Positions 1 to 64,000 of a stretch of DNA of 64,000 nt are shown piece by piece; positions within the stretch are counted from its first letter, which is position 1; the number at the start of each line of letters is the position of its first letter. The stretch spans positions 16,121 to 80,120 of the forward strand of contig CAYGCQ010000002.1 of the NCBI GenBank assembly GCA_964348455.1. The letters are read 5' to 3'. The notes beneath the pieces are model-generated. The model made no database searches, was not told the origin of the DNA, and was given only the letters and a program-made list of their open reading frames with translations. The position numbers were made by a program, and so were the translations under genes. The stretch is from an uncultured Pseudomonadales bacterium. GTDB taxonomy: Bacteria > Patescibacteriota > Microgenomatia > UBA1400 > MFAQ01.

Positions 1-16
1 GCATAGAGAGCGTCTA

Positions 17-652
17 TTGCGGGCCAAATTATGGCATGAAACCGGAAATAAAATTAATCACATAAAGATAGAAGAAAATAGTGTTGAAGAACACTTTGAA
101 GCCAATTGGGGAAAATATAATGAAATCTACCGCGCTGAAGTTGACATGTGGTGGATGGCCTTTAAGGAACGCCAAGAACTGACTGTAGTAGAGTCTAATG
201 ATGGAAATAAAACATTTGTTCTGGATATCGACAATTTGGCAATCGGCAAACCTGAAGATACTTTTTATTTCTACCAACTAAAACCATGTTGGGCAGTAAT
301 GGTAGACTTGGAAACTGAGGATAACAAAAAACTACGAGTGGGATATCACCAGGGTGGACTACTAAATGTTTTTAGAGATATTAGAGATGTTGATATACAA
401 GCACTTGTCGATATTCTCGAAGAAGAAGGAAAAATTCAAAAAATCACAATATTTTATAACGGTTCGATTCAACAAGATACGGATATAGAGGCGACTAAAA
501 AAGCCACACCCAAGGAGATTCCACTGACGATACATGATATGCGTAAGGTGAAAGGTGGAGGAACCCAAGATTTATTTGTGACCGGGGACACCGCCGAAAT
601 GTATCACAACGAAGGCAGTAAACGGGTGTACTCCGGGAAATTAAATCTATAA
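17..652 (+). CDS. hypothetical protein; the reading frame is open back to window position 2, so the 5' end may lie upstream of the window (track start is a TTG)
   Basis: Long ORF (211 aa) with no recognisable motifs; no in-frame ATG until residue ~44; no stop between position 2 and 17 in this frame. Confidence 0.4.
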
Positions 653-909
653 AAGCTTCTTCAAGTACTCTTTCAACTTCTGAAACGCAATCTTCCTCAT
701 ACTTATCTCATTCTTCTCTTCTGGCATCATCTCGGCAAAAGTTTTATTCCATCCCGCAGGCTGAAATATCGGATTAAACCGAGATGATATCCTATATAGT
801 TGAAATTCCTTCACACTTGTAGCAATGTGTGGCATATTCGCGCCGAACATTCAAGAGGAGAATGATTGATCTCCATAACCAAGATCTCAGAGATTAGTTT
901 GTAAATATT

Positions 910-938
910 CACCCTGCTATTTAGTAGGGTGTTTTTTT
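910..938 (+). terminator. Rho-independent terminator-like hairpin (caccctgctatttagtagggtg) followed by a T7 run
   Basis: Perfect 8-bp stem and T-run read directly from the sequence. Confidence 0.45.
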
Positions 939-946
939 ATTCGAAA

Positions 947-1417
947 CTAATTTAGAACCACTATCGCCAGATTAAGTAGAGTTGCAAAGCTCACCCACAA
1001 TATATAAGGCACTAGAAGCCAAAAAGCGGTTTTTGAAATCGGATAAAACTTTTTCATCGTCATCAGTATCAAGACCCACATTACTACTATAGTAATAAGT
1101 CCGAGCACTGGTGCCCTCAAGCCAAAGAAAATTGGCGACCAAATAAAGTTAACGGCCAGCTGCGCCAAGAAAAATTGAATGGCTATTCTTACCCTTTTCT
1201 TTTTTTGGTCCTGAATCCATATAAGGTAAACAGCTACCCCCATCAGAAAATATAGCGTCGTCCAAGCCGGTCCAAAGAGCCAATTGGGTGGGGCAAAAAA
1301 GGGTTTTGTTAGATACGCATACCAGTCACTTATCGCGGAAATAGTGAATGGTGTGGAAAGAATTCCCACCAACTCACAACCAATCACCGAAATCAAAAGT
1401 TTTTGCCAATTCTTCAT
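947..1417 (-). CDS. tspO: TspO/MBR family tryptophan-rich sensory protein
   Basis: 156 aa, 5 TM helices, Trp/Pro-rich motifs (LFGPAWTTLY, WSPIFFG) typical of TspO. Confidence 0.8.
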   Translation of the reverse strand: MKNWQKLLISVIGCELVGILSTPFTISAISDWYAYLTKPFFAPPNWLFGPAWTTLYFLMGVAVYLIWIQDQKKKRVRIAIQFFLAQLAVNFIWSPIFFGLRAPVLGLITIVVMWVLILMTMKKFYPISKTAFWLLVPYILWVSFATLLNLAIVVLN

Positions 1418-1451
1418 ATACAGTTAGTATAGAAAAAAATTCTACTAATGT

Positions 1452-1691
1452 CTAAAAATTCTTATCTTCGGGGGGAAAAGGATCATTTCCTGGAGGAACA
1501 GTATCACTGTCTCTAAACTTTCCATCTTCACCTTGAATTCTCACTTCTCCACCCCCAGAGTTAGCGCAAAAAATCTTTGCAGCTTTCTCAGCTTCTTCTT
1601 GTGTTTCACAGTGCTGACTACTTCTCCCTGCATTGTCTTGCTTTACTTCCCATCCACCGTGCGGGTTGCTGACCACATTGTAGTTTGCCAT
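1452..1691 (-). CDS. DUF2188 family small protein
   Basis: 79 aa; GGWEVK...HCETQEEAEKAAK...EVRIQGEDGKFRDSDT matches the DUF2188 pattern. Confidence 0.6.
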   Translation of the reverse strand: MANYNVVSNPHGGWEVKQDNAGRSSQHCETQEEAEKAAKIFCANSGGGEVRIQGEDGKFRDSDTVPPGNDPFPPEDKNF

Positions 1692-1755
1692 ACAGTAGCA
1701 TGTAATAAATAATACTAATCTTATACTATCCGGAAAAACATCGCAACGCTAAAGA

Positions 1756-4755
1756 CTACTCCTCTTCAGTGTTTATCCTCGCCGGCACACCATTCGGCCA
1801 GCAATGATCTTTGAACTCACAATTGGCACAGGTAGAGTACTTCGTCGTTCTCTCAAATTTTAATTCCCTTATCTCGCCCACTTTTTCTTTAATTACATTC
1901 TTTAATTCTTCTACCTCTTCATCTGTAATATTAAAGTGTTCTCTTTTAAAGACCCCACTCTTATCCGGCTCAATAAAATCAATTACGGACTGAACTACTT
2001 TGTATTTAAAAGATTTATCTAGCTCAGCCAGTAGGGTATAGAAGACGAGTTGTCGCTTGTAATCCCCATCAGAGCTCTTTGTGTTTCCCTCAATTTCATT
2101 TCGGCTCTTAGGGTTACCCGTCTTGTAGTCTGTAAACCTGACATGCTTTTCCCCCTTATTTGTTTCGTCTACTCTGTCTGCTTTTCCGGATAGGGGAATA
2201 TCTCCAAGTAAGGCCGCTGAGGACAGGGAGTTGCCGAAATTCTTTTCAGTAAAAAGACTTGGTTCAAACTCTTTTTCATAACGGTCATAATATGCGGACA
2301 AAACTTCTCTCCCATGTTCCAGCCGGGATTTAAACTCTGCATCTGTTAGGACCTCTTTCTTTAATGCCGCTTCGAAGTCACGGATAAATTCATTTTTAGT
2401 TTCCAATTTTCTACCGTTATTAATTCCCAGATAAAGTCCTTCCAGGGCAAAGTGGACCGCTGTTCCAAAACACATGGGTGGCGCTTTTGCTCTCGGAATT
2501 TTATAAAGATTGTCCAGCTTAAATTTATAAGCGCATTTCAGAAAAGTATTTAATGCCGTCGGACTTAATTTAAAGTTTTTTATCAAATCCACCAGATACT
2601 CCCTTTCTCCATCGTGGATAATCGGAGTCGCAGGAGCTTTCATCAGAGAGGCCAGTATTTTTTCTGCCCTTTTTTCCAGTCCGGAGGTTTTTATTTTCTT
2701 AATCGTTTCTTTTATTAAGTCAGATAAGAAGAGTGACGGATAAGCCATCTTTACCGAAGAGCTGTACTTGGTCGACCCTACTATGTATAGCTGTTGCTTG
2801 GCTCTGGTCATAGCTACATAAAAAAGCCTTCTCTCCTCCGCATTTTTATCCTCTTTACTTATATCCTGCTCATTTATTATCCCCGGCGGTAGTTTAATCA
2901 TCTGCCGTCTGCCCGAGTTACCCCAGTGCGTGTCAGCAAAGCGATAGATGTATACCAATCTCCATTCCAAACCTTTTGCTTTATGAGCAGTTGTCAGTGT
3001 CACTGCTTTTATGTCCGACACCAAAGTCTGCTCAGGCAGTTTAAGTCCGTGTTCCTCCATTACTCCGAGATTAAAAACATAGCCAAACAAATCCAGTCCA
3101 GATATCGATGCCGCTTGCGCCTTCGTATCTTCATATAGAGTTCCAAAGCGATTTAGTTCAATGATTGGCTGAGGCAGGGCCAGGATGTGATTTAGTAGGC
3201 CGGACTCTTGAAATATTATTTGGAACATTTCCGGCAAAGTATGTGAGGCAGACCTACTATTCCAGGAAACAAGCTGACTAAACTTCTCAATTAAATATCC
3301 ATCCAGTTCCGGATGAGCGTCCTGTAAACTATCCACCAGAGTTTCTCGCCTCTCGTATGCATATCTGGCCGCGCGAAGTATTGAGAGAGGTTTAATTCCT
3401 AAATATGGGTAATTTAATACAGTAAAGAGATCAATGTCATTTACCGGTCCGGACAACTCGGTCACTACTTTGAGAATTTTCAAAAACTGAGAAACTAAGG
3501 GGGTTTTTAGTACATCCGTCCCACCCTCCAACCTGTATGGAATATTTTTTTGTTTGAAGAGATTTATCAAATTATCAATATCTCTATTCTCTTTCACAAT
3601 TACCGCAATCTCTTCCGCCGGTACTCCCGCATTCAGCTTTTGCTTGATAGATCTACAAACAAATTCATCTTCCAGAATAGAAGAACTAAACTTCGCCGTC
3701 TTCACAGGCACATCTCTGAACTTTACATGTGGACTTAGTTCGTCCTCTCCCAACAGTCCAGCCGAAGATTTTAGAAGCGTCGGTGTTGAGCGGTAATTGT
3801 CCATCAGTTTTACCCGATTATGTTTTGGAAATCTTTTTACAAACTCCAGCAAGTTTTCTTTACTGGCTCCTTGAAAACGGTAGATACTTTGATTCGGATC
3901 TCCCACACAAAAGATGTTGGCATTCTCACCCCAGAAAGAGGCTAGAGCAAATACCAATCGATTCTGTGCCGAGTTTGTATCCTGATACTCATCCACCAGA
4001 ATGTACTGGAAATTTTCCTGATACTTGAGAAGAAAATCGGGGTCATTTTCAAAGGCTTCTACTACCCAGTTGATCATATCTTCAAAATCAAATCGTCCAA
4101 TTTCTTTTAATTTATCTTGGTACTTTTCATAGATAAAAAGCAGATCCACGTTCTTGAGTACTAGAGTCTCTTTTTCTCCTCGAGCCGTCTTTGACATCTC
4201 ATCTTTTTCGATTTCAAACTCATCTCGTAGAATTGACACTAGCTCAGCATATTTCTTTAGTGTTATTCCTTCTCGCTTGAGCGTTGAGATATTTCCGATA
4301 ATATCTCGGACATACATCATAGGTGCATTTACCGGCTTTAGCTTTTGGAAAGAATTTTTATCTAAAATTTCCGAAATAATACCAACTCTTTCTAGCTCCG
4401 TTACATTTTGCATTCCCGATGGTCTGGAGAATCTCTCCGGATTATCGCTAATTATTTCATTACACAATGCATGGAAGGTGCCAATTTTTACGAAGTAGCC
4501 TTCTTGACCAATCAAGTTAATCAGCCTTTCTTTCATCTCTCTTGCCGCCGCCTCTGTAAAAGTAAGGGCCAAGATAGAAGAAGCATCTGTGTCTGTCTGT
4601 TTCAGAATATTGGCGATTCTCACTGTCAGAACCTGAGTCTTTCCAGTCCCCGGCCCGGCCAGCACCATCACCGGCCCCTCGATACTATCAACCGCTTGTT
4701 TCTGTGTCGGATTTAATCTTTGATACGCGCTTTCATACGCTGCTGTAACTGCCAT
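1756..4755 (-). CDS. UvrD/PcrA-family SF1 helicase fused to a C-terminal Cas4/AddB-type PD-(D/E)XK nuclease with a 4-Cys Fe-S cluster
   Basis: N-terminal Walker A LAGPGTGKTQVL and UvrD motifs (VDEYQDTN). C-terminal part has Cys...GxxxH, GKADRVD...DYKTG, QxxxY and a terminal C-x2-C-x5-C (CANCEFKDHC). Confidence 0.8.
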   Translation of the reverse strand: MAVTAAYESAYQRLNPTQKQAVDSIEGPVMVLAGPGTGKTQVLTVRIANILKQTDTDASSILALTFTEAAAREMKERLINLIGQEGYFVKIGTFHALCNEIISDNPERFSRPSGMQNVTELERVGIISEILDKNSFQKLKPVNAPMMYVRDIIGNISTLKREGITLKKYAELVSILRDEFEIEKDEMSKTARGEKETLVLKNVDLLFIYEKYQDKLKEIGRFDFEDMINWVVEAFENDPDFLLKYQENFQYILVDEYQDTNSAQNRLVFALASFWGENANIFCVGDPNQSIYRFQGASKENLLEFVKRFPKHNRVKLMDNYRSTPTLLKSSAGLLGEDELSPHVKFRDVPVKTAKFSSSILEDEFVCRSIKQKLNAGVPAEEIAVIVKENRDIDNLINLFKQKNIPYRLEGGTDVLKTPLVSQFLKILKVVTELSGPVNDIDLFTVLNYPYLGIKPLSILRAARYAYERRETLVDSLQDAHPELDGYLIEKFSQLVSWNSRSASHTLPEMFQIIFQESGLLNHILALPQPIIELNRFGTLYEDTKAQAASISGLDLFGYVFNLGVMEEHGLKLPEQTLVSDIKAVTLTTAHKAKGLEWRLVYIYRFADTHWGNSGRRQMIKLPPGIINEQDISKEDKNAEERRLFYVAMTRAKQQLYIVGSTKYSSSVKMAYPSLFLSDLIKETIKKIKTSGLEKRAEKILASLMKAPATPIIHDGEREYLVDLIKNFKLSPTALNTFLKCAYKFKLDNLYKIPRAKAPPMCFGTAVHFALEGLYLGINNGRKLETKNEFIRDFEAALKKEVLTDAEFKSRLEHGREVLSAYYDRYEKEFEPSLFTEKNFGNSLSSAALLGDIPLSGKADRVDETNKGEKHVRFTDYKTGNPKSRNEIEGNTKSSDGDYKRQLVFYTLLAELDKSFKYKVVQSVIDFIEPDKSGVFKREHFNITDEEVEELKNVIKEKVGEIRELKFERTTKYSTCANCEFKDHCWPNGVPARINTEEE

Positions 4756-4810
4756 GTGTCTAATTGTATCCCGAAAAAAGTCACATCATCCCACTATCTG
4801 AATGATTAAA

Positions 4811-5236
4811 TCATTTTTCCTTCTTGTAGACAGCCATCATACCCACACCTTGGACAAAGTCAAAGACAGTCGCCAGGAGAAGTCCTACCCACCAAGCCGA
4901 AATTCCAAGACCAAACTGCTCGGAAAATCTGGATATCACCCAAATAGCGACAAAGTTTACGGCGAGATAACCTATCATCCAGTGTTGGGTAGTAAGAACT
5001 TTTCCCATCATGGCTTGTTTCCATTCAAACAATGGCACCGCCAAAGTTCCAATCAGAGAAAGCATCAGCATGCTATGGAAAATTGCCCATCCAAAACTAA
5101 AGCTCATGGTTCCCAGAACTACTTGGCTTGGAAACATCACTCCTGCTAAATAAATCACGATACTGTTCAAAATCATCTGAACAAAAAATGTCGCAGCTAG
5201 TTGGCTACCGGTAGATGTGGGAAGATGTTCTTTCAT
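4811..5236 (-). CDS. small polytopic membrane protein (4 predicted TM helices), function unknown
   Basis: Hydrophobic helices throughout the 141-aa ORF; longer than the overlapping antisense ORF 4802..5149. Confidence 0.5.
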   Translation of the reverse strand: MKEHLPTSTGSQLAATFFVQMILNSIVIYLAGVMFPSQVVLGTMSFSFGWAIFHSMLMLSLIGTLAVPLFEWKQAMMGKVLTTQHWMIGYLAVNFVAIWVISRFSEQFGLGISAWWVGLLLATVFDFVQGVGMMAVYKKEK

Positions 5237-5327
5237 TTGTTATAAAAATTACTAACAATTTTAGTCTATCATTTTTATCAAACACTATCAAAAAAACCGG
5301 GTGCTCATGACACCCGGTAATACTAAA

Positions 5328-6008
5328 CTATGGAAATATAACCTCTTTATGAGCCAGTTCCATCGCTATCTTTGCTCGCTCGATACCCGCTAAAAATTTT
5401 TCGGGAACACCACGGGGAAACATAAAGTTCACCGAACTCGGACGAAACCACTTTAGGTGATAGGTGTCCAGCCATCTACCACTTCTATAATCATCTACCG
5501 GCTCCTCACCCCAGACGGTGTATCCGACACGTTCCAAGGCCCTCCGTGAGGCTTCGTTCACCACCCTTACTGTACTTCTTATAGTGAACCGATTCAGAAA
5601 ATCCGCTGCAAACAACGTCCGTCCCAGATGAGCCGCCGATGCCACCCCTTTTCCCCACCACTTAGGCTCCCAGATAATAATCCCTGAAACACAGGTGTTT
5701 TCCCTGTTGTTTATGTGGTGAAGGCCAGTGACTCCAATGGGATCTTCAGAATCATTTGGTTGAATTAGCCATAAACAATGGTCCGGATCCTGTCTACGCT
5801 TCTCATACCACTCGGTTTCATTCTCCAAAGTCTGAGCAAACAAGCCTTTAGTGTATGCATGGACCTTCATCGAAGAAAAGTGTTTTACTAGCTCGGGCAG
5901 ATCTGCTTTCGAGGGAGCTCTCAGCCGAACATTTACCCCATTATGGTCAATATCCATCGTTACTCCAAACATTTTGGCCTCCATAAAATAAAAGTACCGG
6001 CTAGGCAC
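5328..6008 (-). CDS. GNAT-family N-acetyltransferase (RimJ/RimL-like)
   Basis: 226 aa; acetyl-CoA binding-like WGKGVASAA and ...RRALERVGY... typical of Acetyltransf_3 proteins. Confidence 0.6.
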   Translation of the reverse strand: MPSRYFYFMEAKMFGVTMDIDHNGVNVRLRAPSKADLPELVKHFSSMKVHAYTKGLFAQTLENETEWYEKRRQDPDHCLWLIQPNDSEDPIGVTGLHHINNRENTCVSGIIIWEPKWWGKGVASAAHLGRTLFAADFLNRFTIRSTVRVVNEASRRALERVGYTVWGEEPVDDYRSGRWLDTYHLKWFRPSSVNFMFPRGVPEKFLAGIERAKIAMELAHKEVIFP

Positions 6009-6065
6009 AGCTACTCATGAGATAGTTTTGTTTAGCCGGCTAAAACTCCAATTGGAAGGGGAAAA

Positions 6066-6087
6066 ACGAAAAAAACCTCCGATTGGA
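6066..6087 (-). terminator. minus-strand terminator-like hairpin (cctccaatcggagg + T7) with no gene upstream of it on that strand
   Basis: Read from sequence: aaaaaaacctccgattggagg on the plus strand. Confidence 0.35.
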
Positions 6088-6130
6088 GGCTTAATCCGCA
6101 AAACAAGCTTGCTTATGCCTCCAGATAGGT

Positions 6131-6155
6131 GCCAAAATCAGCACCTTTTTCAAGG
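6131..6155 (+). terminator. plus-strand terminator-like hairpin (aggtgc-caaaatca-gcacct + T5)
   Basis: 6-bp stem and T-run; together with 6066..6087 forms a convergent orphan terminator pair. Confidence 0.35.
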
Positions 6156-6225
6156 GTATATTCAGGACACATAACACAAATTCTTCGTATCATACATTTA
6201 TTTTATCATACTATGAGCTAAATTC

Positions 6226-6268
6226 GTGTATAATCATCCACAGAAGAACATTTCCAATTTTTAGGAGG
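6226..6268 (+). promoter_or_regulatory. extended -10 promoter (TGTATAAT) and AGGAGG ribosome-binding site for the GTG-start ORF at 6273
   Basis: tgtataat at 6226-6233; aggagg at 6263-6268, 4 nt before GTG 6273. Confidence 0.4.
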
Positions 6269-6272
6269 CACT

Positions 6273-6896
6273 GTGGTCGATGAAAGGGTATTTTTAAGTG
6301 GAATAGAAGCAATTGCAAGAGGGGAATCATCTCTGGAAATTTGGCAGGTCATGAATCTTGCTGAAAAATTACAGATTGAGAACTTCAGATTTGGCTACTT
6401 ACCCGATTCGGGCATTGTTTCCGGCAAGATTATCGATCGCAAAACAGCCATTTTTCGTTTCTCAGAGGCGCTTTGGGGCATCAAGCCGGAAGGCTGGCTG
6501 GGCATGGAGCAACAGTGGCTCTACTCAGCCAGAATGAAGTCGGGAAGTGAAGAAACATCAGGAAAAGATAGTCTCAATGATATCGTTTCTGCAGAGCTTC
6601 TGCTAAGATTTTTGGCTCTGATTAAATTCATCGATAGTCTTTCAGACCAAGAAGAAAGTGATGAGATTGCTGATGAAGCCATGATTGCCTTCAATACTTA
6701 TCTTCGAGAAGTTCTTGGAAAAGGTAGAACTCGAATAAGTCGTTTTGGTAATCAGTCAATTTACGCAACACTCAAGAATGCTGGCATAATGATCGGCTCC
6801 ATCGGAGGTAAATACTTGCCTAATCCTGAAGTTGCCTTCCCCCAACTTGTGTCTATGTTGACTTGGGAAAAGATCTCTCCGGAAGCATATCTCTAG
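6273..6896 (+). CDS. hypothetical protein (GTG start)
   Basis: 207-aa ORF with a strong SD; no recognisable domain. Confidence 0.5.
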   Translation: MVDERVFLSGIEAIARGESSLEIWQVMNLAEKLQIENFRFGYLPDSGIVSGKIIDRKTAIFRFSEALWGIKPEGWLGMEQQWLYSARMKSGSEETSGKDSLNDIVSAELLLRFLALIKFIDSLSDQEESDEIADEAMIAFNTYLREVLGKGRTRISRFGNQSIYATLKNAGIMIGSIGGKYLPNPEVAFPQLVSMLTWEKISPEAYL

Positions 6897-6905
6897 TATC
6901 AAAGC

Positions 6906-6930
6906 CCCGCTCAATCGAGCGGGTTTTTTT
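6906..6930 (+). terminator. Rho-independent terminator (ccgctc-aatc-gagcgg + T7)
   Basis: Perfect 6-bp stem with a tetraloop immediately after the stop of 6273..6896. Confidence 0.6.
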
Positions 6931-7999
6931 ATCTCTTATTCCCAAAGGCAGGCGAGACAGCGAAGGGAATTTCTTCCCAATCTCTCACTTTTCTGATCTT
7001 TGTATTTTTTGCCCACACGCAGTCAAGAATTTTAGTGTCAACTCCTTTGCTCTTTGCCATCCCTCTTAGAGCCAGAAGATCTTTCGGAAAACATTTTCCT
7101 CCAAATCCCTTCAGTGTTGTGACATCCATGTGTCCATCCAAAATTCTTTTATCTGCCACCACCATCTTTTTTACTTCTTCGTATTTAATATCTAATTTAT
7201 CGCAAATCTCAGACATTTCATTGGCAAAAGTTACCTTAGTTGCCAAGAAACAGTTCGCCATATACTTCACCATCTCGGCCGACGTCGGATCGGTTTGAAA
7301 GATTGGTGCTAGAGGTAGCACTGCCTGATACATCGCCGAGACTCTGCGAGACACCTGATCATTAGTCGCTCCAATTACAATCCGGTCTGCGTTTACAAAG
7401 TCCTGAAGAAACGATGCTTCCCGCAAAAACTCCGGATTAAAGCAAAACAAGCTTTGCGGATATTTCTTGGCATATCCAGCGGTTGTTCCCGGAACAACAG
7501 TTGACTTGATAATAATAATTTTATCTGTACCTTTGGTGAGCTTAGCTAGTTCTTTCACACTCTGGTCCATGATGGATAGGTCTATGCCGGACTCATCTTC
7601 TCGAATGGGGGTAGGTAAGCAAACAAAAATATAGTCTGACTTGTCTATCACTTCAGATAAAGATTCAAAATCTTTATATTTATCATAAATATGCACCTCT
7701 TGATTCGAAAACCCGTACTCAACTGCTTGCCCTACAAAACCGTATCCGATAATTCCAACACGAAAAGTTCTCTTTGACTTAAGGTTTGCTGACTGAGTAA
7801 TCGGCATAATACCTCTAGCTCCTGAATTCTGCTGTAATCTTTCTTTGTCAATCAGAGACTTTACATACTGGTGAATCGTCGGCACACTTTTCTTAAACTT
7901 CTTAGCTATCTCATCGAGGGTGGGGGAGAATTGATTGTCTCGGTAATAATCTTCGATGTACTCGAGAACTAGTTTTTGTTTTGGGGTTATACCTAACAT
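6929..7999 (-). CDS. LexA-like N-terminal winged-helix DNA-binding domain fused to a truncated UDP-glucose/GDP-mannose 6-dehydrogenase-like domain (NAD-binding Rossmann fold plus catalytic-Cys region; no UDP-sugar-binding C-terminal domain)
   Basis: N-terminus MLGITPKQKLVLEYIEDYY...PTLDEIAKKF...VKSL..KERL...RGI follows the LexA DBD pattern. Then GIIGYGFVGQAV (GxGxxG) and GFGGKCFPKD (the UDPGDH catalytic Cys motif). Total 356 aa, about 100 aa shorter than full UDPGDH. Confidence 0.65.
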   Translation of the reverse strand: MLGITPKQKLVLEYIEDYYRDNQFSPTLDEIAKKFKKSVPTIHQYVKSLIDKERLQQNSGARGIMPITQSANLKSKRTFRVGIIGYGFVGQAVEYGFSNQEVHIYDKYKDFESLSEVIDKSDYIFVCLPTPIREDESGIDLSIMDQSVKELAKLTKGTDKIIIIKSTVVPGTTAGYAKKYPQSLFCFNPEFLREASFLQDFVNADRIVIGATNDQVSRRVSAMYQAVLPLAPIFQTDPTSAEMVKYMANCFLATKVTFANEMSEICDKLDIKYEEVKKMVVADKRILDGHMDVTTLKGFGGKCFPKDLLALRGMAKSKGVDTKILDCVWAKNTKIRKVRDWEEIPFAVSPAFGNKR

Positions 8000-8000
8000 A

Positions 8001-8040
8001 TTACTAATTTATTACTAATAAAATAATAATATTACTAAAA
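8001..8040 (-). promoter_or_regulatory. three copies of a 9-bp near-palindrome ATTAGTAAT (ATTA-N-TAAT) immediately upstream of the LexA-like gene start; candidate auto-operator
   Basis: ttactaatttattactaataaaataataatattactaaaa begins 2 nt upstream of the start codon (minus strand). Confidence 0.35.
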
Positions 8041-8193
8041 CATAATGAAGTCAACACCTCTGCTTTCTACGCAACAGTTCGAACCGGGGGCTTTTGTGAA
8101 GCCAAAAAATTCCAGACAAATACTGCCACTGAAATCCAATAAATATATTTACGAGGGGTAAGTCTTCTTCTCACTTAAACTGGATTATAAACT

Positions 8194-8994
8194 TTATCTA
8201 AATGGTCCTCTGAGCTCTTCCGGTAAATTCCTAGACACCTGATACATAGACTCTACTGCTGCTAGATTCGTAGTTTCCGCCGTAATAAAAAAAGGTTTTC
8301 CTACTACTACCCCAATCTCTCTCTCGTCTCCCCAAACAGCCACTGGTACTGTCGGAATACCCATCCTTGAAGCCAGCATCGCCATTTTTCCCGACCCGTC
8401 ATGATATGTGTGTACAGGAGAAACAGTCCCATTTATTTCCACATGACCTTCCGGAGAAATTGCCACGATATTATTATCTTTAAAAGATCTCATCATTTTT
8501 CTAACTGCCACCGTTCGACCGGTCAAGAAATCTTTTCTGTTTTCCGCTGTCGGTACCGAAATAATATTATTGGAATACATGCCATGAAACCTTTCCAATA
8601 GCCAGACAGATCCCGGCATTGCCGTTTTTTCGTTAAAGTTTTTTGTTGTCAAAGGAATTTCGGATCCCATCGCAAGCCGTACCTGTTTTTGGTTCGATTC
8701 AAAAATACTTACAAAAAGCTCCAGCATGGCAGGTAGCAAAACCTCCATGTTTGGATGATTAAAAACAATTAAGCAACCACTGTCTGTCGGAATATTTTCA
8801 ACTCCCCGCAAATTTACTTTGGAATGCTTTTCTAGTTCTACTAAAAGCTTCTCGGCATCTTCGACCATATCTCTTCCGTTTTCTCCCGTCACAATTCCCC
8901 ACATTAGTTCTCTGAGCAGTCCTGCTCGATAAAAAGAGGCGGCGATTCTGGGAAGTCGGGATAACTCCGGAGATAGTGGCATCTGATTTATCAT
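8194..8994 (-). CDS. lysophospholipid acyltransferase (PlsC/LPLAT)-like protein
   Basis: ISPEGHVE (FPEGTR-like) and IPTVPVAVWG blocks; the HX4D motif is imperfect (FNHPNME). Confidence 0.35.
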   Translation of the reverse strand: MINQMPLSPELSRLPRIAASFYRAGLLRELMWGIVTGENGRDMVEDAEKLLVELEKHSKVNLRGVENIPTDSGCLIVFNHPNMEVLLPAMLELFVSIFESNQKQVRLAMGSEIPLTTKNFNEKTAMPGSVWLLERFHGMYSNNIISVPTAENRKDFLTGRTVAVRKMMRSFKDNNIVAISPEGHVEINGTVSPVHTYHDGSGKMAMLASRMGIPTVPVAVWGDEREIGVVVGKPFFITAETTNLAAVESMYQVSRNLPEELRGPFR

Positions 8995-9022
8995 AGCAAT
9001 TTCTTATTGCTATAGTTAATTT

Positions 9023-9940
9023 ATGTCTGAATTCGATAAAAGAAAACTAATTGAACAAGTTCTATCCAAAGAACCTCTTCCATATATTAATCCTGAGGTC
9101 TACGAGACGAAACAGGGACTAACATATCTCAAAGAACCGGGTGTTGCTATTATCTCCATTCCCCATGTCGATCTTCGTGGCGCTCAAGGATTTCTTGATG
9201 GTTTTCCTAAAGAGCTTGAATTTTTTAAATATCTGGATGATCCGACTCCTCTTCCTCCGGCTGAAACCCTAGTAAAGTTCGCCGGTCAACTTTGTTATCT
9301 CAGTCACGGTCCAAACAGGACTTTAAACAAAGAGGCTCAAACCTATCTCAAAAACATAAAAGAATCCGGCCACGGTTCGGTCTTGGAGCATAGCAATATT
9401 TCCATTCTTCTCTGGGGTGTTTCCCGAAGTCTCACTCATGAACTAGTACGCCACCGCGCCGGCTTTGGTTTCTCTCAGGTCTCCCAGCGATATGTCGGTG
9501 GCCGTACTTTGCGTTTTGTAGAACGCCCCGAATATTCCGAAGACGAGTTCCTTCATAGGCTATTCGAAGATAGAATTGAAAATACTCAGCATGAGTATGA
9601 ATGGATTACAAATTATCTTTATGAAAAGCAGAAAGAATATTCAGGTGGAATCCTAAGTGCTGAGCATAAAACTGATTTACGAAAAAAGGTTCGTCAATCA
9701 GCTAGGTCGCTCCTCCCCAACGAAACCGAAGCCCCTGTCGTCGTTACTGGCAATGTCCGTGCTTGGAGGCATTTTCTAAGCATGAGGGGTAGTGAGCATG
9801 CCGAAACAGAAATTCGTAGAGCTGCTTTCGAAGTTTATCGCTGTCTGGATCAAGTCGCCCCTATATTATTCGAAGACTTTGAAGTTAAAGTTTTCCCGGA
9901 TAGCACAAATGGTTTATTCACACCCTTTCCGAAGGTTTAA
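9023..9940 (+). CDS. thyX: flavin-dependent thymidylate synthase ThyX
   Basis: ThyX signature ...HELVRHRAGFGFSQVSQRY (RHR...S.RY). Confidence 0.8.
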   Translation: MSEFDKRKLIEQVLSKEPLPYINPEVYETKQGLTYLKEPGVAIISIPHVDLRGAQGFLDGFPKELEFFKYLDDPTPLPPAETLVKFAGQLCYLSHGPNRTLNKEAQTYLKNIKESGHGSVLEHSNISILLWGVSRSLTHELVRHRAGFGFSQVSQRYVGGRTLRFVERPEYSEDEFLHRLFEDRIENTQHEYEWITNYLYEKQKEYSGGILSAEHKTDLRKKVRQSARSLLPNETEAPVVVTGNVRAWRHFLSMRGSEHAETEIRRAAFEVYRCLDQVAPILFEDFEVKVFPDSTNGLFTPFPKV

Positions 9941-9949
9941 AATGCTTTC

Positions 9950-10612
9950 ATGGAAGTCCGATTAAAAACATCATGGAAAAACCTCCTCAAAGATGAGTTT
10001 GAGAAACCTTACTTTAAGGACTTAACTGAATTTGTCAAAAGTGAATATAAAACCGGCACGGTCTATCCACCCGCCAAATTTATTTTTAACGCCCTCGATA
10101 GTGTCCCTTTTGAAAAAGTTAAGGTAGTTATTCTTGGCCAAGATCCCTATCACGGCCCAGGTCAGGCCCACGGTCTTTCATTCTCGGTTCCTGAAGGAGT
10201 TAAGCTGCCCCCATCACTTCAGAATATTTACAAAGAAATTGAAACAGATATTGGTCTTACTCGACCTTCATCCGGAAACCTAGAGCGTTGGACTAAGCAA
10301 GGTGTTCTTCTTCTCAATGCCACGCTTACTGTTCGCGGTGGACTCGCAGGTTCTCATCAGAACAAAGGTTGGGAGATTTTCACCGATGCGGTTATTCATA
10401 CTTTAGCAAATCAAAAAGATAATTTAGTCTTTATTCTCTGGGGAAATTACGCCAAACAGAAAGGATCTTTTTTGGATCCAAAAAAACATTTGATATTATC
10501 TTCACCCCATCCTTCTCCTTTTTCTGCTCATTCCGGTTTTTTTGGCAGCCGACCCTTCAGCCAAGCCAATGATTATCTCGCTTCCCACAAGCAGGCAATC
10601 ATTGACTGGTAG
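9950..10612 (+). CDS. ung: uracil-DNA glycosylase, family 1
   Basis: LGQDPYHGPGQAHGLSFSV and HPSPFSA motifs; N-terminal YF..L like E. coli Ung. Confidence 0.9.
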   Translation: MEVRLKTSWKNLLKDEFEKPYFKDLTEFVKSEYKTGTVYPPAKFIFNALDSVPFEKVKVVILGQDPYHGPGQAHGLSFSVPEGVKLPPSLQNIYKEIETDIGLTRPSSGNLERWTKQGVLLLNATLTVRGGLAGSHQNKGWEIFTDAVIHTLANQKDNLVFILWGNYAKQKGSFLDPKKHLILSSPHPSPFSAHSGFFGSRPFSQANDYLASHKQAIIDW

Positions 10613-10626
10613 GGGCCTCGTTTCAA

Positions 10627-11097
10627 TTAGTCGACTGCTTGTGTCCCCGACTCTGTCGTGGTTTCGGTAGCTGTATTTGTTTCAGTTATATCCTTCTGAT
10701 TAATTTTGTTTTCTTTTAGCCAGACAACTAGAGATTCTTGAAGTTTTTTTACTTCCAACCTCTTAGCCTTTATCGCAGCTAGTCTGGTCATGAGAACCTT
10801 TCTTTGGGCTTCAGTAATTCTCTTTCTTGCGGCAAGCTGCTTGATCTTTGTCTCACTTACTGCTTCATCCACTTCTTTTGATTCTTCTTTTGGTGTTGGT
10901 GTTACAGAAGGTGTGGTGCGCACAAATAAACTTCTAACTGAAAATGAACTTTTCTTAGAATCTGTCTGTTCACCCATCACTTCACCTTTTTGGAACCACT
11001 TGTCAAACGGCCAGAATGCAGAGCTTGTTTTTGGAAGGACTAAGGCCATTGCCAACATCCCCACCACGATTCCTCCTATAATTTTTTTATTCTTCAT
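10627..11097 (-). CDS. secreted or membrane-anchored coiled-coil protein, function unknown
   Basis: N-terminal signal/TM (IIGGIVVGMLAMALVL), Lys/Glu-rich coiled-coil middle region. Confidence 0.45.
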   Translation of the reverse strand: MKNKKIIGGIVVGMLAMALVLPKTSSAFWPFDKWFQKGEVMGEQTDSKKSSFSVRSLFVRTTPSVTPTPKEESKEVDEAVSETKIKQLAARKRITEAQRKVLMTRLAAIKAKRLEVKKLQESLVVWLKENKINQKDITETNTATETTTESGTQAVD

Positions 11098-11162
11098 ACA
11101 GGTTGTAAATATTAACTAGTATTTTCATTGTAAACAACTACTGTGGATAATCAATCTGGTTG

Positions 11163-11192
11163 ATAACAAAAAGAGCTCCCTTTGGAGGAGCT
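11163..11192 (-). terminator. minus-strand Rho-independent terminator (agagctcc-tccaaagg-ggagctct + T-run) after the radical SAM gene
   Basis: 8-bp perfect stem; T-run on the minus strand. Confidence 0.55.
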
Positions 11193-11199
11193 CTAATAC

Positions 11200-12315
11200 C
11201 TATTTCCACTTTCTGACTATGGCATGGCAGGTGTTGCACATGTCATCAAATGGACAGGCTGTGCAGTCTTCTTCGGTTCCATCGGGCTTACAATTTGCCG
11301 AAGCTTTCCGTCGATTTGCGAGATAAACAAGTTTGTGTATCTGAGCAATAGACTTTTTTACAGTTTCAAAGACTGCTTCGCCGGTATGAATGTCGGCATT
11401 ACACAATCCACTTTTGACAGGAATGCATTGAGGGGTCGGGATACATACCTCTCCTTCAGATCTGACCATTAGTCCGTTAACACTTATAGTCCCATGCTCA
11501 ACCTTGATCTTTAAAGCTTCGCACATTCCACCTTGGGGGACTTGAACATTATTTACTCCGGCTACCTGGGTAATAATAGTCTCCCCTTTGATGAATATCT
11601 TGTGACGGAAGCCGGTGCTTTCATCTAGAGGATATATTGTCGTGTTCAGATCGTGCGAATTTCCAAAGTCGGCAAAGTGTGCTTCTAGGTGAGTGTATAT
11701 ATCTTCAAACTCCTTGTCACCCAAAGCATATTCTTTATATCCACTACTTGCTGTGACGAAGTTTATAAGATCCAGAAGTTTTTGTTTGTTTCCTAGAAAC
11801 GATCTATTTATCACGACTGTGGTAAACAGGTCATGATCAAGAATGTGGTACAGTCCCTGATCATCCCGAACCTCTCTCTGCTTAGGATACAGAGCGATTA
11901 TCCTTTTAAGAATAGACAGATATTCCTTGTCATTTATGCCCGGCTGAAGACTCAAATTAAAGTTTGTCAGCAGCCCTTTTTCATAAAGGTCCAGAGCATA
12001 GTCTAGATTCTTTTTTTCAATTTTGAGACTTGATATTAATCCAGCCGTGACGATTGAAACTTTTTTTCCAAGACTCAAAATATGGTCACAAATCTCAATG
12101 AAATTTGGATGAAGAAGGGGTTCTCCTCCAATTGGGAGTATTTGATCACACTGAACATACTCATTGATCCAATCTATCCGGACAATAATTAAATCAAGAG
12201 GTACATGCTTCCCTCTTGAGTGAACTACGTCTTTTTTGTAGCACCACGGACAAGATCCGTAGCACCTGTCTGTAATCTCCACAAAAGCGGAGTTCTTACT
12301 CGTAATGGTGGCCAT
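11200..12315 (-). CDS. radical SAM enzyme with a C-terminal SPASM-like auxiliary Cys cluster
   Basis: CYGSCPWC (Cx3Cx2C) and GGEPLLHP near the N-terminus; C-terminal CKPDGTEEDCTACPFDDMCNTC (Cx2Cx5Cx2C-like). Confidence 0.7.
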   Translation of the reverse strand: MATITSKNSAFVEITDRCYGSCPWCYKKDVVHSRGKHVPLDLIIVRIDWINEYVQCDQILPIGGEPLLHPNFIEICDHILSLGKKVSIVTAGLISSLKIEKKNLDYALDLYEKGLLTNFNLSLQPGINDKEYLSILKRIIALYPKQREVRDDQGLYHILDHDLFTTVVINRSFLGNKQKLLDLINFVTASSGYKEYALGDKEFEDIYTHLEAHFADFGNSHDLNTTIYPLDESTGFRHKIFIKGETIITQVAGVNNVQVPQGGMCEALKIKVEHGTISVNGLMVRSEGEVCIPTPQCIPVKSGLCNADIHTGEAVFETVKKSIAQIHKLVYLANRRKASANCKPDGTEEDCTACPFDDMCNTCHAIVRKWK

Positions 12316-12404
12316 GATGCCTCCTCTATTTTAGGGTACGTGCAATTAAGAGATATCATACCCCATAGTCTAGAGAAAGTCAAACTTCTGAGCCTGTTTA
12401 CCCC

Positions 12405-12839
12405 CTACTTGTAGTAGCTCTTCACCTGAAATAGTAGATATAGGGAGATTCCACTTCCGACCACCATTCCAAGCAACTGCATGGTAAGAAGTGAGTAGAT
12501 GGCATTGACCAGAACAGAATAGTAGGCATAGTTCCAGCCCATTTTTGATCTTTTAAACAGTCCAGGGATAGAAAGCAACATCAAGACAAAAGCTACGATC
12601 AGAAAAATTGCCGGCAAAGTGAAGTTAAAACCCGATCTTGCCGCCATGTAACCCCCATAGGGGGTACCATACATCATGGCGTTAAATCCCCAGAGGGCAG
12701 TAATTCCCGGTATAGTCGCAATAACCCCAATTATTTCAATCCAGGGTGCAAAATCTACGATCAGACCCTTCATATTCTTTGGTAAAGCTGGGGCCTTCTT
12801 TACCAGATACACCTCTAGTGTCTTAGATAGATTATCCAT
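12405..12839 (-). CDS. polytopic membrane protein (3-4 TM helices), co-transcribed upstream of the radical SAM gene
   Basis: 144 aa, hydrophobic helices; 90-bp gap with an AGGAGG SD before the radical SAM start. Confidence 0.5.
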   Translation of the reverse strand: MDNLSKTLEVYLVKKAPALPKNMKGLIVDFAPWIEIIGVIATIPGITALWGFNAMMYGTPYGGYMAARSGFNFTLPAIFLIVAFVLMLLSIPGLFKRSKMGWNYAYYSVLVNAIYSLLTMQLLGMVVGSGISLYLLFQVKSYYK

Positions 12840-12990
12840 AGTTTTTTGTAACTACTAATATAATAATTCTAACAGTTTTTCAAAAAAAGGCAGAACTTGC
12901 ACAGCAGAAAGATCAGCTTCGATAAGTTGACCAATAAGGCTTATAGTGATATACTCTCCAAAGTAAAAATTCGCACCTTAAGGAGTTAAA

Positions 12991-13701
12991 ATGACTTTTC
13001 TTTCGCTTGCAATGGCCTTTCTATCTCTCGTGGCTCTGGAAACGGTTCTGGGAATAGATAACATTGTCTTTGTCGGGATACTTTCCGACAGACTGGAATC
13101 AGGCCAGAGGCCTCGAGCACGAATGCTTGGTTTGGTGGGAGCCATTTTTACACGATGTATTCTTCTCTTGGCAATCTCCTGGCTTGTCGGGCTTACAAGC
13201 CCTCTATTTGTCGTCTTTGGGCACGCTGTTAGTTTAAAGGACTTGATCTTGCTAGCTGGAGGCCTATTCCTCATCTACAAGGCCACTATGGAAATTCATC
13301 ATCTGATGGAAAATGGCCAAGAGGTGGCATCAAATCCATCTGGTAAGGTGGCTTCTTTTTGGGGAACCATCGGCACAATCATGATCATGGATGTGGTTTT
13401 CTCACTTGATAGTGTGATTACCGCGGTGGCTATGGTAAACCAGGTTTCGCTAATGATAGCGGCCATCATCGTCGCGATGTTAATCATGATAATGTCGGTA
13501 AATAAAATTTCCGATTTTATCTCTCTCCATCCGACGGTAAAAACTCTGGCGCTATCCTTCTTACTCATGATTGGATTCACACTCATAGTTGGAGCTATTG
13601 GTTTCGAAATACCCAAAGCTTTTATCTATGTGGCGATGGGGTTCTCAATCTTCGTTGAAACACTGAACATAAAAATGCATGCCAGGCATAAAAATAAATA
13701 A
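12991..13701 (+). CDS. TerC family integral membrane protein
   Basis: LGIDNIVFVGIL (the TerC LSxDNA motif), 7 TM helices, 236 aa. Confidence 0.8.
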   Translation: MTFLSLAMAFLSLVALETVLGIDNIVFVGILSDRLESGQRPRARMLGLVGAIFTRCILLLAISWLVGLTSPLFVVFGHAVSLKDLILLAGGLFLIYKATMEIHHLMENGQEVASNPSGKVASFWGTIGTIMIMDVVFSLDSVITAVAMVNQVSLMIAAIIVAMLIMIMSVNKISDFISLHPTVKTLALSFLLMIGFTLIVGAIGFEIPKAFIYVAMGFSIFVETLNIKMHARHKNK

Positions 13702-13707
13702 TCTCTG

Positions 13708-13733
13708 AAGGTGCCAATTGGCACCTTTTTTTG
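13708..13733 (+). terminator. Rho-independent terminator (aaggtgcc-aatt-ggcacctt + T7)
   Basis: Perfect 8-bp stem directly after the TerC stop. Confidence 0.65.
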
Positions 13734-13777
13734 TTATTGAGAGCGTTTGGAAGGCAATATGCCTCATCATAGTACCA

Positions 13778-14068
13778 ATGGAAAAATTAATGGGTCTCGG
13801 GAAAGAGGGTCTGCAGTTTTCGGGCAAGGGTGAGGTTTACTCGTTCACTGTTATGTATGACTCTCCTGAAAAATTTCAGTTTCTGTTACCGTATGTAGTT
13901 GCTCTTGTACAGTTGGAAGAAGGTCCAAAAATTACTTCCATGCTTACAGATGTGGATCCTGATAGTGTTTATATCGGCATGCCGGTTGAAATGGTCACAA
14001 GAAAGCTTTCCGAAGACGGAGACAGGGGTGTAATTTCTTATGGATACAAATTCAGGCCACCATTGTAG
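13778..14068 (+). CDS. DUF35-family OB-fold protein (Zn-ribbon/OB-fold, acyl-CoA-metabolism-associated family), stand-alone
   Basis: FQFLLPYVVALVQLEEGPKITSMLTDVDPDSVYIGMPVEMV resembles the DUF35 OB-fold block. Start moved to ATG 13778 because the upstream part of the track ORF overlaps the terminator. Confidence 0.45.
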   Translation: MEKLMGLGKEGLQFSGKGEVYSFTVMYDSPEKFQFLLPYVVALVQLEEGPKITSMLTDVDPDSVYIGMPVEMVTRKLSEDGDRGVISYGYKFRPPL

Positions 14069-14100
14069 TAATTGATGCTATAGAGTGGTAACATCTATCC

Positions 14101-14352
14101 ATGGCAAAAATCAAAAGTCTCTGTGGTAAATGTAACAACGGCTGTTCAGAAGGGTTCACTCTTTTTACCCGAGACGACTCTGAGAAGATAATGAAAAAGT
14201 TTTCATTTCTAAGGGTAATTAAGTCCGGAATAGGTATCGTAGGGAAAACCAAGAAAAACTATCACATAGTCAAGTGCGACAAGCTTATGGCCAATGGCGC
14301 TTGCGAAAGCTATCCTGAAAATGCTCCAGCCTGGTGCAAGATAAAATCTTAG
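14101..14352 (+). CDS. small Cys-rich protein (CGKCNNGC ... C..C), function unknown
   Basis: 83-aa ORF with 7 Cys in two clusters. Confidence 0.35.
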   Translation: MAKIKSLCGKCNNGCSEGFTLFTRDDSEKIMKKFSFLRVIKSGIGIVGKTKKNYHIVKCDKLMANGACESYPENAPAWCKIKS

Positions 14353-14364
14353 TTTCAAGCCTGA

Positions 14365-15186
14365 CTATAGCCAGCGGAAATAACTTCCCGGGAAACTAAC
14401 CTCTACCCCTCCAAACCGCCTTTTAAATTCAGTAAAACCTAACCATCTTTTTTGTGGGGTACGTTCGTCATAAATTCCCTCCAGGTCAAAAAAATTTAAG
14501 CCATTGTTTTTGGCTCTGAGTATTTCTTCCCAAACCAGTTTATAGTGAGCTCCTGAAACTCTCCCCACTTCACTTGTCCAGGTTTGATAGTAGTTTGCAC
14601 AGTCTTTGCTGTAAATTATCAAAAGTCCGGAATGATACGACTCTCCCGACCTGCTAACAATAAGCCTAGCATTCCCTTCAAATCTTTTTAAAATACTCGC
14701 CAGCTCCTTTTCTTTCATGGTCCAAACCTTACTATTTTTTTTCCATAATTTGAAAAACTTCCCAGGATCACACTCTTCCACGACTAAGTTTTTATTTTTT
14801 GATATCTGTCTTCTTGCATTTTCTGACAAATCTTTCCAAAGTTCTTTCTCGCTTTTTGTCAGATCAAGGATAAAAGTTTTTGTTGCTAAGTAGGGGAATT
14901 TACTTATTTTATATCCCGCCATTTTATAACCCAGTTCGTCCTGAACTCTCATCGGCTCAATCACCGAAGACACCACTTTATATTTTTTCTTAAGTTTTTT
15001 TAGGGCTTTCCAGTTAGGGTCATATCGAGATCTCTGTAACTTCATCATCTTCATCCCCATTAAACCAAGTGGAATAATAAAGACATTCATGTTGTGTTTT
15101 TTATCTTCAGATACTATAGATATGACCTTCCATCCTTTGTCTTGCAGATATCCTGCCCATCCGGCTGTCTGCCTAATATCTTCCAT
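14365..15186 (-). CDS. FemAB-family peptidoglycan interpeptide-bridge aminoacyltransferase-like protein (second paralog)
   Basis: Pairs with the adjacent FemX-like gene; similar C-terminal region (KRRFGG.. / FKQGYGGEL). Confidence 0.5.
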   Translation of the reverse strand: MEDIRQTAGWAGYLQDKGWKVISIVSEDKKHNMNVFIIPLGLMGMKMMKLQRSRYDPNWKALKKLKKKYKVVSSVIEPMRVQDELGYKMAGYKISKFPYLATKTFILDLTKSEKELWKDLSENARRQISKNKNLVVEECDPGKFFKLWKKNSKVWTMKEKELASILKRFEGNARLIVSRSGESYHSGLLIIYSKDCANYYQTWTSEVGRVSGAHYKLVWEEILRAKNNGLNFFDLEGIYDERTPQKRWLGFTEFKRRFGGVEVSFPGSYFRWL

Positions 15187-16206
15187 CTACTTTCTAATCC
15201 TTGCCACTAACTTCAAAATAGACCATCGGAATTTATCTGCAATCACATAAACACCATAAAGCGTTTTATTAACTACCAAGTCATAAGTTCCTACAAACTC
15301 CGTCAACTCTCCACCATAGCCCTGTTTAAACCTATGAAAGCCATACCAAGGATCACTCTTGTCTGGCTCAGGCCCCATACTTCCCCACATATCAAACATT
15401 TTGCAGCCATGTTTTTTTCCTAGCTTAATCGCTTCCCACATCATCAGATTATTAGCCATCACCTCTCTATTTTCATTGCTTGAAGCCCCATATGGATAAT
15501 ACAAAACGCCATTTAATTCAAAGAGAACCCATGTTGTTAAAACTTTACCTTCATATAGCGCTTTCATCAAATGTCCTCCCCCGGAAACTATCATGGTCTG
15601 CCACATTTTATGATGATATTTTTTACTGTGAGCAAAAAACTTCTGTCTCTTCGTGGTGTCCTCTGTTAACTTCCAGTACTCGTTAAAAGCCTCTTTAGAA
15701 TTATCTTCTACGATTTGGACACCTCTTTTTTCTGCCAAACGAATATTATATCTCGTCTTCTGATGCATATTTTTCAGTATCTCTTCCTCAGACTTGGAGA
15801 TGTCCAGCTGAAAAGTATATTTAGTAAACAGTGGTTTACCTGACTTCAAGTCAAAGCCACGATTCAATTTTTTCAACTTGTCTTCATTTGTTTTTCCGGC
15901 TTTTTCATTCGGTTCAAGCTTGACCAAAATTGCTCCCTTTTTCTCTGCTTCTTGTTTTATTCCCTCCATTGCCTCACTGTTAGGGATGGCTGACTTTGGA
16001 CAATAGCCTATAAAAAATTTGGTCTTCGGGACCTTATGCCAAGTAATTTGATAAACCTCATCAATAACTTCGTCATTTTCTTCCACCAGGCGCAACACCT
16101 CCACCCCGGTCAGTTTTCGGAACTCTCCCCATTGCCATGACTGTAAGGGGTGTCGGGCGACACGGTCAAATGCTTTTTTGTCTTTTTCTGTAGCTTCTCT
16201 AATCAC
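15187..16206 (-). CDS. FemAB-family (FemX-like) aminoacyl-tRNA-dependent peptidoglycan bridge transferase
   Basis: N-terminal HPLQSWQWGEF (FemX FLQSWEWGE-like), 339 aa. Confidence 0.65.
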   Translation of the reverse strand: MIREATEKDKKAFDRVARHPLQSWQWGEFRKLTGVEVLRLVEENDEVIDEVYQITWHKVPKTKFFIGYCPKSAIPNSEAMEGIKQEAEKKGAILVKLEPNEKAGKTNEDKLKKLNRGFDLKSGKPLFTKYTFQLDISKSEEEILKNMHQKTRYNIRLAEKRGVQIVEDNSKEAFNEYWKLTEDTTKRQKFFAHSKKYHHKMWQTMIVSGGGHLMKALYEGKVLTTWVLFELNGVLYYPYGASSNENREVMANNLMMWEAIKLGKKHGCKMFDMWGSMGPEPDKSDPWYGFHRFKQGYGGELTEFVGTYDLVVNKTLYGVYVIADKFRWSILKLVARIRK

Positions 16207-16298
16207 ACTTCTATTCTACCTTCTTGAGAGCGCCTCAGACAAGCTTGCCGTATTTAAATATCTCATAATGATATAATCGCGAGTGTAAGCACATTTCT

Positions 16299-16523
16299 AT
16301 GGAGGTTCAGATGGATCCGATTCTCGATCTCGAACGTGTATATAAGGCCAAAAAAAGGTTTGCCAGGAATCAGTTTTGGCGCGCTTTAACTGACAAAAAA
16401 CCGACAGAAATAGAAGTCAACGGTCTGAAAAAGGCTATCAAATGGTCCAAAAAAGGAGACCTCGGGTTTTTTCTCAAGCATCTCGCCACTTTTGTCTGTT
16501 GGGTAAAAGAAATAAAAGAATAA
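16299..16523 (+). CDS. small hypothetical protein
   Basis: 74-aa ORF, basic, no recognisable motif. Confidence 0.3.
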   Translation: MEVQMDPILDLERVYKAKKRFARNQFWRALTDKKPTEIEVNGLKKAIKWSKKGDLGFFLKHLATFVCWVKEIKE

Positions 16524-16528
16524 ACAAA

Positions 16529-16548
16529 ATCCCCGCTTAGGCGGGGAT
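16529..16548. terminator. bidirectional terminator hairpin (atccccgc-ttag-gcggggat) flanked by A/T runs, between convergent genes
   Basis: aaaatccccgcttaggcggggatttttt; perfect 8-bp stem. Confidence 0.65.
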
Positions 16549-16550
16549 TT

Positions 16551-18473
16551 TTACCAGTTGTCGATATCATCAAAGTCATCTTTAGATGCCTCAGCCACTT
16601 CCCAGTCTTGAACGATAATTCTTTTCTTGTCTCCAAACTCATCGAATAAGTCATCTTTTTTCGAGTCTTCTCTTTCTTGAGTTCTTGAGCTCTTGGCTCC
16701 TTGAATTCTTTGGGTGTACTCTTCCGGTATTTCCGCTAGAAATCTTGAGGGAATAGAGGCATGTCTACCTCCGTAAGTTAGTCTACTTCGGGCAAAAGAT
16801 AGGGTTAAGTTCTCTTTGGCTCTGGTCATCGCCACATACATCAACCTTCTTTCTTCTTCAATTTCTTCTTTACCACCTTCCAGCATTGATCTGGAGTGGG
16901 GGAACAATCCCTCCTCTAATCCCACAACAAAAACATTGTCAAACTCCAAACCTTTGGCAGCATGCACCGTCATCAAGGTGATTTTTGCGTTTGACCGGTG
17001 CTGTTTTATATCGGCTTCTGACAATGCAGCACTTTCCAAGAATAGAGATACATTTGTGTACTCACTTGCAACGGCCAGCAGCTCGTTAATATTTTCTATT
17101 CTAGCCACGTCATCTTCATCTCTTTCGTCGAACTTATCTAGATAATTTGTGACATTAATAATTTGCTCCAGGAGTTTACCTGGCTGTTCTTCTTCTCTTT
17201 CTTCAATAGGTAGTTTTTCAAGCCAATTATCAAAAGCTGCTGCCCTTCTCTTTCCGATTTTTACAATTCTGATTCGACTAATCTCTTCTTTTGGATTGTG
17301 AAGAAGTCTCAGATACGCAATTAAGTCTTTGACTTCTGCCCGATTATAAAACCGGAGACCTCCAATCAACTTATAAGGAATATCTCTTTTGAGAAGTTCG
17401 TCTTCCAGTGACCGAGACTGGGCATTTGTCCTGTAAAGTACTGCCAACTCTTCTTCGCGGTCAATAATTTTTTTGGCACTGTCTACAACATATTTCGCTT
17501 CATCTTTCTCATCAGCGGCTTCAAACAAATTAACCTTGCTTCCAATCTCTCTGGTTGCCGAAAGTTTTAATGTCGGATGGTTTTTATTATTACTCACCAC
17601 ACTGTAGGCAGCATCTAGAATATACTGCGTGCTTCGATAGTTTTTAGGAAGACCCACTGTAGTTAAGTTCGGATAAGTTTCTTCCAGTAGTTTTAAATTT
17701 CGATAATCTGCGCCACGGAAAGAATATATGGCTTGAGCCGCATCTCCCACCGCCGTGATATTTCCATCTTCTCCAGCTAATTGCTTCGTAAGTTCGAACT
17801 GAGCCTTGTTTGTATCTTGGTACTCATCGACAAGGATCCATTCAAGTTTCTGATTTATTTCATTTTTAATTCTTTCAATCTTCAGTAAATCAACAGCTTT
17901 CACCAGCAAATCATCAAAGTCTACGGCATTGTTCCTTGTCAAGCTGTCTTGATAGAGTCTCCACACTTTTGCCAATTGGCGATAGAAATAGTCTTTGGCT
18001 GTATCCTCTGCCATTTTTACGGTTACCAAATCATTTTTCATTTTACTGATTAGAGCCAAAAACATTCCCGGCTTGCTTTGCTTTGGATCTATCGAGAGGG
18101 ATTTGAGAACCCCTTTCATGGTCGATAGCGAGTCATCGCTATCAAAGATTACGAAGCCTGGACTTACCCCTACATTCGTACCATACGTTCTCAGTAGTTT
18201 TGCACAAAAAGTATGGAATGTTCCGGAGAATCCCAACTCTATCTTCTTATCACCTATTTTTTTTATTCTTTCTTTCATCTCACCTGCTGCTTTATTCGTA
18301 AAAGTCAGCAATACTATTTTTGACGGATCAACCTTTTTCTCCCTTATTAACCATTCGGTCCTGTAGGTAAGTACACGAGTTTTGCCTGATCCGGCTCCGG
18401 CAAGTACCAACAAAGGCCCTTCCTGATGAGTCACTGCTGCTAGTTGCTCTTCGTTTAAATAGTTTTCTTCCAC
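16551..18473 (-). CDS. pcrA: ATP-dependent DNA helicase PcrA/UvrD/Rep family
   Basis: LLVLAGAGSGKTRVLT Walker A, VDEYQDTN motif, acidic C-terminal tail; 640 aa. Confidence 0.85.
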   Translation of the reverse strand: MEENYLNEEQLAAVTHQEGPLLVLAGAGSGKTRVLTYRTEWLIREKKVDPSKIVLLTFTNKAAGEMKERIKKIGDKKIELGFSGTFHTFCAKLLRTYGTNVGVSPGFVIFDSDDSLSTMKGVLKSLSIDPKQSKPGMFLALISKMKNDLVTVKMAEDTAKDYFYRQLAKVWRLYQDSLTRNNAVDFDDLLVKAVDLLKIERIKNEINQKLEWILVDEYQDTNKAQFELTKQLAGEDGNITAVGDAAQAIYSFRGADYRNLKLLEETYPNLTTVGLPKNYRSTQYILDAAYSVVSNNKNHPTLKLSATREIGSKVNLFEAADEKDEAKYVVDSAKKIIDREEELAVLYRTNAQSRSLEDELLKRDIPYKLIGGLRFYNRAEVKDLIAYLRLLHNPKEEISRIRIVKIGKRRAAAFDNWLEKLPIEEREEEQPGKLLEQIINVTNYLDKFDERDEDDVARIENINELLAVASEYTNVSLFLESAALSEADIKQHRSNAKITLMTVHAAKGLEFDNVFVVGLEEGLFPHSRSMLEGGKEEIEEERRLMYVAMTRAKENLTLSFARSRLTYGGRHASIPSRFLAEIPEEYTQRIQGAKSSRTQEREDSKKDDLFDEFGDKKRIIVQDWEVAEASKDDFDDIDNW

Positions 18474-18508
18474 TCAAATATTGTATTGCATTTATCGCTA
18501 CGAAACAC

Positions 18509-18535
18509 TGTCATCCCTGGCTTGACCAGGGATCC
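18509..18535 (+). repeat. REP-like hairpin repeat, type B (tgtcatccctgg-cttga-ccagggatcc)
   Basis: Conserved TGTCAT/ATCC flanks around a perfect 8-bp stem. Confidence 0.6.
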
Positions 18536-18569
18536 ATCCAATAAGTACCGAATTAGGAATTAATCTAAT

Positions 18570-18595
18570 GGATTCCTGCCTTTGCAGGAATGACA
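18570..18595 (-). repeat. REP-like hairpin repeat, type B, inverted orientation (BIME-like pair with 18509..18535)
   Basis: ggattcctgc-cttt-gcaggaatgaca is the reverse complement of the family consensus. Confidence 0.6.
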
Positions 18596-18665
18596 ATAAA
18601 ATATTTTCTGGATTGCCATGTCACCTTGTTCCTCGCAATGACGATAAACATATATAATATAGATA

Positions 18666-19358
18666 GTGAAATACGTCATTGGAAACTGGAAAAGCAATCA
18701 GAACATTACGGAGTCACTCGTTTGGCTAGATGGTCTGTCAGCTCTAAGCCCAAAGTTTACCTCCGACATCAGTGTAATTCTTTGCTTGCCTTTTACCGAC
18801 ATCGCAGCTTTCAATCATAAGCTTGCAGATTTAAATCTTCCCATTATCACCGGTTCGCAGAATGTATCTCACTTGCCACCCGGCAAGCATACCGGTGAAA
18901 TTACCGCAAACATGCTGAGTGAACTTGTTAGCTACTGTATAGTAGGTCACTCGGAGCGTCGCCACGAATTTGAAGAAACTTCGGACATGGTTGCTCAAAA
19001 AACCAGACTTCTGCTTGAAAATTCCATAACTCCCATTGTTTGTTTAGACCTGCCTTATATGGATGAGCAAATCAAAGCTTTGTTCCATCTGGACATTGAC
19101 GTTTCTCGATGTTTCTTTGTCTACGAGCCAATTTCAGCCATTGGTACCGGGAAAGCCGTGGATCCCGTAGATGCGAACCACACCGCTGGCCAGATTGCGT
19201 TTCTGACCGACAATAAAGCCCCCATTCTTTACGGTGGTTCCATTTCTCAGGACAATATTGCTTCCTTTGTAGACCAAAGCAAAATCGACGGAGTTCTGGT
19301 GGGTACCGACAGTTTAGAGCCAACTCTCTTTGCTGGTATTATATCTAGTCTTTCTTAA
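18666..19358 (+). CDS. tpiA: triose-phosphate isomerase
   Basis: GNWKSN, IVGHSERR, YEPISAIGTGKA active-site motifs. Confidence 0.9.
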   Translation: MKYVIGNWKSNQNITESLVWLDGLSALSPKFTSDISVILCLPFTDIAAFNHKLADLNLPIITGSQNVSHLPPGKHTGEITANMLSELVSYCIVGHSERRHEFEETSDMVAQKTRLLLENSITPIVCLDLPYMDEQIKALFHLDIDVSRCFFVYEPISAIGTGKAVDPVDANHTAGQIAFLTDNKAPILYGGSISQDNIASFVDQSKIDGVLVGTDSLEPTLFAGIISSLS

Positions 19359-19363
19359 CTCTG

Positions 19364-20428
19364 ATGAAACTTCGTCATGTTCGACCTTTTCGTGTTGCCA
19401 TCAAATTTTTCTCCACAATCCGTCAACACCTCTTACTAATTTTATTTGCATTCCTACTTGCCACAATCACTTCGCTTGGGGTTTATGGATTTCGCCTTTT
19501 AAATCAGCACAATGTAACACCTCAAGATCTTTTGAGCTTCTTTGGAAAGCCTTCACAAAATCTAGAGAGCACAAATAATATTACCAACTTTCTCTTGCTC
19601 GGAATAAGAGGTGAGGGCGCCGACTCACCCCTACTTACCGACACCATGATTATTTTTTCCTACAATCACGAATCAAAAATACCAACCACAATCAGTATCC
19701 CCAGGGATTTGTGGGTTCCATCCGGCAAGACAAGAATAAATGCGATGTATCAATATGGTGAAGAGGCTAGTCCTGGGGGTGGTATCGCCAGCATTCAAGG
19801 GGCGGTGTTAGAAGATTTAGGTCTGCCAATTCATTACACTGCCGTAGTAGACTTTGAGGTTTTTAGAGAGGCAATAGACCTAGTTGGGGGCATCGATGTA
19901 GATGTGAGTACTGGTTTTACCGACAATGAATTTCCAATACCAGGCAAAGAGAATGCTCTTCCTATTCCCTCACGTTACGAATCGATTACTTTTAACTCCG
20001 GCATTAACCACCTAGATGGAGAAACCGCTCTAAAATTTGTTCGGTCAAGACATTCTTTCGGCGATGAAGGGACAGACTTTGCCAGATCCAGACGTCAACA
20101 GCAAGTAATTTCTGCCTTAAGGCAGAAGATGGTCACCCCCTCATTCTTACTGGATGAAAAAAAAGTCAATTCATTACTGGATATCATTGGTTCAAACCTA
20201 AAAACAAACTTCCCGGCATACCTCTACCCTACTTTGGCCAAGCTAGCTCTCGACACCAAAGATCAAACCATTCAATCCCTGCCTCTTACGAATCTTCCTG
20301 ACGCCGACGGTGTCTCAATTCTTTACAATCCTCCGGTAAGAAACTACTCGGGTCAATGGGTGCTAATTGCCAAAGACAACAACTGGAACGCCCTAAAACA
20401 ATACTTGAAAAACCACCTCTCCCAATAA
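19364..20428 (+). CDS. LytR-CpsA-Psr (LCP) family cell-envelope polymer transferase
   Basis: N-terminal TM, LLLGIRGEGADSPLLTDTMII...ISIPRDLWV LCP core. Confidence 0.8.
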   Translation: MKLRHVRPFRVAIKFFSTIRQHLLLILFAFLLATITSLGVYGFRLLNQHNVTPQDLLSFFGKPSQNLESTNNITNFLLLGIRGEGADSPLLTDTMIIFSYNHESKIPTTISIPRDLWVPSGKTRINAMYQYGEEASPGGGIASIQGAVLEDLGLPIHYTAVVDFEVFREAIDLVGGIDVDVSTGFTDNEFPIPGKENALPIPSRYESITFNSGINHLDGETALKFVRSRHSFGDEGTDFARSRRQQQVISALRQKMVTPSFLLDEKKVNSLLDIIGSNLKTNFPAYLYPTLAKLALDTKDQTIQSLPLTNLPDADGVSILYNPPVRNYSGQWVLIAKDNNWNALKQYLKNHLSQ

Positions 20429-20430
20429 TT

Positions 20431-20478
20431 TGTCATTCCGACCGAACGAAGTGAGTGGAAAAATCTCCCTCCGCCTCC
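20431..20478 (+). repeat. composite repeat, type A (tgtcattccgaccga...gagtgga.aatctccctcc), 3 nt after the LCP stop
   Basis: Same 45-48 nt element also at 50495, 60381 and 46986, with a variant at 51874. Confidence 0.6.
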
Positions 20479-20482
20479 CGCT

Positions 20483-20508
20483 TGTCATCCTCGCGAAAGC
20501 GGGGATCC
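20483..20508 (+). repeat. REP-like hairpin repeat, type B (tgtcatcctcgc-gaaa-gcggggatcc)
   Basis: Flanks conserved; stem carries a G-U compensatory change. Confidence 0.6.
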
Positions 20509-20532
20509 ATGAGCTCTTTTTTCCTTGAGTTC

Positions 20533-22509
20533 CTACCTCACCTTTATCAAGTACGTCCCACCATCTTCAAAAACTTTTACTCCTAGAGATAATATAATAT
20601 CTTCATTTACCTGATACGTAGTTCTCTCATCCTCTCCCACGATAATCCACCCGACGTTATATTCTTTAAGAAGTTCTATTATTTCTACGCTGTTAAAACC
20701 TTCATATATTCCTTTTACATCAGTCTCTCTAGCTGCCACTGGTTCGTACCCACCTCTCCAAAGCCACTCATGAACTCTCCACCCCTGAATAGTAGGCACC
20801 CCGGAAAAAACAGAAACAGCATTAAAGTTTGAGTAACTATCTCCCACCGCTTCCACCATATTTTTACCGTCATAATTTCCCCTTAGATACTTGATTGCAG
20901 CGTATCTTTCCGGCATGCTTGACTCCAACCACCTTTCTCCACTCAAGCCTGAATAGGTATTAAAATTCGCATAGAAATTTGGGAATGCCACTACCGGAAA
21001 CACCATGGTTCCAATGAATATAAATGCTACCGCAAATACGGCAAATGCTCTGTACCACAGAAAAAGTTTTCTTTCTCCATCAAACAACTTACCAAACAGT
21101 GCTCCCGCCAAAAGACCAATCATGATTGAAGCTTGATATGTAAGTTTGAACATTGTGTTTGCTCTTGGGTGATCGGGATAAATATCTTTGGCGTAGACGA
21201 CTTCAGGAATAATGATTAGTAGTAATATACAAATCGCTAATGTCCAGATTGGCAAAGATTTATCTCCTTTTTTCTCAGTCAATACCGCCAGCACACTTAC
21301 TGTTATTCCACCGGTCCACAATACCGCCAGCTCCCAAAGGGGAGTTCTTTCCGTAACCATCTTTATTCCACTCGAAATAGACTGAAAAGTTACAAACCAA
21401 GGTAAGGCCGTCAGTGCCATAAAGAGAAGCATCACTCCGGCAGATTTTAAAAGTTTGACAAACTCTCTATGATCTCTGAGTATCATAATTATTCCCGAAA
21501 CAGTTAGAAGTAGTCCATAAACAGCCACATCCCATGTATTGGTCATCATCATTACTCCAAATAAAATTCCCAGTATCATTTCATCCCATATTTTTCTCGA
21601 ATGAATCCAGTGCAAGAAAATTAAAACAAAAGCCAACACGACCGGCAAATCAATCAGGTGACCATGTAGGTCCGCAACGACGAAAGAGTACCCTGGGAAC
21701 TCGTGAATGGTGTTATGGATAAATCTGGTGGCGTCTGCGTACCAGTAACCCATCAATCCTTTATGATTTAAAAAATACCAAATTACATGGGTATTTCCTG
21801 CCAACACCGTGGCGAATGCTCCGGTTAGTCCTCCAATCATGCCGGACATGTATTTCTTTGTTCCGCTCAAGAAGTATGAAATTGAAAAAGAAATAGAAAG
21901 TGATAGACCGGCTATAAAGGCTAGCATCATGTTATACCCTACGGCCGGGTCGACGCCAAAGTATCGGATAACAATGCTCGCCCAGTAATGCCCAAAAGAA
22001 TAATAGTTTATCGACTTGCCTGCTTGCCACATATCTGCCGCCGGGAGTGTTGGAGACATCAGATATCGGTTTACAAACCCAAAGTCCATAAATTTTTCCA
22101 ATGAGTCAATGTTTGGTAAAAATCCCCTGATATAAGCGATACCAAAAAGACCAACAAAAAATAAATACTCTTCGATGACGATAATTTTAAGAGTAGTTCT
22201 GGAAACGCTAATACTTTTCAATCCGCTTTTAAAGATAATTCCTAAATTTAAAATAATTACACCAGTCGTAGCCAAAATCAAACCCTGGTTTGTGTTGGCA
22301 GCTACACCCAAATTTGCCAGTTCCCAGATGACTAGTCCCGACATCATTGTAGTCAATAGTCTGGAAAGTGGGTAACCATTATCCGGAAGGTTGTGAAACA
22401 ATTTTTTTGTCAAAGGAAAGCTAATAATCTGTAAAAGAAAACTAATCAGATAGACTCTCATTACCAGCGCAATATCAGAGTTAAACATGGTTTTTAAAGC
22501 TTTTAGCAA
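20533..22509 (-). CDS. large polytopic membrane protein, GT-C / DUF2298 (Chlor_Arch_YYY)-like putative glycosyltransferase with a C-terminal extracytoplasmic domain
   Basis: 658 aa, more than 12 TM helices, then a ~170-aa soluble C-terminal domain. FPGYSFVVADLHGHLIDLP resembles the DUF2298 conserved block. Assignment from memory, not searched. Confidence 0.35.
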   Translation of the reverse strand: MLKALKTMFNSDIALVMRVYLISFLLQIISFPLTKKLFHNLPDNGYPLSRLLTTMMSGLVIWELANLGVAANTNQGLILATTGVIILNLGIIFKSGLKSISVSRTTLKIIVIEEYLFFVGLFGIAYIRGFLPNIDSLEKFMDFGFVNRYLMSPTLPAADMWQAGKSINYYSFGHYWASIVIRYFGVDPAVGYNMMLAFIAGLSLSISFSISYFLSGTKKYMSGMIGGLTGAFATVLAGNTHVIWYFLNHKGLMGYWYADATRFIHNTIHEFPGYSFVVADLHGHLIDLPVVLAFVLIFLHWIHSRKIWDEMILGILFGVMMMTNTWDVAVYGLLLTVSGIIMILRDHREFVKLLKSAGVMLLFMALTALPWFVTFQSISSGIKMVTERTPLWELAVLWTGGITVSVLAVLTEKKGDKSLPIWTLAICILLLIIIPEVVYAKDIYPDHPRANTMFKLTYQASIMIGLLAGALFGKLFDGERKLFLWYRAFAVFAVAFIFIGTMVFPVVAFPNFYANFNTYSGLSGERWLESSMPERYAAIKYLRGNYDGKNMVEAVGDSYSNFNAVSVFSGVPTIQGWRVHEWLWRGGYEPVAARETDVKGIYEGFNSVEIIELLKEYNVGWIIVGEDERTTYQVNEDIILSLGVKVFEDGGTYLIKVR

Positions 22510-23779
22510 TTATTTCTGCTACCTCTCGACCCATTTTCACCGCATAGTTTGTCCCTCTATCAAAGGGGTACACCATGCTCATATTCGCCAAGTAGACGTT
22601 ATCAGTAATTTTTTGACTCGGTATATGCTTAGAATAGTTTACAGGGAATACAGGTTGAGCGAAAGGCTTTCGGAATAAGTATGAGTTCTTAATTAATTTT
22701 TTGTCAAAGTTATTGTTAATTTTTTTTATAAAAGGTAAGTACAACTTGAGTAGCTCTACTTTGGTCATATTCAATTGAGCATTATCATCAGGTAAATAGT
22801 TTCCAAGGTAGAGCAATCTATTATTCCCATACATTTTTTTATCAATCATGTTCGTATGTTCTACTGCTACCAAAAATGGAAAATTATTCTCCAAAATATT
22901 TAGCCAATACCCCGATAGTACTTTTCTGGATATCTCCAAAATAAGTGTTTGGCCCCATAGATAATTTAGTTTGGGGAACTTCAGTCCCTTAATAAGCTTT
23001 TCGGCAATTGGCGCAGGCGTCGTAACCACTACGGCATCAAACTCCTCGCCGTTAACAACAATTTTTTTGTTGGAACTCTTATTATCAAGCAATTTGTCAT
23101 CCTCGCGAATGCTGGGATCCACAGTCTTAATTTTCTTGACTACAGTGTTCAACCTTATCTCTCCACCATTCTTTTCAATAAATGTTTCCAGTTTCTCTAC
23201 AAACTCATCAAACCCACCCTCAAAGTAGCCGAGATTCTTTGTTCTTTTTGCTACTCTACTCCAAAACCAAGCTAAATTTACCACATCTACATAAGGTCCG
23301 AACTTGGCTGAGAGTAGTTTTTCCCAAATTAACTCATATCCTTCTCGACCTATTAATCGTGGAAGTGCCTCTACTGCTTTGTATCTTTCCAAGAACAGAC
23401 CATTTGGAATAATCTTTAGCACAAATAGCCCAACACCCATTCTTAGCCTTGACCATAGCGAGAGCTGGGAAAATCTTAAAAGTGAAAGGGGGGAGTCAAG
23501 TCGTACCTCTTTACTATTAAGAAAGCTGGAAGTTATCGGGTTTTTTATTAAAATCTTCGCATTCACTTTTTTCGCAAGGGAAAAAATATCCTTATCATTA
23601 GTAAAAATGTGATGATAGAAAACTTCTAAGTTCCACTTCCATTTTCCAGAATTAAATCCCCGTGCAAGACCTCCTGCTTTTTTGTCTGATTCGAATACAA
23701 CTGAGGAGATATTGTTGTCGGCTAAGTAAGCCGAGCAACAAAGTCCGGTGATGCCTCCACCAATTATCGCAACTCTCAT
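22481..23779 (-). CDS. FAD-dependent flavoenzyme, UDP-galactopyranose mutase (Glf)-like
   Basis: N-terminal Rossmann VAIIGGGITG...E.....GGLAR; YHHIFTNDKDIF matches the UGM GAHIFHTNDKYIW block. Overlaps the downstream membrane protein by 29 nt. Confidence 0.45.
   Translation of the reverse strand: MRVAIIGGGITGLCCSAYLADNNISSVVFESDKKAGGLARGFNSGKWKWNLEVFYHHIFTNDKDIFSLAKKVNAKILIKNPITSSFLNSKEVRLDSPLSLLRFSQLSLWSRLRMGVGLFVLKIIPNGLFLERYKAVEALPRLIGREGYELIWEKLLSAKFGPYVDVVNLAWFWSRVAKRTKNLGYFEGGFDEFVEKLETFIEKNGGEIRLNTVVKKIKTVDPSIREDDKLLDNKSSNKKIVVNGEEFDAVVVTTPAPIAEKLIKGLKFPKLNYLWGQTLILEISRKVLSGYWLNILENNFPFLVAVEHTNMIDKKMYGNNRLLYLGNYLPDDNAQLNMTKVELLKLYLPFIKKINNNFDKKLIKNSYLFRKPFAQPVFPVNYSKHIPSQKITDNVYLANMSMVYPFDRGTNYAVKMGREVAEIIAKSFKNHV
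23095..23120 (+). repeat. REP-like type B element embedded in frame inside the Glf-like CDS (encodes ...VDPSIREDDK... on the minus strand)
   Basis: tgtcatcctcgcgaatgctgggatcc with both family flanks. Confidence 0.5.
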
Positions 23780-23785
23780 CTTTCT

Positions 23786-25198
23786 TTATAGAGCTAAGAG
23801 TATTCCTATGATAGCTAGCATGAGTCCTCCGCCAAATGCGGCTATACCGGGGAAGTCTAAGATTCCAGTCTCAGGAAGTACTTCTCGTTGAGCTACAGCA
23901 TCTGTGGGAGCTACTGTTCCTCCGTCAACGATCTCATCTGTGGGAGCTACTGTTCCTCCGTCAACGATCTCGTCCGTTGGCGCAGCCGTAATCTCGTCCG
24001 TTGGTGCAGCCGTAATCTCATCAGTTGGAGCTGTTGTTGGGCAAACACAGGAACCTGCATCCAAACAGGCTGCTTTTCTACAGGTTTCTGTTCCGGTGTC
24101 ACAAGTTAGACCTGTGGTGCATTCGGAGTCGTCAGTGCATGACTCATTACAAGCAACTACGGACTTGACTGCAAGATCTTTGTCAGCTGTCTTTACGGTA
24201 TCGCCATATGAAAGTTCACTTGTATTTGTAATCACAGTCCCATTCACTGCCGCGTTTGAAACTTTGACCCTAAAAGTAAGCGTCTTTGACGCTCCTACAG
24301 CTAAAGTGATTCCAGAACAGGTAACTTTGTAGTTTGAGTTTGAAAAAGTACAGTCAGTGGTAGTATCTACAAATGTTAACAGATCTTGGTTCTCACCATC
24401 CAATGTATCTGAAACGGTTACATTTGTGGCTGGAGCAGTGCCATCATTTTTAATTACTAAAGCGTATATAAAAGTTTGGTTACGAGAAACTGTTGTGATG
24501 TCGGTTGTGGAACCTTCTTTAAAAGCTTTTTTAGTAATAGACACATCTACCACTTGGCATACAGCAGTTGCAGCACACTGTTTAGTAGTTGCTACTCCGC
24601 ACGAATCCGTACAAGTAGTGATCACCGATGCTGCCTGACCACAAGTAGTAGGACAATCGGGGGAACAAGTTACTTCAGCAGTAGCTACACAAATTGCAGT
24701 TGCAGACACTGAACAGGCCGCGGAAGTTTCGAAACAGATAGTACTGCCATCGGCTTTTTTGCATCTACCGTCGGTTTCGTCGCAGGTAAGTCCAGTAGCA
24801 CACCCGGAGGTTGAAGTACAAACTCCACATTCTGAGGGTTTTGTCGGAGGAGTGGGAGTTGTGGTTGGTGCGGTTGGACATTTAGTCATATCCTTCGTCC
24901 ACGCACCTCCTACGCTAGGGCAACACCAATTTTCATTTCCACAAACCTCTACTCGTCCGGTAGTGGTACAGACGGAATCGCTGGAAGTGCCATCAGACTC
25001 AGGAGGTGTACAGCTTTGTAAGAGGTTCGGTGTCGTTGGGTTCGGACAATGCTCCTCGCAGGTAGCAGCTCTGGAACCTGTTGGGACTATTCCCTGACCT
25101 GTACTAATTCTGTATGAAACAAAGATTGCTGCAGCTGCAATAAGAGCAATAAGAGCTATTGTTATGATTGCGACTATGTTTTTTCTTTTGTTATTCAT
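23786..25198 (-). CDS. Cys-rich, Thr-rich cell-surface protein with a DUF11-like repeat domain and a C-terminal LPETG sorting signal
   Basis: N-terminal TM; many Cys; C-terminal TAAPTDEI repeats; ends VLPETGILDFPGIAAFGGGLMLAIIGILLAL. Confidence 0.7.
   Translation of the reverse strand: MNNKRKNIVAIITIALIALIAAAAIFVSYRISTGQGIVPTGSRAATCEEHCPNPTTPNLLQSCTPPESDGTSSDSVCTTTGRVEVCGNENWCCPSVGGAWTKDMTKCPTAPTTTPTPPTKPSECGVCTSTSGCATGLTCDETDGRCKKADGSTICFETSAACSVSATAICVATAEVTCSPDCPTTCGQAASVITTCTDSCGVATTKQCAATAVCQVVDVSITKKAFKEGSTTDITTVSRNQTFIYALVIKNDGTAPATNVTVSDTLDGENQDLLTFVDTTTDCTFSNSNYKVTCSGITLAVGASKTLTFRVKVSNAAVNGTVITNTSELSYGDTVKTADKDLAVKSVVACNESCTDDSECTTGLTCDTGTETCRKAACLDAGSCVCPTTAPTDEITAAPTDEITAAPTDEIVDGGTVAPTDEIVDGGTVAPTDAVAQREVLPETGILDFPGIAAFGGGLMLAIIGILLAL
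23899..24018. repeat. intragenic tandem repeats: 36-bp unit x2 (perfect) then 24-bp unit x2 (1 mismatch), encoding the TDEITAAP / TDEIVDGGTVAP stalk repeats
   Basis: Direct repeats read from sequence, directly upstream (in gene sense) of the LPETG signal. Confidence 0.8.
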
Positions 25199-25210
25199 TT
25201 TTAATTTCGT

Positions 25211-27190
25211 TTAGTTAGCTGTGGCAACACAAACCCCTAAAGCATCAGGAGTTTTTGAGGATACTTTGCATTCAAACCCAGTCGGGCACTTAATTCCAGC
25301 GACTCCTGCACAAGTTGTTTGAATTGAAGCGGTAGAGGGCGCAGTGCTTACATAAGCCTCGAATTTATATGTTCCAGTTTTTGAAATAGTGTAGTCGTAG
25401 TATGAAGTTAGTTTGGTGGTTGTGTTTAATAGTCCGGAAGCAACAACTTCTACAGTGGAACTTGTTCCCTGAGTAATTCTAAACTTAGCTCTTAAATTCG
25501 CATTGTTTGATCGAACCGCTAATCTAATCTTGTCGTTAATTTTTATTTTGTTTCTTTGGTCCAGGGTCATCGGTGTGGTGTTAAATGTTCCATCAGTTTT
25601 TTGTGAGAACAAGCTAATCTCCATACAAGCACCTGGATTAGCTACGACACACACTTTGGTGCCAGGAACTGTTCTTTTTGTTCCGCAGTTGCTAGTTTGA
25701 TTTACTGTGGCAGTGGTACAAACTGTATTTGCATTAGGTGTCCAACTGGAAACTGTACAGCCTCCCCCTCCACCTTTTGTAGGAGTAGCAGTTACCCCAC
25801 CACCTCCTGTAGAACCGCCGCCACAACCCGAAGTTGACACTACGCATTTGCCACCTGAAATAGCTTCACCTTGGTGACAGCAAAATCTATCTTGGGTTGT
25901 AGCTGTTGCGGTGCTTTTACATGTAAATGCACCAGAGGTATAAGTTGTAGAACAGCAAAGTCCTGGGCTACATACGTCCGTGTACCCTCCGGCGGGTTTG
26001 CATGCTTTAGAGGTAGCACTGTATTCAGGATTTGCTGTAGAACAGCAAAGAGTTGGTGTGCCTACTGAGTTATTGCACGTAGATGCCCCAGCGGTTCCAG
26101 CCGGCAAATTACAATCAACACCCGCTGGACAAGTAGATTTAGACGGATTAGCCACACAAACAGCCCTCGCATTACATCCATCATATGTACCATTTAAACA
26201 ACATGTTAGTTTCATCGTTCCAGGCAAGCTAGAGTTATTAGGAGTACTGCTAAGAGGTGTTGTGCAACTTACTGTTTTTGTATCTTTTCCATATTCACAT
26301 GTTCCGGAAGGAGTTTGAACACATGTTCCTCCGATACACCTATCAGGACTAGTGCACCCAGAATCATTACCACAAATCGTATTGCGACACACTCCACCAA
26401 TAAATTTTTGATCCGCTTCACAACTTTCTGCGGGTGGTGGTGCTGCTGTGGCTGTCCCAGTGAAACACTTTCCACTTAACAAAGGTACTCCAGGGCTACA
26501 ACAGTACTGAGGGGTTGTTGAAGTTGATGAGGAGTAGCACTGTGTGCCTCCGGACTCTGCTCCAAAAGAACATTGTAAATTATTGCCAATAGAGTTACAT
26601 AACTTTTTAGCTGTTGACGGTGTCGGTGTTTTTGCGGGAGTGCCTGTAGCTTGTACACCTCCACAGCCAGATACTTCTGGGTGTCCAATACAACTTGTTT
26701 TTGTAGCATTACAGCTGAAACAGGGGCCGGGGCAGTTTGAAGAAGTACATGTGTATCCTGTTCCGTATCCAGTCGGTGTGGGGGCAATTGGTTTACAAAC
26801 ACCATTAACGCATTTCTCTTTTCCTGCTTTGCACTGAGAGGGGTTGTTTGTACAACCGCCTGCTGCAAACGGCTGAAGTGGTCCGGTCAAGGCTATTCCA
26901 CCTCTGGAAGCCAGCTGATTAGAAACATAATAAGCAGCTCCAGCTACACCCACTACTAGTAGTAAGGCAATCATTCCTAATGCAATTTGTTTAAATTTAT
27001 TTTTCGGTTTCTTCTCTGGCCATTGGATCTCAGGGGTAGTAGGTGATGTTGGTGTTATCGTGGTCGTGGTGGTGGAATCTGGAGTAGTTGTAGTGGTCGT
27101 GGTTAGAGGAGCTCCCAGCGGTTCTTGATTCGGCATCGGAGGATTAAATGGCTGACCGGAAGTTTGATTCGAAAGATTTTGTTCGTCCAT
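25211..27190 (-). CDS. very Cys-rich surface protein (about 60 Cys), N-terminal TM anchor, Thr-rich; paralog of 28244..30208; no C-terminal sorting signal
   Basis: Shares the N-terminal module AGAAYYVSNQL.SR.GIA.TGPLQPFAAGGCTNNP.QCKAGKE.CVNGVCKPIAPTPTGYGTGYTC with the paralog. Confidence 0.65.
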   Translation of the reverse strand: MDEQNLSNQTSGQPFNPPMPNQEPLGAPLTTTTTTTPDSTTTTTITPTSPTTPEIQWPEKKPKNKFKQIALGMIALLLVVGVAGAAYYVSNQLASRGGIALTGPLQPFAAGGCTNNPSQCKAGKEKCVNGVCKPIAPTPTGYGTGYTCTSSNCPGPCFSCNATKTSCIGHPEVSGCGGVQATGTPAKTPTPSTAKKLCNSIGNNLQCSFGAESGGTQCYSSSTSTTPQYCCSPGVPLLSGKCFTGTATAAPPPAESCEADQKFIGGVCRNTICGNDSGCTSPDRCIGGTCVQTPSGTCEYGKDTKTVSCTTPLSSTPNNSSLPGTMKLTCCLNGTYDGCNARAVCVANPSKSTCPAGVDCNLPAGTAGASTCNNSVGTPTLCCSTANPEYSATSKACKPAGGYTDVCSPGLCCSTTYTSGAFTCKSTATATTQDRFCCHQGEAISGGKCVVSTSGCGGGSTGGGGVTATPTKGGGGGCTVSSWTPNANTVCTTATVNQTSNCGTKRTVPGTKVCVVANPGACMEISLFSQKTDGTFNTTPMTLDQRNKIKINDKIRLAVRSNNANLRAKFRITQGTSSTVEVVASGLLNTTTKLTSYYDYTISKTGTYKFEAYVSTAPSTASIQTTCAGVAGIKCPTGFECKVSSKTPDALGVCVATAN

Positions 27191-27468
27191 TTCAGATATA
27201 TTAAGTCCAATAAAATAGGGCCTGAAATAAATATATCTGTTTTATTTCCCAGCGTCAATGATTATTATCATTTACTTTTATCAAATAGTTTTTCTTTTAG
27301 TGTGAGACAAACACTCAATCTTTTTTCCTTCAAAATAACAAGTTAAATGCACTTTTTCTTCACAAAAAAAGTTTCAAATAAAATTTTTATAAATAGAGTA
27401 AAACAAAATCATGAGAAAAAAACTCGCATTATTATTTTTTGCTTAAGACGTGCTGAGTGAACTCCTTC

Positions 27469-28221
27469 TTAGGGTAGAGGTTCTTCTGTTGTTGGCGTCT
27501 GTGAAGTCGAGTCATCAGTCCAAGTGACGTTTCCGAAGTCATCGATGATTATCGCTCTGCATTGATTTCCATAGCGAGCTGTGTTCGGAATGCCGCTACA
27601 GTCCACAGGCTCGTCAGGGTTAACCGTTGCATCTGGAACTACTTCTAGGGCGGGATCAGCCGTGGGGGCTTCGAATGCTGCAGGTTCACTCTCTGGAGCG
27701 GTTGGAGCTACCGCTTGTTGTCCACTGATGGCTTTTGAGACAGCGAAGACCCCACCGCCGGCGAGGCCAAGTACTAATATTGCTATCAATCCAACTATAA
27801 CGGGCGAAGTCCTTGTCTTTTTAGGTAACATTTCTTGGTTGCTAGTCGTCGCTGATGGGGTCGGAAGATCCATAGCTGTACTCGTAGTAGTAGTTGTGTT
27901 TGTCATCGAGTTGGTAGTTCCTGTCTCTCCCATTGGTGTCATTATCGGGGCAGATACGGAAGGTGGTGCTGAAAAAACGGGATTATCCAAGCCTGTAGTT
28001 TCGGGTTGAAAAGATCTTTCTGCCGATGTCGGCTCTGCTGGGGTAATGTCCTCAGTGCTCGTCGTTGTGGTCGTAGTTGTTAAATTAGGTGAGTCGACAG
28101 GTGGGTAGGATTCAGTCGGAGCTATGTCTAAGTTTGGCTGAGCTTGCGGCGGCTGGCTGGAAACAGGGGGTGTTCCTCCGGCTGAAGCGGTATTGAGGTT
28201 CCTTGTGTCGGTATTATCCAT
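27469..28221 (-). CDS. Pro/Thr/Ser-rich bitopic membrane protein, function unknown
   Basis: Low-complexity N-terminal half, central TM VIVGLIAILVLGLAGGGVFAV, 80-aa C-terminal domain with 2 Cys. Confidence 0.45.
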   Translation of the reverse strand: MDNTDTRNLNTASAGGTPPVSSQPPQAQPNLDIAPTESYPPVDSPNLTTTTTTTSTEDITPAEPTSAERSFQPETTGLDNPVFSAPPSVSAPIMTPMGETGTTNSMTNTTTTTSTAMDLPTPSATTSNQEMLPKKTRTSPVIVGLIAILVLGLAGGGVFAVSKAISGQQAVAPTAPESEPAAFEAPTADPALEVVPDATVNPDEPVDCSGIPNTARYGNQCRAIIIDDFGNVTWTDDSTSQTPTTEEPLP

Positions 28222-28243
28222 AATTTATTTTTCTAACTAATAA

Positions 28244-30208
28244 CTAAAGCGCAAGTAATATCCCCACAATTGTAAGTATAAGTCCTCCTCCAAAGGCGGC
28301 CACTCCGGCGAAGTCAAAAATTCCTGCTTCGGGTAATGCTGTTGGCCTAGGAGCTCTCGTTGCTGGGACTCTGGTTGGAACAGAAGCTGTTCGTTCTGTT
28401 GGTTTCGGGCACACACAGGAGGTTATATTTGAACATTCATTGTTTCTGCACTTATTCGTTTCCGTGTCGCATAACAGCCCATCTCCACATTCAGTATCAG
28501 AAGTGCAGGTGTGGTTACAACTCACTATGGTGCTGACTAATAAATCCTTTTCTGCTTTAAGAATTTTTCCCAAATAAGTTACAGTTGCAATATTTTTAAT
28601 TACTGTACCATTGACTACCGCGTCCGAAACGGTTGATCTAAAAGAAAACTCCTTTGTTTCACCCGGATCAAGTGAGGTGTTGCAGACAACCATTTTCTCC
28701 GGCGACGAGTACTCACAGACCGCCTCTTTATCAAGGAAGGTCAGTTTATCTTGGTTTAATCCTGTTAGGGGGTCGGTGATTTTTACCCCATCTGCCTTAT
28801 CAGCCGCATTGTTTGATACTTGAATCGTATATACGAATGTTTGATTTTTTGAGACAGTATCAATTTCCTGAGTCAAAGAGTAGTTTCCTGATGAGTTATC
28901 CGCTTCATCTTGATATGCCTTTTTGTCTATCGAAACATTTGATTCACAGGACTGTGTATTACATGCCTTTTCGGAATTTCCTCCGTCAACCTCATCACAG
29001 TTGAGAGCTCCACCACAACTTCCTTCAGTACAAGTTCTGGTTTGAGTTCCACCTCCACAAGACTTAGTACAATCACTCCAGTCAGACCAAATAGGTGGAG
29101 TTAATACACAAGTTGTCGCGGCCGTAAAATTTCCTTTACATCTATTGTCTTGTCCAAAAACAAGATTTGCCGCCGGTAGCATCAAGTATCTAGCTACGAT
29201 GGTGTAACTTCCTGCCGCCGGTATATTGTAAATATATTCAAATTTTCCGGTTGTCGAATTTAAAATTGTCGGTCCCCAATTTGCATCGTTAATTTTTATG
29301 TCTACTTGGGTAGTATTTTTCGCTGTCACTGCAAATTTTATACGTGAACCTGGCTTTGCTTCAGCTGATAGTTCAGCAGAAGTAAGATTTTTCCAAGACC
29401 CATCTGTTTGTTGAATGGAATAGTCAATGGCGGTACATGAGACAACTGGCGTTGGTGTTGGTGTGGGAGTTTTTGTCGGCGAAGGGGTAGTTGTAGTCTT
29501 CGTTGGTGTCGGTGTAGATGTCTTAGTTGGCTTAGGTGTTGTAGTACTGCCTCCGGAAGAGACACACCCATTACCGCTTGGATTACATACGTATCCCACT
29601 GCACAGCAAGTCATTGCTTTTCCTGTCATATTGATACACCAAGATCTGCCTTGATTCCCACAAGAAATTCGAGTATCGCTTCTACACTCATAACCGGTAC
29701 AAGCATCACCACCTAGACAGTGACAGTCTGCAGCTGGGCATGTTGACCCACAATGGTTAATTACATTTCCATTTGCATCTCTCGGGGCTCCTTCATCGAT
29801 TGGTAGTGCGATGTTTTGTCCTGCTATCCCAGTGCTTGAAACACCCGCACAGCCGAGGGAAATACAACTTGTTTTAGCGGCATTACACTTGAAACACGGT
29901 GATGGACAGTTCGTGGTTGTGCATGTATACCCTGTTCCATAACCTGTGGGTGTAGGGGCAATAGGTTTGCAAACACCATTCACACATGTTTCTTTTCCTG
30001 CTTTACACTGAGCTGGATTGTTTGTACAACCACCAGCAGCAAAAGGCTGAAGAGGTCCAGTTGGGGCTATTCCTGCTCTGGAAGACAACTGATTAGAAAC
30101 ATAATAAGCCGCACCGGCAATTACCACCATCAAAACAGTCGCAATTATGCCTAATAGCAATCGTCGCCTTCGGACTTTATTTTGTTTCAATGACTCTTCT
30201 CCGCTCAT
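28244..30208 (-). CDS. Cys-rich surface protein with N-terminal TM, PT-rich linker, TSP1-like motif, DUF11-like domain and a C-terminal LPEAG sorting signal
   Basis: WSDWSDCTKSCGGGTQTRTC motif; C-terminus ALPEAGIFDFAGVAAFGGGLILTIVGILLAL. Confidence 0.7.
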   Translation of the reverse strand: MSGEESLKQNKVRRRRLLLGIIATVLMVVIAGAAYYVSNQLSSRAGIAPTGPLQPFAAGGCTNNPAQCKAGKETCVNGVCKPIAPTPTGYGTGYTCTTTNCPSPCFKCNAAKTSCISLGCAGVSSTGIAGQNIALPIDEGAPRDANGNVINHCGSTCPAADCHCLGGDACTGYECRSDTRISCGNQGRSWCINMTGKAMTCCAVGYVCNPSGNGCVSSGGSTTTPKPTKTSTPTPTKTTTTPSPTKTPTPTPTPVVSCTAIDYSIQQTDGSWKNLTSAELSAEAKPGSRIKFAVTAKNTTQVDIKINDANWGPTILNSTTGKFEYIYNIPAAGSYTIVARYLMLPAANLVFGQDNRCKGNFTAATTCVLTPPIWSDWSDCTKSCGGGTQTRTCTEGSCGGALNCDEVDGGNSEKACNTQSCESNVSIDKKAYQDEADNSSGNYSLTQEIDTVSKNQTFVYTIQVSNNAADKADGVKITDPLTGLNQDKLTFLDKEAVCEYSSPEKMVVCNTSLDPGETKEFSFRSTVSDAVVNGTVIKNIATVTYLGKILKAEKDLLVSTIVSCNHTCTSDTECGDGLLCDTETNKCRNNECSNITSCVCPKPTERTASVPTRVPATRAPRPTALPEAGIFDFAGVAAFGGGLILTIVGILLAL

Positions 30209-30285
30209 AACAGTGTCCTTAATAAATGTATATCTGATTTACTTTTAATATAGTTTGTATTCAATTAACAAGCAACTTAGGATCT

Positions 30286-31647
30286 TTATTCCTTGATCCA
30301 TTTTCTACTTAGACTGCCAAATAGTAATAATAAAATTCCAAATAGACTAAGCCCCAGAGTCGTTGCCAATCCTCCGGCATCGGTAAGGTCGCCAGATTCA
30401 GTTGCCGGCATCGAAGTCACAACTGTTGGTTCTGGAGTGACAGCCTCGATTGGAGGAAGTGATTCTGTAGGTATCAATATTGGAGTTGCAGACGGAGTCG
30501 CTGTAAAAGCGGGCTGATCACTTAGAAGTACCGAGAACGTTCTAATAATTTTAATTACTTGATTATTTTCGATAGTGTACTCAATCGTTAACGAGTGATC
30601 ACCTGGTTCTAATTTTTCCGGTGGAGTCCACACCCAGTTTCCGTCATCATCTGCTTGAACTACTTGAACTTGCTCTACGGACTTCAAAGTCAATTTGATA
30701 ACCGTTCCTGTTGGAGCTTTCCCTCTTATCTCCGGCTGATCTGTGGCAATTACCTCTCCGTTTGTAGCCGGATTTAGCACTTTAACCGAACTTGTTGCTT
30801 CCAGTTGCTCAGATATGGCTATTTGAGTTAGTTCTAATTGAAATCCTTCACCTGACGGTGCGACTGTTTCCGGTTCTATTGCTGAGATTTGCTGACCACC
30901 TTCAATAAAGCTTTGATTTTTTCCTAATACGATATCCGGCACCGGCTTGTCTTTGCTGGTATCTGTAAGTGCTGTTGCTGTTCCAACACCTCCTGCTTGA
31001 ACAAAAATTGAAAGTAGAGTTTTAGTTTTATCGTAAGTCAATATTCCGCCGGCCTTGTCTCTTGAGCTAGCTAAATTAAGCCTCCAAGTACCATCCGACT
31101 TTGTAATCGTTGAAAGTGTCTGCCCACCCTCTGCTTCCACAAACACAATACCGCCATTTACAGCATCACCAGTTTCTCGAACTACTTTTCCAAAAATAAT
31201 ATCTTCCGGCGGAGCAATGGCTTGTGCGGTTGTTCTAATCTGAAACGGTTTTCCGTTGTCATCATAGGTGCCAGACCCTGAAATGATTAAGAAGTAATAC
31301 GTTTTGTTTGCCGAAAGACCAGAAACATTTACTGTGTGGCTGTTATAACTTTGAGAAGTTCCTGATATTTGGTCTCTAACATCTCCCGCTGGAATTATTA
31401 TTTTTGCCGGATCTTCAGAGTATTTTATTAATCCTGTTAACGGAGTATCCGTAGTCCAACTGACACTGTAAGTTGTCGATCCCAGATTGGAAATCTTAAT
31501 ATTTTTTGGACTCTCGGAAGGTCCGGCTTTGGACTCAAGCCCGGTTCTCATATTTACTACAATGACACCGGCAATCAATCCACCAATAAGAATTATTACC
31601 CCTAATAGGGTCGGAATTCTTTTTGACATTAATCCTTTTGTTGCCAT
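30286..31647 (-). CDS. multidomain surface protein: N-terminal TM, FN3/purple-acid-phosphatase-N-like, carboxypeptidase-regulatory-like and bacterial Ig-like domains, C-terminal LTDAGG + TM + basic tail
   Basis: Domain-like blocks read from sequence; C-terminus ...GDLTDAGGLATTLGLSLFGILLLLFGSLSRKWIKE. Confidence 0.5.
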   Translation of the reverse strand: MATKGLMSKRIPTLLGVIILIGGLIAGVIVVNMRTGLESKAGPSESPKNIKISNLGSTTYSVSWTTDTPLTGLIKYSEDPAKIIIPAGDVRDQISGTSQSYNSHTVNVSGLSANKTYYFLIISGSGTYDDNGKPFQIRTTAQAIAPPEDIIFGKVVRETGDAVNGGIVFVEAEGGQTLSTITKSDGTWRLNLASSRDKAGGILTYDKTKTLLSIFVQAGGVGTATALTDTSKDKPVPDIVLGKNQSFIEGGQQISAIEPETVAPSGEGFQLELTQIAISEQLEATSSVKVLNPATNGEVIATDQPEIRGKAPTGTVIKLTLKSVEQVQVVQADDDGNWVWTPPEKLEPGDHSLTIEYTIENNQVIKIIRTFSVLLSDQPAFTATPSATPILIPTESLPPIEAVTPEPTVVTSMPATESGDLTDAGGLATTLGLSLFGILLLLFGSLSRKWIKE

Positions 31648-31650
31648 ATT

Positions 31651-31971
31651 TTATTGTAGCGGTGGTATAACCTCTGCTGATGGACTTGCTTCCACTAGAG
31701 AAGGTGTCGGGGTGATGGTAGGGGTTTCTTCCGGCACAATCTTTACAGCGTTGATATCATCATCCGTTATTTTTGTTCTTTTTTCTAGGTTATCAATCGA
31801 TGTTTGGCTAATGACACCATCAATAGGCTTCACTATAATTATTTGATTCTCGGTCAGCTGACTTTTTGTAGCAGCAGAAAAAATTTGAAATGCCAGAATT
31901 CCTCCAACAATCGACAAACTCATAACTCCTATGAGTAAAATATACATGGAAAAGGTGTTTTTTGGCTTCAT
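31651..31971 (-). CDS. small N-terminally anchored membrane protein (possible PilP-like accessory), overlaps the pilO-like stop (ATGA)
   Basis: 106 aa, single TM; translationally coupled to the upstream gene. Confidence 0.35.
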   Translation of the reverse strand: MKPKNTFSMYILLIGVMSLSIVGGILAFQIFSAATKSQLTENQIIIVKPIDGVISQTSIDNLEKRTKITDDDINAVKIVPEETPTITPTPSLVEASPSAEVIPPLQ

Positions 31972-32624
31972 GTCTGTTGGTAGAAATAAAAGTATATTTG
32001 ACCAGAAGCTTTCAGTGTTGAAGTTCCCTGTACCATTCCCGGTTCGGAAGTCAACACTACGCTGCTTAGGTATGACAATCTATCCATATTTTCAATCTCC
32101 ATTAAAAATGACTTTACGTTTGCGGGGTCACCTGAAACTGCAAAAGATACATTTAGTTGGACAATGTTATTTGTGTCTTTAATTGACAATTTTCGTGACC
32201 ATTCACCCGATGCTTTTCCTGTTCCAAATAGCTTTGTCCCCGGCATAGAAACTGTTTGTACTGTCAGACCTTTATTCTGGGCAAGATACTCAATCCTGCC
32301 TGCCATATCATAATATGAGAATTGGCTTGGAACAGCTGCGTCAAAAAGGCTCAGTTTATCCTTAAACTTGTTCAGTTCTGTTTGGGCGTTAAAAACTTGA
32401 GCAATTTTATTGTCGGCTTTTATATTAAAAGAATTTAAATCTTCAATCTTTTTTTGCAAAGAGGCGATATTTGTCAGTGTTGGTCTGATGGCTGCAAAAA
32501 TCAACACTGTCACTGTAAATACAGAAAGAATCACTTCTAAAGAAGCCTTAACTTCAGGCTTCTGATAAATCAAGTTTATTCTTCTGTAAATAAGAGAATA
32601 TTTTTCGTTACTTACAAGAGGCAT
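31968..32624 (-). CDS. pilO: type IV pilus assembly protein PilO-like
   Basis: N-terminal TM + coiled coil + about 100-aa C-terminal domain; start overlaps the pilN-like stop (TAATG). Confidence 0.45.
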   Translation of the reverse strand: MPLVSNEKYSLIYRRINLIYQKPEVKASLEVILSVFTVTVLIFAAIRPTLTNIASLQKKIEDLNSFNIKADNKIAQVFNAQTELNKFKDKLSLFDAAVPSQFSYYDMAGRIEYLAQNKGLTVQTVSMPGTKLFGTGKASGEWSRKLSIKDTNNIVQLNVSFAVSGDPANVKSFLMEIENMDRLSYLSSVVLTSEPGMVQGTSTLKASGQIYFYFYQQT

Positions 32625-33169
32625 TATTTTAAAGTAGTTTGAATATTAAACTTTACGGTACCGGATGTCTGGTCGAAGTTTGTTTCTTTCATGGATAAGC
32701 GAGAGATTCCATCTATCTTCTTCAAGTTTCTCAACAGTTGAGCAAAACCTAGCTCGGTCTCCGACTCTCCAGTGAGAACCATACCGGCACTATCAATAGC
32801 CAATTTATCCAATTTAACTCCTGGTGGCATTAAACCTCCCAGCTCATCATATCTTTGGCCAAAAGATAAATTTTTCGTTAAATAGTTATTGACTGGAGCT
32901 TGTTTGGCCAAATAATATCTGATGGTTGCTTCTGTTTCTGCAAACGCTTGAATCTGAATTTGTTTTTGATCTATTTCATCATTTAGGTCATTAACCTTTT
33001 TGTCAAAATAGAACCTAGAACCGAAAGCTAGCAGAACAACGAACTCAGTCAGAACCACCAGCACTCTGCCTGTAGTAGTTGCCCATGACAAAAATTTACC
33101 CAATGAAGAATAACTAAAGCTATCTTTAGGTAATAAATTTATATGGAAAACTCCTTGCTGGGCAGCCAC
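32624..33169 (-). CDS. pilN: type IV pilus assembly protein PilN-like
   Basis: N-terminal hallmark HINLLPK (the PilN INLLP motif) followed by a TM helix and coiled coil. Confidence 0.6.
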   Translation of the reverse strand: MAAQQGVFHINLLPKDSFSYSSLGKFLSWATTTGRVLVVLTEFVVLLAFGSRFYFDKKVNDLNDEIDQKQIQIQAFAETEATIRYYLAKQAPVNNYLTKNLSFGQRYDELGGLMPPGVKLDKLAIDSAGMVLTGESETELGFAQLLRNLKKIDGISRLSMKETNFDQTSGTVKFNIQTTLK

Positions 33170-33211
33170 ACTTTCAGTATATCAAAGCGGTGTAAGAAAA
33201 CGTAGGACGAC

Positions 33212-33448
33212 TTACTTGGAAATCTTTTTAGAGAGGCGAGACTTGATACGGTCGGCTTTTCCTTTTTTGATGACTCCCTTTTTAGCTGCACGGTCAATGG
33301 CCGAGAAGGCTTTGCTTAGAGACTCTCCGGACAGGAGTTTTTTGAATTCGTCCATAGCAGTCTTTGCTTTGGTTTTAGTAGAGCGGTTAAAAGAAGCTTT
33401 CTTTAAGTCGGCTCTTTGTTTCTTGATTGCGGATTTGGTTATAGGCAT
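33212..33448 (-). CDS. rpsT: 30S ribosomal protein S20
   Basis: 78 aa, highly basic, MPITKSAIKKQRA...AIDRAAKKGVI.K.KA.R.KSRL matches the S20 pattern. Confidence 0.85.
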   Translation of the reverse strand: MPITKSAIKKQRADLKKASFNRSTKTKAKTAMDEFKKLLSGESLSKAFSAIDRAAKKGVIKKGKADRIKSRLSKKISK

Positions 33449-33512
33449 GTGCTTATTTTAACATGACAATCTACTTATGGCACAAGTTACTTTCCTGAAT
33501 TAAAATGGTGAA

Positions 33513-35162
33513 GTGGTAAACAAGATAATTAGCAAATCTCAAGAGTTTTTTAATCGCAAAAGCAACAGCATTTTGTCAGCTGCTGTTATTATCGGTATCT
33601 CTTATCTAGGCTCAGCACTTCTGGGGCTAATTCGAAACCACCTCTTAGCAGCTAGATTTTTCGGGGGGCTAGAAGCTGACTTGGATGTCTATTTTGCCGC
33701 TTTTGTCATTCCGGACACTGTTTTCCAGCTCCTGGTTGTTGGCGCAGTCTCAGCCTCTTTTATACCTGTATATCAAGAATATTTTGAAAAGTCTGAGGAA
33801 AAAGCACACGAGCTTGCCAATGCAGCACTCACTACCATCGGGTTTTTCCTCTTAATCTTTTCTGTCATCATAATCATTTTTGCCAGGCCTCTAGCTGGAC
33901 TTTTGGCTCACTTCCCTCCGGAAAAACTGGAACTAATGGCCAATCTCATCCGGATGATGTCTGCCGCTCAGATACTTTTTGCTCTTTCGGCTTTTCTCAC
34001 AGGGGTCTTGCAGTCTGAGCGTCGTTTTTTAATTCCAGCTATCGCCCCTCTGCTTTATAACCTTGGCACAATCTCCGGAATTTACTTTCTTTCATCTCGT
34101 TTTGGCATCTATTCTGCCGCCATAGGCGTCGTTTTTGGAGCTTTTCTGCACATGGCCATTCAGCTTCCAACGGCGAGGTCTCTGGGATACTGGCCAAAGA
34201 TAGTCTGGCGAATGAAACATCCTGGAGTCATGACAATGTTAAAGCTTATGCCCCCTAGAACCATGTCTTTAGGGCTTGATCAGATCGAGCGTTGGGTGGC
34301 TGTTAACCTGACCTCTTTACTAGCCGTTGGGTCACTTTCAATTTTTAATTTTGCACGACAACTGTATGTATTGCCCATCTCTTTGTTTGGTGTTTCTCTT
34401 AGTCAGGCTTCTTTCCCCATCCTGGCCAAGGAAGCTCTTTACGAGGACAAGTCTCAATTCAAGGCTACTCTCAGTAAATCAATTCTTCAAATTTTCTTTT
34501 TTGCTCTACCTGCCAGTGTTCTAGTTTTGGTTCTGCGCATTCCTCTTGTTCGACTAGCTTTTGGAGCCAAGAATTTTCCGTGGGAAGCCACCCTACTAAC
34601 AGGGAAAGCTCTTGCTTTTTTCAGCATAGCTATCGCCCCCCAAGCGGTTACCAACACACTCACCAGAGCCCTTCACGCCCTAAAAGACACTAAGACTTCT
34701 CTGGTAATTGGCTTTATTACCATGATTGTTTTTGTTGGGCTGGCTTATGCCCTTGGTTTAATAGTTGAGAGGGATGTGGCCATCATTACTCTGGCTATGT
34801 CTATTGGAAACATCGTTGATTTTCTTTTGTCATATTTAGCAGTTCGTCGGAAGGTAGGCCCGTTAGGGATATCAGTAAGAATGATAAAAATGGTTTTCGT
34901 TAGCCTTTTTACTGGCATCTCGCTTTGGCTTCCCATGAGGTTACTGGACCAGTTAGTCTTTGATACTACCCGGACCCTCCCCCTCATCACTTTAACTCTT
35001 GTTGTTAGTACCGTTGGTTTCTCCGTCTACCTGTACTTTTGCTGGTTGTTTGACATCGAAGAACTTCAAGATGTTTTTGATATCATGAAAAAGATTGGTA
35101 ATTGGCGTAAAATACTCGCCAGTAGCGACGAGGTACTCGAGACTACTCCCAACAACATATAA
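33513..35162 (+). CDS. murJ: lipid II flippase MurJ/MviN
   Basis: 549 aa, 14 TM; N-terminal GLIRNHLLAARFFGG..ADLDVYFAAFVIPD MurJ block. Confidence 0.85.
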   Translation: MVNKIISKSQEFFNRKSNSILSAAVIIGISYLGSALLGLIRNHLLAARFFGGLEADLDVYFAAFVIPDTVFQLLVVGAVSASFIPVYQEYFEKSEEKAHELANAALTTIGFFLLIFSVIIIIFARPLAGLLAHFPPEKLELMANLIRMMSAAQILFALSAFLTGVLQSERRFLIPAIAPLLYNLGTISGIYFLSSRFGIYSAAIGVVFGAFLHMAIQLPTARSLGYWPKIVWRMKHPGVMTMLKLMPPRTMSLGLDQIERWVAVNLTSLLAVGSLSIFNFARQLYVLPISLFGVSLSQASFPILAKEALYEDKSQFKATLSKSILQIFFFALPASVLVLVLRIPLVRLAFGAKNFPWEATLLTGKALAFFSIAIAPQAVTNTLTRALHALKDTKTSLVIGFITMIVFVGLAYALGLIVERDVAIITLAMSIGNIVDFLLSYLAVRRKVGPLGISVRMIKMVFVSLFTGISLWLPMRLLDQLVFDTTRTLPLITLTLVVSTVGFSVYLYFCWLFDIEELQDVFDIMKKIGNWRKILASSDEVLETTPNNI

Positions 35163-35165
35163 AAC

Positions 35166-36974
35166 ATGTCTAGTTTAATCAGAAATTTTTCTATCATTGC
35201 CCATATTGATGCCGGTAAGTCTACCTTGGCAGACCGTATGTTGGAAATTACAGGCACTGTTCAATCAGACAAAATCACCCCTCAACTCCTAGACAGTAAT
35301 CCAATCGAGCGTGAGAGGGGCATTACGATCAAGCTGGCTCCGGTTGCCATGAACTATGAAGGCTATTCTTTAAACCTCATTGATACTCCGGGACACGTTG
35401 ACTTTAACTATGAAGTCGAACGGGCGCTCCAAGCGTGTGAAGGTGCCATACTGTTGGTAGATGCCACCAAAGGTGTTCAGGCTCAGACTGTTGCGAATCT
35501 TCGATTGGCAAAAAACCTAGGCCTAACCATTATTCCGGTAGTTAATAAAATAGACGCCCCTCTAGCCGATGTTCCGGCTGCTACCCGCCAGCTGAAACAA
35601 CTACTCAAGATAGAAACAGAGCCGTTATTAGTTTCAGCTAAGACGGGGGAGGGTGTTGTGGCTCTTCTGAAAAAAATTATCTCCGATCTTCCAGGCCCTC
35701 TTAACTCAGACCCAAATTCCTCAAATATGGACTCTGACTTGAAGCCCGGGGTTTATTTTCAAGCACTTGTCTTCAACTCCACCTTTGATACACACCTCGG
35801 CGTTATTGCTTTTGTCAAAATAATCTCAGGCAATCTAAAAACAGGTGACAAATTATCATTTTTGAACTCCGGCCAATCACTATCTGCTTCAGAGATTGGA
35901 ATTTTTTCTCCGGTTAGAACCGAAAAAAAGGTTCTCACGGTCGGAAATGTTGGCTACATAATCACAGGACTAAAAGATATTCGTAATGTCCTGGTAGGGG
36001 ACACTCTATGTCTATCTTCTCAGATTAAACAAGTTTCTCCAATTCCCGGCTTCAGGAAAATCCACCCCAACGTTTTTTTAGATTTTTATCCGGCAGACGG
36101 CACTCAGTATCGCGATTTAATCGATGCACTGGAAAAACTGAAGCTAAATGATTCATCACTCACAACTCAAGGCATCAACTCTCCCATCTTAGGTCAGGGA
36201 GTCAAAGTTGGTTTTCTCGGGATGCTTCACTCGGAAGTAGTCGGAGAGAGGCTTGAAAGAGAGTTCAGCTTACCTGTAATTTCTGTTTCCCCATCCGTTG
36301 AGTACAAAGTTAAATTGCGATCCGGTGAGGAAAAAATATTTAGTTCGCCATCTGATTTTCCTGATCCAGCCATAATTGCTCAAGGGTATGAACCTATGGC
36401 TGCTGTAAACATAGTCGTCACCTCTCCTTATGTCGGAGCTGTTATGGAACTTTGCCAGGAACTTAGAGGTAATTTAGTCAACGTTTCATATTTAGACGAA
36501 CTTGTTGAGATCGATTATTTTCTTCCTCTTATCGAAGTAATTACAGCGCTTCATGATAGTTTAAAAAGTGTTTCTCAAGGGTTTGCCTCTATGGACTACG
36601 AACTTGCCGGCTGGCAAGAGTCCGAACTGGTCAAGTTAGATGTCTTGCTGAATCATGAGATCTTCGCTCCCATGAGCGTAATTACGGTAAAAGAGAAGGC
36701 CTACGCTAAAGGAAAAAAGATTTCTGCAAAACTCAAAGAATCAATTCCTCGTCAACAGTTTGAGATTCCTATTCAGGTTGCCATTGGAGGAAATATCATC
36801 GCTCGAGAAACAATTAAGGCTTATCGCAAAGACGTTGACTCCAAACTCCATGGCGGAGATTTCACTCGCAATCTAAAACTTCTCAACAAACAGAAGAAAG
36901 GAAAAGCTCGTATGAAACAGTTTGGTAGGGTCTCTGTTCCCCAAGAAGCCTTCCTAGCCATCGCCAAATCCTAA
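35166..36974 (+). CDS. lepA: elongation factor 4 (LepA)
   Basis: IRNFSIIAHIDAGKSTLADR G-domain; about 600 aa; LepA-specific C-terminus. Confidence 0.9.
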   Translation: MSSLIRNFSIIAHIDAGKSTLADRMLEITGTVQSDKITPQLLDSNPIERERGITIKLAPVAMNYEGYSLNLIDTPGHVDFNYEVERALQACEGAILLVDATKGVQAQTVANLRLAKNLGLTIIPVVNKIDAPLADVPAATRQLKQLLKIETEPLLVSAKTGEGVVALLKKIISDLPGPLNSDPNSSNMDSDLKPGVYFQALVFNSTFDTHLGVIAFVKIISGNLKTGDKLSFLNSGQSLSASEIGIFSPVRTEKKVLTVGNVGYIITGLKDIRNVLVGDTLCLSSQIKQVSPIPGFRKIHPNVFLDFYPADGTQYRDLIDALEKLKLNDSSLTTQGINSPILGQGVKVGFLGMLHSEVVGERLEREFSLPVISVSPSVEYKVKLRSGEEKIFSSPSDFPDPAIIAQGYEPMAAVNIVVTSPYVGAVMELCQELRGNLVNVSYLDELVEIDYFLPLIEVITALHDSLKSVSQGFASMDYELAGWQESELVKLDVLLNHEIFAPMSVITVKEKAYAKGKKISAKLKESIPRQQFEIPIQVAIGGNIIARETIKAYRKDVDSKLHGGDFTRNLKLLNKQKKGKARMKQFGRVSVPQEAFLAIAKS

Positions 36975-37045
36975 TAGTGGTAGAGGATAAAACTTTTAGT
37001 GGTAAAATACCAACGACGTAAACATTGAAAATCTGAGGAGGTCGC

Positions 37046-37498
37046 ATGAGCTCAAAGGTTGATAGAAGTAAGTATTATAGAAGTGAGTATTACCAAGTCG
37101 CAATATTGGTGGCAATGGCTACTGTTGCCCAACGCATGGGGATTAATAAGGGTGTCGCTTTTGTAATGGTTAAATCAAAGCGGGATGCCCTTGGTAATCC
37201 AAGATACATCGTGGTAAACGAGGTTCTAGTAAGAGAACCTGTTGGTCGTGAAGTAGAAATGGTTGACCCAGGAACAAACTACTTTGGTGCGGCAATGGGC
37301 AAGCTGGCATACATGTTAGCTAAGGGTGTAGACAGTGGAACAAAAGATCAGACACACAAAGGTGAGATGCCTTACCGGGGTGGGTTGGTAAAAGAAGTTG
37401 ATGATGATCAGATATATATTGGTTTTTCCGGTGGAACTGAAAATCAAGATGTCGAGATTGCAGAATTTGGCATGAAAATGCTGCTCTCTGCTGAATAA
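37046..37498 (+). CDS. GlcG/HbpS (DUF336)-like putative heme-binding protein
   Basis: PYRGGLVKEV...IYIGFSGGTENQDVEIAEFG resembles the DUF336 GG...GaiGVSGG..qD motif. Confidence 0.4.
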   Translation: MSSKVDRSKYYRSEYYQVAILVAMATVAQRMGINKGVAFVMVKSKRDALGNPRYIVVNEVLVREPVGREVEMVDPGTNYFGAAMGKLAYMLAKGVDSGTKDQTHKGEMPYRGGLVKEVDDDQIYIGFSGGTENQDVEIAEFGMKMLLSAE

Positions 37499-37510
37499 TC
37501 AACAACACTA

Positions 37511-37542
37511 AATCCCTCGCTAATAGCGGGGGATTTTTTTGT
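37511..37542 (+). terminator. Rho-independent terminator (atccctcgc-taata-gcgggggat + T7)
   Basis: Stem-loop plus T-run directly after the 37498 stop. Confidence 0.6.
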
Positions 37543-37546
37543 ACCC

Positions 37547-37590
37547 AGGAAACCCCGTACAAGGGTTTGTACTCAAACCTTGTGCGGGGA
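37547..37590. repeat. hairpin repeat family 2, copy 1 (caggaaaccccgtaca-[variable]-tgtgcgggga)
   Basis: Conserved arms ccccgtaca / tgtgcgggg pair with one G-U; palindromic internal loop. Confidence 0.5.
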
Positions 37591-37655
37591 TGAATGGGAA
37601 GAGCATGTCGTCGCCGAAGGCGATGATATGCTGGTAGCATGAAATGAAATACAGT

Positions 37656-37701
37656 CAGGAAACCCCGTACAATGCGGAGCGAAGCGGAGTCTGTGCGGGG
37701 A
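37656..37701. repeat. hairpin repeat family 2, copy 2
   Basis: Same 17-nt left arm and 10-nt right arm as copy 1, different internal sequence. Confidence 0.5.
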
Positions 37702-37716
37702 GGACGTCATTTTCAG

Positions 37717-39108
37717 TTAAAACTCCACCGTAAACATCGCCGCCGAATTTGGGCCAAAGAACTCAGAAGTTTTCCAGGAAGCCGAGGTGGTGGCCACGTT
37801 TAGTGCTCTTGAGCTGCCCATAAAATCTGTTCTAGTAATTTTAAAGTTGCCCTTTGGTAGGTTCTCAAATGTCATCGGAACCGCTTCACCATGCGCACCT
37901 TTTGGATCATAATTCACCACCATTATCTTCATGTTACCTTTTTCATCTACAGAAGAAATGCTCTTCACCCAACTTCCTTCTCCAGCGACGCTGGTCCTAA
38001 ATGGTCCAAGATTATTTAAAAACTGTAACGCGTAATATCTTGGTTTCTTTTCCGGTGTTCCGAAATTTTCATGAGTCAAGATTCCCCATCTACCCCAATA
38101 CTTTTGAGCCCCCGGACCATCTTTAATTTCAAAAAGGAAAGCCCTATCTATCGCACCCATCATGGCTCGAGCTCCTGCTAAAGTATGTATTGCTCCAAAT
38201 TTTGTATCGTAACCGGCTTGAATTTCAGGATCATGGCCCCACTCTGTTACGTAGAACTTTAGATTTACTAGAGCCGGGATATTTTCCGCCCACTTCCTTA
38301 CTTGTTTAGCGTCTTTTTCGTACTGCTCCAGGTCGTACGTATATCTATGCCAGCTCATAAAGTCGAGTCTTAGATTGTTTGCGTCTGCAAATTTGATAAG
38401 CCTCTCCTCCCAATTCTGATAAAGTGCTGTTGTAGCCGGCCCTCCAAGTTCAAAAGAGTTAGTCCCTCTTGCTCTGGCCGCCGCCCTGGCCGATGCTGCA
38501 TACATATCCAAATAGTTCTTGTCACCATAAGTTTTAAAACTTCCAAAAAGGTCTGGTTCATTCCAGACTTCGTAGATTACTTTATCGATATTCTTTTGAC
38601 TTCTACCACTGTAATGCTCAATTGTGGCTTGTACTACTTGCCCCCACAAACCCCAGTCTCTTGCGGCAGAGATCATGTCTCCTGTAGAAATTGCTTGTGG
38701 CATGTACGATAGTGACAGGAAAGGTTTTGCTCCTGTTGATATGATAATGTCCACTGCTTTATCCAGCCCTGACCAGTCGTAGACAAGTTGACCCCCTGAT
38801 TCACTGACTACTTTAAAGGCGTCATAAATATGATCAAGCCTGATGTATTCGGGATTTAAAGCTTTTATTTGCGGCACCACAGAAGCAAGCATTTCTTTTG
38901 GCTCCTCGCCTCCTTGGCCTAAATTTCTCCAAGGCTCAGGCATAACCCCAAGCACTCCTTCATAGTTAAAAACTAAATTAGCAGTTGTTCCTGACGCTTT
39001 TCCTACATATTGTAAAGCAGAGGGGATTACGAGCACCACCAAAATAATTACAAAAAGACTTACTACTAGTGGTACAAGACCTCTGACAATCTCTTTTTTT
39101 GTGGCCAT
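37717..39108 (-). CDS. membrane-anchored glycoside hydrolase (GH5/GH39-like, (beta/alpha)8 barrel)
   Basis: N-terminal TM; IYEVWNEPDL catalytic-acid motif; ...MSWHRYTY...; 463 aa. Confidence 0.5.
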   Translation of the reverse strand: MATKKEIVRGLVPLVVSLFVIILVVLVIPSALQYVGKASGTTANLVFNYEGVLGVMPEPWRNLGQGGEEPKEMLASVVPQIKALNPEYIRLDHIYDAFKVVSESGGQLVYDWSGLDKAVDIIISTGAKPFLSLSYMPQAISTGDMISAARDWGLWGQVVQATIEHYSGRSQKNIDKVIYEVWNEPDLFGSFKTYGDKNYLDMYAASARAAARARGTNSFELGGPATTALYQNWEERLIKFADANNLRLDFMSWHRYTYDLEQYEKDAKQVRKWAENIPALVNLKFYVTEWGHDPEIQAGYDTKFGAIHTLAGARAMMGAIDRAFLFEIKDGPGAQKYWGRWGILTHENFGTPEKKPRYYALQFLNNLGPFRTSVAGEGSWVKSISSVDEKGNMKIMVVNYDPKGAHGEAVPMTFENLPKGNFKITRTDFMGSSRALNVATTSASWKTSEFFGPNSAAMFTVEF

Positions 39109-39159
39109 AATTAACTTTACCTTATTTTAGTAAAGTTTTTAATACGGCTTGACTCGTGA

Positions 39160-39186
39160 TTATCACTCGTGTTATTATTCTGCTAA
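39160..39186 (+). promoter_or_regulatory. degenerate CIRCE-like element (TTATCACTC-N9-TTCTGCTAA) abutting the hrcA start, with a TTGACT -35-like hexamer at 39149
   Basis: 8/9 match to the CIRCE left arm TTAGCACTC, 9-nt spacer, 6/9 match to the right arm GAGTGCTAA. Confidence 0.3.
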
Positions 39187-39915
39187 ATGGATCTTACGGA
39201 AAGACAAATATTAATCATAAAAACCATTGTCGAAGAGTTCACTCAGACAGCCGAGCCCGTTGGTTCTGTTACGCTGGAGAACAAGTATCGACTTGGTGTA
39301 TCCCCAGCCACTCTGAGGAATGAGATGGCAGCTCTTGAAAATCAGGGTTTGCTTTCCCAGCCCCATGCTTCTTCCGGTAGAGTTCCTACCCCCATGGCCA
39401 TCAAGTTTTATGTCCACGAGTTAATGAAAGAGAAGCAGTTATCGGTTGCCGAAGAGGTAAATGTTAAGTCTCGAGTCTGGGATCATCGTCACAACAGAGA
39501 TGATCTGATGAGAGAAGCCACCAAAGTGCTGGCAGAGAGAACAAAAACTCTTTGTGTCGCGGCTACAGATGAGGGTTTAACTTATCACTCCGGCTATGCC
39601 AATATTTTTAACTCTATCGAGTTTGAAAGCCATCTTGATACCACTCGTGAAATCTTCTATTTGTTGGATCAGCAACAGCGTCTCATGGATATGTTTAGTC
39701 GAGCTTCAGGAAACTCTCCCATCCATATTTTAGTTGGCGATGAAATCGGCATAAGTCTTTTTAAGCCGGTCAGTTGTGTCTTTGCCGACATTCACATTGG
39801 CGATCGACGTGGCAGCCTTGGAATCATTTCTTCTAGTCGTCAGGAGTATGATAAAAATATTCCCTTTGTCAGATATATTGCTAATTTAGTCAATCAAATT
39901 GCACAAGAATGGTAA
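39187..39915 (+). CDS. hrcA: heat-inducible transcription repressor HrcA (short form)
   Basis: N-terminal LTERQILIIKTIVEEFTQTAEPVGS wHTH; position upstream of grpE-dnaK-dnaJ. Confidence 0.8.
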   Translation: MDLTERQILIIKTIVEEFTQTAEPVGSVTLENKYRLGVSPATLRNEMAALENQGLLSQPHASSGRVPTPMAIKFYVHELMKEKQLSVAEEVNVKSRVWDHRHNRDDLMREATKVLAERTKTLCVAATDEGLTYHSGYANIFNSIEFESHLDTTREIFYLLDQQQRLMDMFSRASGNSPIHILVGDEIGISLFKPVSCVFADIHIGDRRGSLGIISSSRQEYDKNIPFVRYIANLVNQIAQEW

Positions 39916-40445
39916 AAAAAACAAAAACCCACATCAACAATCCTGATCATCTTGAAACAGCTCAGGAATCACACATTGAAACTCTTGTGAAATTGAAAAA
40001 TCTTCAAGAAAAGTTTGTAGAGCTTGAGGAAAGAGTGGATAGTACCGAAGAAAAATACAAAAGGGTACTGGCCGACTATCAAAATCAATCTCGACGTCAC
40101 AAAGATCAGGAGTCTTCGATTGTTAGAATGGCCTCAGCCATAATAATAGAAAAACTTTTACTAAGTTTAGACTCACTTCAGTTAGCTCAATCTCATCTCA
40201 AGGATAAAGGTCTTCAAATGGTCATTGACCAGTTTCTTTCCGTTTTTTCTGATGAAGGCTTGAGTCAAATCGAGTCCGATGACCAAGATTTTAATCCTTT
40301 AACGATGGACTGTACCGAAGTGGTGCCGGGGAAGAAAGATGTGGTTGTCGAAACTATTTCAACAGGCTATTATCTTCATGACAAAGTTCTTAGACCAGCC
40401 AAAGTCAAGGTCGGTTCCGGCGAAGTTAATACTACAAAACAATAA
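39909..40445 (+). CDS. grpE: nucleotide exchange factor GrpE
   Basis: Coiled-coil N-terminus, C-terminal ...VLRPAKVKVG; overlaps the hrcA stop (ATGGTAA). Confidence 0.8.
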   Translation: MVKKTKTHINNPDHLETAQESHIETLVKLKNLQEKFVELEERVDSTEEKYKRVLADYQNQSRRHKDQESSIVRMASAIIIEKLLLSLDSLQLAQSHLKDKGLQMVIDQFLSVFSDEGLSQIESDDQDFNPLTMDCTEVVPGKKDVVVETISTGYYLHDKVLRPAKVKVGSGEVNTTKQ

Positions 40446-40449
40446 CCAC

Positions 40450-40475
40450 TGTCATTCCTGCGAAGGCAGGAATCC
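40450..40475 (+). repeat. REP-like hairpin repeat, type B (tgtcattcctgc-gaag-gcaggaatcc), 5 nt after the grpE stop
   Basis: Perfect 8-bp stem, conserved flanks. Confidence 0.6.
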
Positions 40476-40530
40476 ATCAAATAAATACATTATTCTGCGT
40501 TAAAAATTAATTAAAAATCAATAAAATAAT

Positions 40531-42435
40531 ATGTCAAAAATAATCGGCATCGATCTCGGAACCACCAACTCAGCAGTTGCTGTTATGGAGGGTGGAGTAG
40601 CCAAAATAATCCCCTCATCCGAAGGCAGAAACACTTTCCCATCCATAGTCGAACCTATTAAAGGTTTGGTTGGCGATGTTGCAAAACGTCAAATGGTTTT
40701 AAACTCTTCCAATACTATATTTAGTGTCAAGAGACTAATGGGTCAAAAATTCAGTGGCAAACAATCACAGAAAACCAAAGAAATCGCACCTTTTGACATT
40801 GTCGAAGGTAAGGATGGGATGGCCGTTATTAACTTGGGAGGCAAAAATTTTACTCCACAAGAAATCTCTGCCAAAATTCTTCAAAAAGCTAAAGCTGACG
40901 CAGAAGCTTATCTCGGCACTACGGTTACTGATGCTGTAATCACAGTTCCTGCATATTTTGATGATTCCCAGCGCCAGGCAACCAAGCAGGCCGGCGAAAT
41001 TGCCGGACTCAATGTCCAAAGAATAGTAAACGAACCGACTGCAGCTGCTTTAGCTTATGGTTTGGATAAGGGGAAAAATGAAACTGTTGTTGTCTACGAT
41101 CTCGGCGGCGGCACCTTTGATGTCTCGATACTTGAGTTAGGTGATGGTGTCTTTGAGGTTAAATCAACCAATGGCGACACTTTCCTGGGAGGCGATGATT
41201 TTGATCGCAGAGTTATTGACTTTATCGTTTCAGAATTCAAAAAAGAATCCGGTGTTGATCTTTCCTTGGATAAACAAGCTCTTCAGAGAATTAAAGACTC
41301 GGCAGAAAAGGCCAAGATTGAACTGTCCAGCGCTACAGAGACAGAGATAAATCAACCCTTCATTACACAAAAAGATGGCCAGCCTCTTCACTTAACCATG
41401 AAGATTACGAGGGCTAAATTAGAAGAGCTTGTTGACGATCTTATCCAAAAAACCATCGAGCCTTGTAAAAAAGCCTTGACTGACGCCAAGCTAAAAAAGA
41501 CCGATATTGCTGAAATTATCCTAGTCGGTGGCATGACACGCATGCCCAAGGTTCAGAAGATTGTGAAGGAATTCTTTGAAAAAGAGCCAAACAAATCTGT
41601 AAATCCGGACGAAGCAGTAGCCCTTGGAGCAGCTATTCAGGGCGGAGTTATCTCAGGAGATGTTAAGGATGTTCTTCTTCTGGATGTCACTCCTCTGACT
41701 CTTGGCATAGAAACTATGGGTAGTGTCATGACTCCTCTAATTGAAAGGAACACAACAGTTCCTTCCAGCAAGTCTCAGGTGTTTTCGACTGCTTCCGACA
41801 ATCAGCCTCAGGTCGAGATTCATATTCTCCAAGGAGAAAGACCTATGGCCTCAGACAACAAGACTCTAGGCAGTTTTGTTCTGGATGGCATTCCGGCAGC
41901 ACCGCGGGGAGTTCCTCAGATTGAAGTTACTTTCGACATAGATGCCAATGGTATTCTAAATGTCTCAGCTAAAGACAAGGCGACAGGAAAAGAACAGAAG
42001 ATCACCATCAAGAACGCTACCAATCTATCTGATGATGAGGTTGAGAAGATGAAGCAAGACGCTCAAAAGTATGCAGAAGAGGATAAAAAGAAAAAAGAAA
42101 TGGTAGACAAGAAAAATGAGGCCGACACTCTGATTCTTCAGACACGTAAGGTCCTTAATGATGCCGGTGACAAATTTGGTGCCGATGCGGCCAAGGAAAT
42201 GACCGATTCACTAGATGAACTGGAAAAAGAAGTTAAAAACGAAAAAGTTACTTTGGAATCTCTTGACGCTAAGTTGAAGGCTTCCACTGAGTTAGTCCAG
42301 AAACACGCCGAGGCTCTTTATAAAGCAGCTGCCGAAAAAGACAAACCAGCCGAAGAAGCCAAAGTCGAAGGTGATGCGACAGGAGCTAAGTCGGAGGATA
42401 CCAAGACAGCTGAAGAGGGAGAGGTTGTAGAATAA
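40531..42435 (+). CDS. dnaK: molecular chaperone DnaK (Hsp70)
   Basis: [32 protein letters not shown] Hsp70 signatures. Confidence 0.95.
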
Positions 42436-42452
42436 TCTATAGTCATTGTTTG

Positions 42453-42472
42453 GCCGCCTTCGGGCGGCCATT
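42453..42472 (+). promoter_or_regulatory. stable RNA hairpin with a UUCG tetraloop (ggccgcc-ttcg-ggcggcc) in the dnaK-dnaJ spacer; no T-run
   Basis: Perfect 7-bp GC stem read from sequence. Confidence 0.45.
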
Positions 42473-42490
42473 GCAATCTGGATAATAAAT

Positions 42491-43351
42491 ATGGCAACCA
42501 CACGCGATCTGTACGATATTTTAGGTTTATCAAAAACTGCTACAGCGGCAGAAATAAAATCTGCCTACAGAAAGCTGGCTCTAAAGTGGCACCCCGACAG
42601 AAACAAAGAAAAGGATGCCACTGAAAAGTTTAAAGAGATTAACGAAGCCTATGAAATCTTAAGCAGTCCGGAAAAGAAATCTAAATACGATCAGTTTGGC
42701 CACGCTGCCTTCGGTGGCGGCACCGGATTTAATCCAAATGGTGGAGCTTCCGGCAATCCTTTTTCTTCCTATTACTCTACTGGAGGCAATATCAACTTCG
42801 AAGATCTTTTTGGTGGTCAGGGAGGTTTTTCTGACCCATTTGACATTTTTAGCTCATTTTTTGGTGGCAATGCCGGCGCTGGTAGGAGACAGGCCAAGCC
42901 TCACTACTCTTTAAAGCTTGAATTCATGGATGCGGTCAACGGAACCGAAAAAACTATTGTTCATCAGGGAAAACAATATACCGTGAAGGTTCCGGCTGGT
43001 GTTGATGAGGGTAATCAAATTCGCTACGACCAGTTCGATGTCAGTTTTAACATTAAAGTGAGCCCCACTTTCAAACGACAAGGCTATGACGTCATCATCA
43101 ATCACGAAATTCCTTTTACTCTAGCAATTATGGGTGGAGAAATTGAAGTTCCAACTCTAGAAGGAAAAACCAAACTTCGCATTCGACCAGGCACACAGCC
43201 AGAGTCAGTTCTTCGTCTAACAGGCAAAGGGATCAAGTATCTTCAGTCTAATAAGCATGGCGATCTTTACATCCGTTTTGTCATCAAGATACCATCCAAG
43301 ATATCAGGAAAGCAAAAAGATTTACTCAAAAAATTCGAAGCCCTATCTTAG
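42491..43351 (+). CDS. dnaJ: DnaJ-class co-chaperone, type II (J domain + G/F region + C-terminal domains, no Zn-finger CxxCxGxG repeats)
   Basis: DLYDILGL...YRKLALKWHPDRN J-domain; start set at ATG 42491 (MATTRDLYD). Confidence 0.8.
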   Translation: MATTRDLYDILGLSKTATAAEIKSAYRKLALKWHPDRNKEKDATEKFKEINEAYEILSSPEKKSKYDQFGHAAFGGGTGFNPNGGASGNPFSSYYSTGGNINFEDLFGGQGGFSDPFDIFSSFFGGNAGAGRRQAKPHYSLKLEFMDAVNGTEKTIVHQGKQYTVKVPAGVDEGNQIRYDQFDVSFNIKVSPTFKRQGYDVIINHEIPFTLAIMGGEIEVPTLEGKTKLRIRPGTQPESVLRLTGKGIKYLQSNKHGDLYIRFVIKIPSKISGKQKDLLKKFEALS

Positions 43352-43561
43352 ATGTAAGAAGAGATTCTTGAATAAAAGCGCGTGTTATAATAATCAGGAT
43401 ATGTAATGTTATTTATGGGCGGCGTAGGTCGTCTTTTTTATAATCAAGCACCATAAGGAAGTTACAATCGATGATTAAGAGCAAGTCAGCAAAAAGGCAA
43501 TGAGCAGCCTCTGACTAAACACTATAAAATTACATATATAAAATAAAAATATAAACAAAAC

Positions 43562-44767
43562 ATGGACACACAAACCCTTACCGCTCGTACCGAATTTGCA
43601 GCTGCCATCAATCAAATCTGTTCAGAGAGAGGCATTTCTCCTGAAATCGTTCTAAATGCTATCAACGATGCTCTAGTTGCTTCTTTTAAGAAAGACTATC
43701 CTGAGCAGGCACTCAAGTTTGAGGAAGAAGAATTAATTATTTCGGCTGACGTTGACTCCGAAAACGGTCAGTTCCGCTTATTTTTAGGCAAAGAAGACGC
43801 CAAAAAGAAAGATCTAAAAGAAATCACCCCCCCTGGCTTCGGACGTATCGCTGCTCAAGCAGCCAAGCAGGTTATTCTTCAAACAATCCGCGAAGCTGAG
43901 CGTGAGGCTGTTCTGGCCGAATATCAGGATCACCTGGGAGAGGTTATGACAGGGATGGTCCAACGCATGGATGGTCGTAATGTAGTCATTGATTTAGGTC
44001 GGGGACAGGCTGTGATGCCTATTGATGAACAGGTTCGCACTGAGTTCTATCGCCTCAACTCACGCATAAGTGTATACCTCAAAGAAATTACCGAAACCAT
44101 CAAAGGCAAGCAAATAGTCTGTTCAAGGGCAGATGATAGACTTTTGGCTGGACTTTTCCAGAGAGAAGTTCCTGAGGTGAGCTCGGGTGCCGTAATCATT
44201 AAGGCCATTGCCCGAGAGCCGGGTTCTCGATCCAAAATTGCAGTTGAATCCACCCAATCTGGAGTAGATCCTGTAGGTTCTTGTGTTGGCCAAAAAGGAG
44301 TTCGAGTTCAAGCCGTCATCAATGATCTAAACAATGAAAAAATTGACATAATCCAATACTCTGAAGAAAAAGATAAATTCATAAAATCAGCCCTAGCCCC
44401 GGCCGATGGTTTAAGTATCTCTTTCGACCCAAGGTCGGGCGAAACAACTGTTACTGTTCCAGCTGATCAACTTTCATTAGCTATTGGCCGAGGGGGGCAA
44501 AATGTTAAGCTCGCAGCTAAACTCACAGGCACAAAACTTCGAATAGTCTCAGAGCAAGCCTCTCCTGAATCTGCTATTGTAGTCACAGGAACCGAAGAGT
44601 TCGAGATTGATCAGCTAGATCTGGAAACAAAAGCCAGAAACATTCTAGTTGAAGCCGGTCTCACACACATTGAAGATCTTTCAGAAGAAAAGTTGGACTC
44701 TGTCAAAGGCATTGGCCCCAAAACTCTTGAGAAAATCAAGATCCAGCTCGCTTCATACAAAAGCTAA
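43562..44767 (+). CDS. nusA: transcription termination/antitermination factor NusA
   Basis: S1 + two KH domains (GVDPVGSCVGQKGVRVQAV; LAIGRGGQNVKLA); upstream of infB. Confidence 0.85.
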   Translation: MDTQTLTARTEFAAAINQICSERGISPEIVLNAINDALVASFKKDYPEQALKFEEEELIISADVDSENGQFRLFLGKEDAKKKDLKEITPPGFGRIAAQAAKQVILQTIREAEREAVLAEYQDHLGEVMTGMVQRMDGRNVVIDLGRGQAVMPIDEQVRTEFYRLNSRISVYLKEITETIKGKQIVCSRADDRLLAGLFQREVPEVSSGAVIIKAIAREPGSRSKIAVESTQSGVDPVGSCVGQKGVRVQAVINDLNNEKIDIIQYSEEKDKFIKSALAPADGLSISFDPRSGETTVTVPADQLSLAIGRGGQNVKLAAKLTGTKLRIVSEQASPESAIVVTGTEEFEIDQLDLETKARNILVEAGLTHIEDLSEEKLDSVKGIGPKTLEKIKIQLASYKS

Positions 44768-44776
44768 TTAAATCCT

Positions 44777-46183
44777 ATGCCAGAAAAACTTACGGCCACG
44801 AGACCTCCCGTGGTAACTATCCTTGGACATGTTGACCATGGAAAGACCTCATTATTAGATCGTATCCGACACGCTAAAGTGGCTGCTGGAGAAGTTGGTG
44901 GTATTACCCAAGCCATCGGAGCTTACCAAATAGAATACAAGGGTCAAAAAATTACTTTTATTGACACTCCCGGTCATGCTGCTTTTTCCGCCATGCGTAG
45001 GCGTGGAGGACAGGCTGCTGATGTCGCCATCCTTCTTGTTGCCGCCGATGACTCGGTCATGCCTCAAACAGTCGAATCCATTGAACACATTAAATCTGCT
45101 GGGATTCCTTTTGTTGTCGCTGTAAACAAGGTCGATCTTCCAGGGGTAAATCCTGAGAAGGTCAAGACTGATCTGGCGAGTAATGGGGTCTATGCCGAAG
45201 GTTATGGCGGTAATGTTCCCTTGGTAAACATTTCTGCTAAAACAGGTACAGGTGTTGATGATTTGCTTGAAGTGATTATCCTTTTAGCTGAGCTGGAAGA
45301 ATTAAAAGATAACTCCACGGAGTCTCCTGCTACCGCTCTTGTTATAGAATCGTCTCTTCATCCTCAGATTGGTCCTCTAGCAACATTATTGGTAAAGTCT
45401 GGCATTTTCAAAAAAAATGACGGATTGTTTTTTGGCAAGAAGAACATCGGCAAAATCCGCTCAATGATTGATTACTTGGGCAAAGCTATTATTGAGGCTG
45501 GCCCCTCAACTCCTTTTCAAGTCATTGGGCTTTCTGATGTTCCTAGTGTTGGGGACATTCTCACTGACGCACCGACCTCATCGGTCAAATTAGTTGACTC
45601 CTTAGATTCGGATGCAACTGTAATAAACTCTGACATTCCCAACATCCTTCTTAAGGCAGATGTCCAAGGATCTCTTGAAGCGATAATCGGAACCATCAAA
45701 GACAAAGCTAACATTGTTTATTCAGCCGTTGGGAACATTACGGATAATGATATTCAGACTGCTAGTGCTGCTGGGGCTGAGATTCTTGGTTTCAATGTTC
45801 GGATTTCAAGCTCAGTCACTAAATTGGCAGAAGTCGAAGGCGTCAAATTTTCCAATTTTAAGATTATTTATCAACTCTTTGATTATTTAAAGGATTTACA
45901 AATAAAGAAAACTATTGCTCAAGGTCCAAAAATAATTGAGACCGGCCAGGCAACAGTATTAAAAGTCTTCAATTACGGAGGCACTTTAGTATATGGATGT
46001 GAAGTTACTTCTGGAAAAATAAAACTTGGAGACAAGATTCAAAATTCAAGAATATCCACTTTAAAAATAAATAAAGCTGATGTCCTTGAAGCTAAAAAGG
46101 GTCAAGAGTTCGGTGCTACACTGACTCCGTCCATTGAATTTAAGCCTGGTGATATAATGACGGCTACTACTATAGAAGCCTAA
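44777..46183 (+). CDS. infB: translation initiation factor IF-2 (compact form, 468 aa)
   Basis: VVTILGHVDHGKTSLLD, IDTPGH, NKVD G-domain; domains II-IV present; long N-terminal region absent. Confidence 0.85.
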   Translation: MPEKLTATRPPVVTILGHVDHGKTSLLDRIRHAKVAAGEVGGITQAIGAYQIEYKGQKITFIDTPGHAAFSAMRRRGGQAADVAILLVAADDSVMPQTVESIEHIKSAGIPFVVAVNKVDLPGVNPEKVKTDLASNGVYAEGYGGNVPLVNISAKTGTGVDDLLEVIILLAELEELKDNSTESPATALVIESSLHPQIGPLATLLVKSGIFKKNDGLFFGKKNIGKIRSMIDYLGKAIIEAGPSTPFQVIGLSDVPSVGDILTDAPTSSVKLVDSLDSDATVINSDIPNILLKADVQGSLEAIIGTIKDKANIVYSAVGNITDNDIQTASAAGAEILGFNVRISSSVTKLAEVEGVKFSNFKIIYQLFDYLKDLQIKKTIAQGPKIIETGQATVLKVFNYGGTLVYGCEVTSGKIKLGDKIQNSRISTLKINKADVLEAKKGQEFGATLTPSIEFKPGDIMTATTIEA

Positions 46184-46185
46184 CT

Positions 46186-47160
46186 ATGGAAGACAAAACC
46201 CAGTTTATATCAGCCAAAAAAATCTTCGATTCCGCATCCTCATTTATTGTTGCTCTACCCCCTGACCCCTCTTTAGACATTGTTTCTTCCGGCCTTAGTC
46301 TCCATCTAGCCCTAATTGCTTCCGGGAAAAAATCTCAAATTGGATGTGGCACTCCAGTTCACATTGATCCCAAAATTATCGGTGCTCAGGAAATAGCGGA
46401 CAGTATTGGTGCAAAGAATCTAATTATCTCCTTTGATTATCACGAAGATGATCTCGAAAAAGTAGACTATGATGTTCGTCCTGATGGAAAATTTTATCTA
46501 ATGGTCAAGCCAAAATCTGGCGCTCCAGTTCCAGATGTCAGTAATGTAAAGTATTCCTACTCCGGGGCTCAAGCAGATTTGGTCATAACTTTAGGCATTA
46601 ATTCTCTGGAGGAACTAGGAAAGATATACGCCGACGAAAAAAACTTTTTAGATGAAGGTAAGATTTTAAGTTTAAACATTACCCCCTGGCCTGTCCAGTT
46701 CACCAAAAACATTCTCCACCAAACATCCACCTGCTTTTCAGAGCTTGTAGCGGAACTAATTGAGAAAGTGGATTTAAAAATGTCAGGTGATGCCGCCAGA
46801 AACTTATTACAGTTCATATACGAAGAAACAAAAAATCTTACGAGCCCAAAGATGACAGCCGGAACCTTTTCCTCAATCGCTTATCTAATGAGAAATGGAG
46901 CTAAATTACCAAGCCAGCAGACTTATACTCCCAGGTTTGCTCAGCCAACCTTTTTTGAAGCCCCTCACGCACCGCTCAGCACCTCTGTCATTCCGACCGA
47001 AGTGGAGGAATCTCAAACCACCAATATAGGGGACGAAGAAAATATTCCCATGCCACAGGAAGAGAATAAGCCTTACGTCATACCTCCTTCCAAGCTAACC
47101 GAACAGCCGGTGCCAAACGACTGGACCAAGCCCAAGATCTTCCGCGCAGGCGACCTGTAG
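46186..47160 (+). CDS. degenerate DHH/NrnA-like protein (DHH motif not conserved), with a low-complexity C-terminal tail that reads through a repeat element
   Basis: N-terminal SFIVALPPDPSLDIVSSGLSLHLAL...GK resembles the NrnA architecture but has no H..PD.D. Confidence 0.35.
   Translation: MEDKTQFISAKKIFDSASSFIVALPPDPSLDIVSSGLSLHLALIASGKKSQIGCGTPVHIDPKIIGAQEIADSIGAKNLIISFDYHEDDLEKVDYDVRPDGKFYLMVKPKSGAPVPDVSNVKYSYSGAQADLVITLGINSLEELGKIYADEKNFLDEGKILSLNITPWPVQFTKNILHQTSTCFSELVAELIEKVDLKMSGDAARNLLQFIYEETKNLTSPKMTAGTFSSIAYLMRNGAKLPSQQTYTPRFAQPTFFEAPHAPLSTSVIPTEVEESQTTNIGDEENIPMPQEENKPYVIPPSKLTEQPVPNDWTKPKIFRAGDL
46986..47022 (+). repeat. type A repeat (short variant) embedded in frame in the 3' region of 46186..47160
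   Basis: tgtcattccgaccgaagtggaggaatctcaaaccacc translates as SVIPTEVEESQTT. Confidence 0.55.
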
Positions 47161-47498
47161 TAGGATAATACCCGTAAACCTTGCCCACTGAAAAGGAGTC
47201 TCATAAAATGAGAATTTTGACAAGTTATGAGAACTGGCCTATGAGGTAGAAGAGTTTCCCGAGCCAAATCGCGTTACGAATATTTACTGGATGGGCTTAA
47301 ACACTCCGGATGATAATCTACGACCCACATACGGGCCCTTTTTGTTACAAGAGCTTATATTACACCCGTAGTACAATAATCCATAAATTTGCACGGAGGC
47401 AAAATGAAGATCTTAGTTGTGCGTGAACATTTCAATAACGGAAAGTAGTTGAAGCAGACACTGCAAATAATGTATTCCTAATCCTTGACACTGAGGAT

Positions 47499-47768
47499 TT
47501 GGCATTTGGTTTCGCCAAAATTGCCAATGTCGATGGTTCTCCAAGATTTTTGATGTGCCAAGAATTTCATGAACGAATCCGCATAACTGACAATCTCTCG
47601 GTGCACCCAGTAATTCTGAACGGGGTTCCGATCCAAGAAGAATCTGAGAAATCTTTTAGTTATGGAGATGTTCTGCAGGTTCATTACACATACACCGACA
47701 ATCAGCTACTCTCTCGAGACACTGTGGTCCTGGTCCCAGAAGGAACGCCGGCTCAGTTCCGAGCTTAA
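47499..47768 (+). CDS. small hypothetical protein
   Basis: 89-aa ORF followed by a terminator; no motif recognised. Confidence 0.3.
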   Translation: MAFGFAKIANVDGSPRFLMCQEFHERIRITDNLSVHPVILNGVPIQEESEKSFSYGDVLQVHYTYTDNQLLSRDTVVLVPEGTPAQFRA

Positions 47769-47776
47769 AGTCCAAA

Positions 47777-47804
47777 GGCCCCTAGTTATTAGGGGTCTTT
47801 TTTC
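47777..47804 (+). terminator. Rho-independent terminator (gcccctag-ttatt-aggggtc + T6)
   Basis: Stem-loop plus T-run. Confidence 0.5.
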
Positions 47805-47850
47805 ATGCCTGTTGGCAAATCCCCCCTTATCTGCTACAATACCGATTGAT

Positions 47851-48138
47851 ATGGCTCTTAAATCAGACACAAAAATAGACATCATTAAGAAATTTTCCGC
47901 TAGTCCTAAGGACACCGGCTCTCCTCGCGTGCAGGTAGCCCTGCTTACCTCACAGATCATGGAGCTCACTAGCCACCTTAAGGTCCACAAGAAAGATAAC
48001 CACTCCCGTCGAGGTCTCCTCAAGATTATCTCCAAGCGTCGACGCCTTCTTAACTACCTTAGTAAATCCAATCCCGCCGACTACTTAGACATCACCAAGT
48101 CACTTAAAATATCAAGCCAACTGCGCTCAGCCGACTAA
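47851..48138 (+). CDS. rpsO: 30S ribosomal protein S15
   Basis: ...DTGSPRVQVALLTSQI..LT.HLK.HKKD.HSRRGLL...S.RR.LL.YL S15 signature; start set at ATG 47851. Confidence 0.85.
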   Translation: MALKSDTKIDIIKKFSASPKDTGSPRVQVALLTSQIMELTSHLKVHKKDNHSRRGLLKIISKRRRLLNYLSKSNPADYLDITKSLKISSQLRSAD

Positions 48139-48267
48139 TTGTCTCCCGCCAAAGCGGGACTATCAAGTCATTTGAGGAGTAAATAGAGCACATCCCGGAT
48201 GGGGTATCTTCTTTTTTCTTCTCAAGACCTGTGGTGGAGCCAGATACAAATAAGAAAGGAACAGGAT

Positions 48268-50487
48268 ATGACATATCCATCCACCACCATTGTCCTCAAT
48301 GGTAAAACCATTATTATCGAGACAGGCCATTTCGGAGCTCAAGCTTCCGGCTCAGTAACAGTTCGTTGTGGAGATACTGTTGTTATCGGAACCGTTTCCG
48401 CTTCCAAGAAAATAAAAGAAGGTATAGATTACTTTCCTTTATCTCTAGAATATAAAGAAATGTTATATGCAGGTGGAGTTATTAGCTCCAGTCGCTTCAT
48501 TAAGAGGGAAGGTAGGCCTACCGAGAACGATATCCTTACCAGTCGCGTCATTGACCGTTCTCTAAGACCTCTTTTTGATCAAGGCTCTCGAAACGAAGTT
48601 CAGATCATGGCTTCTCCTCTTTCCTATGATGGAGTAGAAGAGCCGGAAATTTTAGCTGTTATCGCCGCCTCAGCCGCTGTTTCCATCTCTGATTATCCCT
48701 GGGCCGGACCTATTGGTGCGGTTCGTGTCGGCATGGATGACAAGGGGGAGTATATTGTAAATCCTACCGTCGAACAGAAAACTGCCTCACCTCTAGACTT
48801 GGTAATTTCCGGTCCCAAAGGTAGTATTTCCATGGTCGAGTCCGGGGCTAACGAAGTAACCGAAGAAAAAATGATCGGTGCCTTAAAGTTCGCTCAAGCT
48901 CACGTAAATACCATCGCAGATGCTATTTCAGCTTTCGCTAAGGAGCATGGCAAAAAGAAACGTGAATTGACCATTACCGGTATCGATGAATCTGTTGAAA
49001 AAATTGTCAAAGATGAATTCAAAAATATCGAAGAAATCTTGGTTAACGAAGCCAAGAAAACCGGCACTCAGGTATCTGAAATTACATCAGCAATTGCTGC
49101 CAAGTATCCAGATGTTAATCCAAACCAAATAAACGAAGTTGCCGATAATCTGCTTAGGGATTTGGCTAGATCTCAGATTTTAGATAAAAATATTCGAGCT
49201 GACGGTCGAGATGTCGAAGAAATTAGAAAAGTAAACATCGAGGTAGGATTGCTTCCACGTACTCACGGCTCTGCCTTTTTTCAAAGAGGTCTTACCCATG
49301 TACTTTCAGTAGTAACCCTTGCTTCTCCGGCCAGAGCTCAGACCATAGATGGTATGAAGGGTGAAGAAACCAGACGCTATATGCATCACTACAACATGCC
49401 GGGATATGCTTCAGGAGAAGTCAGAAGACCAGGAACTGGTCGCCGAGAAATTGGTCACGGTGCTTTGGCTGAAAGAGCTATCTTCCCTATGCTTCCAGAC
49501 GCAGCTATTTTCCCTTACACCATCCGAGTTGTTTCGGAAGTAATGTCCAGTAATGGGTCTACCTCCCAAGCCTCTGTTTGTGGATCCACCCTATCTCTCA
49601 TGGACGCCGGAGTTCCTCTCAAAAAGCCTGTAGCTGGAGTCGCCATGGGTCTTATCACTGAAGGAGACAAGTATGTAACACTTACCGACATTAGTGGTTT
49701 TGAAGATCACTTCGGAGACATGGACTTTAAAGTCGCCGGAACAGTAGACGGTATTACCGCACTCCAGATGGACTGTAAAGTTACTGGAGTTAACGCTGAT
49801 ATCCTCGTAGAAGCTTTAGAACAAGCCAAGAGGGGTCGCTTAAAACTTCTCGACAGTATGAACGAAACACTTTCTGCTCCAAGATCTAAGCTTTCACAGT
49901 ATGCCCCAAGAATTACCTCCACCAAGATTCCCCAACTGAAGATTGGTGAAATAATTGGACCGGGAGGCAAGATGATTCGCCAAATTCAAGAAGACTTCGA
50001 GTGTGAAATTGACATCCAAGAAGACGGCACAGTTACTGTTACCGGAAATGACCAAGCTAAGGTAGATGGTGCCATCTCTTACATTGACTCCATGGTTGCA
50101 GAGGCTGAGGTTGGCAAAACATACGACGGCACAGTTGTTCGCGTCGAAGCCTTCGGTGCATTTGTAAATATCATCCCGGGCAAAGATGGCCTGGTCCATG
50201 TCAGTCAAGTTCATCCAGACACTTTCCGATCTATGAAAATTGGTGATAAGGTCAAGGTTAAGTGCTATGAAATAGATTCAATGGGTAGAGTTAACCTCAC
50301 GATGCTGGAAGAAGGAGAATCTCCTATAAGAGCACAGCGACCTGCTGGCGGCTCAAACTCTGGTGGAGGACAACCTTCCGGTGGACGCAGCTTTGGCGGT
50401 GGTGGAGATCGGGGAAGTAGAGGGGGCGATAGTCGACCTCAACGCCCTGGCCGTCCTACCTTCAGTAAATTCCGCGATACCCGCTAA
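48268..50487 (+). CDS. pnp: polyribonucleotide nucleotidyltransferase (PNPase) with a Gly/Arg-rich C-terminal tail
   Basis: Two RNase PH domains, KH (IGPGGKMIRQI) and S1 domains; classic rpsO-pnp arrangement; start set at ATG 48268 after AAGGAACAGG. Confidence 0.9.
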   Translation: MTYPSTTIVLNGKTIIIETGHFGAQASGSVTVRCGDTVVIGTVSASKKIKEGIDYFPLSLEYKEMLYAGGVISSSRFIKREGRPTENDILTSRVIDRSLRPLFDQGSRNEVQIMASPLSYDGVEEPEILAVIAASAAVSISDYPWAGPIGAVRVGMDDKGEYIVNPTVEQKTASPLDLVISGPKGSISMVESGANEVTEEKMIGALKFAQAHVNTIADAISAFAKEHGKKKRELTITGIDESVEKIVKDEFKNIEEILVNEAKKTGTQVSEITSAIAAKYPDVNPNQINEVADNLLRDLARSQILDKNIRADGRDVEEIRKVNIEVGLLPRTHGSAFFQRGLTHVLSVVTLASPARAQTIDGMKGEETRRYMHHYNMPGYASGEVRRPGTGRREIGHGALAERAIFPMLPDAAIFPYTIRVVSEVMSSNGSTSQASVCGSTLSLMDAGVPLKKPVAGVAMGLITEGDKYVTLTDISGFEDHFGDMDFKVAGTVDGITALQMDCKVTGVNADILVEALEQAKRGRLKLLDSMNETLSAPRSKLSQYAPRITSTKIPQLKIGEIIGPGGKMIRQIQEDFECEIDIQEDGTVTVTGNDQAKVDGAISYIDSMVAEAEVGKTYDGTVVRVEAFGAFVNIIPGKDGLVHVSQVHPDTFRSMKIGDKVKVKCYEIDSMGRVNLTMLEEGESPIRAQRPAGGSNSGGGQPSGGRSFGGGGDRGSRGGDSRPQRPGRPTFSKFRDTR

Positions 50488-50494
50488 TTTATTT

Positions 50495-50540
50495 CGTCAT
50501 TCCGACCGAGCAATACGAGTGGAGGAATCTCCCTCCACCC
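50495..50540 (+). repeat. type A repeat directly 3' of pnp
   Basis: cgtcattccgaccgagcaatacgagtggaggaatctccctccaccc. Confidence 0.6.
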
Positions 50541-50543
50541 AAT

Positions 50544-50569
50544 AAAAAATCCCCAAATGGGGATTTTTT
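50544..50569. terminator. bidirectional Rho-independent terminator (aaaaaatcccc-aaat-ggggatttttt)
   Basis: Perfect stem flanked by A6 and T6. Confidence 0.7.
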
Positions 50570-50642
50570 ATTATCAAACCTATATCTGCTAAAATCCTAC
50601 TAGATAAACATCATTATCGTGTCTTTATAAGAAAAAAATAAT

Positions 50643-50667
50643 TCCCTACAAAAGTGGGGATTTTTTT
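50643..50667 (+). terminator. second terminator-like hairpin (tccctac-aaaa-gtgggga + T7) in the pnp-lon spacer
   Basis: Stem with one G-U and a T-run. Confidence 0.4.
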
Positions 50668-50794
50668 AAAGCTCTGGGATAACCCCTTATCAATCTCAAT
50701 TGTGTTTATTGGTAGAGCCGTCTTGGAATGGTATTGCAGGGGAGGAAGTAACCTGACGTGGCAATCTCTCACCATCTATATATAATGGTAACTG

Positions 50795-51868
50795 ATGGAT
50801 AACTCTGCCCTCGCCCCAAATGCGAATTCCGCCGCAAAACGCGATCTAGATCTGCTTACTCAAAAACTCGAAGGTGTCGAGATGCCGCCGGAGCTAAAGC
50901 TCAAGGCTCAAGACATGGTTGCTCGTTTAGAGCGTATGTTCTCTCAGGGCTTTTATTCCGAAGAGTTCGAAAAAGTTTCACACTACATAGATTGGATAAT
51001 CAAAGTTCCCTGGGTCAAGAGAGTTGAACGTCCCATTGACTTGACAACCATCAAAGACTCTATGGACAAAAGCCATTACGGTATGGAGTCGGTCAAAGAA
51101 AGAATTCTTGAATATATGTCAATCCTTAAGCTTCGTCAGTCCAGGAACTTGGGAGTTGCCCGTGCTCCAATTATTTGTCTAGTTGGTTTAGTTGGTACCG
51201 GAAAAACTACTTTTGCTTACGCTCTTTCGGAAGCTCTTGGTAGACCCATTGCCCGTATTCCCTTTGGAGGACTTGGCAGTGCACGTGACCTTCGAGGTGA
51301 ATCCCGTCTGCACATTGAGGCTGAACCTGGATATGTAGCCCGTGCTCTTTGTGATTCAGGGGTAAAAAATCCTATTATCCTTCTGGACGAAATCGATCGC
51401 GTCACAGAAGAAGCTCGTATGGACATCATGGGTGTTTTGGTTGAGTTACTCGACCCAAGCCAAAACAATCGTTTCTTGGACCATTTCATCGACTATCCGG
51501 TAGATCTTTCGGAGGTTATGTTTATTGCTACAGCTAACAACACTGGGAATCTAGCTACTGCTGTTATGGATCGTCTAGAGCCCATCCAAATGCCATCCTA
51601 CACAGATGAAGAGAAGACTAAGATCGCTCAAGATTATCTAATGCCCAAGGCCTTAGAATCAGCCGGAATGGACCCCGCCACCATTACCATCGACCCTTCT
51701 CTCTGGCCAAACATTATTCGCCCCCTTGGCTACGATGCAGGTATTCGTACTCTTAACCGCACTATTGAAGGAATTGTTCGCAAGGTGGCTATGATGGTTG
51801 TCACTGGTCAAGCTAAGACAGTTCAACTAACTCCAGACAACATAAAAGGCTTCCTACCTAAGTGGTAA
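50795..51868 (+). CDS. Lon-like AAA+ ATPase module with no protease domain
   Basis: GLVGTGKT Walker A, ILLDEIDR Walker B, sensor-2 and helical subdomain align block-by-block with the E. coli Lon AAA+ module; ORF stops at the AAA+/protease junction. Confidence 0.65.
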   Translation: MDNSALAPNANSAAKRDLDLLTQKLEGVEMPPELKLKAQDMVARLERMFSQGFYSEEFEKVSHYIDWIIKVPWVKRVERPIDLTTIKDSMDKSHYGMESVKERILEYMSILKLRQSRNLGVARAPIICLVGLVGTGKTTFAYALSEALGRPIARIPFGGLGSARDLRGESRLHIEAEPGYVARALCDSGVKNPIILLDEIDRVTEEARMDIMGVLVELLDPSQNNRFLDHFIDYPVDLSEVMFIATANNTGNLATAVMDRLEPIQMPSYTDEEKTKIAQDYLMPKALESAGMDPATITIDPSLWPNIIRPLGYDAGIRTLNRTIEGIVRKVAMMVVTGQAKTVQLTPDNIKGFLPKW

Positions 51869-51873
51869 ACCAT

Positions 51874-52282
51874 CGTCATTGCGAATCTCGGTACTCCGAG
51901 CTGTGGCAATCTCCCTCCACCTCATTCACACCAACGTTCCATGCAAATCATCCCATTTTGGATTCATCCTTTCAACAAATCATTCCTCCTCTTCCTCGAC
52001 CAAGATTTTATTTGCTTTTCCCTCTGAATTGCTTCAATCATTACGTCGAAAATTCGTAGTAAACAAGTTTGTTGAGTGAATATTCTTTTGTAAATCCTTC
52101 CGAAACCTTAATCTTATGTTCCCAAGATCTTCTTAGTAAATCCTTTGTTACTCCTACATAAATAGTAGTGTTGTATTCGTTAGTCATAATATAAATACTT
52201 GGAGTTTTAACCATCGATTTATTTAATTTATCTTTCGTGGATTGAGATTGCCACGTCGTAAATACACTCCTCGCAATGACGG
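51874..52282. mobile_element. about 410-bp unit bounded by imperfect inverted repeats (cgtcattgcga...gtggcaatctc; 51874-51921 and 52239-52282, related to the type A repeat) enclosing a frameshifted GIY-YIG gene
   Basis: Inverted repeats read directly from sequence; inferred MITE-like or small element. Confidence 0.3.
51964..52214 (-). pseudogene. GIY-YIG nuclease superfamily (COG2827-like, about 83 aa) gene disrupted by a 1-nt frameshift near 52041
   Basis: Frame 1: MVKTPSIYIMTNEYNTTIYVGVTKDLLRRSWEHK...KLVYYEFST*. Shifted frame continues ...MIEAIQREKQIKSWSRKRRNDLLKG* (GIY, YIG, R, E and REKQIK motifs present). Confidence 0.6.
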
Positions 52283-52286
52283 TATT

Positions 52287-53681
52287 TTATTTTTCTAATA
52301 ACCCAAGCATCCTTTTTTCAACAGCTTCCGCTCTCTTTTTGTTTTTCCCAAAAATTATGTATGACAGATATCCATCATGAAGTAAGTTTGATGAACAAAT
52401 TACCAGTCCCTCTTTTGATTTTTTTGAGAACAAAATCGGCGCCATCAGTTTATAGAGCTTTTTAAATGTCGTTTTTTTCTTCCCGGGAAGAGTGTGCATG
52501 TTTTCGCAAAGTACATATGATTTTTTCATGAAGTCTCTTCCTGCAAGCTCTATTGCTGTGTTATACATGTGAGTTCCTCCAGTCACTCTCACGTTTGATT
52601 CATTTACAAAGATCTGTCCTTTTTTGCCAGCGATAAAATCAATATCAAAGTAACCACGGTACCCATCTTCAGAATAATGTTCACCAATTAAATACCCAAT
52701 GTCAGTGATTCTCGAAGCCACTCTTTTTGGTAATGTTTCCTCCCCGATTTCGATTCCAGCGAACACCCCTTGCTTGTCTACCCGCATGCCGCAGTAATAC
52801 AGAAATTTTACTTCGCCATTTTTTTTAATTAAAAATTCGGAGTTAGGGAAACCTCCTCCAATCCGAGGGTTTGGCTTGACTAGTGACTCCACCACAATCG
52901 GAAATTTTTCCCAATATGCGTCCTTTCTCAGTATTTCAATTATTTTTTTCTCACATTCCGCAAATTTTTTAGGCAAGTCTCCTTTATGAAAAATCAAAAC
53001 TCCAGCCCCGGAGTGACCCTTATTCGTTTTTATAACAACTCCACCCTCCTTGATGAATTTATTTGCCGCAATCCCCGCGGTATCGATAATCCCGGAGCTT
53101 ATCACTCCACTTGGCATTTTCAAATCGGCTCTTATTGCACCATTTATTTGGGTCAGTTGACGAATACCAGACTTGCTTCCGTAAAAGTTAACAGTCCAGG
53201 CATCGGACTCTTCCGGCGCAAGCGGAGTTCTAACCTCTACCCCTCGATCTCTCAAGGTCTTTACTAGATATAGAAACTCCGGGGAAGTTGAATAGGAGGT
53301 AATTGAAAGCCTCTTATACTTCTTCTTCATTTTTACAAGTCTGTCCATGATATCCTTGTCCTCCAAAATATCATCGCAGAGTTTGCCTGTGTGTTTTTTG
53401 GTAACCAAAATTTCCAGATCTCTCACTTCACATAGTTTCTTAAAATAATCTACAAACAGGGGATCAATCGGCTTTGGAACAATAAAGGTAAATTCAAATT
53501 CCTCAGCCATCGAAAACAGATCTTTATCTGTCAAATTGGCATTTTCATCAATCTCCCATTTTTGAAGTTTCTTATCCCCATAGGCTTCGATAAAAGGCCA
53601 AACATCCTCAGAGCAATTAAATATTCTTATTACCCTTTCTCTTTTCTTTCCTCCAGGCTTATCTGCTTTTGTCTTTTTCAT
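52287..53681 (-). CDS. ATP-grasp fold ligase-like protein (N-terminal pre-ATP-grasp region + ATP-grasp core)
   Basis: ...TNKGHSGAGVLIF..., PIVVESLV, GYFDIDFIAGKKGQIFVNESNVR resemble ATP-grasp B- and C-loop blocks. Confidence 0.45.
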   Translation of the reverse strand: MKKTKADKPGGKKRERVIRIFNCSEDVWPFIEAYGDKKLQKWEIDENANLTDKDLFSMAEEFEFTFIVPKPIDPLFVDYFKKLCEVRDLEILVTKKHTGKLCDDILEDKDIMDRLVKMKKKYKRLSITSYSTSPEFLYLVKTLRDRGVEVRTPLAPEESDAWTVNFYGSKSGIRQLTQINGAIRADLKMPSGVISSGIIDTAGIAANKFIKEGGVVIKTNKGHSGAGVLIFHKGDLPKKFAECEKKIIEILRKDAYWEKFPIVVESLVKPNPRIGGGFPNSEFLIKKNGEVKFLYYCGMRVDKQGVFAGIEIGEETLPKRVASRITDIGYLIGEHYSEDGYRGYFDIDFIAGKKGQIFVNESNVRVTGGTHMYNTAIELAGRDFMKKSYVLCENMHTLPGKKKTTFKKLYKLMAPILFSKKSKEGLVICSSNLLHDGYLSYIIFGKNKKRAEAVEKRMLGLLEK

Positions 53682-53789
53682 TAAGTTATGTAAAAATATT
53701 CAATTCCCTATAAGTGTACTCGTCTAAATCCATTTGTAAAGTCACAATTTATCCAAAAAAAAGCCCTACCACGAGGTAGGGCATATAAA

Positions 53790-54068
53790 CTAGACGAACA
53801 CCGACCAAACCACCAGGGCAAAGAGTAGGTGAAACCCAAGTGACATCAATGCTCCTATTCTGACTTTATCATCCCCAAGCACAAGGCAAAATAGTAATCC
53901 GGCTAAGTACACCCAATCTCCAATCACCGGAATAAAGGTGATGAAAAAAAGGAAAAAATATGTAATAGTTCCCCATTCTTCACCGTGTATATAGGCAAAC
54001 ACACCCCCTACGATCAACAGAAACAAATAGATCGTAGTTAAGGACTGCATCATCCCAATAATATCCAT
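53790..54068 (-). CDS. small 3-TM membrane protein
   Basis: 92 aa, strongly hydrophobic; upstream, in the same operon, of the ATP-grasp gene. Confidence 0.4.
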   Translation of the reverse strand: MDIIGMMQSLTTIYLFLLIVGGVFAYIHGEEWGTITYFFLFFITFIPVIGDWVYLAGLLFCLVLGDDKVRIGALMSLGFHLLFALVVWSVFV

Positions 54069-54095
54069 ATTATTCTCCTTATGCCATCTCGCTTT

Positions 54096-54722
54096 TCAGC
54101 GATATGTGTAGGTTGAAACGGTGGTGAACACTTCGTTCACCACTTCATTCGGGTCTGGGTTGCTCAGCAGGTGAGATTCCAGTACGTAGAGCGTTAGACC
54201 ATAGTCCGCCGCCCTAAGCTTTGCTTCTTCTGCAAACTGCTGAAAAACCTGCTCGGAAGCAAACGTACTGGTACAGTGATCTGGGTCGATCATCGTAATC
54301 CCGAGGTTCTGGAGTGAGTCGCACCGAAATGCAACAATCTCTCCGTTTACAGGGAGAAGCAGAACGCTCTTGACTACTCCCTCCACCGTCACGTTCATTC
54401 TCGCCACAGTGGTAATGGTGATTTTGTCCTCGCTTCTATCCACAATCTCGCCTATCCGCACAGAGAATCCATCCTCCTCATACTCAAATGTATTTCCAAA
54501 TCCATATGAGTACTTGAAGGGGTCTCCCCCAACATTATGAATTCCTATAGCGTCGGTGCTATAGTGCTCTGTGTTCAGTTTCCAAATTACTTCCTCTTCC
54601 AGAAAAACGAATTCCCTCGGCTGCTCCAGTCGCGATGAAACCAGCATGTTGAGAGCAGCGAACATAATGATCACGACCCACAGGCATACCAAGTCGAACA
54701 CAAGCTTCTGTTTTTTGTTCAT
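54096..54722 (-). CDS. N-terminally anchored hypothetical protein
   Basis: 208 aa, one TM then a soluble domain. Confidence 0.4.
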   Translation of the reverse strand: MNKKQKLVFDLVCLWVVIIMFAALNMLVSSRLEQPREFVFLEEEVIWKLNTEHYSTDAIGIHNVGGDPFKYSYGFGNTFEYEEDGFSVRIGEIVDRSEDKITITTVARMNVTVEGVVKSVLLLPVNGEIVAFRCDSLQNLGITMIDPDHCTSTFASEQVFQQFAEEAKLRAADYGLTLYVLESHLLSNPDPNEVVNEVFTTVSTYTYR

Positions 54723-55113
54723 TTTATCTCCTCTTGAATTATAGGTTTAACGTGCACGAAACTGAGCTATATTATCCTATAGCTAATTCAAGATTGCTGG
54801 ACAAACAGCGGACTTGATATCTCAGATCTCAATGCACTATTTAAGCATTTTGAGGAAGAAAAAGTAATAGCCTTAGATCTTGCCAAAAAGCTTAGAGAAA
54901 ATATCATCGAGAAGTTGCAAAAACCATAGTCAGTCTTCTTTTGTGCCTAAAACAGATTCATGCTATAATAACCGTCAGTCCACGGAAACGTTGTCGAAGT
55001 GATTTGTGAGAATTGTAGAATCTGTTAGATTTTCGATCCCAACCCTTAGAAACTTATCCCGTAAATTAGGATTTTGGCGTGTTTCCTCGCCTAAAGCTAA
55101 ATGTATTGGTCAT

Positions 55114-55140
55114 TGTCATTCCCGACTTGATCAGGAATCT
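55114..55140 (+). repeat. REP-like hairpin repeat, type B (tgtcattcccgac-ttga-tcaggaatct)
   Basis: One stem mismatch relative to the copy at 60428. Confidence 0.55.
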
Positions 55141-55198
55141 ATATAGATGACCCAGCATTCAGTTACAATATTATTAGGAAAATTAATTACAAAAGATT

Positions 55199-56851
55199 AT
55201 GTCTCAACTCAAGTTGATTCCTCTCGGTGGCGTTGGTAGTGCAACTAAAAACATGTATGTTTACGAATTTGGTGATGACCAGCTGGTAGTCGACTGTGGT
55301 ATGGGGTTCCCCCAAAGCAGCGATCTGGGTGTTGACTCTGTCATCCCTGACATCAGTTATCTAGAAAAGTCTGGAAAGCACTTGCATGGTATTGTCCTTA
55401 CTCATCCACATATGGATCATATTGGCGGACTACCTTACATTCTTCCTCGGCTTGGAAACGTCGAAGTTTTTGGAGGAAAGCTAGCTATTGCTATGGCTGA
55501 ACTCCGAGTACGTGAATTTGGCATTCCAAATCGCATGACTCCCGTCGAAGGGACATTAGATCTTGGACCTTTCCACATTCAATTTATTCACTCCACCCAC
55601 TCAGTTCCTAACTGCTTTCATCTTGTAATCAAGACTCCGGCTGGCACTGTTTATCATGGTGCTGATTACAAGTTTGACCTGACCCCCATTGACAATCTTC
55701 CTCCAGATATTGCCGGGATGGCTCTTGCTGGAGCCGAAGGAGTAGACTTGATGTTCACCGATTGTCTTGGTATTGAAAAGCCAGGCTACTGCCCGTCTGA
55801 GAGAACCCTAATAAAAGCTATCGACGACGAAATCAGAAGTACGCCTGGAAAAGTTGTCTTTACTGGTATGTCGTCTTCGATTTCTCGTTTCCAAATCGCT
55901 ATCGAAGCATCAGTCAAATACCATCGACGCGTCGCTATCATCGGCCGTTCAGTTGAACAGAACATTGAGGCTGCAGTTAAAACTGGATTTATCAAGATAC
56001 CAAATGGCACCTTAATTAAGCCACAACAAATAGCTGGTTTACCGGCCAATCAAGTAACACTCATTGTTTCCGGATCTCAAGGTCAGTCCGGCTCTGCCAT
56101 GCATCGATTGGCCAACAACGAACATCGTATGGCTCGTCTGAAAAAAGGCGACAAAGTCATCATTAGCTCCAACGCCATTCCGGGTACCGGCAACGATGCA
56201 GACATCTTTGATCTCATGGACACCCTCTACAAAAACAACATTAGCGTCATCTACTCCGGAACTTCAGAAAATCTCCACGTTTCCGGTCATGGATACCGCG
56301 GTGACATGGCACTTCTGGCTCGACTGGTTAAGCCCAAAAATATCATCCCAATTGGCGGAGATCTTCGTCACATGATGCTTTATAAAAATCTTGCAAAAGA
56401 CTTAAATCACGACCCGGACAAAGTTTTTGTCCTCTCAGAAGGTCAATCCGTCATCCTTGAGGATCACGTCGTCAAAGAAGGTCCCAAGTTCGAAACCAAG
56501 AACATCTATGTTGACGGTCTGGGTATTGGAGACGTCGGTACTGTGGTGCTCCGTGATCGACAAGTCATGTCCGAAGATGGAATTTTAATAGCCATTGTTC
56601 CTGTCAAACGCGAAAACTCTCAGGTCACAGGAGATGTCGAGGTAATTTCTCGAGGATTCGTCTATCAGAAAGAATCTAAAGATCTTATCCGGGATGCTCA
56701 AAAGCAAGTCCAGCTTTGTTTCAAAGACAATAAAGGTCCAGTTACCGACTGGGGCTTCCTTCGAAAGAAGATAGAGGGTCAGCTGGAGAAGTTTGCTTTT
56801 GAGCACACGCAACGTCGGCCACTAGTCATTGCTATCCTAATCGAGGTCTAA
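55199..56851 (+). CDS. rnj: ribonuclease J
   Basis: Metallo-beta-lactamase HxHxDH (THPHMDHIGG) + beta-CASP + C-terminal domain; 550 aa. Confidence 0.85.
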   Translation: MSQLKLIPLGGVGSATKNMYVYEFGDDQLVVDCGMGFPQSSDLGVDSVIPDISYLEKSGKHLHGIVLTHPHMDHIGGLPYILPRLGNVEVFGGKLAIAMAELRVREFGIPNRMTPVEGTLDLGPFHIQFIHSTHSVPNCFHLVIKTPAGTVYHGADYKFDLTPIDNLPPDIAGMALAGAEGVDLMFTDCLGIEKPGYCPSERTLIKAIDDEIRSTPGKVVFTGMSSSISRFQIAIEASVKYHRRVAIIGRSVEQNIEAAVKTGFIKIPNGTLIKPQQIAGLPANQVTLIVSGSQGQSGSAMHRLANNEHRMARLKKGDKVIISSNAIPGTGNDADIFDLMDTLYKNNISVIYSGTSENLHVSGHGYRGDMALLARLVKPKNIIPIGGDLRHMMLYKNLAKDLNHDPDKVFVLSEGQSVILEDHVVKEGPKFETKNIYVDGLGIGDVGTVVLRDRQVMSEDGILIAIVPVKRENSQVTGDVEVISRGFVYQKESKDLIRDAQKQVQLCFKDNKGPVTDWGFLRKKIEGQLEKFAFEHTQRRPLVIAILIEV

Positions 56852-56852
56852 C

Positions 56853-57581
56853 ATGCCGGAATTGCCTCCTTTTGACGGCACCGAGTATCCCGAACAACAT
56901 GCTCTTCAAGCATCCCTTGAGCGTCAAGTCGGAATAGACCCTTTCTTTGGAACTGATGAAATGGTTACTCAAAAACTTAAAAGCTTTAAAGCTTTGGTTG
57001 AGAAATGCAACGACATAGACGTTCAAACCAGTGATCTTAGGCATGTAAAACTTCAGGATATTTTGAATGAATTTGATAATCTTAAACAAAGTATTGAGAA
57101 ATATCTCGGTATAGGCCTTAGTCTTGATCAAGATGATTATGTCTTTGCTGGAGATCATTCCGGACAGGCAGGCGAAATGTTTTCTAGGCTTGCCGCCTTT
57201 GGGGTTATTAAAGATTTACCATCCATTGAAAATTCTGAGGATAAAACCTTGAAAGACAGTATAGATCTCTCAAGCCCAAATGAAATTACGTGTAAATATG
57301 TTTTTCCACTTTTTGATTCCACCTCAGGCCAAACACTCCACAAGATTTGTGAATTAAAAATTAATCGATTCAAAACCCAAGAAGAAATCAACCAAAAATA
57401 TTCAGAGTTTCAATCCGAGGCAGAAAAACTTCTACAGAAACACAGTGAAGAGTTGGCTGATTTTTATAAAAAATACGGAAAAATAAGTAGAAAAACGGTT
57501 TCAGGAAAGCCGAGTGAGAGAAATCGCAAAAGAAAGTTCTACCGGATTGATCAAGGAACTAACAAGTCTGAATCTGTATAG
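56853..57581 (+). CDS. hypothetical protein (acidic, coiled-coil rich, basic C-terminal tail)
   Basis: 242-aa ORF, 1-nt gap after rnj. Confidence 0.4.
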   Translation: MPELPPFDGTEYPEQHALQASLERQVGIDPFFGTDEMVTQKLKSFKALVEKCNDIDVQTSDLRHVKLQDILNEFDNLKQSIEKYLGIGLSLDQDDYVFAGDHSGQAGEMFSRLAAFGVIKDLPSIENSEDKTLKDSIDLSSPNEITCKYVFPLFDSTSGQTLHKICELKINRFKTQEEINQKYSEFQSEAEKLLQKHSEELADFYKKYGKISRKTVSGKPSERNRKRKFYRIDQGTNKSESV

Positions 57582-57609
57582 GTTAGATTGAGTTATACTA
57601 AATATATCT

Positions 57610-59754
57610 ATGGCTCGCAAAAAAGGTCGCCGCTCTAAACCATATAAAGTCAGTCTAAAAAAAGACACGATGAACTCTATTCTGGCAGTCGTCTTGATGG
57701 GTATCGGTGGTCTCATTGCCATTTCTTTTTCGCAACAAGGCGATGCTCTCATGAAGATTAATGAGATCGGCCAGCAGTTTCTAGGCTGGCCTCTGCTCTT
57801 CCTGCCATTTATCTTTATAGTTGGTGGTCTAATCATTACCCACGTAAAACTCCCCATTGCCTCCACCAATGTACTTCTGGGCAGTGTCATTACAATGGTC
57901 TCTCTCGAGGGTTTATTCGGGGCCGGCGCTGTAGGAATTGGACTCAAAGACTCTCTCACCTCCCTCATCTCTTTACCAGGAGCCATTCTCTTTTATTTTG
58001 TCGGGGTTGTCATTGGACTCTTCATTCTCTTTGAAACTTCCATCGAAGATTTATTAGTATTAGTCCAAACTCTCTTTGGTGGAGTATCTGGTGCTCTGGG
58101 AAAAATAAAAAGCTTGCCCGTCAAAGGAGGTGCTTCCTCTTTTTTGAGCAAATCCGGCACTGTCAAGATTACGGGGGGGGAACAGTTGTTGAACCCTGCT
58201 CCTATTAATACAGATGAATCTGCTCCGGTAAAAATAGTCCACAAGGAACTCCATGCAAGTCGTTCTGCTCAAACTGCTATCGAAACCAAAAAACTCCCGG
58301 ACGGTGCCACTTCAGGTATTTGGCATTTCCCTCCTGTTAGTTTACTTTCAGATCAGAAGATCGGAAAGGCTGATCGGGGAGATATCAAAAAAAATATCGA
58401 GGTTATCCAAAACACGCTGGGGTCATTTGGGATTCAATGTAAGGTTACTGAGGTTCACCAGGGTCCGGCTGTCACTCAGTATGCCCTTGCCATTACTGCC
58501 GGAACCAAATTGTCTAAGATAAGCGCTCTTCAGTCCGACCTAGCCTTGGCGCTTGCTGCTCCTCAAGGTCAAATTCGCATTGAAGCTCCCATCCCCGGCC
58601 GAGATCTTGTGGGCGTAGAAATCCCCAATCGTTCTTTGGAATTTGTATCTCTTCGAGACATGCTTACCGACAAGGCTATGCAAGAAAGTCGTTCTAAAAC
58701 TGCGATATCGCTGGGGCTTGATGTTTCCGGTCAACCGGTAATCGCCGATATCAACAAGATGCCTCACTTACTGATAGCTGGTACTACTGGTTCTGGAAAA
58801 TCAGTTTTGATAAATGCCATAATTTCCTCAATACTTTTCAGAGCTTCACCCGAAGAGGTTAAGTTCATCATGGTCGATCCTAAGCGTGTTGAACTTACTC
58901 CATATAACGACATTCCACATCTTCTTACCCCTGTCATTACTGATGTTTCCAAAGTAGTAAATGCTCTCAAGTGGGCCGCCGCCGAAATGGATCGTCGATA
59001 TCGACTTTTTGAAGAAATGTCAGTTAAAAATATTGCCGGATATAACGAGCTCAGTGGATTTCAAGCCATGCCATATATCATTATCATCGTCGATGAAATG
59101 GCAGACATTATGATGTCCAAAAACGCCGGAGAAGTCGAGGAGAACATTGTCCGTTTGGCTCAAATGGCTCGAGCTGTTGGTATTCATCTTGTTTTGGCAA
59201 CTCAGAGGCCTTCCGTAAATGTTTTAACTGGAATTATTAAAGCCAACATTCCTGCACGTATCTCTTTCCAAGTAACTTCCATGATAGATTCTCGTGTAAT
59301 TATTGATACTCCGGGTGCCGAGAAACTTCTTGGAAAAGGGGATATGCTTTACATTCCTCCTGACACTGCTAAGCCAAAACGTATTCAGGGGGCTTTCGTT
59401 TCGGACAAAGAGATCAAAAATCTTATTGATTATATTAAAGGTTCAGGTGTCACAGCTCAGCTCGATCCTACCATTACTAAAGATAAGGGGAAAAGTACCA
59501 TCGGCACCACAGGTCAAAACATGGGAGATGTCGATGAGAAATTTGAAGAGGCCGCGCAACTTTGTATTGCCGAAGGAAAAGGTTCTGCTTCACTACTTCA
59601 ACGCCGTCTCGAAGTCGGTTATGCTCGTGCGGCAAGGATTCTTGATCAGCTTGAGGAGGCAGGAGTATTAGCTCGTGCAGAAGGCAACAAGCCTCGTGAA
59701 GTCATTGTCAGTAGTTTGAATGAAGTCTTTCCTTCCAGCGAAGAAAATTCTTAA
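57610..59754 (+). CDS. ftsK: DNA translocase FtsK/SpoIIIE
   Basis: N-terminal 4 TM, motor domain LLIAGTTGSGKSVLINAII, C-terminal gamma wHTH (LLQRRLEVGYARAARILDQLEEAGVL). Confidence 0.9.
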   Translation: MARKKGRRSKPYKVSLKKDTMNSILAVVLMGIGGLIAISFSQQGDALMKINEIGQQFLGWPLLFLPFIFIVGGLIITHVKLPIASTNVLLGSVITMVSLEGLFGAGAVGIGLKDSLTSLISLPGAILFYFVGVVIGLFILFETSIEDLLVLVQTLFGGVSGALGKIKSLPVKGGASSFLSKSGTVKITGGEQLLNPAPINTDESAPVKIVHKELHASRSAQTAIETKKLPDGATSGIWHFPPVSLLSDQKIGKADRGDIKKNIEVIQNTLGSFGIQCKVTEVHQGPAVTQYALAITAGTKLSKISALQSDLALALAAPQGQIRIEAPIPGRDLVGVEIPNRSLEFVSLRDMLTDKAMQESRSKTAISLGLDVSGQPVIADINKMPHLLIAGTTGSGKSVLINAIISSILFRASPEEVKFIMVDPKRVELTPYNDIPHLLTPVITDVSKVVNALKWAAAEMDRRYRLFEEMSVKNIAGYNELSGFQAMPYIIIIVDEMADIMMSKNAGEVEENIVRLAQMARAVGIHLVLATQRPSVNVLTGIIKANIPARISFQVTSMIDSRVIIDTPGAEKLLGKGDMLYIPPDTAKPKRIQGAFVSDKEIKNLIDYIKGSGVTAQLDPTITKDKGKSTIGTTGQNMGDVDEKFEEAAQLCIAEGKGSASLLQRRLEVGYARAARILDQLEEAGVLARAEGNKPREVIVSSLNEVFPSSEENS

Positions 59755-59757
59755 ACC

Positions 59758-60375
59758 ATGAAGACCGTTGGTCAAATAATCAAATCGGCTAGGCAAAAAC
59801 GCAGTCTTAGCGTAGATCAGCTTTCTTCGCTTACAAAAATAGATTCCAAGTATATTGCCGCGCTCGAACTTGATCATTACTCAGATCTCCCTTCAGAAAC
59901 ATTTGCCAAGGGTTTTATTAGAAATCTCAGTCTAAGGCTCGATCTAAACCCGAATGAACTCATCGCTATTTTTAGAAGGGATTTTCGACAACCGGACAGA
60001 GTCGGTCCAAAAACAATACATAGAAAAACTTTTTCCGGATTTCCACCCCAGTCTCTCCCCTTTATTTTTGGCGGTTTGGTCTTCGTAGTTTATTTAGTTT
60101 TTCAGTTTAGAGCCATTCTTACTCCTCCAAAACTCGAAATAACTCGGCCATTAAATGGCGCGGTTCTTGTATCCCCAATCGAAATTGAAGGGGATACGGC
60201 TATAGATGCCAATATATATATAGGTGATGATACCCAGGTTAAGCCTGACACTGAGGGTCATTTCTTGGCCAGGATAAATATACCTGTGGGGGAGACGGTG
60301 CTGGAGATAAAATCCACCAATCGATTTGGTAGAACGACGGATAAAAATATCTCGGTCACCATAATATCCAAATAA
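59758..60375 (+). CDS. rodZ: RodZ-like cytoskeleton protein (N-terminal XRE-type HTH, TM, C-terminal domain)
   Basis: GQIIKSARQKRSLSVDQLSSLTKIDSKYIAALE HTH, then a TM helix. Confidence 0.55.
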   Translation: MKTVGQIIKSARQKRSLSVDQLSSLTKIDSKYIAALELDHYSDLPSETFAKGFIRNLSLRLDLNPNELIAIFRRDFRQPDRVGPKTIHRKTFSGFPPQSLPFIFGGLVFVVYLVFQFRAILTPPKLEITRPLNGAVLVSPIEIEGDTAIDANIYIGDDTQVKPDTEGHFLARINIPVGETVLEIKSTNRFGRTTDKNISVTIISK

Positions 60376-60380
60376 CCGTT

Positions 60381-60426
60381 TGTCATTCCGACCGAATGTA
60401 GTGAGTGGAGGAATCTCACACCACCC
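60381..60426 (+). repeat. type A repeat 6 nt after the rodZ-like stop
   Basis: tgtcattccgaccgaatgtagtgagtggaggaatctcacaccaccc. Confidence 0.6.
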
Positions 60427-60427
60427 T

Positions 60428-60454
60428 TGTCATTCCCGACTTGATCGGGAATCT
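60428..60454 (+). repeat. REP-like type B hairpin (tgtcattcccga-cttga-tcgggaatct) immediately after the type A copy; same A+B arrangement as at 20431-20508
   Basis: Perfect 8-bp stem. Confidence 0.6.
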
Positions 60455-60496
60455 ATACAAATAACTCATTATCAACTTTTTTGGTATGATGAATTA

Positions 60497-60799
60497 ATGA
60501 CTCTTCCACAAATAATCTCTTTAATTTCTACAGTACTACTCACCTCTGTCGCGTTAATCATTGGAGTTCAACTCATCTACATTCTAAAGGAGGTTCGCTA
60601 CTCCCTTACTCGAGTAAATCAAACCATAGACACCGTCTCTGACACAGTCGAGAAAATATCACAGCCCGCTATTGGTTTTTTTGCCATATTGGAAGGTTTC
60701 AAAGAAAGCGGCAAGATAATTGATGCTATTTCTGGATTACTAGGTCGGGACAAACCCAAGTCACCAGTCGACGTCGACGCATATGACAACTCCATCTGA
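60497..60799 (+). CDS. small membrane protein, DUF948-like (N-terminal TM + coiled coil)
   Basis: Start trimmed to ATG 60497 because the 5' part of the track ORF is a translation of the repeat elements. Confidence 0.4.
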   Translation: MTLPQIISLISTVLLTSVALIIGVQLIYILKEVRYSLTRVNQTIDTVSDTVEKISQPAIGFFAILEGFKESGKIIDAISGLLGRDKPKSPVDVDAYDNSI

Positions 60800-61136
60800 C
60801 ACATCCAAAAAAGACGGTTCTTTTTCTTCATTCTCTATCGGAGTTGCTTTAGGTGTTATGGGGGCCTTACTTCTTGGTACTGAAGAGGGTCGAAATATAA
60901 TAAAAAAAGTTGTTAAAGCTGTCCCTAATAAGTACAAGACTCCTCCGGTAAACATTCCTCATCCTGTAACTACTATGCCCATAATCCCAACCGAGGAAAC
61001 ACCTCACCACACGACTTTTGAGCACTCCACTCCATTTGGAGACACTATTTCTGAAGAAGCCCCACCTCCTCCGGCACCCCTCGTTCGACCTACCCGCCCT
61101 GAACCTTTCACCCCCAATTCATATCCTATAGATTGA
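60783..61136 (+). CDS. YtxH-like membrane protein with a Pro-rich C-terminus
   Basis: IGVALGVMGALLLGTEEGRNIIKK resembles the YtxH motif. Confidence 0.35.
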   Translation: MTTPSDTSKKDGSFSSFSIGVALGVMGALLLGTEEGRNIIKKVVKAVPNKYKTPPVNIPHPVTTMPIIPTEETPHHTTFEHSTPFGDTISEEAPPPPAPLVRPTRPEPFTPNSYPID

Positions 61137-61213
61137 TTTACCTTCAGCAATTGGTATAATCTCGTAAGCATTGAGGGTTTAATTCTAAATTCGCATTTTA
61201 AAAAGGAGCTAGT

Positions 61214-61444
61214 ATGATTTTTGGACTTCCAACAGTAAGCGTCATTCTTCTCGTTGCAGCATTCATTATTACAGTTATAGTCCTTTTTTCGGCTGTGGTA
61301 GATAGTTCATTTCCCATATTTCCATCTTCGGTTGAATATCTACGACTTCAAATGGCCAGGAAAAATCACACCAGGGCAGTCCAAACTTTCTGGTTGATAG
61401 TCGCAGTGCTTTTCTGTTTAGCGGCTGTAATCGCAGCAATATAA
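61214..61444 (+). CDS. small 2-TM membrane protein
   Basis: 76-aa ORF with an AAGGAG SD. Confidence 0.4.
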   Translation: MIFGLPTVSVILLVAAFIITVIVLFSAVVDSSFPIFPSSVEYLRLQMARKNHTRAVQTFWLIVAVLFCLAAVIAAI

Positions 61445-61481
61445 GAAAAATTGATAACCTTAACTACCTTTTCCTACAAAA

Positions 61482-61514
61482 AGTCCCGCCTCACGGCGGG
61501 ACTATTTTTATTTC
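61482..61514. terminator. bidirectional terminator (agtcccgcc-tcac-ggcgggact) flanked by A/T runs between convergent genes
   Basis: Perfect 9-bp stem. Confidence 0.65.
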
Positions 61515-61969
61515 AGTTCCCAGATTTGTCCCTGAGGGAAGGTCACCTTGTAACCGTGTCTCTCACTGGTTATCCGGAATGTTCCTGCCTCAAGGCTAAC
61601 CGTTTCACCAGCCCCCTTAGCTCTGGTAATTACTTCGGAGCCATTTAGGTGTCGATCGCTGATCCAGAGAAGTTTATCGTGGGTTATGTGAAGATCAACA
61701 ATTCTTCCGTTACTCCATAGCTTAAGTGGCGCGCTATCCAAGTGAATTTTTATTCCCTTGCTGGGGTTGTATTCACTCCACTGTCTTCGCAGATCCAATT
61801 TTCCGTCTACAAAGGTGGCCACTGCCGCACCTATGATTACAAAGAATACGACTGTGCTTGAAGCCAGCCAGGTTGCTGCCATATCTGGAGCGATCAAAGA
61901 CATGTAGAACGGGGCACCACCAATGGTAATCATAATCAAAGCCATAATCCAAGCCTTATACTTACGCAT
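61508..61969 (-). CDS. membrane-anchored hypothetical protein
   Basis: 153 aa, two N-terminal TM helices then a soluble domain. Confidence 0.4.
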   Translation of the reverse strand: MRKYKAWIMALIMITIGGAPFYMSLIAPDMAATWLASSTVVFFVIIGAAVATFVDGKLDLRRQWSEYNPSKGIKIHLDSAPLKLWSNGRIVDLHITHDKLLWISDRHLNGSEVITRAKGAGETVSLEAGTFRITSERHGYKVTFPQGQIWELK

Positions 61970-62131
61970 ACGAACCTCCTGTTTTAATTTGAATTTACCC
62001 TATAATTATACCACCATATGTCTAGGTTTTCCCTGCCTACAACCACACCCTTCCTCACCCCAAACGTCACCCCCAATTCCTAGCCTCAAAAACTACCCCA
62101 TAGCTTGCTATTCTACTTTTTAAAAATAACT

Positions 62132-62158
62132 TGTCATTCTGAACTTGATTCAGAATCC
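62132..62158 (+). repeat. REP-like type B hairpin (tgtcattctgaa-cttga-ttcagaatcc)
   Basis: Perfect 8-bp stem with compensatory base changes relative to other copies. Confidence 0.6.
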
Positions 62159-62276
62159 AGAAATGCCTGGATGTCGGATCGGGTCCGGCATGTCACAACA
62201 CTTTGATATGAAATTACAGATATATCTTCGCTCGTAATTACATAAGTCATTATGAGCTTGGTATAATTTGACTGAA

Positions 62277-64000
62277 CATGACTATCAATGAAATCAGACA
62301 AAAATACTTCGACTTCATGGAGGCCAGGGGCCATCAAATTATTCCTTCCAGCTCACTAGTTCCAGAAGGGGACGCTACCACCCTATTTACTTCCGCTGGC
62401 ATGCAGCCCATGATGCCGTACTTGCTCGGAGAATCTCACCCTTTGGGCACTCGTCTAGCCGACAGCCAAAAATGTTTTCGTTCTCAGGATATCGAAGAAG
62501 TTGGGGATAACCGACACACCACTTTCTTTGAAATGCTCGGGAATTGGTCTCTCGGTGATTATTTTAAAAAAGAACAGCTTGAATATTTCTTCAAATTTCT
62601 AACTGATAAGAACGATGGTCTTGGTCTAGATCCACACAGACTATTTGTTTCTGTTTTTGCTGGCGGGGCCGGAGTGGACAAAGACGAAGAATCAATCAGC
62701 ATTTGGAAAAATCTATTTGCTAAAACCGGCATCAACGCCAAAGAGGGTCACCAAATTTTTCCTTATCCTGCCGAGAAAAATTGGTGGTCCCGGTCCGGCA
62801 CACCAGATCAAATGCCGACAGGTGAACCTGGGGGGCCAGACAGCGAGGTCTTTTTTGACTTTGGTGAAGATAGAAAGTTACATGAAAACTCTTCTTTTAA
62901 AAATGAGCCTTGTCACATCAACTGTGATTGTGGTAGGTTTTTAGAAATAGGCAACTCTGTTTTTATGCAGTATGTCAAACAATCCGATGGTACGTTAAAA
63001 GAACTTCCTCAGAAGAACATTGATTTTGGCGGTGGTTTAGTCCGCTTAGCAGCCGCCATAAATGATGACCCGGATATTTTTAAAACCGATATATACGCTC
63101 CAATTATTCAAGAGATAGAAAAGATTTCCGGACACTCCTACGAAATTAAAGAGCATCGCTCTTCGATGAGAATAATTGCAGACCATCTGACAGCCGCTAC
63201 CTTTCTCATCAAAGACAGCGTCTTTCCTAGCAATAAAGCTCAAGGATATGTGCTTCGTAGATTGCTAAGGCGTGCCGCCATTAAGCTTCACTTTTTAATG
63301 GGTAATCGTGAAGGTATTACTCAGCTTGCAGGCATTACATCTTCCATTGTTGGGATATACAAATCAGTATATTTCATCGGTGACGACGCTCAGTATGTGC
63401 AAAGCACGATATCTCAAGAGATCAGTAAGTTTGAAAAGTCTCTAGACAGAGGCATTAAGGAACTAGAAAAGAAATCTGAGATCTCAGGGAAAGACGCTTT
63501 TGATCTTTATCAGAACTATGGTTTTCCTCTAGAAATTACGACCGAAATCTTGGCTCAAATGGGAAAGAGGGTTAATCTGATAGAGTTTCAGAAAGAATTT
63601 GAAAAACATCGCGAGCTAAGTCGAACCTCATCTACTGGTATGTTCAAGGGTGGCTTAGCCGACAACTCTAAAACAGTTACGTCATACCATACTGCAACCC
63701 ACCTACTTCATGCCGCTCTTAGGAAAATACTGGGAAATCATGTTTCACAAAAAGGAAGTAATATTACCGCTGTTAGACTTCGCTTTGATTTTTCTCACCC
63801 CGAAAAGATAGCAGAAAATAAACTCAAAGAAATTGAAGATCTAATCAATCAAAAAATTACCGAAAAATTACCGGTTACCAAAGAAGAGATGTCTAAAGAA
63901 AAAGCCATAGAGTCTGGAGCACTTGCTTTTTTTGGTCAAAAATACCCTGACGTCGTCACCGTCTATACTGTTGGGGATAAGAAAAAATACTTTTCCAGAG
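62277..64000 (+). CDS. alaS: alanine--tRNA ligase (3'-partial; continues beyond the window)
   Basis: FTSAGMQPMMPYLLG, WWSRSG.P...PTGEPGGPDSEVFFDFG, HTATHLLHAAL (editing HxxxH); frame open to the window end. Confidence 0.9.

Follow-up and report, generated by a model that had tools for sequence, protein, structure and literature searches.

Gene content and organization of the locus

The window analysed here, a 64-kb stretch of DNA, comes from an uncultured Patescibacteria (CPR) bacterium whose genome is labelled W; the other labelled genomes are X (L001), Y (L002) and Z (L020). Genes A, B, C and D lie one after another on the minus strand and each encode the same family-specific N-terminal signal-anchor, and the reading frames of A, B and D lie where the earlier note had placed them. 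The features are as follows.

20533..23779, minus strand: downstream operon genes (FAD oxidoreductase and DUF2298 protein)
20533..22509, minus strand: DUF2298/Chlor_Arch_YYY membrane protein, same operon
22481..23779, minus strand: FAD oxidoreductase, same operon
23786..25198, minus strand: gene A, 470 aa, A-type family member
23789..23878, minus strand: A C-terminal sorting-type signal, LPETG then ILDFPGIAAFGGGLMLAIIGILLAL, without basic tail
24188..24508, minus strand: A CLIPPER/DUF11 domain, aa 231-337 (41.4 bits, cutoff 24.6)
25211..27190, minus strand: gene B, 659 aa, 7.7% Cys, B-type family member, identical to P0001
25337..25633, minus strand: B-type conserved C-terminal beta-sandwich, aa 520-618, hallmark of the wider family (pLDDT 88-93)
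26687..26953, minus strand: DNA-level shared block, B copy, coding for B aa ~80-168
26687..26860, minus strand: B Cys units, unit 1 aa 111-134 (C-x6-C-x6-C-x4-C) and unit 2 aa 136-168
26861..27013, minus strand: B signal-anchor, aa 60-110
27469..28221, minus strand: gene C, 250 aa, minimal family member
28244..30208, minus strand: gene D, 654 aa, 6.4% Cys, apparently a B-like paralog (aa 1-~342) fused to an A-like paralog (aa ~362-654)
28247..28336, minus strand: D C-terminal sorting-type signal, LPEAG then IFDFAGVAAFGGGLILTIVGILLAL, without basic tail
28577..28864, minus strand: D CLIPPER/DUF11 domain, aa 449-544 (36 bits, cutoff 24.6; PMC12617251)
29102..29182, minus strand: approximate D fusion junction, aa 343-369
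29861..30127, minus strand: DNA-level shared block, D copy, coding for D aa ~28-116
29861..30034, minus strand: D Cys units, unit 1 aa 59-82 and unit 2 aa 84-116
30035..30187, minus strand: D signal-anchor, aa 8-58
30286..33169, minus strand: upstream operon genes (the four below)
30286..31647, minus strand: E, fn3/Big_13, TM at both ends
31651..31971, minus strand: 106-aa TM protein
31968..32624, minus strand: pilO-like gene
32624..33169, minus strand: pilN-like gene

Protein B consists of a Pro/Thr-rich cytoplasmic N-terminus (MDEQN...), the signal-anchor, Cys units 1 and 2, a variable Cys-rich ectodomain and the C-terminal beta-sandwich, without an LPXTG motif. Its anchor runs from the basic patch KKPKNKFK through a TM helix with AGAAYYVSNQ at its end to the juxtamembrane GIALTGPLQPFAA. 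In the AlphaFold model of B, residues 67-94 form a helix, residues 93-110 are disordered and the Cys units fold as beta-hairpins; the shared module is modelled with only moderate confidence (full-length model, pLDDT ~70-80; focused model, <60). The B-type beta-sandwich has no specific PDB match. In protein A, a short basic N-terminus and the anchor are followed by Cys-rich modules, the CLIPPER/DUF11 domain, a Cys unit, a linker with repeats and the LPETG-type C-terminal signal, which scores below the TIGR01167 cutoff (11.3 versus 15.9 bits). Protein C combines a B-like Pro/Thr-rich N-terminus (MDNT...), an anchor bearing the consensus motif QAVAPTAPESEPAA and a short ectodomain that contains two Cys. 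The junction in D is flanked by the end of a B-type beta-sandwich (...IVARYL) and the start of an A-type half (CVLTPPIWSDW...). FemAB-family cell-wall genes are also present in the window.

The operon is conserved across Patescibacteria. Its order (pilN-like, pilO-like, a small TM protein of ~110 aa, E, B-type, A-type, FAD oxidoreductase, DUF2298) is kept in W, X, Y, Z, L013 and L017, with orthologs 50-92% identical.

A shared signal-anchor defines a modular family of predicted surface proteins

A–D are consecutive members of an unannotated modular family of predicted cell-surface proteins of Patescibacteria. The anchor common to them consists of a basic patch, a TM helix with an AGAAYYVSNQLSxR end and a Pro-rich juxtamembrane stretch with the consensus QAVAPTAPESxPxA. 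Across the 64-kb window, an HMM of this anchor matches exactly four ORFs, namely B (1e-23), D (2e-18), C (5e-12) and A (3.5e-7); Pfam, NCBIfam and PDB contain no sequence matching the anchor or the Cys units. Among 1.84 billion proteins, a module profile retrieved 43 representative clusters at E<1e-3, all of which have the anchor, most with differing ectodomains and the same C-terminal sandwich. The first ~50 residues, from the basic patch to the Pro-rich motif, occur on at least 40 clusters whose ectodomains otherwise differ; from GGCTNNP onward the Cys-rich part belongs to the ectodomain and is limited to about a dozen clusters. Within the whole family, the stretch made up of anchor and juxtamembrane motif is the most conserved, AGAAYYVSNQL being invariant in 17 aligned members. 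The dedicated export or processing signal that the earlier note envisaged for the conserved N-terminal block would thus plausibly correspond only to the first ~50 residues of the module.

Because basic residues precede the TM helix and 6-8% Cys follow it, the anchor is predicted to leave a disulfide-rich ectodomain exposed outside the cell. N-terminal anchoring would retain B and C, processing at the LPE[TA]G signal, presumably by a sortase, would be likely for A and D, and the module shared by B and D would form the base of the ectodomain beside the membrane. A–D may represent adhesin-like envelope proteins of an episymbiotic bacterium. No sortase gene was found within the 64-kb window.

Probable origin of gene D by duplication and fusion

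A, B and D are paralogous Cys-rich surface proteins and form a true mosaic, as had been proposed, with D sharing its N-terminal module with B and its C-terminal half with A. The latter relationship extends over 308 aa at 37% identity (E = 5e-54), spans the DUF11/CLIPPER domain, a CNxxCTxDxECxxGLxCD unit and the LPE[TA]G-type signal, and has no detectable match at the DNA level.

The more distant genomes L013, L017, L008, L010 and L011 contain only B and A; in W, X, Y and Z, D and C are present as well. In Z, D exists as two genes, the B-like D1 (436 aa), which ends in a stop codon of its own, and the A-like D2 (364 aa), which carries a separate, complete anchor; aa 8-216 of D from W align with D1, and aa 362-654 match D2 aa 79-364 at 63% identity (E 1e-124). 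Since distant genomes have only B and A and Z keeps D as two genes, D appears, from gene content and sequence, to be a fused duplicate of the B-A cassette. The ancestral operon would have contained one B-type gene, encoding a long cytoplasmic N-terminus, a variable ectodomain and a C-terminal beta-sandwich, followed by one A-type gene, encoding a CLIPPER isopeptide-type stalk domain and an LPxTG-like C-terminal signal. The B-A cassette was probably duplicated in the lineage including W, after which the duplicate pair would have fused into a single gene, D, which would account for its B-like N-terminus and A-like C-terminus. The mosaic noted earlier stands; its main cause is probably tandem duplication and fusion rather than cassette shuffling.

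Purifying selection and probable gene conversion in the B/D module

The two copies of the shared block (26687-26953 and 29861-30127) form an ungapped direct repeat of 267 nt with 80% identity (blastn: 80.6% over 258 nt, zero gaps, E = 1e-66). The ~280-bp block reported earlier is therefore real, and its figure of about 85% was a slight overestimate: identity is 78% over the limits drawn then and 82% in the best sub-block (26780-26953). At the protein level, B aa 60-183 and D aa 8-127 are 73% identical over 124 aa (E = 1e-45), the similarity extending slightly beyond the earlier limit through ...NCPxPCFxCNAxKTSCI and then GCxGVxxTG. Low-complexity sequence does not explain the match, as the module holds a TM helix and 10-11 conserved Cys.

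The membrane-proximal module is under very strong purifying selection: for B aa 84-150 versus D, dN is 0.045 and dS 1.08, and dN/dS is 0.04-0.09 depending on the boundaries used. Such constraint is one reason why B and D are far more alike in their first ~90 ectodomain-proximal codons than in the rest; the other is probably gene conversion between the paralogs, homogenizing the module inside each genome (concerted evolution). Together with duplication and fusion of the B-A cassette, these two processes probably constitute the explanation of the locus.

Gene conversion is indicated by incongruent phylogeny and an excess of synonymous matches, which supports the earlier suggestion of recombination between the paralogs. 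In the juxtamembrane and unit 1 segment (51 codons), within-genome pairs agree at 46/51 aa (B_W-D_W) and 44/51 aa (B_Z-D1_Z), and between-genome orthologs at only 30-36/50 aa. Identical codons at identical residues number 29/46 against 18.4 expected for B_W-D_W (z 3.4) and 26/44 against 16.9 for B_Z-D1_Z (z 3.0), whereas between-genome orthologs do not depart from expectation (z -1.1 to 0.3); such matching could be inflated by codon bias where codons are highly conserved, and over segments this short (51-93 codons) both dS and the same-codon test are noisy. As controls, the A/D C-terminal halves give no synonymous signal (z 0.08), and the same-codon fraction is 0.41-0.52 in W-X orthologs versus 0.60 in the B/D module. 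Neighbor-joining trees with bootstrap follow orthology in the cytoplasmic and TM segment (B_X+B_Y 100, B_W+B_X+B_Y 74) and genome in the adjoining juxtamembrane and unit 1 segment (B_W+D_W 96, B_Z+D1_Z 85, B_Y+D_X 73), and unit 2 again joins B_W with D_W (89). In the TM segment, B_Y and B_X are identical at 32/33 positions; in the following segment they agree at only 10/42, and B_Y there matches D_X at 24/38.

It is unlikely that purifying selection alone, retaining an ancestral constrained module in B and D while the X copies diverged secondarily, produced the DNA identity as a by-product. The low dN/dS agrees with that account, as do the near-identical GGCTNNPSKCKAGKEECVNGVCKPI of the distant P0006 and the unit 2 pattern APTGYGTGYTCTSxNCPGPCFxCN of P0002, P0003 and P0007. 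Unit 2 is synonymously saturated, with no significant synonymous excess in B_W/D_W (z 1.3, dS 2.3). In P0006, P0003 and P0002, unit 1 or unit 2 is nearly as close to that of W as the X orthologs are, and a conserved ancestral state thus explains part of the B/D similarity. Selection alone, however, accounts neither for the within-genome codon excess and the switch in topology, including the change of partner in B_Y, nor for genome-specific states shared by both paralogs in two independent genomes: CKAGKExCVNGVCKPI and GIAxTGPLQPFAA in W, and CSSKETCVNGxCKKI and QAVAPNAPESEPQAS in Z. B and D are not homogenized in X (19/43 aa), so conversion is not universal; the comparison covers the four genomes with both paralogs, where the X contig ends inside B (229 aa usable) and Y lacks the D N-terminus.

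A further possibility, which we regard as improbable, is that the module serves as a docking or processing signal for a single partner specific to the lineage, for example the pilN/pilO-like proteins, E, a peptidase or a glycosyltransferase, and that the paralogs converged as proteins without DNA exchange. The restriction of similarity to the membrane-proximal segment, the exceptional conservation of the anchor and the strictly conserved gene order with pilN/pilO-like, E and DUF2298 genes are in keeping with such a partner, but protein convergence predicts neither a synonymous-codon excess nor 80% DNA identity. In W, moreover, B and D have lost the consensus motif QAVAPTAPESEP and C has kept it, so the motif is not strictly required.

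Age of the probable conversion and strain variation

The last B/D conversion is old, judging by a dS of about 0.9-1.2 and by perfectly identical runs that reach no more than 21 nt. The duplication is likewise old, since B and D are both found in X, Y and Z; neither event is recent, contrary to what had been supposed. The earlier note also considered the proteins possibly antigenically variable. Recent duplication or ongoing conversion driving antigenic or phase variation could draw on the mosaic, modular character of the family, in which the same modules occur in A-type and B-type proteins of different genomes, on perfect tandem repeats in the gene A linker and on the strain variation of Cys-rich extracellular proteins reported in other CPR bacteria (PMC4736985). 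This scenario is nevertheless largely refuted and very improbable, given the age of the events. Over 4.5-8 kb that take in both genes, the sequence is matched at 100% identity by three further assemblies obtained from different samples or runs, which leaves no sign of ongoing antigenic variation, and the 64-kb window contains no silent cassettes or extra module copies.

Comparison with known systems

The B/D case is a well-documented, fairly ordinary example of surface-protein evolution. Concerted evolution of paralogous surface-protein genes by gene conversion is typified by Neisseria opa/pil and Borrelia vls. As in those systems, within-genome paralogs are closer than orthologs over a defined tract, adjoining segments are phylogenetically incongruent and conserved flanking sequence could act as a recombination anchor. 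Unlike them, B and D lack a silent-cassette archive, near-identical tracts and strain-level variability; the converted tract is the conserved membrane-proximal part rather than the exposed variable part, and events are rare and old rather than programmed.

Specialized N-terminal signal peptides such as YSIRK-G/S and KxYKxGKxW also mark subsets of surface proteins, and the present family resembles them in placing a conserved motif in or beside the signal-peptide/TM region of many otherwise different surface proteins of one lineage. Its anchor has no sequence similarity to those motifs, however, and differs in lying at the outer end of the TM helix and beyond (AGAAYYVSNQLSTRQAVAPTAPESxP) and, in B-type proteins, in following a 60-190-aa Pro/Thr-rich cytoplasmic extension with a conserved MDDQNQTNQP start.

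Sortase-anchored fibrillar adhesins and pilins of Gram-positive bacteria carry CnaA-like/CLIPPER (DUF11) isopeptide stalk domains (PMC12617251). A and D resemble them in their N-terminal secretion signal/anchor, in a CLIPPER/DUF11 domain that passes the Pfam threshold, in linkers rich in Pro/Thr and in a hydrophobic segment that follows a C-terminal LPE[TA]G, with FemAB-family genes in the same window. They differ in having a single CLIPPER domain instead of tandem arrays and a C-terminal signal that lacks a basic tail and falls below the TIGR01167 cutoff, with no sortase gene in the window. B and C lack a C-terminal signal altogether, and A–D are further set apart by their 6-8% Cys in many small disulfide-type units and by an anchor that is a family-specific conserved element rather than a generic signal peptide.

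The large Cys-rich extracellular proteins of Peribacteria (CPR) average about 1,655 aa, have a proposed role in attachment and occur in genomes with sortase and type IV pilus genes (PMC4736985). A–D differ from these, for which no common N-terminal anchor or operon is described, in their size (250-660 aa), conserved anchor and fixed operon. They share with them an origin in CPR bacteria, Cys richness, predicted export and weak similarity to Myxococcus Cys-rich repeats (here TIGR04201, E 0.023).

Paralogous Genes and Their Shared DNA Block

Four consecutive Cys-rich surface-protein genes, here termed A-D, are encoded on the minus strand:

23786-25198, minus strand: gene A, 470 aa
25211-27190, minus strand: gene B, 659 aa
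27469-28221, minus strand: gene C, 250 aa
28244-30208, minus strand: gene D, 654 aa

B and D are connected by a direct repeat of 267 nt (26687-26953 versus 29861-30127) that is 80% identical without gaps (blastn: 80.6% over 258 nt, E = 1e-66), bearing out the N-terminal DNA block described in the earlier note. The figure of 85% given there was a slight overestimate, since identity over exactly the intervals it referred to is 78%. The two copies are exactly alike over at most 21 consecutive nt (GCTTATTATGTTTCTAATCAG, coding for AYYVSNQ). At the protein level, aa 60-183 of B and aa 8-127 of D are 73% identical (E = 1e-45). Pairwise DNA and protein alignments agree that the similarity is not confined to low-complexity sequence: the match spans the transmembrane (TM) segment and 10-11 aligned Cys residues, and an ungapped, Cys-patterned alignment of such significance rules out low-complexity similarity. 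A and D share no match at the DNA level, and their proteins are 37% identical over 308 aa (E = 5e-54), a region that takes in the DUF11 domain, a CNxxCTxDxECxxGLxCD unit, and LPE[TA]G with the hydrophobic C-terminus. The proposed paralogy of the genes, their mosaic relationship, and the C-terminal part common to A and D are therefore confirmed. In three further assemblies (loci L003, L004, and L005: ENA ERZ27247837, ENA ERZ27247817, and Logan ERR3094302), stretches covering B, D, and A match the window at 100% identity for 7980, 6249, and 4504 bp, respectively, and these identical, independent assemblies rule out an assembly artefact.

A Surface-Protein Family Defined by a Common Anchor

A profile built from the two sequences of the B/D module and run against 1.84 billion representative proteins matched 43 clusters at E<1e-3, of which 11 fell below 1e-10 and 4 below 1e-30. 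Homology search with full-length B, which has identical copies in NCBI, ENA, and Logan assemblies, recovered D itself (P0045) and module-bearing relatives. Two types of family members can be distinguished. B-type proteins, of which B is typical, begin with a conserved MDDQNQTNQP followed by a Pro/Thr-rich stretch of 60-190 aa, a basic patch (K/R)PKxK, and a TM segment with the near-invariant end AGAAYYVSNQLSTR; they close with a conserved beta-sandwich of ~100 aa (GACxxIxIYKK...YKFEGQVSTxP). A-type proteins have a short MNKKK N-terminus, the same anchor, Cys-rich modules, one or two CLIPPER/DUF11 domains, a further Cys unit, and the C-terminus LPE[TA]G-GI(L/F)D(F/L)PG(I/V)AAFGGGLLLA(I/V)(I/V)GILLAL. 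In family members the TM segment is followed by the motif QAVAPTAPESxPxA and then by a Cys-rich ectodomain that varies greatly. The extreme N-terminus, MD(D/E)QN(Q/L)(T/S)NQP, is kept family-wide (B aa 1-60; clusters P0014-P0042) ahead of a hypervariable Pro/Thr-rich cytoplasmic stretch, which suggests that it may serve as a cytoplasmic recognition element.

An HMM restricted to the anchor matched exactly four ORFs in the window, namely B (1e-23), D (2e-18), C (5e-12), and A (3.5e-7), and all of A-D have the features by which the anchor family is defined here: the basic patch, a TM segment ending AGAAYYVSNQLSxR, the Pro-rich motif, and the operon position. The two Cys units downstream of the anchor in B and D, unit 1 (GGCTNNPxQCKAGKExCVNGVCK) and unit 2 (PTGYGTGYTCTxxNCPxPCFxCNAxKTSC), are found only in about a dozen clusters. 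Since the anchor is on all four ORFs and the Cys units are in few clusters, the "conserved N-terminal block" resolves, at the sequence level, into two things: a family-wide signal-anchor of ~50 aa and two small Cys units. Neither the anchor nor the Cys units matched Pfam, NCBIfam, or PDB sequences; the Myxococcus Cys-rich repeat TIGR04201 reached 14.8 bits (cutoff 25) on A aa 350-370 only and had no match to units 1 and 2. Literature searches returned no description of the family. The locus defines an unannotated, modular, putatively disulfide-rich surface-protein family of Patescibacteria.

Operon Organization and Synteny

With ~42% GC, the window represents a stretch of bacterial chromosome and carries housekeeping genes, including UvrD-type helicases, LepA, MurJ, DnaK, PNPase, LytR, and FemAB (FemAB-family genes at 14365-16206). 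ARAGORN found no tRNA genes in the 64 kb, and no Rfam family reached its gathering threshold. In the genome collection, the only species-level relative of the window's genome (W) is a Patescibacteria MAG (CALRDV010000001; locus L001, hereafter X), with a D ortholog that is 63% identical; two further related genomes with orthologs are denoted Y (L002) and Z (L020).

Upstream of D and on the same strand lie pilN-like and pilO-like genes (31968-33169; Pfam PilN 36.8 bits, cutoff 22.8; PilO 25.4 bits, cutoff 22, the latter match only faint in Z), a gene for a 106-aa TM protein, and E, which encodes an fn3/Big_13 protein with a TM segment at both ends. The pil-like pair has no adjacent pilM, its upstream neighbor is rpsT/MurJ (rpsT in Z), and no further pilus match, such as pilB, pilC, or a pilin, came from the window ORFs screened. 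Downstream of A, the interval 20533-23779 encodes an FAD oxidoreductase of PRK07233 type and then a polytopic DUF2298/Chlor_Arch_YYY membrane protein (404 bits to TIGR03662). Neither has PDB sequence relatives, and the idea that the DUF2298 protein may be a GT-C glycosyltransferase gained no support from the PDB search. This pair is 3' of the A-type gene in W, Y, Z, L013, and L017, that is, in every examined locus reaching that far. The order pilN-like, pilO-like, ~110-aa protein, E, B-type, A-type, oxidoreductase, DUF2298 is conserved in all related loci with enough sequence, with operon orthologs 50-92% identical. A metagenome scan with four sequences yielded only anchor matches from more distant genomes, which served the synteny comparison and not the conversion test.

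The stretch 27141-27265 (minus strand), comprising the upstream region and start of B, is 90% identical to L001 12585-12709, compared with 74-79% in flanking coding DNA. It contains a sigma70-like promoter TTGACG-17-TATATT (27258-27230), the 5'UTR, in which an inverted repeat TTTCAGG...CCTGAAA adjoins the ATG, and the first ~50 nt of B. Because identity is elevated from promoter to start, B appears to be served by a conserved promoter and leader of its own within the operon.

Proposed Origin of D by Cassette Duplication and Fusion

The more distant genomes (L013, L017, L008, L010, and L011) each carry just a single B-type and a single A-type gene, whereas in W, X, Y, and Z additional genes separate E from B, namely D1, D2, and C in the case of Z. 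D1_Z (436 aa) is B-like: it starts with MDNQ and contains the anchor, both Cys units, an HC..CHC/RSWC module, the sandwich, and its own stop codon; D2_Z (364 aa) is A-like, with its own complete anchor, a thrombospondin type-1 (TSP1)-like unit, CLIPPER, a Cys unit, and LPESG. D_W matches both in succession: aa 8-216 align to D1_Z, and aa 362-654 align to D2_Z aa 79-364 (63% identity, E = 1e-124). Because Z is the outgroup to W and X by MurJ and E identity and D2_Z retains a full anchor, the simplest history of D, judged from four genomes, would be that the B-A cassette was duplicated in an ancestor shared by W, X, Y, and Z and that the duplicate pair then fused into one ORF in the W/X lineage, with a junction at ~29102-29182. 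The same modules, such as PDCPTxCGxxASxIxxC and CTPPxxSDG...CCP, occur in A-type and B-type proteins of different genomes, and module exchange is therefore a general feature of the family. Attribution of the mosaic to recombination thus stands for the pattern and for recombination itself, but cassette duplication with gene fusion appears to be the main cause instead.

Selection and Probable Gene Conversion in the Shared Module

Between B aa 84-150 and D, dN is 0.045 and dS is 1.08; dN/dS for the module is 0.04-0.09, depending on boundaries. The duplication or conversion had been considered recent in the earlier note, but dS between B and D is ~0.9-1.2 and exact identity nowhere extends beyond the 21-nt run. 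Recent duplication is ruled out by a dS of ~1 together with the presence of orthologs of both genes in other genomes.

The module was divided into three segments (cytoplasmic part plus TM; juxtamembrane region plus unit 1; unit 2) and compared across genomes, a test that covers short segments in four genomes, with incomplete contigs in X and Y. For the cytoplasmic-TM segment, B_W is identical to B_X and to B_Y at 25/33 positions each versus 18/33 to D_W, and B_Y matches B_X at 32/33. In the juxtamembrane-unit 1 segment the affinity is to the paralog of the same genome, with 46/51 identities for B_W-D_W and 44/51 for B_Z-D1_Z compared with only 30-36/50 for between-genome orthologs; B_Y resembles D_X (24/38) and not B_X (10/42). 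Neighbor-joining topology switches between segments in the same way, with bootstrap values of 100 (B_X+B_Y) and 74 (B_W+B_X+B_Y) for the first, 96 (B_W+D_W), 85 (B_Z+D1_Z), and 73 (B_Y+D_X) for the second, and 89 (B_W+D_W) for unit 2. Synonymous codons in the 51-codon juxtamembrane-unit 1 segment follow suit: identical residues are encoded by identical codons at 29/46 sites in W (18.4 expected, z 3.4) and 26/44 in Z (16.9 expected, z 3.0), whereas orthologs from different genomes match expectation (z -1.1 to 0.3). Across the whole B/D module the same-codon fraction reaches 0.60; five genes of the operon, compared as W-X orthologs, give 0.41-0.52, and the A/D C-terminal halves show no synonymous codon excess (z 0.08). 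Taken together, the segment comparison, topology switch, and synonymous codon excess point to B and D having probably exchanged sequence by gene conversion after W and X had split, with independent conversion in Z and a likely 5' tract boundary near the invariant AGAAYYVSNQ codons. The recombination between paralogs proposed earlier is thereby upheld. Since some distant members carry very similar units, retention of the ancestral state accounts for part of the B/D identity. Unit 2 of B_W is D-type, while B_X, B_Y, and B_Z carry a shorter B-type unit 2; because the B_W/D_W units are synonymously saturated (dS 2.3), their likeness suggests an older event or a stronger reliance on selection.

The possibility of antigenic variability raised at the outset finds no support in the three identical assemblies, and there are no further module copies or silent donor cassettes in the window, which holds just two copies at 80% identity. 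Programmed antigenic variation by cassette gene conversion is characterized by silent cassettes or near-identical tracts and by variability at the locus among strains or samples, whereas the B/D locus shows neither in the window and the three assemblies. The locus also illustrates cleanly how such a family can diversify: by duplication of a cassette, fusion of genes, exchange of modules, and gene conversion. It belongs to a known kind, the modular, adhesin-like bacterial surface families shaped by duplication, fusion, and gene conversion, while the family itself is unannotated; since the mechanisms are textbook and the function is predicted only, its value is mainly in annotation and hypothesis generation.

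Predicted Topology and Function

The basic residues before the TM segment and the Cys-rich region after it are consistent with an N-in, C-out topology of A-D with a putative extracellular, disulfide-bonded ectodomain. B and C have no C-terminal signal and would thus stay membrane-anchored unless cut after AGA. An AlphaFold model of full-length B, built on a 17-sequence alignment, contains one helix (67-94), a disordered juxtamembrane region (93-110), and small beta-hairpin units at ~111-140 and 150-175 (pLDDT ~70-80); the C-terminal sandwich is the only confident fold (pLDDT 88-93). Foldseek gave no significant PDB match for this model (best E 0.04, the sandwich being generic Ig-like only), and modelling focused on the N-terminal region of D gave low confidence (mean pLDDT 47).

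Patescibacteria (CPR) are mostly obligate episymbionts, and to our knowledge little is known of how they recognize and attach to hosts. A-D are reasonable host-attachment candidates because of their conserved anchor, fixed operon by pilN/pilO-like genes, and hypervariable ectodomain, and the family may represent an entry point to CPR surface biology. An attachment role has been proposed for CPR Cys-rich extracellular proteins (PMC4736985), with which a family of hypervariable ectodomains and conserved ends would fit. Given its strict conservation and its fixed operon partners, the anchor may serve as a dedicated sorting or modification signal. A more specific proposal, which we consider rather unlikely, is that the invariant N-terminal element is the recognition signal of an undescribed, Patescibacteria-specific protein-sorting or modification system encoded by the same operon. 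The element would comprise the MDDQNQTNQP start, Pro/Thr-rich cytoplasmic arm, basic patch, TM segment to AGAAYYVSNQLSxR, and QAVAPTAPESxPxA, and the machinery would consist of the bitopic proteins encoded by the pilN-like and pilO-like genes, together with the small TM protein, E, the oxidoreductase, and the DUF2298/Chlor_Arch_YYY polytopic protein, acting, for instance, by cargo docking on a PilNO-like platform or by O-glycosylation of the Ala-Pro-Thr motif. If so, the concerted evolution of the module would reflect tracking of this operon-encoded machinery.

C-Terminal Domains and Signals

CLIPPER/DUF11 (PF01345) scores 41.4 bits in A and 36.0 bits in D, both above the cutoff of 24.6, and their orthologs also have precomputed CLIPPER matches. 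DUF11 has lately been renamed CLIPPER and was identified by crystallography as a CnaA-like isopeptide-bond stalk domain of fibrillar adhesins; the isopeptide bond is absent from some DUF11 domains (PMC12617251). An LPXTG-type pentapeptide is located near the C-terminus of A (LPETG, 23878 downward) and D (LPEAG, 28336 downward), with LPESG, LPDSG, LPEAG, or LPETG in orthologs. The stalk-type CLIPPER domain and the LPxTG-like signal make A and D resemble sortase substrates. However, the hydrophobic segment ends in ...GILLAL with no Lys/Arg tail (W, X, Y, Z, L008-L017, P0012, and P0031), the A C-terminus reaches only 11.3 bits against TIGR01167 LPXTG_anchor (cutoff 15.9; E 0.46), that of D gives no match, and the ORFs screened in the 64-kb window contain no TLxTC motif and, for the 28 searched with Pfam, no sortase match.

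Thrombospondin type 1 is an unusual domain for bacteria. D aa 373-421 (28946-29092, minus strand) form a TSP1-like unit, WSDWSDCTKSCGGGTQTRTC, that scores 21.3 bits against TSP_1 PF00090 (cutoff 21.6); the unit is also present in L020 D2 and the L017 A-type gene. The linker of A (23899-24028, aa ~390-434) contains a 36-nt tandem repeat in two perfect copies and a 24-nt repeat in 2.6 copies (92%), encoding APTDEI(T/V)... units ahead of LPETG, and evolves by repeat expansion, since the L002 ortholog has different repeats. E (30286-31647) ends in (E/D)LTDAG, a hydrophobic segment, and the basic tail SRKWIKE (30289-30387, minus strand), which could be a second, different sorting-type signal in the operon; the motif is kept in X (ELTDSG) and Z (ELEDAG).

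What the first reader, a model, noticed from the sequence alone, without database searches (positions are those of the whole stretch)
28950..29100. Thrombospondin type-1-like repeat (WSDWSDC..SCGGG.Q.R.R.C...C...C) in a bacterial surface protein
Residues ~370-420 of 28244..30208 read PPIWSDWSDCTKSCGGGTQTRTCTEGSCGGALNCDEVDGGNSEKACNTQSC. This matches the W-S-x-W-S, C-S-x-T-C-G-x-G-x-Q-x-R-x-R-x-C pattern and six-Cys spacing of the eukaryotic TSP1 adhesive repeat, which is rare in bacteria. In a surface protein with a sorting signal it suggests an adhesin-type (host-matrix or host-cell) binding module.
Basis: partly seen in the sequence, partly recalled or inferred. Interest (0 to 1): 0.65.

Follow-up and report, generated by a model that had tools for sequence, protein, structure and literature searches.

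The report
Thrombospondin-type repeat in CPR surface protein
A tiny symbiotic-type bacterium (Patescibacteria/CPR) encodes a cell-surface protein containing a real but divergent copy of the thrombospondin type-1 repeat, better known from animals and malaria parasites. Similar repeats turn up in many other uncultured bacteria, so it is an interesting but not unique find.

Summary
The motif is real.

**Homology.** The segment is homologous to thrombospondin type-1 repeats (TSRs):
- Pfam TSP_1 scores 21.3 bits, E 3e-4, just under the 21.6-bit cut-off.
- A profile-profile comparison with eukaryotic and giant-virus TSRs gives 98.9%, E 2.7e-17.
- All PDB sequence hits and the top 50 fold hits are TSRs.
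- 10,000 shuffles reach at most 10.3 bits, against 35.8 for the real segment.

**How it departs from the canonical repeat.** It has one Arg instead of two or three (TQTRTC), eight Cys instead of six, a DGGN loop insertion, and a net acidic charge.

**Setting.** It lies in a conserved cassette: TSR, then CLIPPER/DUF11 (an isopeptide stalk domain), then an 8-Cys knot, then LPEAG plus a hydrophobic tail. The protein belongs to a chromosomal surface-protein cluster led by pilN/pilO, syntenic in at least four other Patescibacteria contigs.

**Not unique.** Metagenomes hold many bacterial TSR proteins, including type IV pilin fusions and a T9SS protein. NCBI already names a "thrombospondin type-1 domain-containing protein" in Candidatus Roizmanbacteria.

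**Function.** An adhesive or spacer role is inferred, not shown. This is a new member of a known kind, of moderate interest.

The parts
28244..30208 (-). Whole gene, 654 aa (stop codon included): a modular cell-surface protein
   Evidence: ORF list. An identical protein, P0001, is in public assemblies.
30098..30160 (-). N-terminal basic stretch followed by a hydrophobic helix (res ~17-37): signal anchor or signal peptide
   Evidence: Read directly from the sequence: KVRRRR-LLLGIIATVLMVVIAGAAYYV. Not tested with a predictor.
29564..30028 (-). Cys-rich N-terminal 'head' (res ~61-215). It includes the widespread CHCxGGDACT...QGRSWC...MTCC module.
   Evidence: Shared with P0005-P0008, P0011, P0014-P0016 and with the 659-aa paralog. 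No Pfam family matches.
29447..29563 (-). Pro/Thr-rich linker (res ~216-254)
   Evidence: Read from the sequence.
29120..29446 (-). Ig-like beta-sandwich (res 255-363)
   Evidence: AF2 pLDDT is about 80-87 and the region is all beta. Foldseek matches tandem Ig adhesins and pilins.
28946..29110 (-). Divergent thrombospondin type-1 repeat (res 367-421): WSDWSDC-TKSC-GGGTQTRTC-TEGSC-GGALNC-DEVDGGNSEKAC-NTQSC
28529..28936 (-). CLIPPER/DUF11 CnaA-like domain (res ~425-560) with a conserved candidate isopeptide triad: K429/K430, D479, N539
   Evidence: Pfam PF01345 scores 36 bits against a gathering score of 24.6. AF2 pLDDT is about 90. Foldseek hits 9ifr with TMt 0.63. The triad residues are invariant in the orthologs. 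The domain's role is described in PMC12617251.
28409..28519 (-). 8-Cys 'knot' module CNHTCTSDTECGDGLLCDTETNKCRNNECSNITSCVC (res 564-600)
   Evidence: All Cys are invariant. There are 63 instances among the retrieved relatives. AF2 pLDDT is in the 70s.
28247..28336 (-). C-terminal LPEAG motif plus a hydrophobic tail ending ...GILLAL (res 625-654): sortase-like or membrane-anchor signal
   Evidence: Conserved in orthologs, paralogs and more than 50 relatives. There is no LPXTG HMM hit.
32624..33169 (-). PilN-like gene, first gene of the same-strand cluster
   Evidence: Pfam PilN E 4e-9. Syntenic in L003, L007 and L096.
31968..32624 (-). PilO-like gene
   Evidence: Pfam PilO E 1.7e-5, 25.4 bits against a gathering score of 22.
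30286..31647 (-). Upstream neighbour: fn3/Pur_ac_phosph_N, CarboxypepD_reg and Big_13 domains plus a C-terminal TM
   Evidence: Pfam. Syntenic.
23786..25198 (-). 470-aa paralog: a Trp-less Cys-rich module in the TSR slot, then CLIPPER, knot and an LPETG tail
   Evidence: Pfam DUF11 E 2e-10. The module sequence is shown.
25211..27190 (-). 659-aa paralog that shares the first part of the Cys-rich head
   Evidence: P0009, 73% identity over 18% of the query. Sequence.

Best explanation
Residues 367-421 are a genuine but divergent thrombospondin type-1 repeat (TSR). It sits in a modular cell-surface protein of a Patescibacteria (CPR) bacterium.

The protein is exported through its N-terminal hydrophobic segment. 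It is held at the envelope by its C-terminal LPEAG-plus-hydrophobic signal, through sortase-type attachment or simply as a membrane anchor. It projects outward in this order: 8-Cys knot, CLIPPER (an isopeptide-stabilised Ig-like domain), TSR, Ig-like domain, Pro/Thr linker, Cys-rich head.

The TSR is a thin, elongated module stapled by probably four disulfides around a reduced Trp/Arg stack (W374, W377, Q389, R391). Most likely it acts as a rigid, protease-resistant extension that also offers a binding face toward the partner cell. In the short orthologs it is the outermost folded domain.

It belongs to a prokaryotic TSR pool that recurs on type IV pilins and other bacterial surface proteins. 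It is not a recent import from a eukaryote.

Shown: homology, conservation, architecture and synteny. Inferred: export, anchoring, disulfide map, isopeptide bond and any binding.
For: **Homology.**
- Pfam TSP1-clan families are the only hits to the isolated segment: TSP1_spondin E 1.5e-4, TSP_1 E 3.1e-4, TSP1_ADAMTS E 1.1e-3.
- An own HMM built from 31 TSRs gives E 3e-8 and hits this ORF alone in the window.
- The shuffle controls are far below the real score.
- hhalign of the 7-member family against the TSR profile gives 98.9%, E 2.7e-17. Controls against the knot module give 0.1-1%.
- phmmer against PDB returns 31 hits, all TSR proteins, the best being TSP-1 7yyk at E 5.4e-7.
- The AF2 model has pLDDT 81, and its top 50 Foldseek PDB hits are all TSRs.

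**Selection.** The TSR is the most conserved folded part of the cassette, at 54-80% identity against 41-74% for CLIPPER.

**Surface-stalk context.**
- CLIPPER scores above the Pfam threshold, and it is described as a stalk domain of fibrillar adhesins (PMC12617251).
- The model matches RbmA, SdrD, BspA, the BcpA pilin and CLIPPER 9ifr.

**Native, vertically inherited locus.**
- The order pilN, pilO, small TM protein, fn3/Big_13 protein, head, TSR-CLIPPER recurs in L003, L007 and L096, with orthologs down to 46% identity.
- GC content is flat.
- The flanking genes are housekeeping genes.

**Prokaryotic TSR pool.**
- Pilin-TSR fusions occur in L080, L014, P0101 and P0117. TSR followed by DUF11 occurs in L011. 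A T9SS protein (L037) and others also carry TSRs.
- The short B-strand is found in 25 of 51 TSR units from proteins with prokaryotic hallmarks. It is found in 0 of 53 units from six eukaryotic or giant-virus proteins.
- The [LIV]DGG[NK] loop is shared with P0119, P0122 and P0134.

**Adhesion by analogy.** Modules grafted onto type IV pilins are generally ligand-binding modules (PMC8179133).
Against: - Pfam TSP_1 is 0.3 bits under its gathering score, and it is not reported at all for the full-length protein.
- With a bacteria-only alignment AF2 does not fold the region (pLDDT 26-41). The TSR-like model therefore depends on eukaryotic sequences in the alignment.
- There is only one Arg, and the net charge is acidic. 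The classical heparin/sulfatide-binding groove is probably absent.
- No LPXTG HMM hit, no basic tail and no sortase gene in 64 kb.
- In the 654-aa protein the TSR is in the membrane-proximal half, which suits a spacer better than a tip adhesin.
- Among the roughly 55 representatives listed that carry the knot and/or the C-terminal anchor motif, none has the TSR in the cassette; the three TSR-bearing representatives (P0004, P0002, P0024) are listed. The slot therefore tolerates other small Cys-rich modules.
- There are no expression, localisation or binding data.
Confidence: 0.65

Rival explanations
1. It is a true TSR, but it acts purely as a structural spacer. It would be one of several interchangeable small disulfide-rich modules that set the length and rigidity of the stalk next to CLIPPER, with no ligand of its own.
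For: - In the fused 654-aa form the TSR lies between an Ig-like domain and CLIPPER, in the anchor-proximal half.
- The same slot holds a Trp-less 8-Cys module in at least 26 relatives, or 'WTP...QTSNCG' modules in others.
- The module is acidic and poor in Arg.
- It is strongly conserved rather than diversifying.
Against: - In the short orthologs P0003, P0004, P0021 and P0022 the TSR is the outermost folded domain.
- TSRs are grafted as C-terminal modules onto type IV pilins. Grafted modules in that position usually bind ligands (PMC8179133).
Confidence: 0.27
2. It is a eukaryote-mimicking module recently acquired from a eukaryotic host or a giant virus. It would be used to bind eukaryotic matrix or cell-surface receptors, as in TRAP and CSP.
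For: - The best non-bacterial sequence hits are a giant-virus 12xTSR protein (P0010, E 1e-28; the contig carries Pox_A32 and VLTF3) and eukaryotic multi-TSR proteins.
- The eukaryotic O-fucosylation-type consensus C-x-x-S-C-G and the W-x-x-W motif are retained. This is read from the sequence; the consensus itself is from general knowledge.
Against: - There is no GC anomaly.
- The gene lies in a core chromosomal locus that is syntenic across orthologs down to 46% identity.
- Lineage features (short B-strand, extra Cys pair, DGGN loop) are shared with other bacterial TSRs and not with the eukaryotic or giant-virus ones examined.
- Cultivated Patescibacteria are episymbionts of other microbes (PMC12206443 abstract).
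Confidence: 0.06
3. It is not a TSR at all, but a chance or convergent Cys/Gly/Thr-rich motif in a Cys-rich protein.
For: - It scores below the Pfam gathering score.
- The protein and its paralogs are full of other small Cys-rich motifs.
- The bacteria-only AF2 run gave no confident fold.
Against: - The shuffle controls, including Cys-fixed shuffles, reach at most 10.3 bits against 35.8.
- hhalign gives E 2.7e-17, while other Cys-rich modules of the same proteins score 0.1-7%.
- Every PDB sequence hit is a TSR.
- Bacterial TSRs scoring clearly above the Pfam threshold (L011 at 62 bits, L025 at 36.5 bits) bridge the gap to this family.
Confidence: 0.02

Closest known systems
Thrombospondin type-1 repeat (Pfam TSP_1 PF00090 and its clan: TSP1_spondin, TSP1_ADAMTS), as in TSP-1, properdin, F-spondin, ADAMTS13, TRAP and CSP
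   Same: - WSxWSxC-xxSCGGGxQxR core.
- Six cysteines at the canonical positions.
- ...ACNTQxC end.
- About 55 residues long and extracellular.
- Predicted elongated fold with few strands, matching solved TSRs at TMq 0.5-0.6.
   Different: - One Arg instead of two or three, with a B-strand two residues shorter.
- Two extra Cys: an N-terminal Cys as in the 'group 2' pattern, plus one in the B-C loop.
- A DGGN insertion before the fifth canonical Cys.
- Acidic charge.
- A single copy.
- Bacterial (CPR) host protein.
- It scores just under the Pfam cut-off.
Bacterial TSP1-domain proteins already in the databases, e.g. 'thrombospondin type-1 domain-containing protein [Candidatus Roizmanbacteria bacterium]' (P0109), and the metagenomic pilin-TSR fusions (L080, L014, P0101, P0117)
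   Same: - Prokaryotic and extracellular.
- Many share the short TQTRTC strand, and some share the LDGGN loop.
- They are associated with type IV pilus components: fused to pilins there, next to pilN/pilO here.
   Different: - Those proteins score above the Pfam threshold and usually carry 2-6 tandem repeats.
- Here a single sub-threshold repeat is embedded in a TSR-CLIPPER-knot-anchor cassette.
- The Roizmanbacteria repeats are of the type that lacks the third Cys.
Fibrillar adhesins and Gram-positive MSCRAMM- or pilin-type stalk proteins with CLIPPER/DUF11 or CnaA/CnaB isopeptide domains (PMC12617251)
   Same: - An N-terminal export signal, a distal non-repetitive head, a stalk with an isopeptide-type Ig-like domain, and a C-terminal LPxxG-type signal.
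- Fold matches to SdrD, BspA, BcpA and CLIPPER 9ifr.
   Different: - Only one CLIPPER domain rather than a long tandem stalk.
- Disulfide-rich mini-modules (TSR, knot) flank it.
- The C-terminal signal lacks the basic tail and does not hit the LPXTG HMM.
- The organism is a CPR bacterium.
Modular type IV pilins (S. sanguinis PilB and PilC; PMC8179133)
   Same: The concept is the same: a ligand-binding module displayed by a type IV pilus-linked protein. Bacterial TSRs do occur as such grafted modules.
   Different: The target protein itself has no pilin N-terminal methylation motif. Its link to the pilus genes is only gene neighbourhood.

Membership tests
TSP1 repeat (Pfam PF00090 / TSP1 clan) | Pfam TSP_1 HMM score at or above the gathering threshold (21.6 bits) | tested here: not met
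   The isolated segment scores 21.3 bits, E 3.1e-4. The family is not listed for the full-length protein. The orthologs score 21.5, 18.6 and 21.1 bits. All are marginally below the threshold.
TSP1 repeat (Pfam PF00090 / TSP1 clan) | Significant profile-level similarity to bona fide TSRs | tested here: met
   hhalign gives 98.9%, E 2.7e-17. An own HMM gives E 3e-8 within the window. phmmer against PDB gives 31 hits, all TSR proteins, the best at E 5.4e-7.
TSP1 repeat (Pfam PF00090 / TSP1 clan) | W-x-x-W Trp ladder on strand A | tested here: met
   W374 and W377 (WSDWS). Invariant in the four closest orthologs, and a W-x-x-W is kept in all seven family members.
TSP1 repeat (Pfam PF00090 / TSP1 clan) | R-x-R(-x-R) Arg ladder on strand B that interleaves with the Trp residues | tested here: inconclusive
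   There is only one Arg (R391), preceded by Q389: GGGTQTRTC. The strand is two residues shorter than canonical.
TSP1 repeat (Pfam PF00090 / TSP1 clan) | Six conserved Cys at canonical spacing | tested here: met
   C380, C384, C393, C404, C416 and C421 align with the canonical positions. C367 and C398 are extra.
TSP1 repeat (Pfam PF00090 / TSP1 clan) | Elongated three-stranded TSR fold | tested here: inconclusive
   With eukaryotic TSRs in the alignment the model has pLDDT 81.3, and its top 50 Foldseek PDB hits are all TSRs. With a bacteria-only alignment pLDDT is 26-41.
TSP1 repeat (Pfam PF00090 / TSP1 clan) | Disulfide connectivity (C1-C5, C2-C6, C3-C4 or the group-2 variant) | not testable with these tools
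This needs mass spectrometry or a solved structure.
CLIPPER / DUF11 (PF01345) isopeptide domain | Pfam hit above the gathering score, and a CnaA-like fold | tested here: met
   36 bits against 24.6. AF2 pLDDT is about 90. Foldseek hits 9ifr with TMt 0.63.
CLIPPER / DUF11 (PF01345) isopeptide domain | Lys-Asn isopeptide pair with a catalytic Asp/Glu | tested here: inconclusive
   The candidates K429/K430, D479 and N539 are invariant in the orthologs. Their geometry was not checked, and some DUF11 domains lack the bond (PMC12617251).
LPXTG sortase-anchored proteins | LPXTG motif, hydrophobic segment, basic tail, HMM TIGR01167, and a sortase gene present | tested here: inconclusive
   LPEAG plus a hydrophobic tail is conserved. 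There is no basic tail, no NCBIfam LPXTG hit at E<=1 and no sortase gene in the 64-kb window.
Type IV pilus-associated surface proteins | Pilin N-terminal methylation motif, or genetic linkage to pilus assembly genes | tested here: inconclusive
   The target has no N_methyl motif. It lies in a same-strand cluster headed by pilN and pilO, and the cluster is syntenic in L003, L007 and L096. Co-transcription has not been shown.

The most novel reading that the evidence does not exclude
TSRs are not eukaryotic borrowings here. They would be a native and widely used adhesion module of ultra-small episymbiotic bacteria and other uncultured bacteria. They are displayed on type IV pilins and on CLIPPER-type stalks. 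They have their own subtype: a short one-Arg B-strand, an extra disulfide and a DGGN loop.

Two further points would follow. The Trp-less 8-Cys module found in dozens of Microgenomates proteins would be a cryptic TSR derivative. The prokaryotic pool could be the evolutionary source of the eukaryotic repeat, or at least a very old partner in exchange with it.
Probability: 0.2. Interest if true: 0.7.

Novelty: new member of a known kind. Interest (0 to 1): 0.4.

Why it matters
TSRs are textbook eukaryotic adhesion modules, known from thrombospondin, properdin, ADAMTS, and TRAP and CSP of malaria parasites. In the paper library searched here I found nothing on prokaryotic TSRs.

This case shows three things:
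- A whole family of CPR surface proteins escapes TSP_1 annotation by a fraction of a bit.
- TSRs recur in bacterial surface proteins, including type IV pilins.
- They can sit next to isopeptide stalk domains.

For CPR biology this marks a conserved, pilN/pilO-linked cluster of surface proteins as candidates for host attachment. For domain evolution it gives material to test which way TSRs moved between domains of life.

Tried and rejected
- **Rfam.** A scan of the window found nothing.
- **Pfam on the full-length protein.** No TSP hit appeared. Only the excised segment and the orthologs show it.
- **AF2 with a bacteria-only alignment.** The TSR region was not folded.
- **Cluster-member look-up.** It returned no organism names.
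- **Sorting signal.** The NCBIfam search for an LPXTG or other sorting-signal model found nothing. No sortase gene turned up among the 150-aa-plus ORFs of the window that were scanned.
- **Literature.** Searches for prokaryotic TSP1/TSR, and for TSP1 together with Patescibacteria, found nothing relevant.
- **Trp-less module as a degenerate TSR.** I tested whether the Trp-less Cys-rich module of the 470-aa paralog is a degenerate TSR. The position and the Cys framework agree, but hhalign gives only 5-7% probability, P 0.005-0.007. It is left as an unproven lead.
- **Recent horizontal transfer.** Rejected on flat GC and deep synteny.
- **Eukaryotic contamination or misassembly.** Rejected because the same gene sits among bacterial housekeeping genes in several independent assemblies.
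- **Promoter and terminator scan.** Uninformative, with counts at or below chance.
- **Charge comparison.** I do not rely on them.
Full report
**1. What is at the coordinates**

The finding lies in a 654-aa ORF on the minus strand, 28244..30208. The plus-strand reading of the same span is full of stops. With the preceding Cys the module spans residues 367-421, nt 28946-29110: C-VLTPPI-WSDWSD-C-TKS-C-GGGTQTRT-C-TEGS-C-GGALN-C-DEVDGGNSEKA-C-NTQS-C.

There is one Arg, not two, because the B-strand is two residues shorter than Q-x-R-x-R-x-C. There are eight cysteines, not six. In an alignment with eukaryotic and giant-virus repeats, six Cys fall on the canonical positions. The two extra are C367, N-terminal as in the TSR type that lacks the third Cys, and C398 in the following loop.

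**2. Is it more than chance**

- Pfam, given the excised 62-aa segment, returns only families of the TSP1 clan. These are TSP1_spondin at E 1.5e-4, TSP_1 at E 3.1e-4 (21.3 bits against a gathering score of 21.6) and TSP1_ADAMTS at E 1.1e-3.
- On the full-length protein Pfam lists only DUF11.
- The orthologs score 21.5, 18.6 and 21.1 bits. The whole family therefore sits a fraction of a bit under the curated threshold, which explains why its precomputed annotation shows only PF01345.
- An HMM I built from 31 repeats of three eukaryotic or giant-virus proteins hits this ORF alone among the 666 six-frame ORFs of the window, at E 3e-8.
- The segment scores 35.8 bits. The maximum was 9.6 bits in 5000 shuffles and 10.3 bits in 5000 shuffles that kept every Cys in place. 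Neither composition nor Cys spacing explains the match.
- A profile-profile comparison of the seven-member bacterial family with the TSR profile gives 98.9% probability, E 2.7e-17. The other Cys-rich modules of these same proteins give 0.1-7%.
- phmmer against PDB sequences finds 31 chains, every one a TSR protein: TSP-1, CSP, F-spondin, BAI1, ADAMTS13, MIC2, TRAP and CCN3. The best E-value is 5.4e-7.

**3. Fold**

An AF2 model was made from the segment aligned with three orthologs and seven eukaryotic or giant-virus TSRs. It has mean pLDDT 81.3. Its top 50 Foldseek matches in the PDB are all TSRs, with probability 1.0 for most and TMq 0.4-0.6. In the viral library it matches prasinovirus and mimivirid TSR proteins.

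This test is not independent of the eukaryotic sequences. A second AF2 run on residues 255-612 used a bacteria-only alignment:
- Ig-like domain 255-363: pLDDT about 80-87.
- CLIPPER domain: pLDDT about 90.
- Residues 363-422: pLDDT only 26-41.

The fold criterion is therefore inconclusive. Homology rests mainly on sequence.

**4. The protein and its family**

The architecture comes:

| Segment | Residues |
|---|---|
| Basic N-terminus plus hydrophobic helix | ~17-37 |
| Cys-rich head | 61-215 |
| Pro/Thr linker | 216-254 |
| Ig-like sandwich | 255-363 |
| TSR | 367-421 |
| CLIPPER/DUF11 | 425-560 |
| 8-Cys knot | 564-600 |
| Linker | 601-624 |
| LPEAG plus hydrophobic tail ending GILLAL | 625-654 |

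CLIPPER scores 36 bits against a gathering score of 24.6. The multi-domain model matches tandem-Ig adhesins and pilins (RbmA, SdrD, BspA, BcpA, PrgB) and the solved CLIPPER domain 9ifr with TMt 0.63. DUF11 was recently renamed CLIPPER. It was shown to be a CnaA-like domain, often carrying an isopeptide bond, that forms stalks of fibrillar adhesins (PMC12617251). The candidate triad K429/K430, D479 and N539 is invariant in the orthologs, but I could not check its geometry.

The C-terminal signal resembles LPXTG. It lacks a basic tail, hits no NCBIfam sorting model, and no sortase gene lies in the window.

**5. Relatives**

Seven proteins carry the cassette TSR, CLIPPER, knot, anchor: P0001-P0004, P0021, P0022 and P0024, at 46-72% identity. 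In them both Trp, the Arg, the eight Cys and the DGG[NK] loop are kept. The TSR is the best conserved folded part, at 54-80% identity to the target against 41-74% for CLIPPER.

In L007 the gene is split. P0007 carries the head and the Ig-like domain, and P0004 carries the cassette with its own N-terminal helix. In the short forms the TSR is therefore the outermost folded domain.

An exhaustive search of 1.84 billion representatives with the cassette profile gives 75 proteins at E<=1e-30. Among the roughly 55 representatives listed that carry the knot and/or the C-terminal anchor motif, none has a TSR in the cassette; the three TSR-bearing representatives (P0004, P0002, P0024) are in the list. 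Others have one of two modules in the same slot:
- a Trp-less module, CV....TC.PDCPT.CG..ASTI.TCT.SCG.ATTK.C.AT..C, with 26 instances including the window's 470-aa paralog;
- one to three 'WTP...QTSNCG..R...GTK.C' modules.

The Trp-less module shares the position and much of the Cys framework with the TSR. Its profile similarity is not significant, at 5-7% probability and P about 0.005-0.007.

**6. Organism and locus**

The closest genome record is a 'Patescibacteria group bacterium' MAG. Named relatives of the cassette family are Woesebacteria, Roizmanbacteria and a 'Microgenomates group bacterium'.

The window is core chromosome. It carries NusA, IF-2, S15, PNPase, DnaK, DnaJ, LepA, MurJ, FtsK, RNase J, ThyX, TIM and UvrD, plus the envelope genes FemAB, LytR-CpsA-Psr and DUF2298. 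HrcA and GrpE were identified only in the syntenic locus L003; the matching window ORFs were not scanned. GC is flat at 0.38-0.46.

The gene lies in a same-strand cluster on the minus strand, in this order:
- S20
- pilN
- pilO
- a 106-aa TM protein
- the fn3/Big_13 protein
- the target
- a 250-aa protein
- the 659-aa paralog
- the 470-aa paralog
- amine oxidase
- DUF2298

This order recurs in L003, L007 and L096, the last with an ortholog only 46% identical. The module is therefore vertically inherited in this clade and is not a recent import or a contaminant. Co-transcription is plausible, since the gaps are 22-78 bp and no terminator-like site lies in them, but it has not been shown.

**7. 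How rare is a bacterial TSR**

A scan of JGI metagenome contigs with the four-sequence profile confirmed 161 relatives. Many sit on unmistakably bacterial DNA and score above the Pfam threshold:
- L080 is a protein with a type IV pilin N-terminal methylation motif followed by three or four TSRs. From their N-terminal sequences, read by eye and not tested, its neighbours look like YebC, RuvA, RuvB, QueA and trigger factor.
- L014 is another pilin-TSR fusion.
- L011 has two TSRs, DUF4215 and DUF11.
- L055 has six or more TSRs, on a 196-kb contig.
- L037 has He_PIG, a TSR and a T9SS sorting domain.
- L053 is a lipoprotein with one TSR.

The second protein search added further cases:
- the pilin-TSR proteins P0101 and P0117;
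- cohesin/dockerin-TSR proteins, including P0119, which sits on a bacterial contig beside an N_methyl gene;
- a vWA/DUF4215-TSR protein;
- an esterase-TSR protein;
- P0109, which NCBI already names 'thrombospondin type-1 domain-containing protein [Candidatus Roizmanbacteria bacterium]'.

The short TQTRTC strand occurs in 25 of 51 TSR units from proteins with prokaryotic hallmarks. It occurs in none of 53 units from six eukaryotic or giant-virus proteins retrieved by the same queries. The [LIV]DGG[NK] loop is shared with P0119, P0122 and P0134.

There are two caveats. All of these proteins were retrieved by similarity to a short-strand query. One apparently alveolate TRAP-like transcript (L008) also has the short strand.

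The best non-bacterial hit, P0010, is a giant-virus protein.

No paper in the searched library deals with prokaryotic TSRs. The modular-pilin survey does not mention them in its main text.

**8. Mechanism**

Shown: homology to TSRs, strong purifying conservation, an extracellular stalk-type architecture, and stable linkage to pilN/pilO.

Inferred: the protein is exported and held at the envelope by its C-terminus. The knot, CLIPPER, TSR and Ig-like domains form a disulfide- and isopeptide-stabilised stalk that carries the Cys-rich head outward. The TSR contributes a thin rigid segment with a reduced Trp/Arg stack.

Whether the TSR also binds a ligand is open:
- In favour: it is the distal domain in the short orthologs, and bacterial TSRs are grafted onto pilins, where modules typically bind ligands (PMC8179133).
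- Against: it is acidic (pI 4.1-4.9 in six of seven), it has a single Arg, it is proximal in the fused form, and other mini-modules can occupy its slot.

Classical polyanion binding through a basic groove is unlikely. That mechanism is general knowledge of TSP-1 and TRAP-family TSRs. If there is a partner, it is more likely on another microbe, because cultivated Patescibacteria are episymbionts (PMC12206443).

**9. Verdict**

It is a real TSR in a surface protein, but it is a sub-threshold, one-Arg, eight-Cys bacterial variant. Bacterial TSRs are not as rare as assumed and are already annotated in CPR genomes, and the adhesive function is an analogy.

I rate it a new member of a known kind, with moderate interest. 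The more novel reading remains possible but untested: a native prokaryotic TSR pool used on pili and stalks, possibly with cryptic derivatives.

Noticed in passing
window 27469-28221 (-), 28244-30208 (-), 23786-25198 (-); also P0003, P0004, P0005, P0007, P0012, P0017, P0020, P0024: Many otherwise unrelated surface proteins of this cluster and their relatives share an N-terminal signature. A hydrophobic helix is followed by Q(A/G)(V/I)AP(T/N)AP.S(E/K)PQA. The 250-aa ORF, for example, has AISGQQAVAPTAPESEPAAF. This may be a lineage-specific processing or sorting motif. No HMM matched it.
   Followed up: no
window 23786-25198 (-), residues ~170-215; P0023 and about 25 other relatives: A Trp-less 8-9 Cys module, CV....TC.PDCPT.CG..ASTI.TCT.SCG.ATTK.C.AT..C, occupies exactly the slot directly N-terminal of CLIPPER that the TSR occupies in the target. 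Its Cys framework partly parallels the TSR. Profile comparison is not significant (5-7% probability).
   Followed up: partly
window 25211-27190 (-); P0008, P0154-P0159, P0170, P0180, P0182: A third small module, C..(T/S)TW(T/S)P.....C.......QTSNCG..R...GTK.C, occurs in one to three copies. In many relatives it also lies directly before CLIPPER. The slot therefore takes interchangeable disulfide-rich mini-modules.
   Followed up: partly
L007 8684-11095, compared with window 28244-30208: A gene fusion or split. In a related genome the head plus Ig-like half (P0007, 436 aa) and the TSR-CLIPPER-knot-anchor half (P0004, 364 aa) are two adjacent genes, each with its own N-terminal helix. In the window and in L003 they form one gene.
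   Followed up: partly
L080 4504-7128, L014 260-1747; P0101, P0117: Bacterial proteins that combine a type IV pilin N-terminal methylation motif with two to four C-terminal TSRs, that is, 'modular pilins' with TSR modules. L080 lies beside a second pilin gene and genes that look like ruvA, ruvB, queA and tig. P0119, a cohesin/dockerin-TSR protein, lies next to an N_methyl gene (L095).
   Followed up: partly
L005 10001-15483: A giant-virus contig (Pox_A32, VLTF3, DUF5764) carries two tandem genes for membrane-anchored multi-TSR proteins. One of them (P0010) has about 12 TSRs plus chitin-binding domains.
   Followed up: no
window 28409-28519 (-) and 63 instances in relatives: A conserved 8-Cys 'knot' module, CN.TCT.D.EC..GL.CDT....CR...C.....C.C, lies between CLIPPER and the C-terminal signal and is sometimes duplicated (P0005, P0142). 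No Pfam family matches it, apart from a weak Myxo_Cys_RPT hint in the paralog.
   Followed up: no
window 28247-28336 (-), 23789-23880 (-): The C-terminal signal LP(E/D/K)(A/T/S)G-I(F/M/L)D.(A/P/T)G(V/I)AAFGGGL.L..(I/V)GILLAL is almost invariant across more than 50 proteins. It has no basic tail and no LPXTG HMM hit, and there is no sortase gene in the 64-kb window.
   Followed up: partly
window 14365-16206 (-), 19364-20428 (+), 20533-22509 (-): Envelope-related genes flank the cluster: two FemAB-family genes, a LytR-CpsA-Psr gene and a DUF2298 membrane protein. Amine oxidase followed by DUF2298 is part of the conserved synteny.
   Followed up: no

Follow-up and report, generated by a model that had tools for sequence, protein, structure and literature searches.

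A frameshifted GIY-YIG gene between inverted hairpin repeats, probably a recently inactivated Ssn-family cassette of Candidatus Collierbacteria

The interrupted GIY-YIG gene and its neighbours

The stretch of DNA analysed here (the window, 64 kb) contains, on the minus strand, a GIY-YIG coding region (Pfam PF01541) of 289 nt (52214-51926). It lies between two convergent genes. One, on the plus strand, encodes a Lon-like AAA+ ATPase (50795-51868) with AAA and Lon_lid domains, in which a Pfam search detected no protease domain. The other, on the minus strand, encodes an ATP-grasp-like protein (52287-53681) that has weak Pfam matches only and for which an exact-sequence look-up returned no record. 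Members of the Lon-like protein cluster are annotated as Candidatus Collierbacteria or Microgenomates. Inverted copies of a hairpin repeat, 45-48 nt long, bracket the coding region, and the interval between them is fully occupied by a 22-nt leader, the 289-nt gene and a 4-nt spacer. The leader (52215-52236, minus strand; gaaagataaattaaataaatcg) sits between the upstream repeat and the ATG and is partly conserved at an orthologous locus (L001; gaaagatgaatt..) and at a locus in another organism (L172; gaaaggtacatt..). No second GIY-YIG copy was found within the 64-kb window.

The PF01541 match and the alignment to intact homologues identify the region as a pseudogene, putatively of the ssn family, whose 289 nt are spread over three frames. 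The first segment (52214-52044) begins with the ATG at 52214 and encodes 57 amino acids (MVKTPSIYIMTNEYNTTIYVGVTKDLLRRSWEHKIKVSEGFTKEYSLNKLVYYEFST) before a stop codon at 52043-52041. The second (52041-51967) lies in another frame and encodes 25 amino acids (MIEAIQREKQIKSWSRKRRNDLLKG) up to a stop codon at 51966-51964, and the last (51967-51929) encodes MNPKWDDLHGTLV in the third frame and ends at a TGA (51928-51926). An in-frame ATG opens each of the two later segments (52041 and 51967).

An earlier note on this DNA had described a frameshifted small GIY-YIG gene on the minus strand, and both of the open reading frames that it quoted exist (52214-52041 and 52041-51964). The 57-residue piece alone matches the GIY-YIG profile with an E-value of 7e-8, and the first and second pieces joined reach 7e-14 and cover positions 3-77 of the 78 in the profile. 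The note had counted one frameshift, near 52041, whereas alignment of the DNA with that of an intact orthologue reveals exactly two 1-nt deletions in the window gene. The first is the loss of one T in a T-run at 52049-52053 (minus strand), as seen in alignments with L001-L008 and L172; intact gaaTTTTT(T/C)ga has become gaaTTTTcga, which places a stop after residue 57 and before the catalytic Glu (E66). The second, which the note had missed, is the loss of one base at 51976/51977 (minus strand), where intact gatttGgttg has become gatttgttg; this site is not in a homopolymer run. The window accordingly holds no intact reading frame for the gene, which is broken by the two 1-nt deletions and stops after codon 57.

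Repair of both deletions gives a 96-aa protein that is identical to its closest homologue, P0001, at 87 of 96 positions (P0001 is likewise 87% identical to the repair of a single frameshift). P0001 is intact, is also 96 aa long, and is syntenic: on at least 10 groundwater metagenome contigs its gene lies between ATP-grasp-like and Lon-like genes, with both repeats conserved. In an alignment with 11 homologues, intact family members are about 96 aa long and end in ...NPKW.DL...LV; the true C-terminus of the repaired protein is ...NDLVERMNPKWDDLHGTLV, and MNPKWDDLHGTLV is encoded in the third frame immediately past ...NDLLKG and its stop codon. Intact homologues are single-domain proteins of 94-97 aa (87-101 aa across the aligned set). 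PF01541 is the sole Pfam family matched by the repaired open reading frame, a single domain of 96 aa, and an HUH-Y1 domain of the IS200/IS605 type is absent from it.

In the repaired protein, Y8, Y19 and E66 occupy the alignment positions of Y6, Y17 and E64 in a 94-aa proteobacterial homologue. In the DNA as it stands, the first deletion puts E66 out of frame. The truncated 57-residue product, the only one with the start codon, keeps Y8 and Y19 and loses the metal-binding E66. It should be inactive because this Glu, which is equivalent to E64 of Neisseria meningitidis SsnA, is lost.

Five contigs match the broken allele at 100% identity over both lesions; they were taken from Logan assemblies of the runs ERR3094302, ERR3094293 and ERR3094294 and from the MEGAHIT assemblies ERZ27247817 and ERZ27247828. 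Assembly error is very unlikely to be the source of the frameshifts because the identical allele recurs in all five, which derive from at least three sequencing runs; the caveat raised in the earlier note is thereby essentially removed. That the gene is in fact intact, and the frameshifts are errors of sequencing or assembly, is highly improbable. One lesion does sit in a homopolymeric T-run, and the intact orthologue is under strong purifying selection, but there are two separate lesions, the second is outside any homopolymer, and two assemblers agree at both sites. Comparison of the window gene with that of P0001 gives a dN/dS of 0.067 at a dS of 0.67, which suggests that purifying selection acted on the gene during nearly all of the divergence and that its inactivation is recent.

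It is extremely improbable that the gene still functions, either by programmed ribosomal frameshifting or as split fragments that complement each other. The internal ATG codons that open the second and third segments and the T-rich sequence at the first shift site would be compatible with such schemes. Against them, two successive -1 events would be needed, no canonical X XXY YYZ heptamer lies in the zero frame at either site, and an active enzyme is unlikely to result when a 96-aa single-domain fold is cut into three peptides. Moreover, all of the 54 homologues retrieved are single open reading frames (mostly 87-105 aa), except for an identical truncated one. Programmed frameshifting was rejected for want of a canonical slippery heptamer and given the two events required.

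Hairpin repeats around the gene and across the window

The repeat upstream of the gene (52237-52281, minus strand) is an ATTGC-type member of the repeat class labelled type A, with the block order CGTCATTGCGA-GGAGTGTATTTACGAC-GTGGCAATC-TCAATCCAC. Its 5' GTC points outward, it starts 6 nt past the stop codon of the ATP-grasp-like gene, and it is conserved at the orthologous site in L001-L010. The downstream repeat (51874-51921, plus strand; CGTCATTGCGA-ATCTCGGTACTCCGAGCT-GTGGCAATC-TCCCTCCACC) is inverted relative to the gene, starts 5 nt past the stop codon of the Lon-like gene (6 nt to GTCAT), and has its inner end 4 nt from the pseudogene stop. The gene is thus bracketed by oriented hairpins, GTC-ATTGC...GCAAT-C on the minus strand and its inverse on the plus strand. 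This bears out the proposal in the earlier note that inverted repeats, present at 51874-51921 (plus) and 52237-52282 (minus), bound the gene: the arms 51866-51884 and 52271-52289 are 84% complementary and the arms 51903-51920 and 52237-52254 are 89% complementary. The outer blocks CGTCATTGCGA and GTGGCAATCTC are identical between the two repeats and the inner 21-23 nt differ. Exact copies of GTCATTGCGA and of GTGGCAATCTC each occur three times in the window, and counts of the repeat blocks with one mismatch allowed lie above those in every dinucleotide shuffle of it.

The two repeats had also been described as variants of the type A repeat that is dispersed in the same DNA, and this is correct, the outer stem having undergone a compensatory swap (ATTGC/GCAAT as against ATTCC/GGAAT). 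Solo ATTCC-type copies on the plus strand are found at 50496-50539, starting 8 nt past the PNPase stop codon, and at 60382-60425, starting 6 nt past the stop codon of a gene for an HTH protein and followed by a short NTS-like hairpin at 60429-60453 (the pair spans 60382-60453). A separate hairpin of canonical terminator type, with a T-run, follows the PNPase-side copy. Another solo type A copy on the plus strand (20432-20475) starts 3 nt past the stop codon of a LytR-family gene and is accompanied by the short hairpin GTCATCCTCGCGAAAGCGGGGATCC, the whole extending over 20432-20510. A divergent intergenic region (18510-18642) holds a cluster of three elements, of which those at 18510-18534 (plus) and 18571-18594 (minus) are short and that at 18611-18642 (minus) is of the ATTGC type. 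The short NTS-like hairpin GTCATTCCTGCGAAGGCAGGAATC (40451-40474, plus strand) lies 5 nt past the GrpE stop codon and has a DNA fold z-score of -4.4.

In total there are about 15 elements in the window, all of which start with GTCAT and end with ...AATC, and a simple hairpin model finds 14 hairpins where 1.1 are expected. The short elements, such as those at 40451 and 60429, have the form GTCATTCC-NNN-loop-NNN-GGAATC and fold strongly as DNA (z about -4.4). In the type A layout, GTC precedes a 5-bp outer stem (ATTCC/GGAAT or ATTGC/GCAAT), within which come an internal loop and a variable inner hairpin; the tail is CTCnnnCCAC. The outer stem does not vary among eight ATTGC-type copies taken from relatives in the Collierbacteria, and compensatory changes are seen at five inner pairs; the inner hairpin of the repeat downstream of the gene, CTCGG/CCGAG, has the covarying counterparts TTCGG/CCGAA, CTTG/CAAG and CCCGCC/GGCGGG. 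Folding of the bracketing repeats as single DNA sequences was unremarkable (z -2.4 and -0.2) and did not recover the outer stem, so that their hairpin structure is established by covariation and not by single-sequence folding. Type A would then be a long variant of the Ssn-related motif (SRM), with a conserved outer stem around a freely covarying inner hairpin, and the bracketing repeats, together with some 13 other GTCAT...AATC hairpins in the window, are best read as SRMs. No Rfam family reached its gathering threshold anywhere in the window. A scan of the window for tRNA and tmRNA genes was likewise empty and therefore gives no integration-site signal.

Relation to the published Ssn system

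The Ssn family (CDD cd10448, GIY-YIG_unchar_3) comprises single-domain GIY-YIG nucleases of about 94 aa that act on single-stranded DNA and whose genes are flanked by oriented hairpin repeats, termed NTS or SRM (Chenal et al., Nat Commun 2025, PMC11893778). SsnA of N. meningitidis and three homologues bind the hairpin repeat only as single-stranded DNA and cut a few nucleotides 5' of it; the four characterised homologues are proteobacterial, and they have no activity on double-stranded DNA and no interaction with RNA (PMC11893778). The NTS is CGTCATTCCCGCGMAVGCGGGAATCYRG and encompasses dRS3; cutting depends critically on the GTC 5' of the palindrome and binding on the C at its 3' side, and each of the SsnA substitutions Y6A, Y17A and E64A abolishes cleavage (PMC11893778). 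A degenerate SRM string finds at least one motif near 71% of homologues and motifs on both sides of 42% (PMC11893778). The authors likened NTS-ssnA-NTS to an insertion sequence or to REP/RAYT, and offered domestication and mobility as hypotheses (PMC11893778). We found no later paper on the Ssn system in a literature search, and searches that combined GIY-YIG with COG2827 or with RAYT found nothing relevant.

Published membership of the family requires a BLASTP E-value below 1e-10 with at least 75% coverage to SsnA (CAX49033.1), or cd10448 as the top CDD match (PMC11893778). Among the top 120 of at least 7,993 homologues listed for a betaproteobacterial seed there is no Neisseria entry. Between the repaired window protein and a 94-aa Nitrosomonadales homologue (L085) the identity is 47% (E 5e-31, 92 of 96 aa), and both flanks of this homologue match the published NTS consensus exactly. 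The probable assignment to Ssn/cd10448 rests on this intermediate homologue and on the shared architecture. The window protein resembles SsnA in being a single GIY-YIG domain of about 94-97 aa with Tyr, Tyr and Glu at equivalent positions (Y8, Y19 and E66 for Y6, Y17 and E64). Like ssnA, its gene stands between inverted, oriented hairpins that carry GTC on the 5' side of the stem and C on the 3' side, many related solo hairpins occur in intergenic DNA, and the family extends across many phyla. Unlike its published counterparts, the window gene is dead through two frameshifts, its presumed cognate hairpin is the long bipartite ATTGC type with a CTCnnnCCAC tail, and the repeats of the window lie preferentially 3-8 nt past stop codons. 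The short hairpins of the window also recall the dRS3/NIME repeats of Neisseria, with which they share the dRS3/NTS core ATTCC...GGAAT and the same asymmetric flanks; they differ in that the stem bases past ATTCC are TGC, CGA and others, not CGCG.

In the wider family, 80 homologue loci (49-61% identity, from nearly all bacterial phyla) were fetched, of which 75 were usable. A forward GTCAT-hairpin lies within 120 nt upstream of the gene at 55% of the 75 loci and an inverted one within 120 nt downstream at 61%; hairpins are present on both sides at 43% (32/75), compared with a background of 2.2% per search window per strand. The same 5-nt stem recurs on both sides in 26 of the 32 doubly flanked loci, and ATTGC is the commonest stem (24/41) among these 75 nearest homologues. 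The published string, HGTCWYN(0-2)YYVSBRHN(0-5)WNVSBRGN(0-2)RNCYNB, with at least one occurrence required in both the 5' and the 3' 500-bp flank, matches the window only at 20483-20510, which is the short hairpin beside the LytR-family gene, and at 23095-23122. It matches neither bracketing repeat, because its definition of loop and stem is narrow, and by the operational test of that paper the window locus counts as unflanked. Of the hairpins around the 75 nearest homologues, 33 of the 41 upstream and 36 of the 46 downstream escape the string, which catches 8-10 flanks where the hairpin model catches 41-46. The long ATTGC type is thus a widespread class of SRM that the string overlooks.

No PDB sequence matched the intact orthologue at E <= 0.01, and the only NCBIfam match was a sub-threshold one to TIGR01453 (group I intron endonuclease; 24 bits against a cut-off of 56 bits). 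This weak match, the GIY-YIG catalytic domain and the insertion polymorphism at the site could point to a classical free-standing homing endonuclease of the I-TevI or T4 Seg kind acting on double-stranded DNA at the repeat. I-TevI and the Seg proteins do share with the window system the GIY-YIG core and a presence/absence polymorphism of the gene. Homing enzymes, however, exceed 200 aa, have separate DNA-binding domains and cut double-stranded DNA, whereas the window protein is a bare domain of 96 aa with neither a DNA-binding domain nor a linker. The TIGR01453 score is far under its cut-off, there is no intron or phage context, and the characterised relatives are inactive on double-stranded DNA (PMC11893778). 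The chance that the gene encoded a homing endonuclease is very slim.

We put the probability at about 85% that the locus is a recently inactivated Ssn-family gene in an SRM-ssn-SRM cassette of a Candidatus Collierbacteria (CPR) genome. By analogy with the four characterised homologues, the intact 96-aa enzyme, as represented by P0001, would bind its cognate hairpin in single-stranded DNA, presumably the ATTGC...GCAAT stem with GTC directly 5' and C directly 3' of it, and would place its nick a few nucleotides to the 5' side of the GTC. In the window, the two 1-nt deletions break the frame, and the product of the normal start codon would be predicted to lack E66.

Site polymorphism, probable mobility and implications

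With the Lon-like protein as anchor we fetched 80 orthologous loci, and the GIY-YIG gene is in none of them. Where the ATP-grasp neighbour is retained, the site is empty in L105, L110, L112 and L114, with the two stop codons 0-2 nt apart. A single type A SRM lies between the stop codons in L101, three SRMs in L098, and an inverted SRM pair without a gene in L129 and L094, the pair in L094 resembling the one that flanks the gene in L001. The remaining loci contain unrelated open reading frames. Up to the stop codon of the Lon-like gene, and no further, the DNA of L097 and L099 matches that of L001 (99.8% identity); past it they are unrelated.

Two further homologues lie in other surroundings. 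The gene for P0002, 79% identical and from another organism (L172), has a PEGA-domain gene on one side and an MreB gene on the other. The part that resembles the window opens precisely at the GTCAT of a near-identical upstream SRM (43/45) and runs to the stop codon, and a span of 2.5 kb on this contig holds two GIY-YIG genes. Next to a peptidase S11 gene there is a copy of 68% identity (P0004, L178); the same SRM pair occurs on each side of it as a direct repeat, and an inverted SRM is also present. When five type A copies and the cassette were inspected, no flanking direct repeat that would be a target-site duplication was seen; the element has no sharply defined 3' end.

An alternative is that the repeats are independent 3'-end elements, stabilising RNA or terminating transcription, of the convergent Lon-like and ATP-grasp-like genes, that the pseudogene merely lies between them, and that the inverted bracket simply results from convergent transcription. 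Six of the 13 intergenic hairpins in the window do start 3-8 nt past a stop codon whose gene has the same orientation (P about 3e-8), a similar stop-proximal trend is seen in relatives, and the site can carry inverted hairpin pairs (L094, L129) or a single hairpin (L101) without the gene. On the other hand, the upstream repeat, with its idiosyncratic inner sequence, accompanies the 79%-identical gene to the unrelated locus L172, where it does not come after a co-oriented stop codon and instead follows the 5' end of a minus-strand gene. In addition, 43% of the 75 homologues, from many phyla, are flanked by a forward upstream and an inverted downstream hairpin with matching stems, and the published enzymology is one of binding to single-stranded DNA hairpins with no interaction with RNA (PMC11893778). 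The repeat after the PNPase gene, being followed by its own T-run hairpin, is not obviously a terminator. We therefore regard a role purely as 3'-end elements as unlikely.

These comparisons lead us to favour a cassette, or at least an upstream SRM plus gene, that is gained and lost as a unit. The cassette is probably mobile and polymorphic for insertion and deletion, and the data fit the published idea of mobility, itself unproven. Of the two readings put forward in the earlier note, a decaying autonomous unit related to the non-coding type A copies is the better fit, given the travel of the upstream repeat to L172 and the arrangement at 43% of the 75 loci; the word autonomous goes further than the evidence, with no target-site duplication seen. 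The other, a pseudogene trapped between 3'-UTR elements, is weakened by this behaviour as a unit and retains in its favour the tendency of the repeats to lie 3-8 nt past stop codons and the pair without a gene in L094.

For a mobile cassette, the authors of the Ssn study drew an analogy with REP/RAYT. REP/RAYT systems (REPINs, with IS200/IS605-like HUH-Y1 transposases) likewise combine a small nuclease gene, inverted hairpin copies around it, recognition of single-stranded DNA hairpins, and a repeat dispersed between genes as singlets and inverted doublets, and they raise the same question of domestication versus selfishness. They differ in their catalytic domain, HUH-Y1 being unrelated to GIY-YIG. 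Since GIY-YIG enzymes hydrolyse DNA without covalent intermediates, the copy-out/paste-in chemistry of RAYT cannot be assumed here, and we know of no transposition chemistry for the Ssn family. A further-reaching and more tentative possibility is that SRM-ssn-SRM is a mobile, self-propagating element, the GIY-YIG counterpart of REP/RAYT or a new IS-like class, with its left end exactly at GTCAT. Such an element might seed solo and doublet hairpins, type A among them, a few nucleotides past stop codons in a cycle of birth and decay, of which this locus might capture the full, gene-less doublet, single-hairpin and empty states.

The SRM-ssn-SRM architecture is already published (PMC11893778), and the window adds a decayed example from the CPR. 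The series of sites, from empty through one to three hairpins and a gene-less pair to an intact and a broken cassette, together with the sharp boundary at GTCAT, provides comparative evidence for a mobility that was only hypothesised in that study (PMC11893778). The published flanking frequencies are probably underestimates, because the string misses the long ATTGC-type hairpins that are commonest near the 75 nearest homologues, and a structure-aware model would serve better. Natural pairs of enzyme and hairpin, such as P0001 and its two hairpins, are candidate reagents for sequence-specific cutting of single-stranded DNA. In a tiny, gene-dense CPR genome, hairpins placed 3-8 nt past stop codons hint at a choice of target or at a secondary role at 3' ends.

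Placement of SRMs relative to genes

The Ssn-related hairpin repeats (SRMs) in the window often lie immediately downstream of genes. Among 13 intergenic SRM hairpins, six follow a gene in the same orientation, starting 3-8 nt beyond its stop codon (binomial P ~3e-8 under uniform intergenic placement). Five of these are on the plus strand, after genes for a LytR-family protein (20432), GrpE (40451), PNPase (50496), the Lon-like protein (51875), and an HTH protein (60382), and one is on the minus strand, after an ATP-grasp-like gene (52280). The trend is comparable at relatives' loci (4/19 SRMs, P 5e-5), where the sites are partly orthologous and hence non-independent. At L178, an unrelated locus, the first SRM is again stop-proximal, beginning 6 nt past the stop codon of the upstream gene.

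Other SRMs touch coding regions. A type A (long-form) SRM at 46987-47022 (+) lies within a long ORF (46186-47160) that has no Pfam hit, ~170 nt ahead of the ORF stop; either the ORF is shorter than called, or translation runs through the repeat. An imperfect hairpin at 23095-23122 (+), TGTCATCCTCGCGAATGCTGGGATCCAC, fits the published SRM string and sits in an amine-oxidase-family gene (22481-23779) coded on the opposite strand.

The Lon-like gene and variation at the orthologous site

The Lon-like protein encoded next to the ssn pseudogene (50795-51868, 357 aa) has AAA+ and Lon-lid domains only, with no protease domain detected, and is kept at 55-91% identity in many groundwater CPR contigs. 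Shortly 5' of its start codon, at ~50730-50776 (+), the type A repeat recurs in degenerate ATTGC-type form, GGTATTGCAGGGGAGGAAGTAACCTGACGTGGCAATCTCTCACCATC. The spacer between the PNPase and Lon-like genes contains two small ORFs in relatives.

Downstream of the Lon-like gene, loci L097 and L099 share 99.8% DNA identity across 2.9 kb with L001, which carries the intact syntenic ssn orthologue, and then diverge totally, exactly at the Lon-like stop codon and 4 nt ahead of the L001 SRM. A recombination breakpoint at an SRM, or strain-level replacement of the cassette, could explain this. At the same intergenic site, L094 (3575-3743) and L129 (3575-3660) have inverted, REPIN-like SRM doublets with no gene, and one L094 SRM has a 20-nt perfect palindrome, CCTGCCTGCCGGCAGGCAGG, inserted within its inner hairpin. 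Directly past the Lon-like stop, L129 reads GTCA joined to CTCCATCACCAA, whereas L098 has a complete type A SRM (GTCATTGCGAGG...AATCTCACTCCACCAACAA). L129 appears to have lost the SRM interior by a deletion between short TCA repeats, leaving a footprint. L183, an independent assembly contig, ends inside an SRM at window position 52283, which suggests that these repeats fragment CPR assemblies.

Copies at unrelated loci and SRM orientation

A third unrelated locus (L178:1400-2030) carries a 68%-identical gene, P0004, with one tandem SRM pair directly repeated upstream and downstream of it, followed by one inverted SRM. At L172, a second GIY-YIG gene (1-68) lies ~2.4 kb from P0002 on the same contig, so several copies occur in some Microgenomates genomes.

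Twelve SRMs in the window are on the plus strand and three on the minus strand. Of the 16 4-kb bins, 14 have negative GC skew, and cumulative skew declines almost steadily over the 64 kb. Together, in this small sample, the strand imbalance and skew may reflect a replication-strand bias, as in ssDNA-dependent elements.
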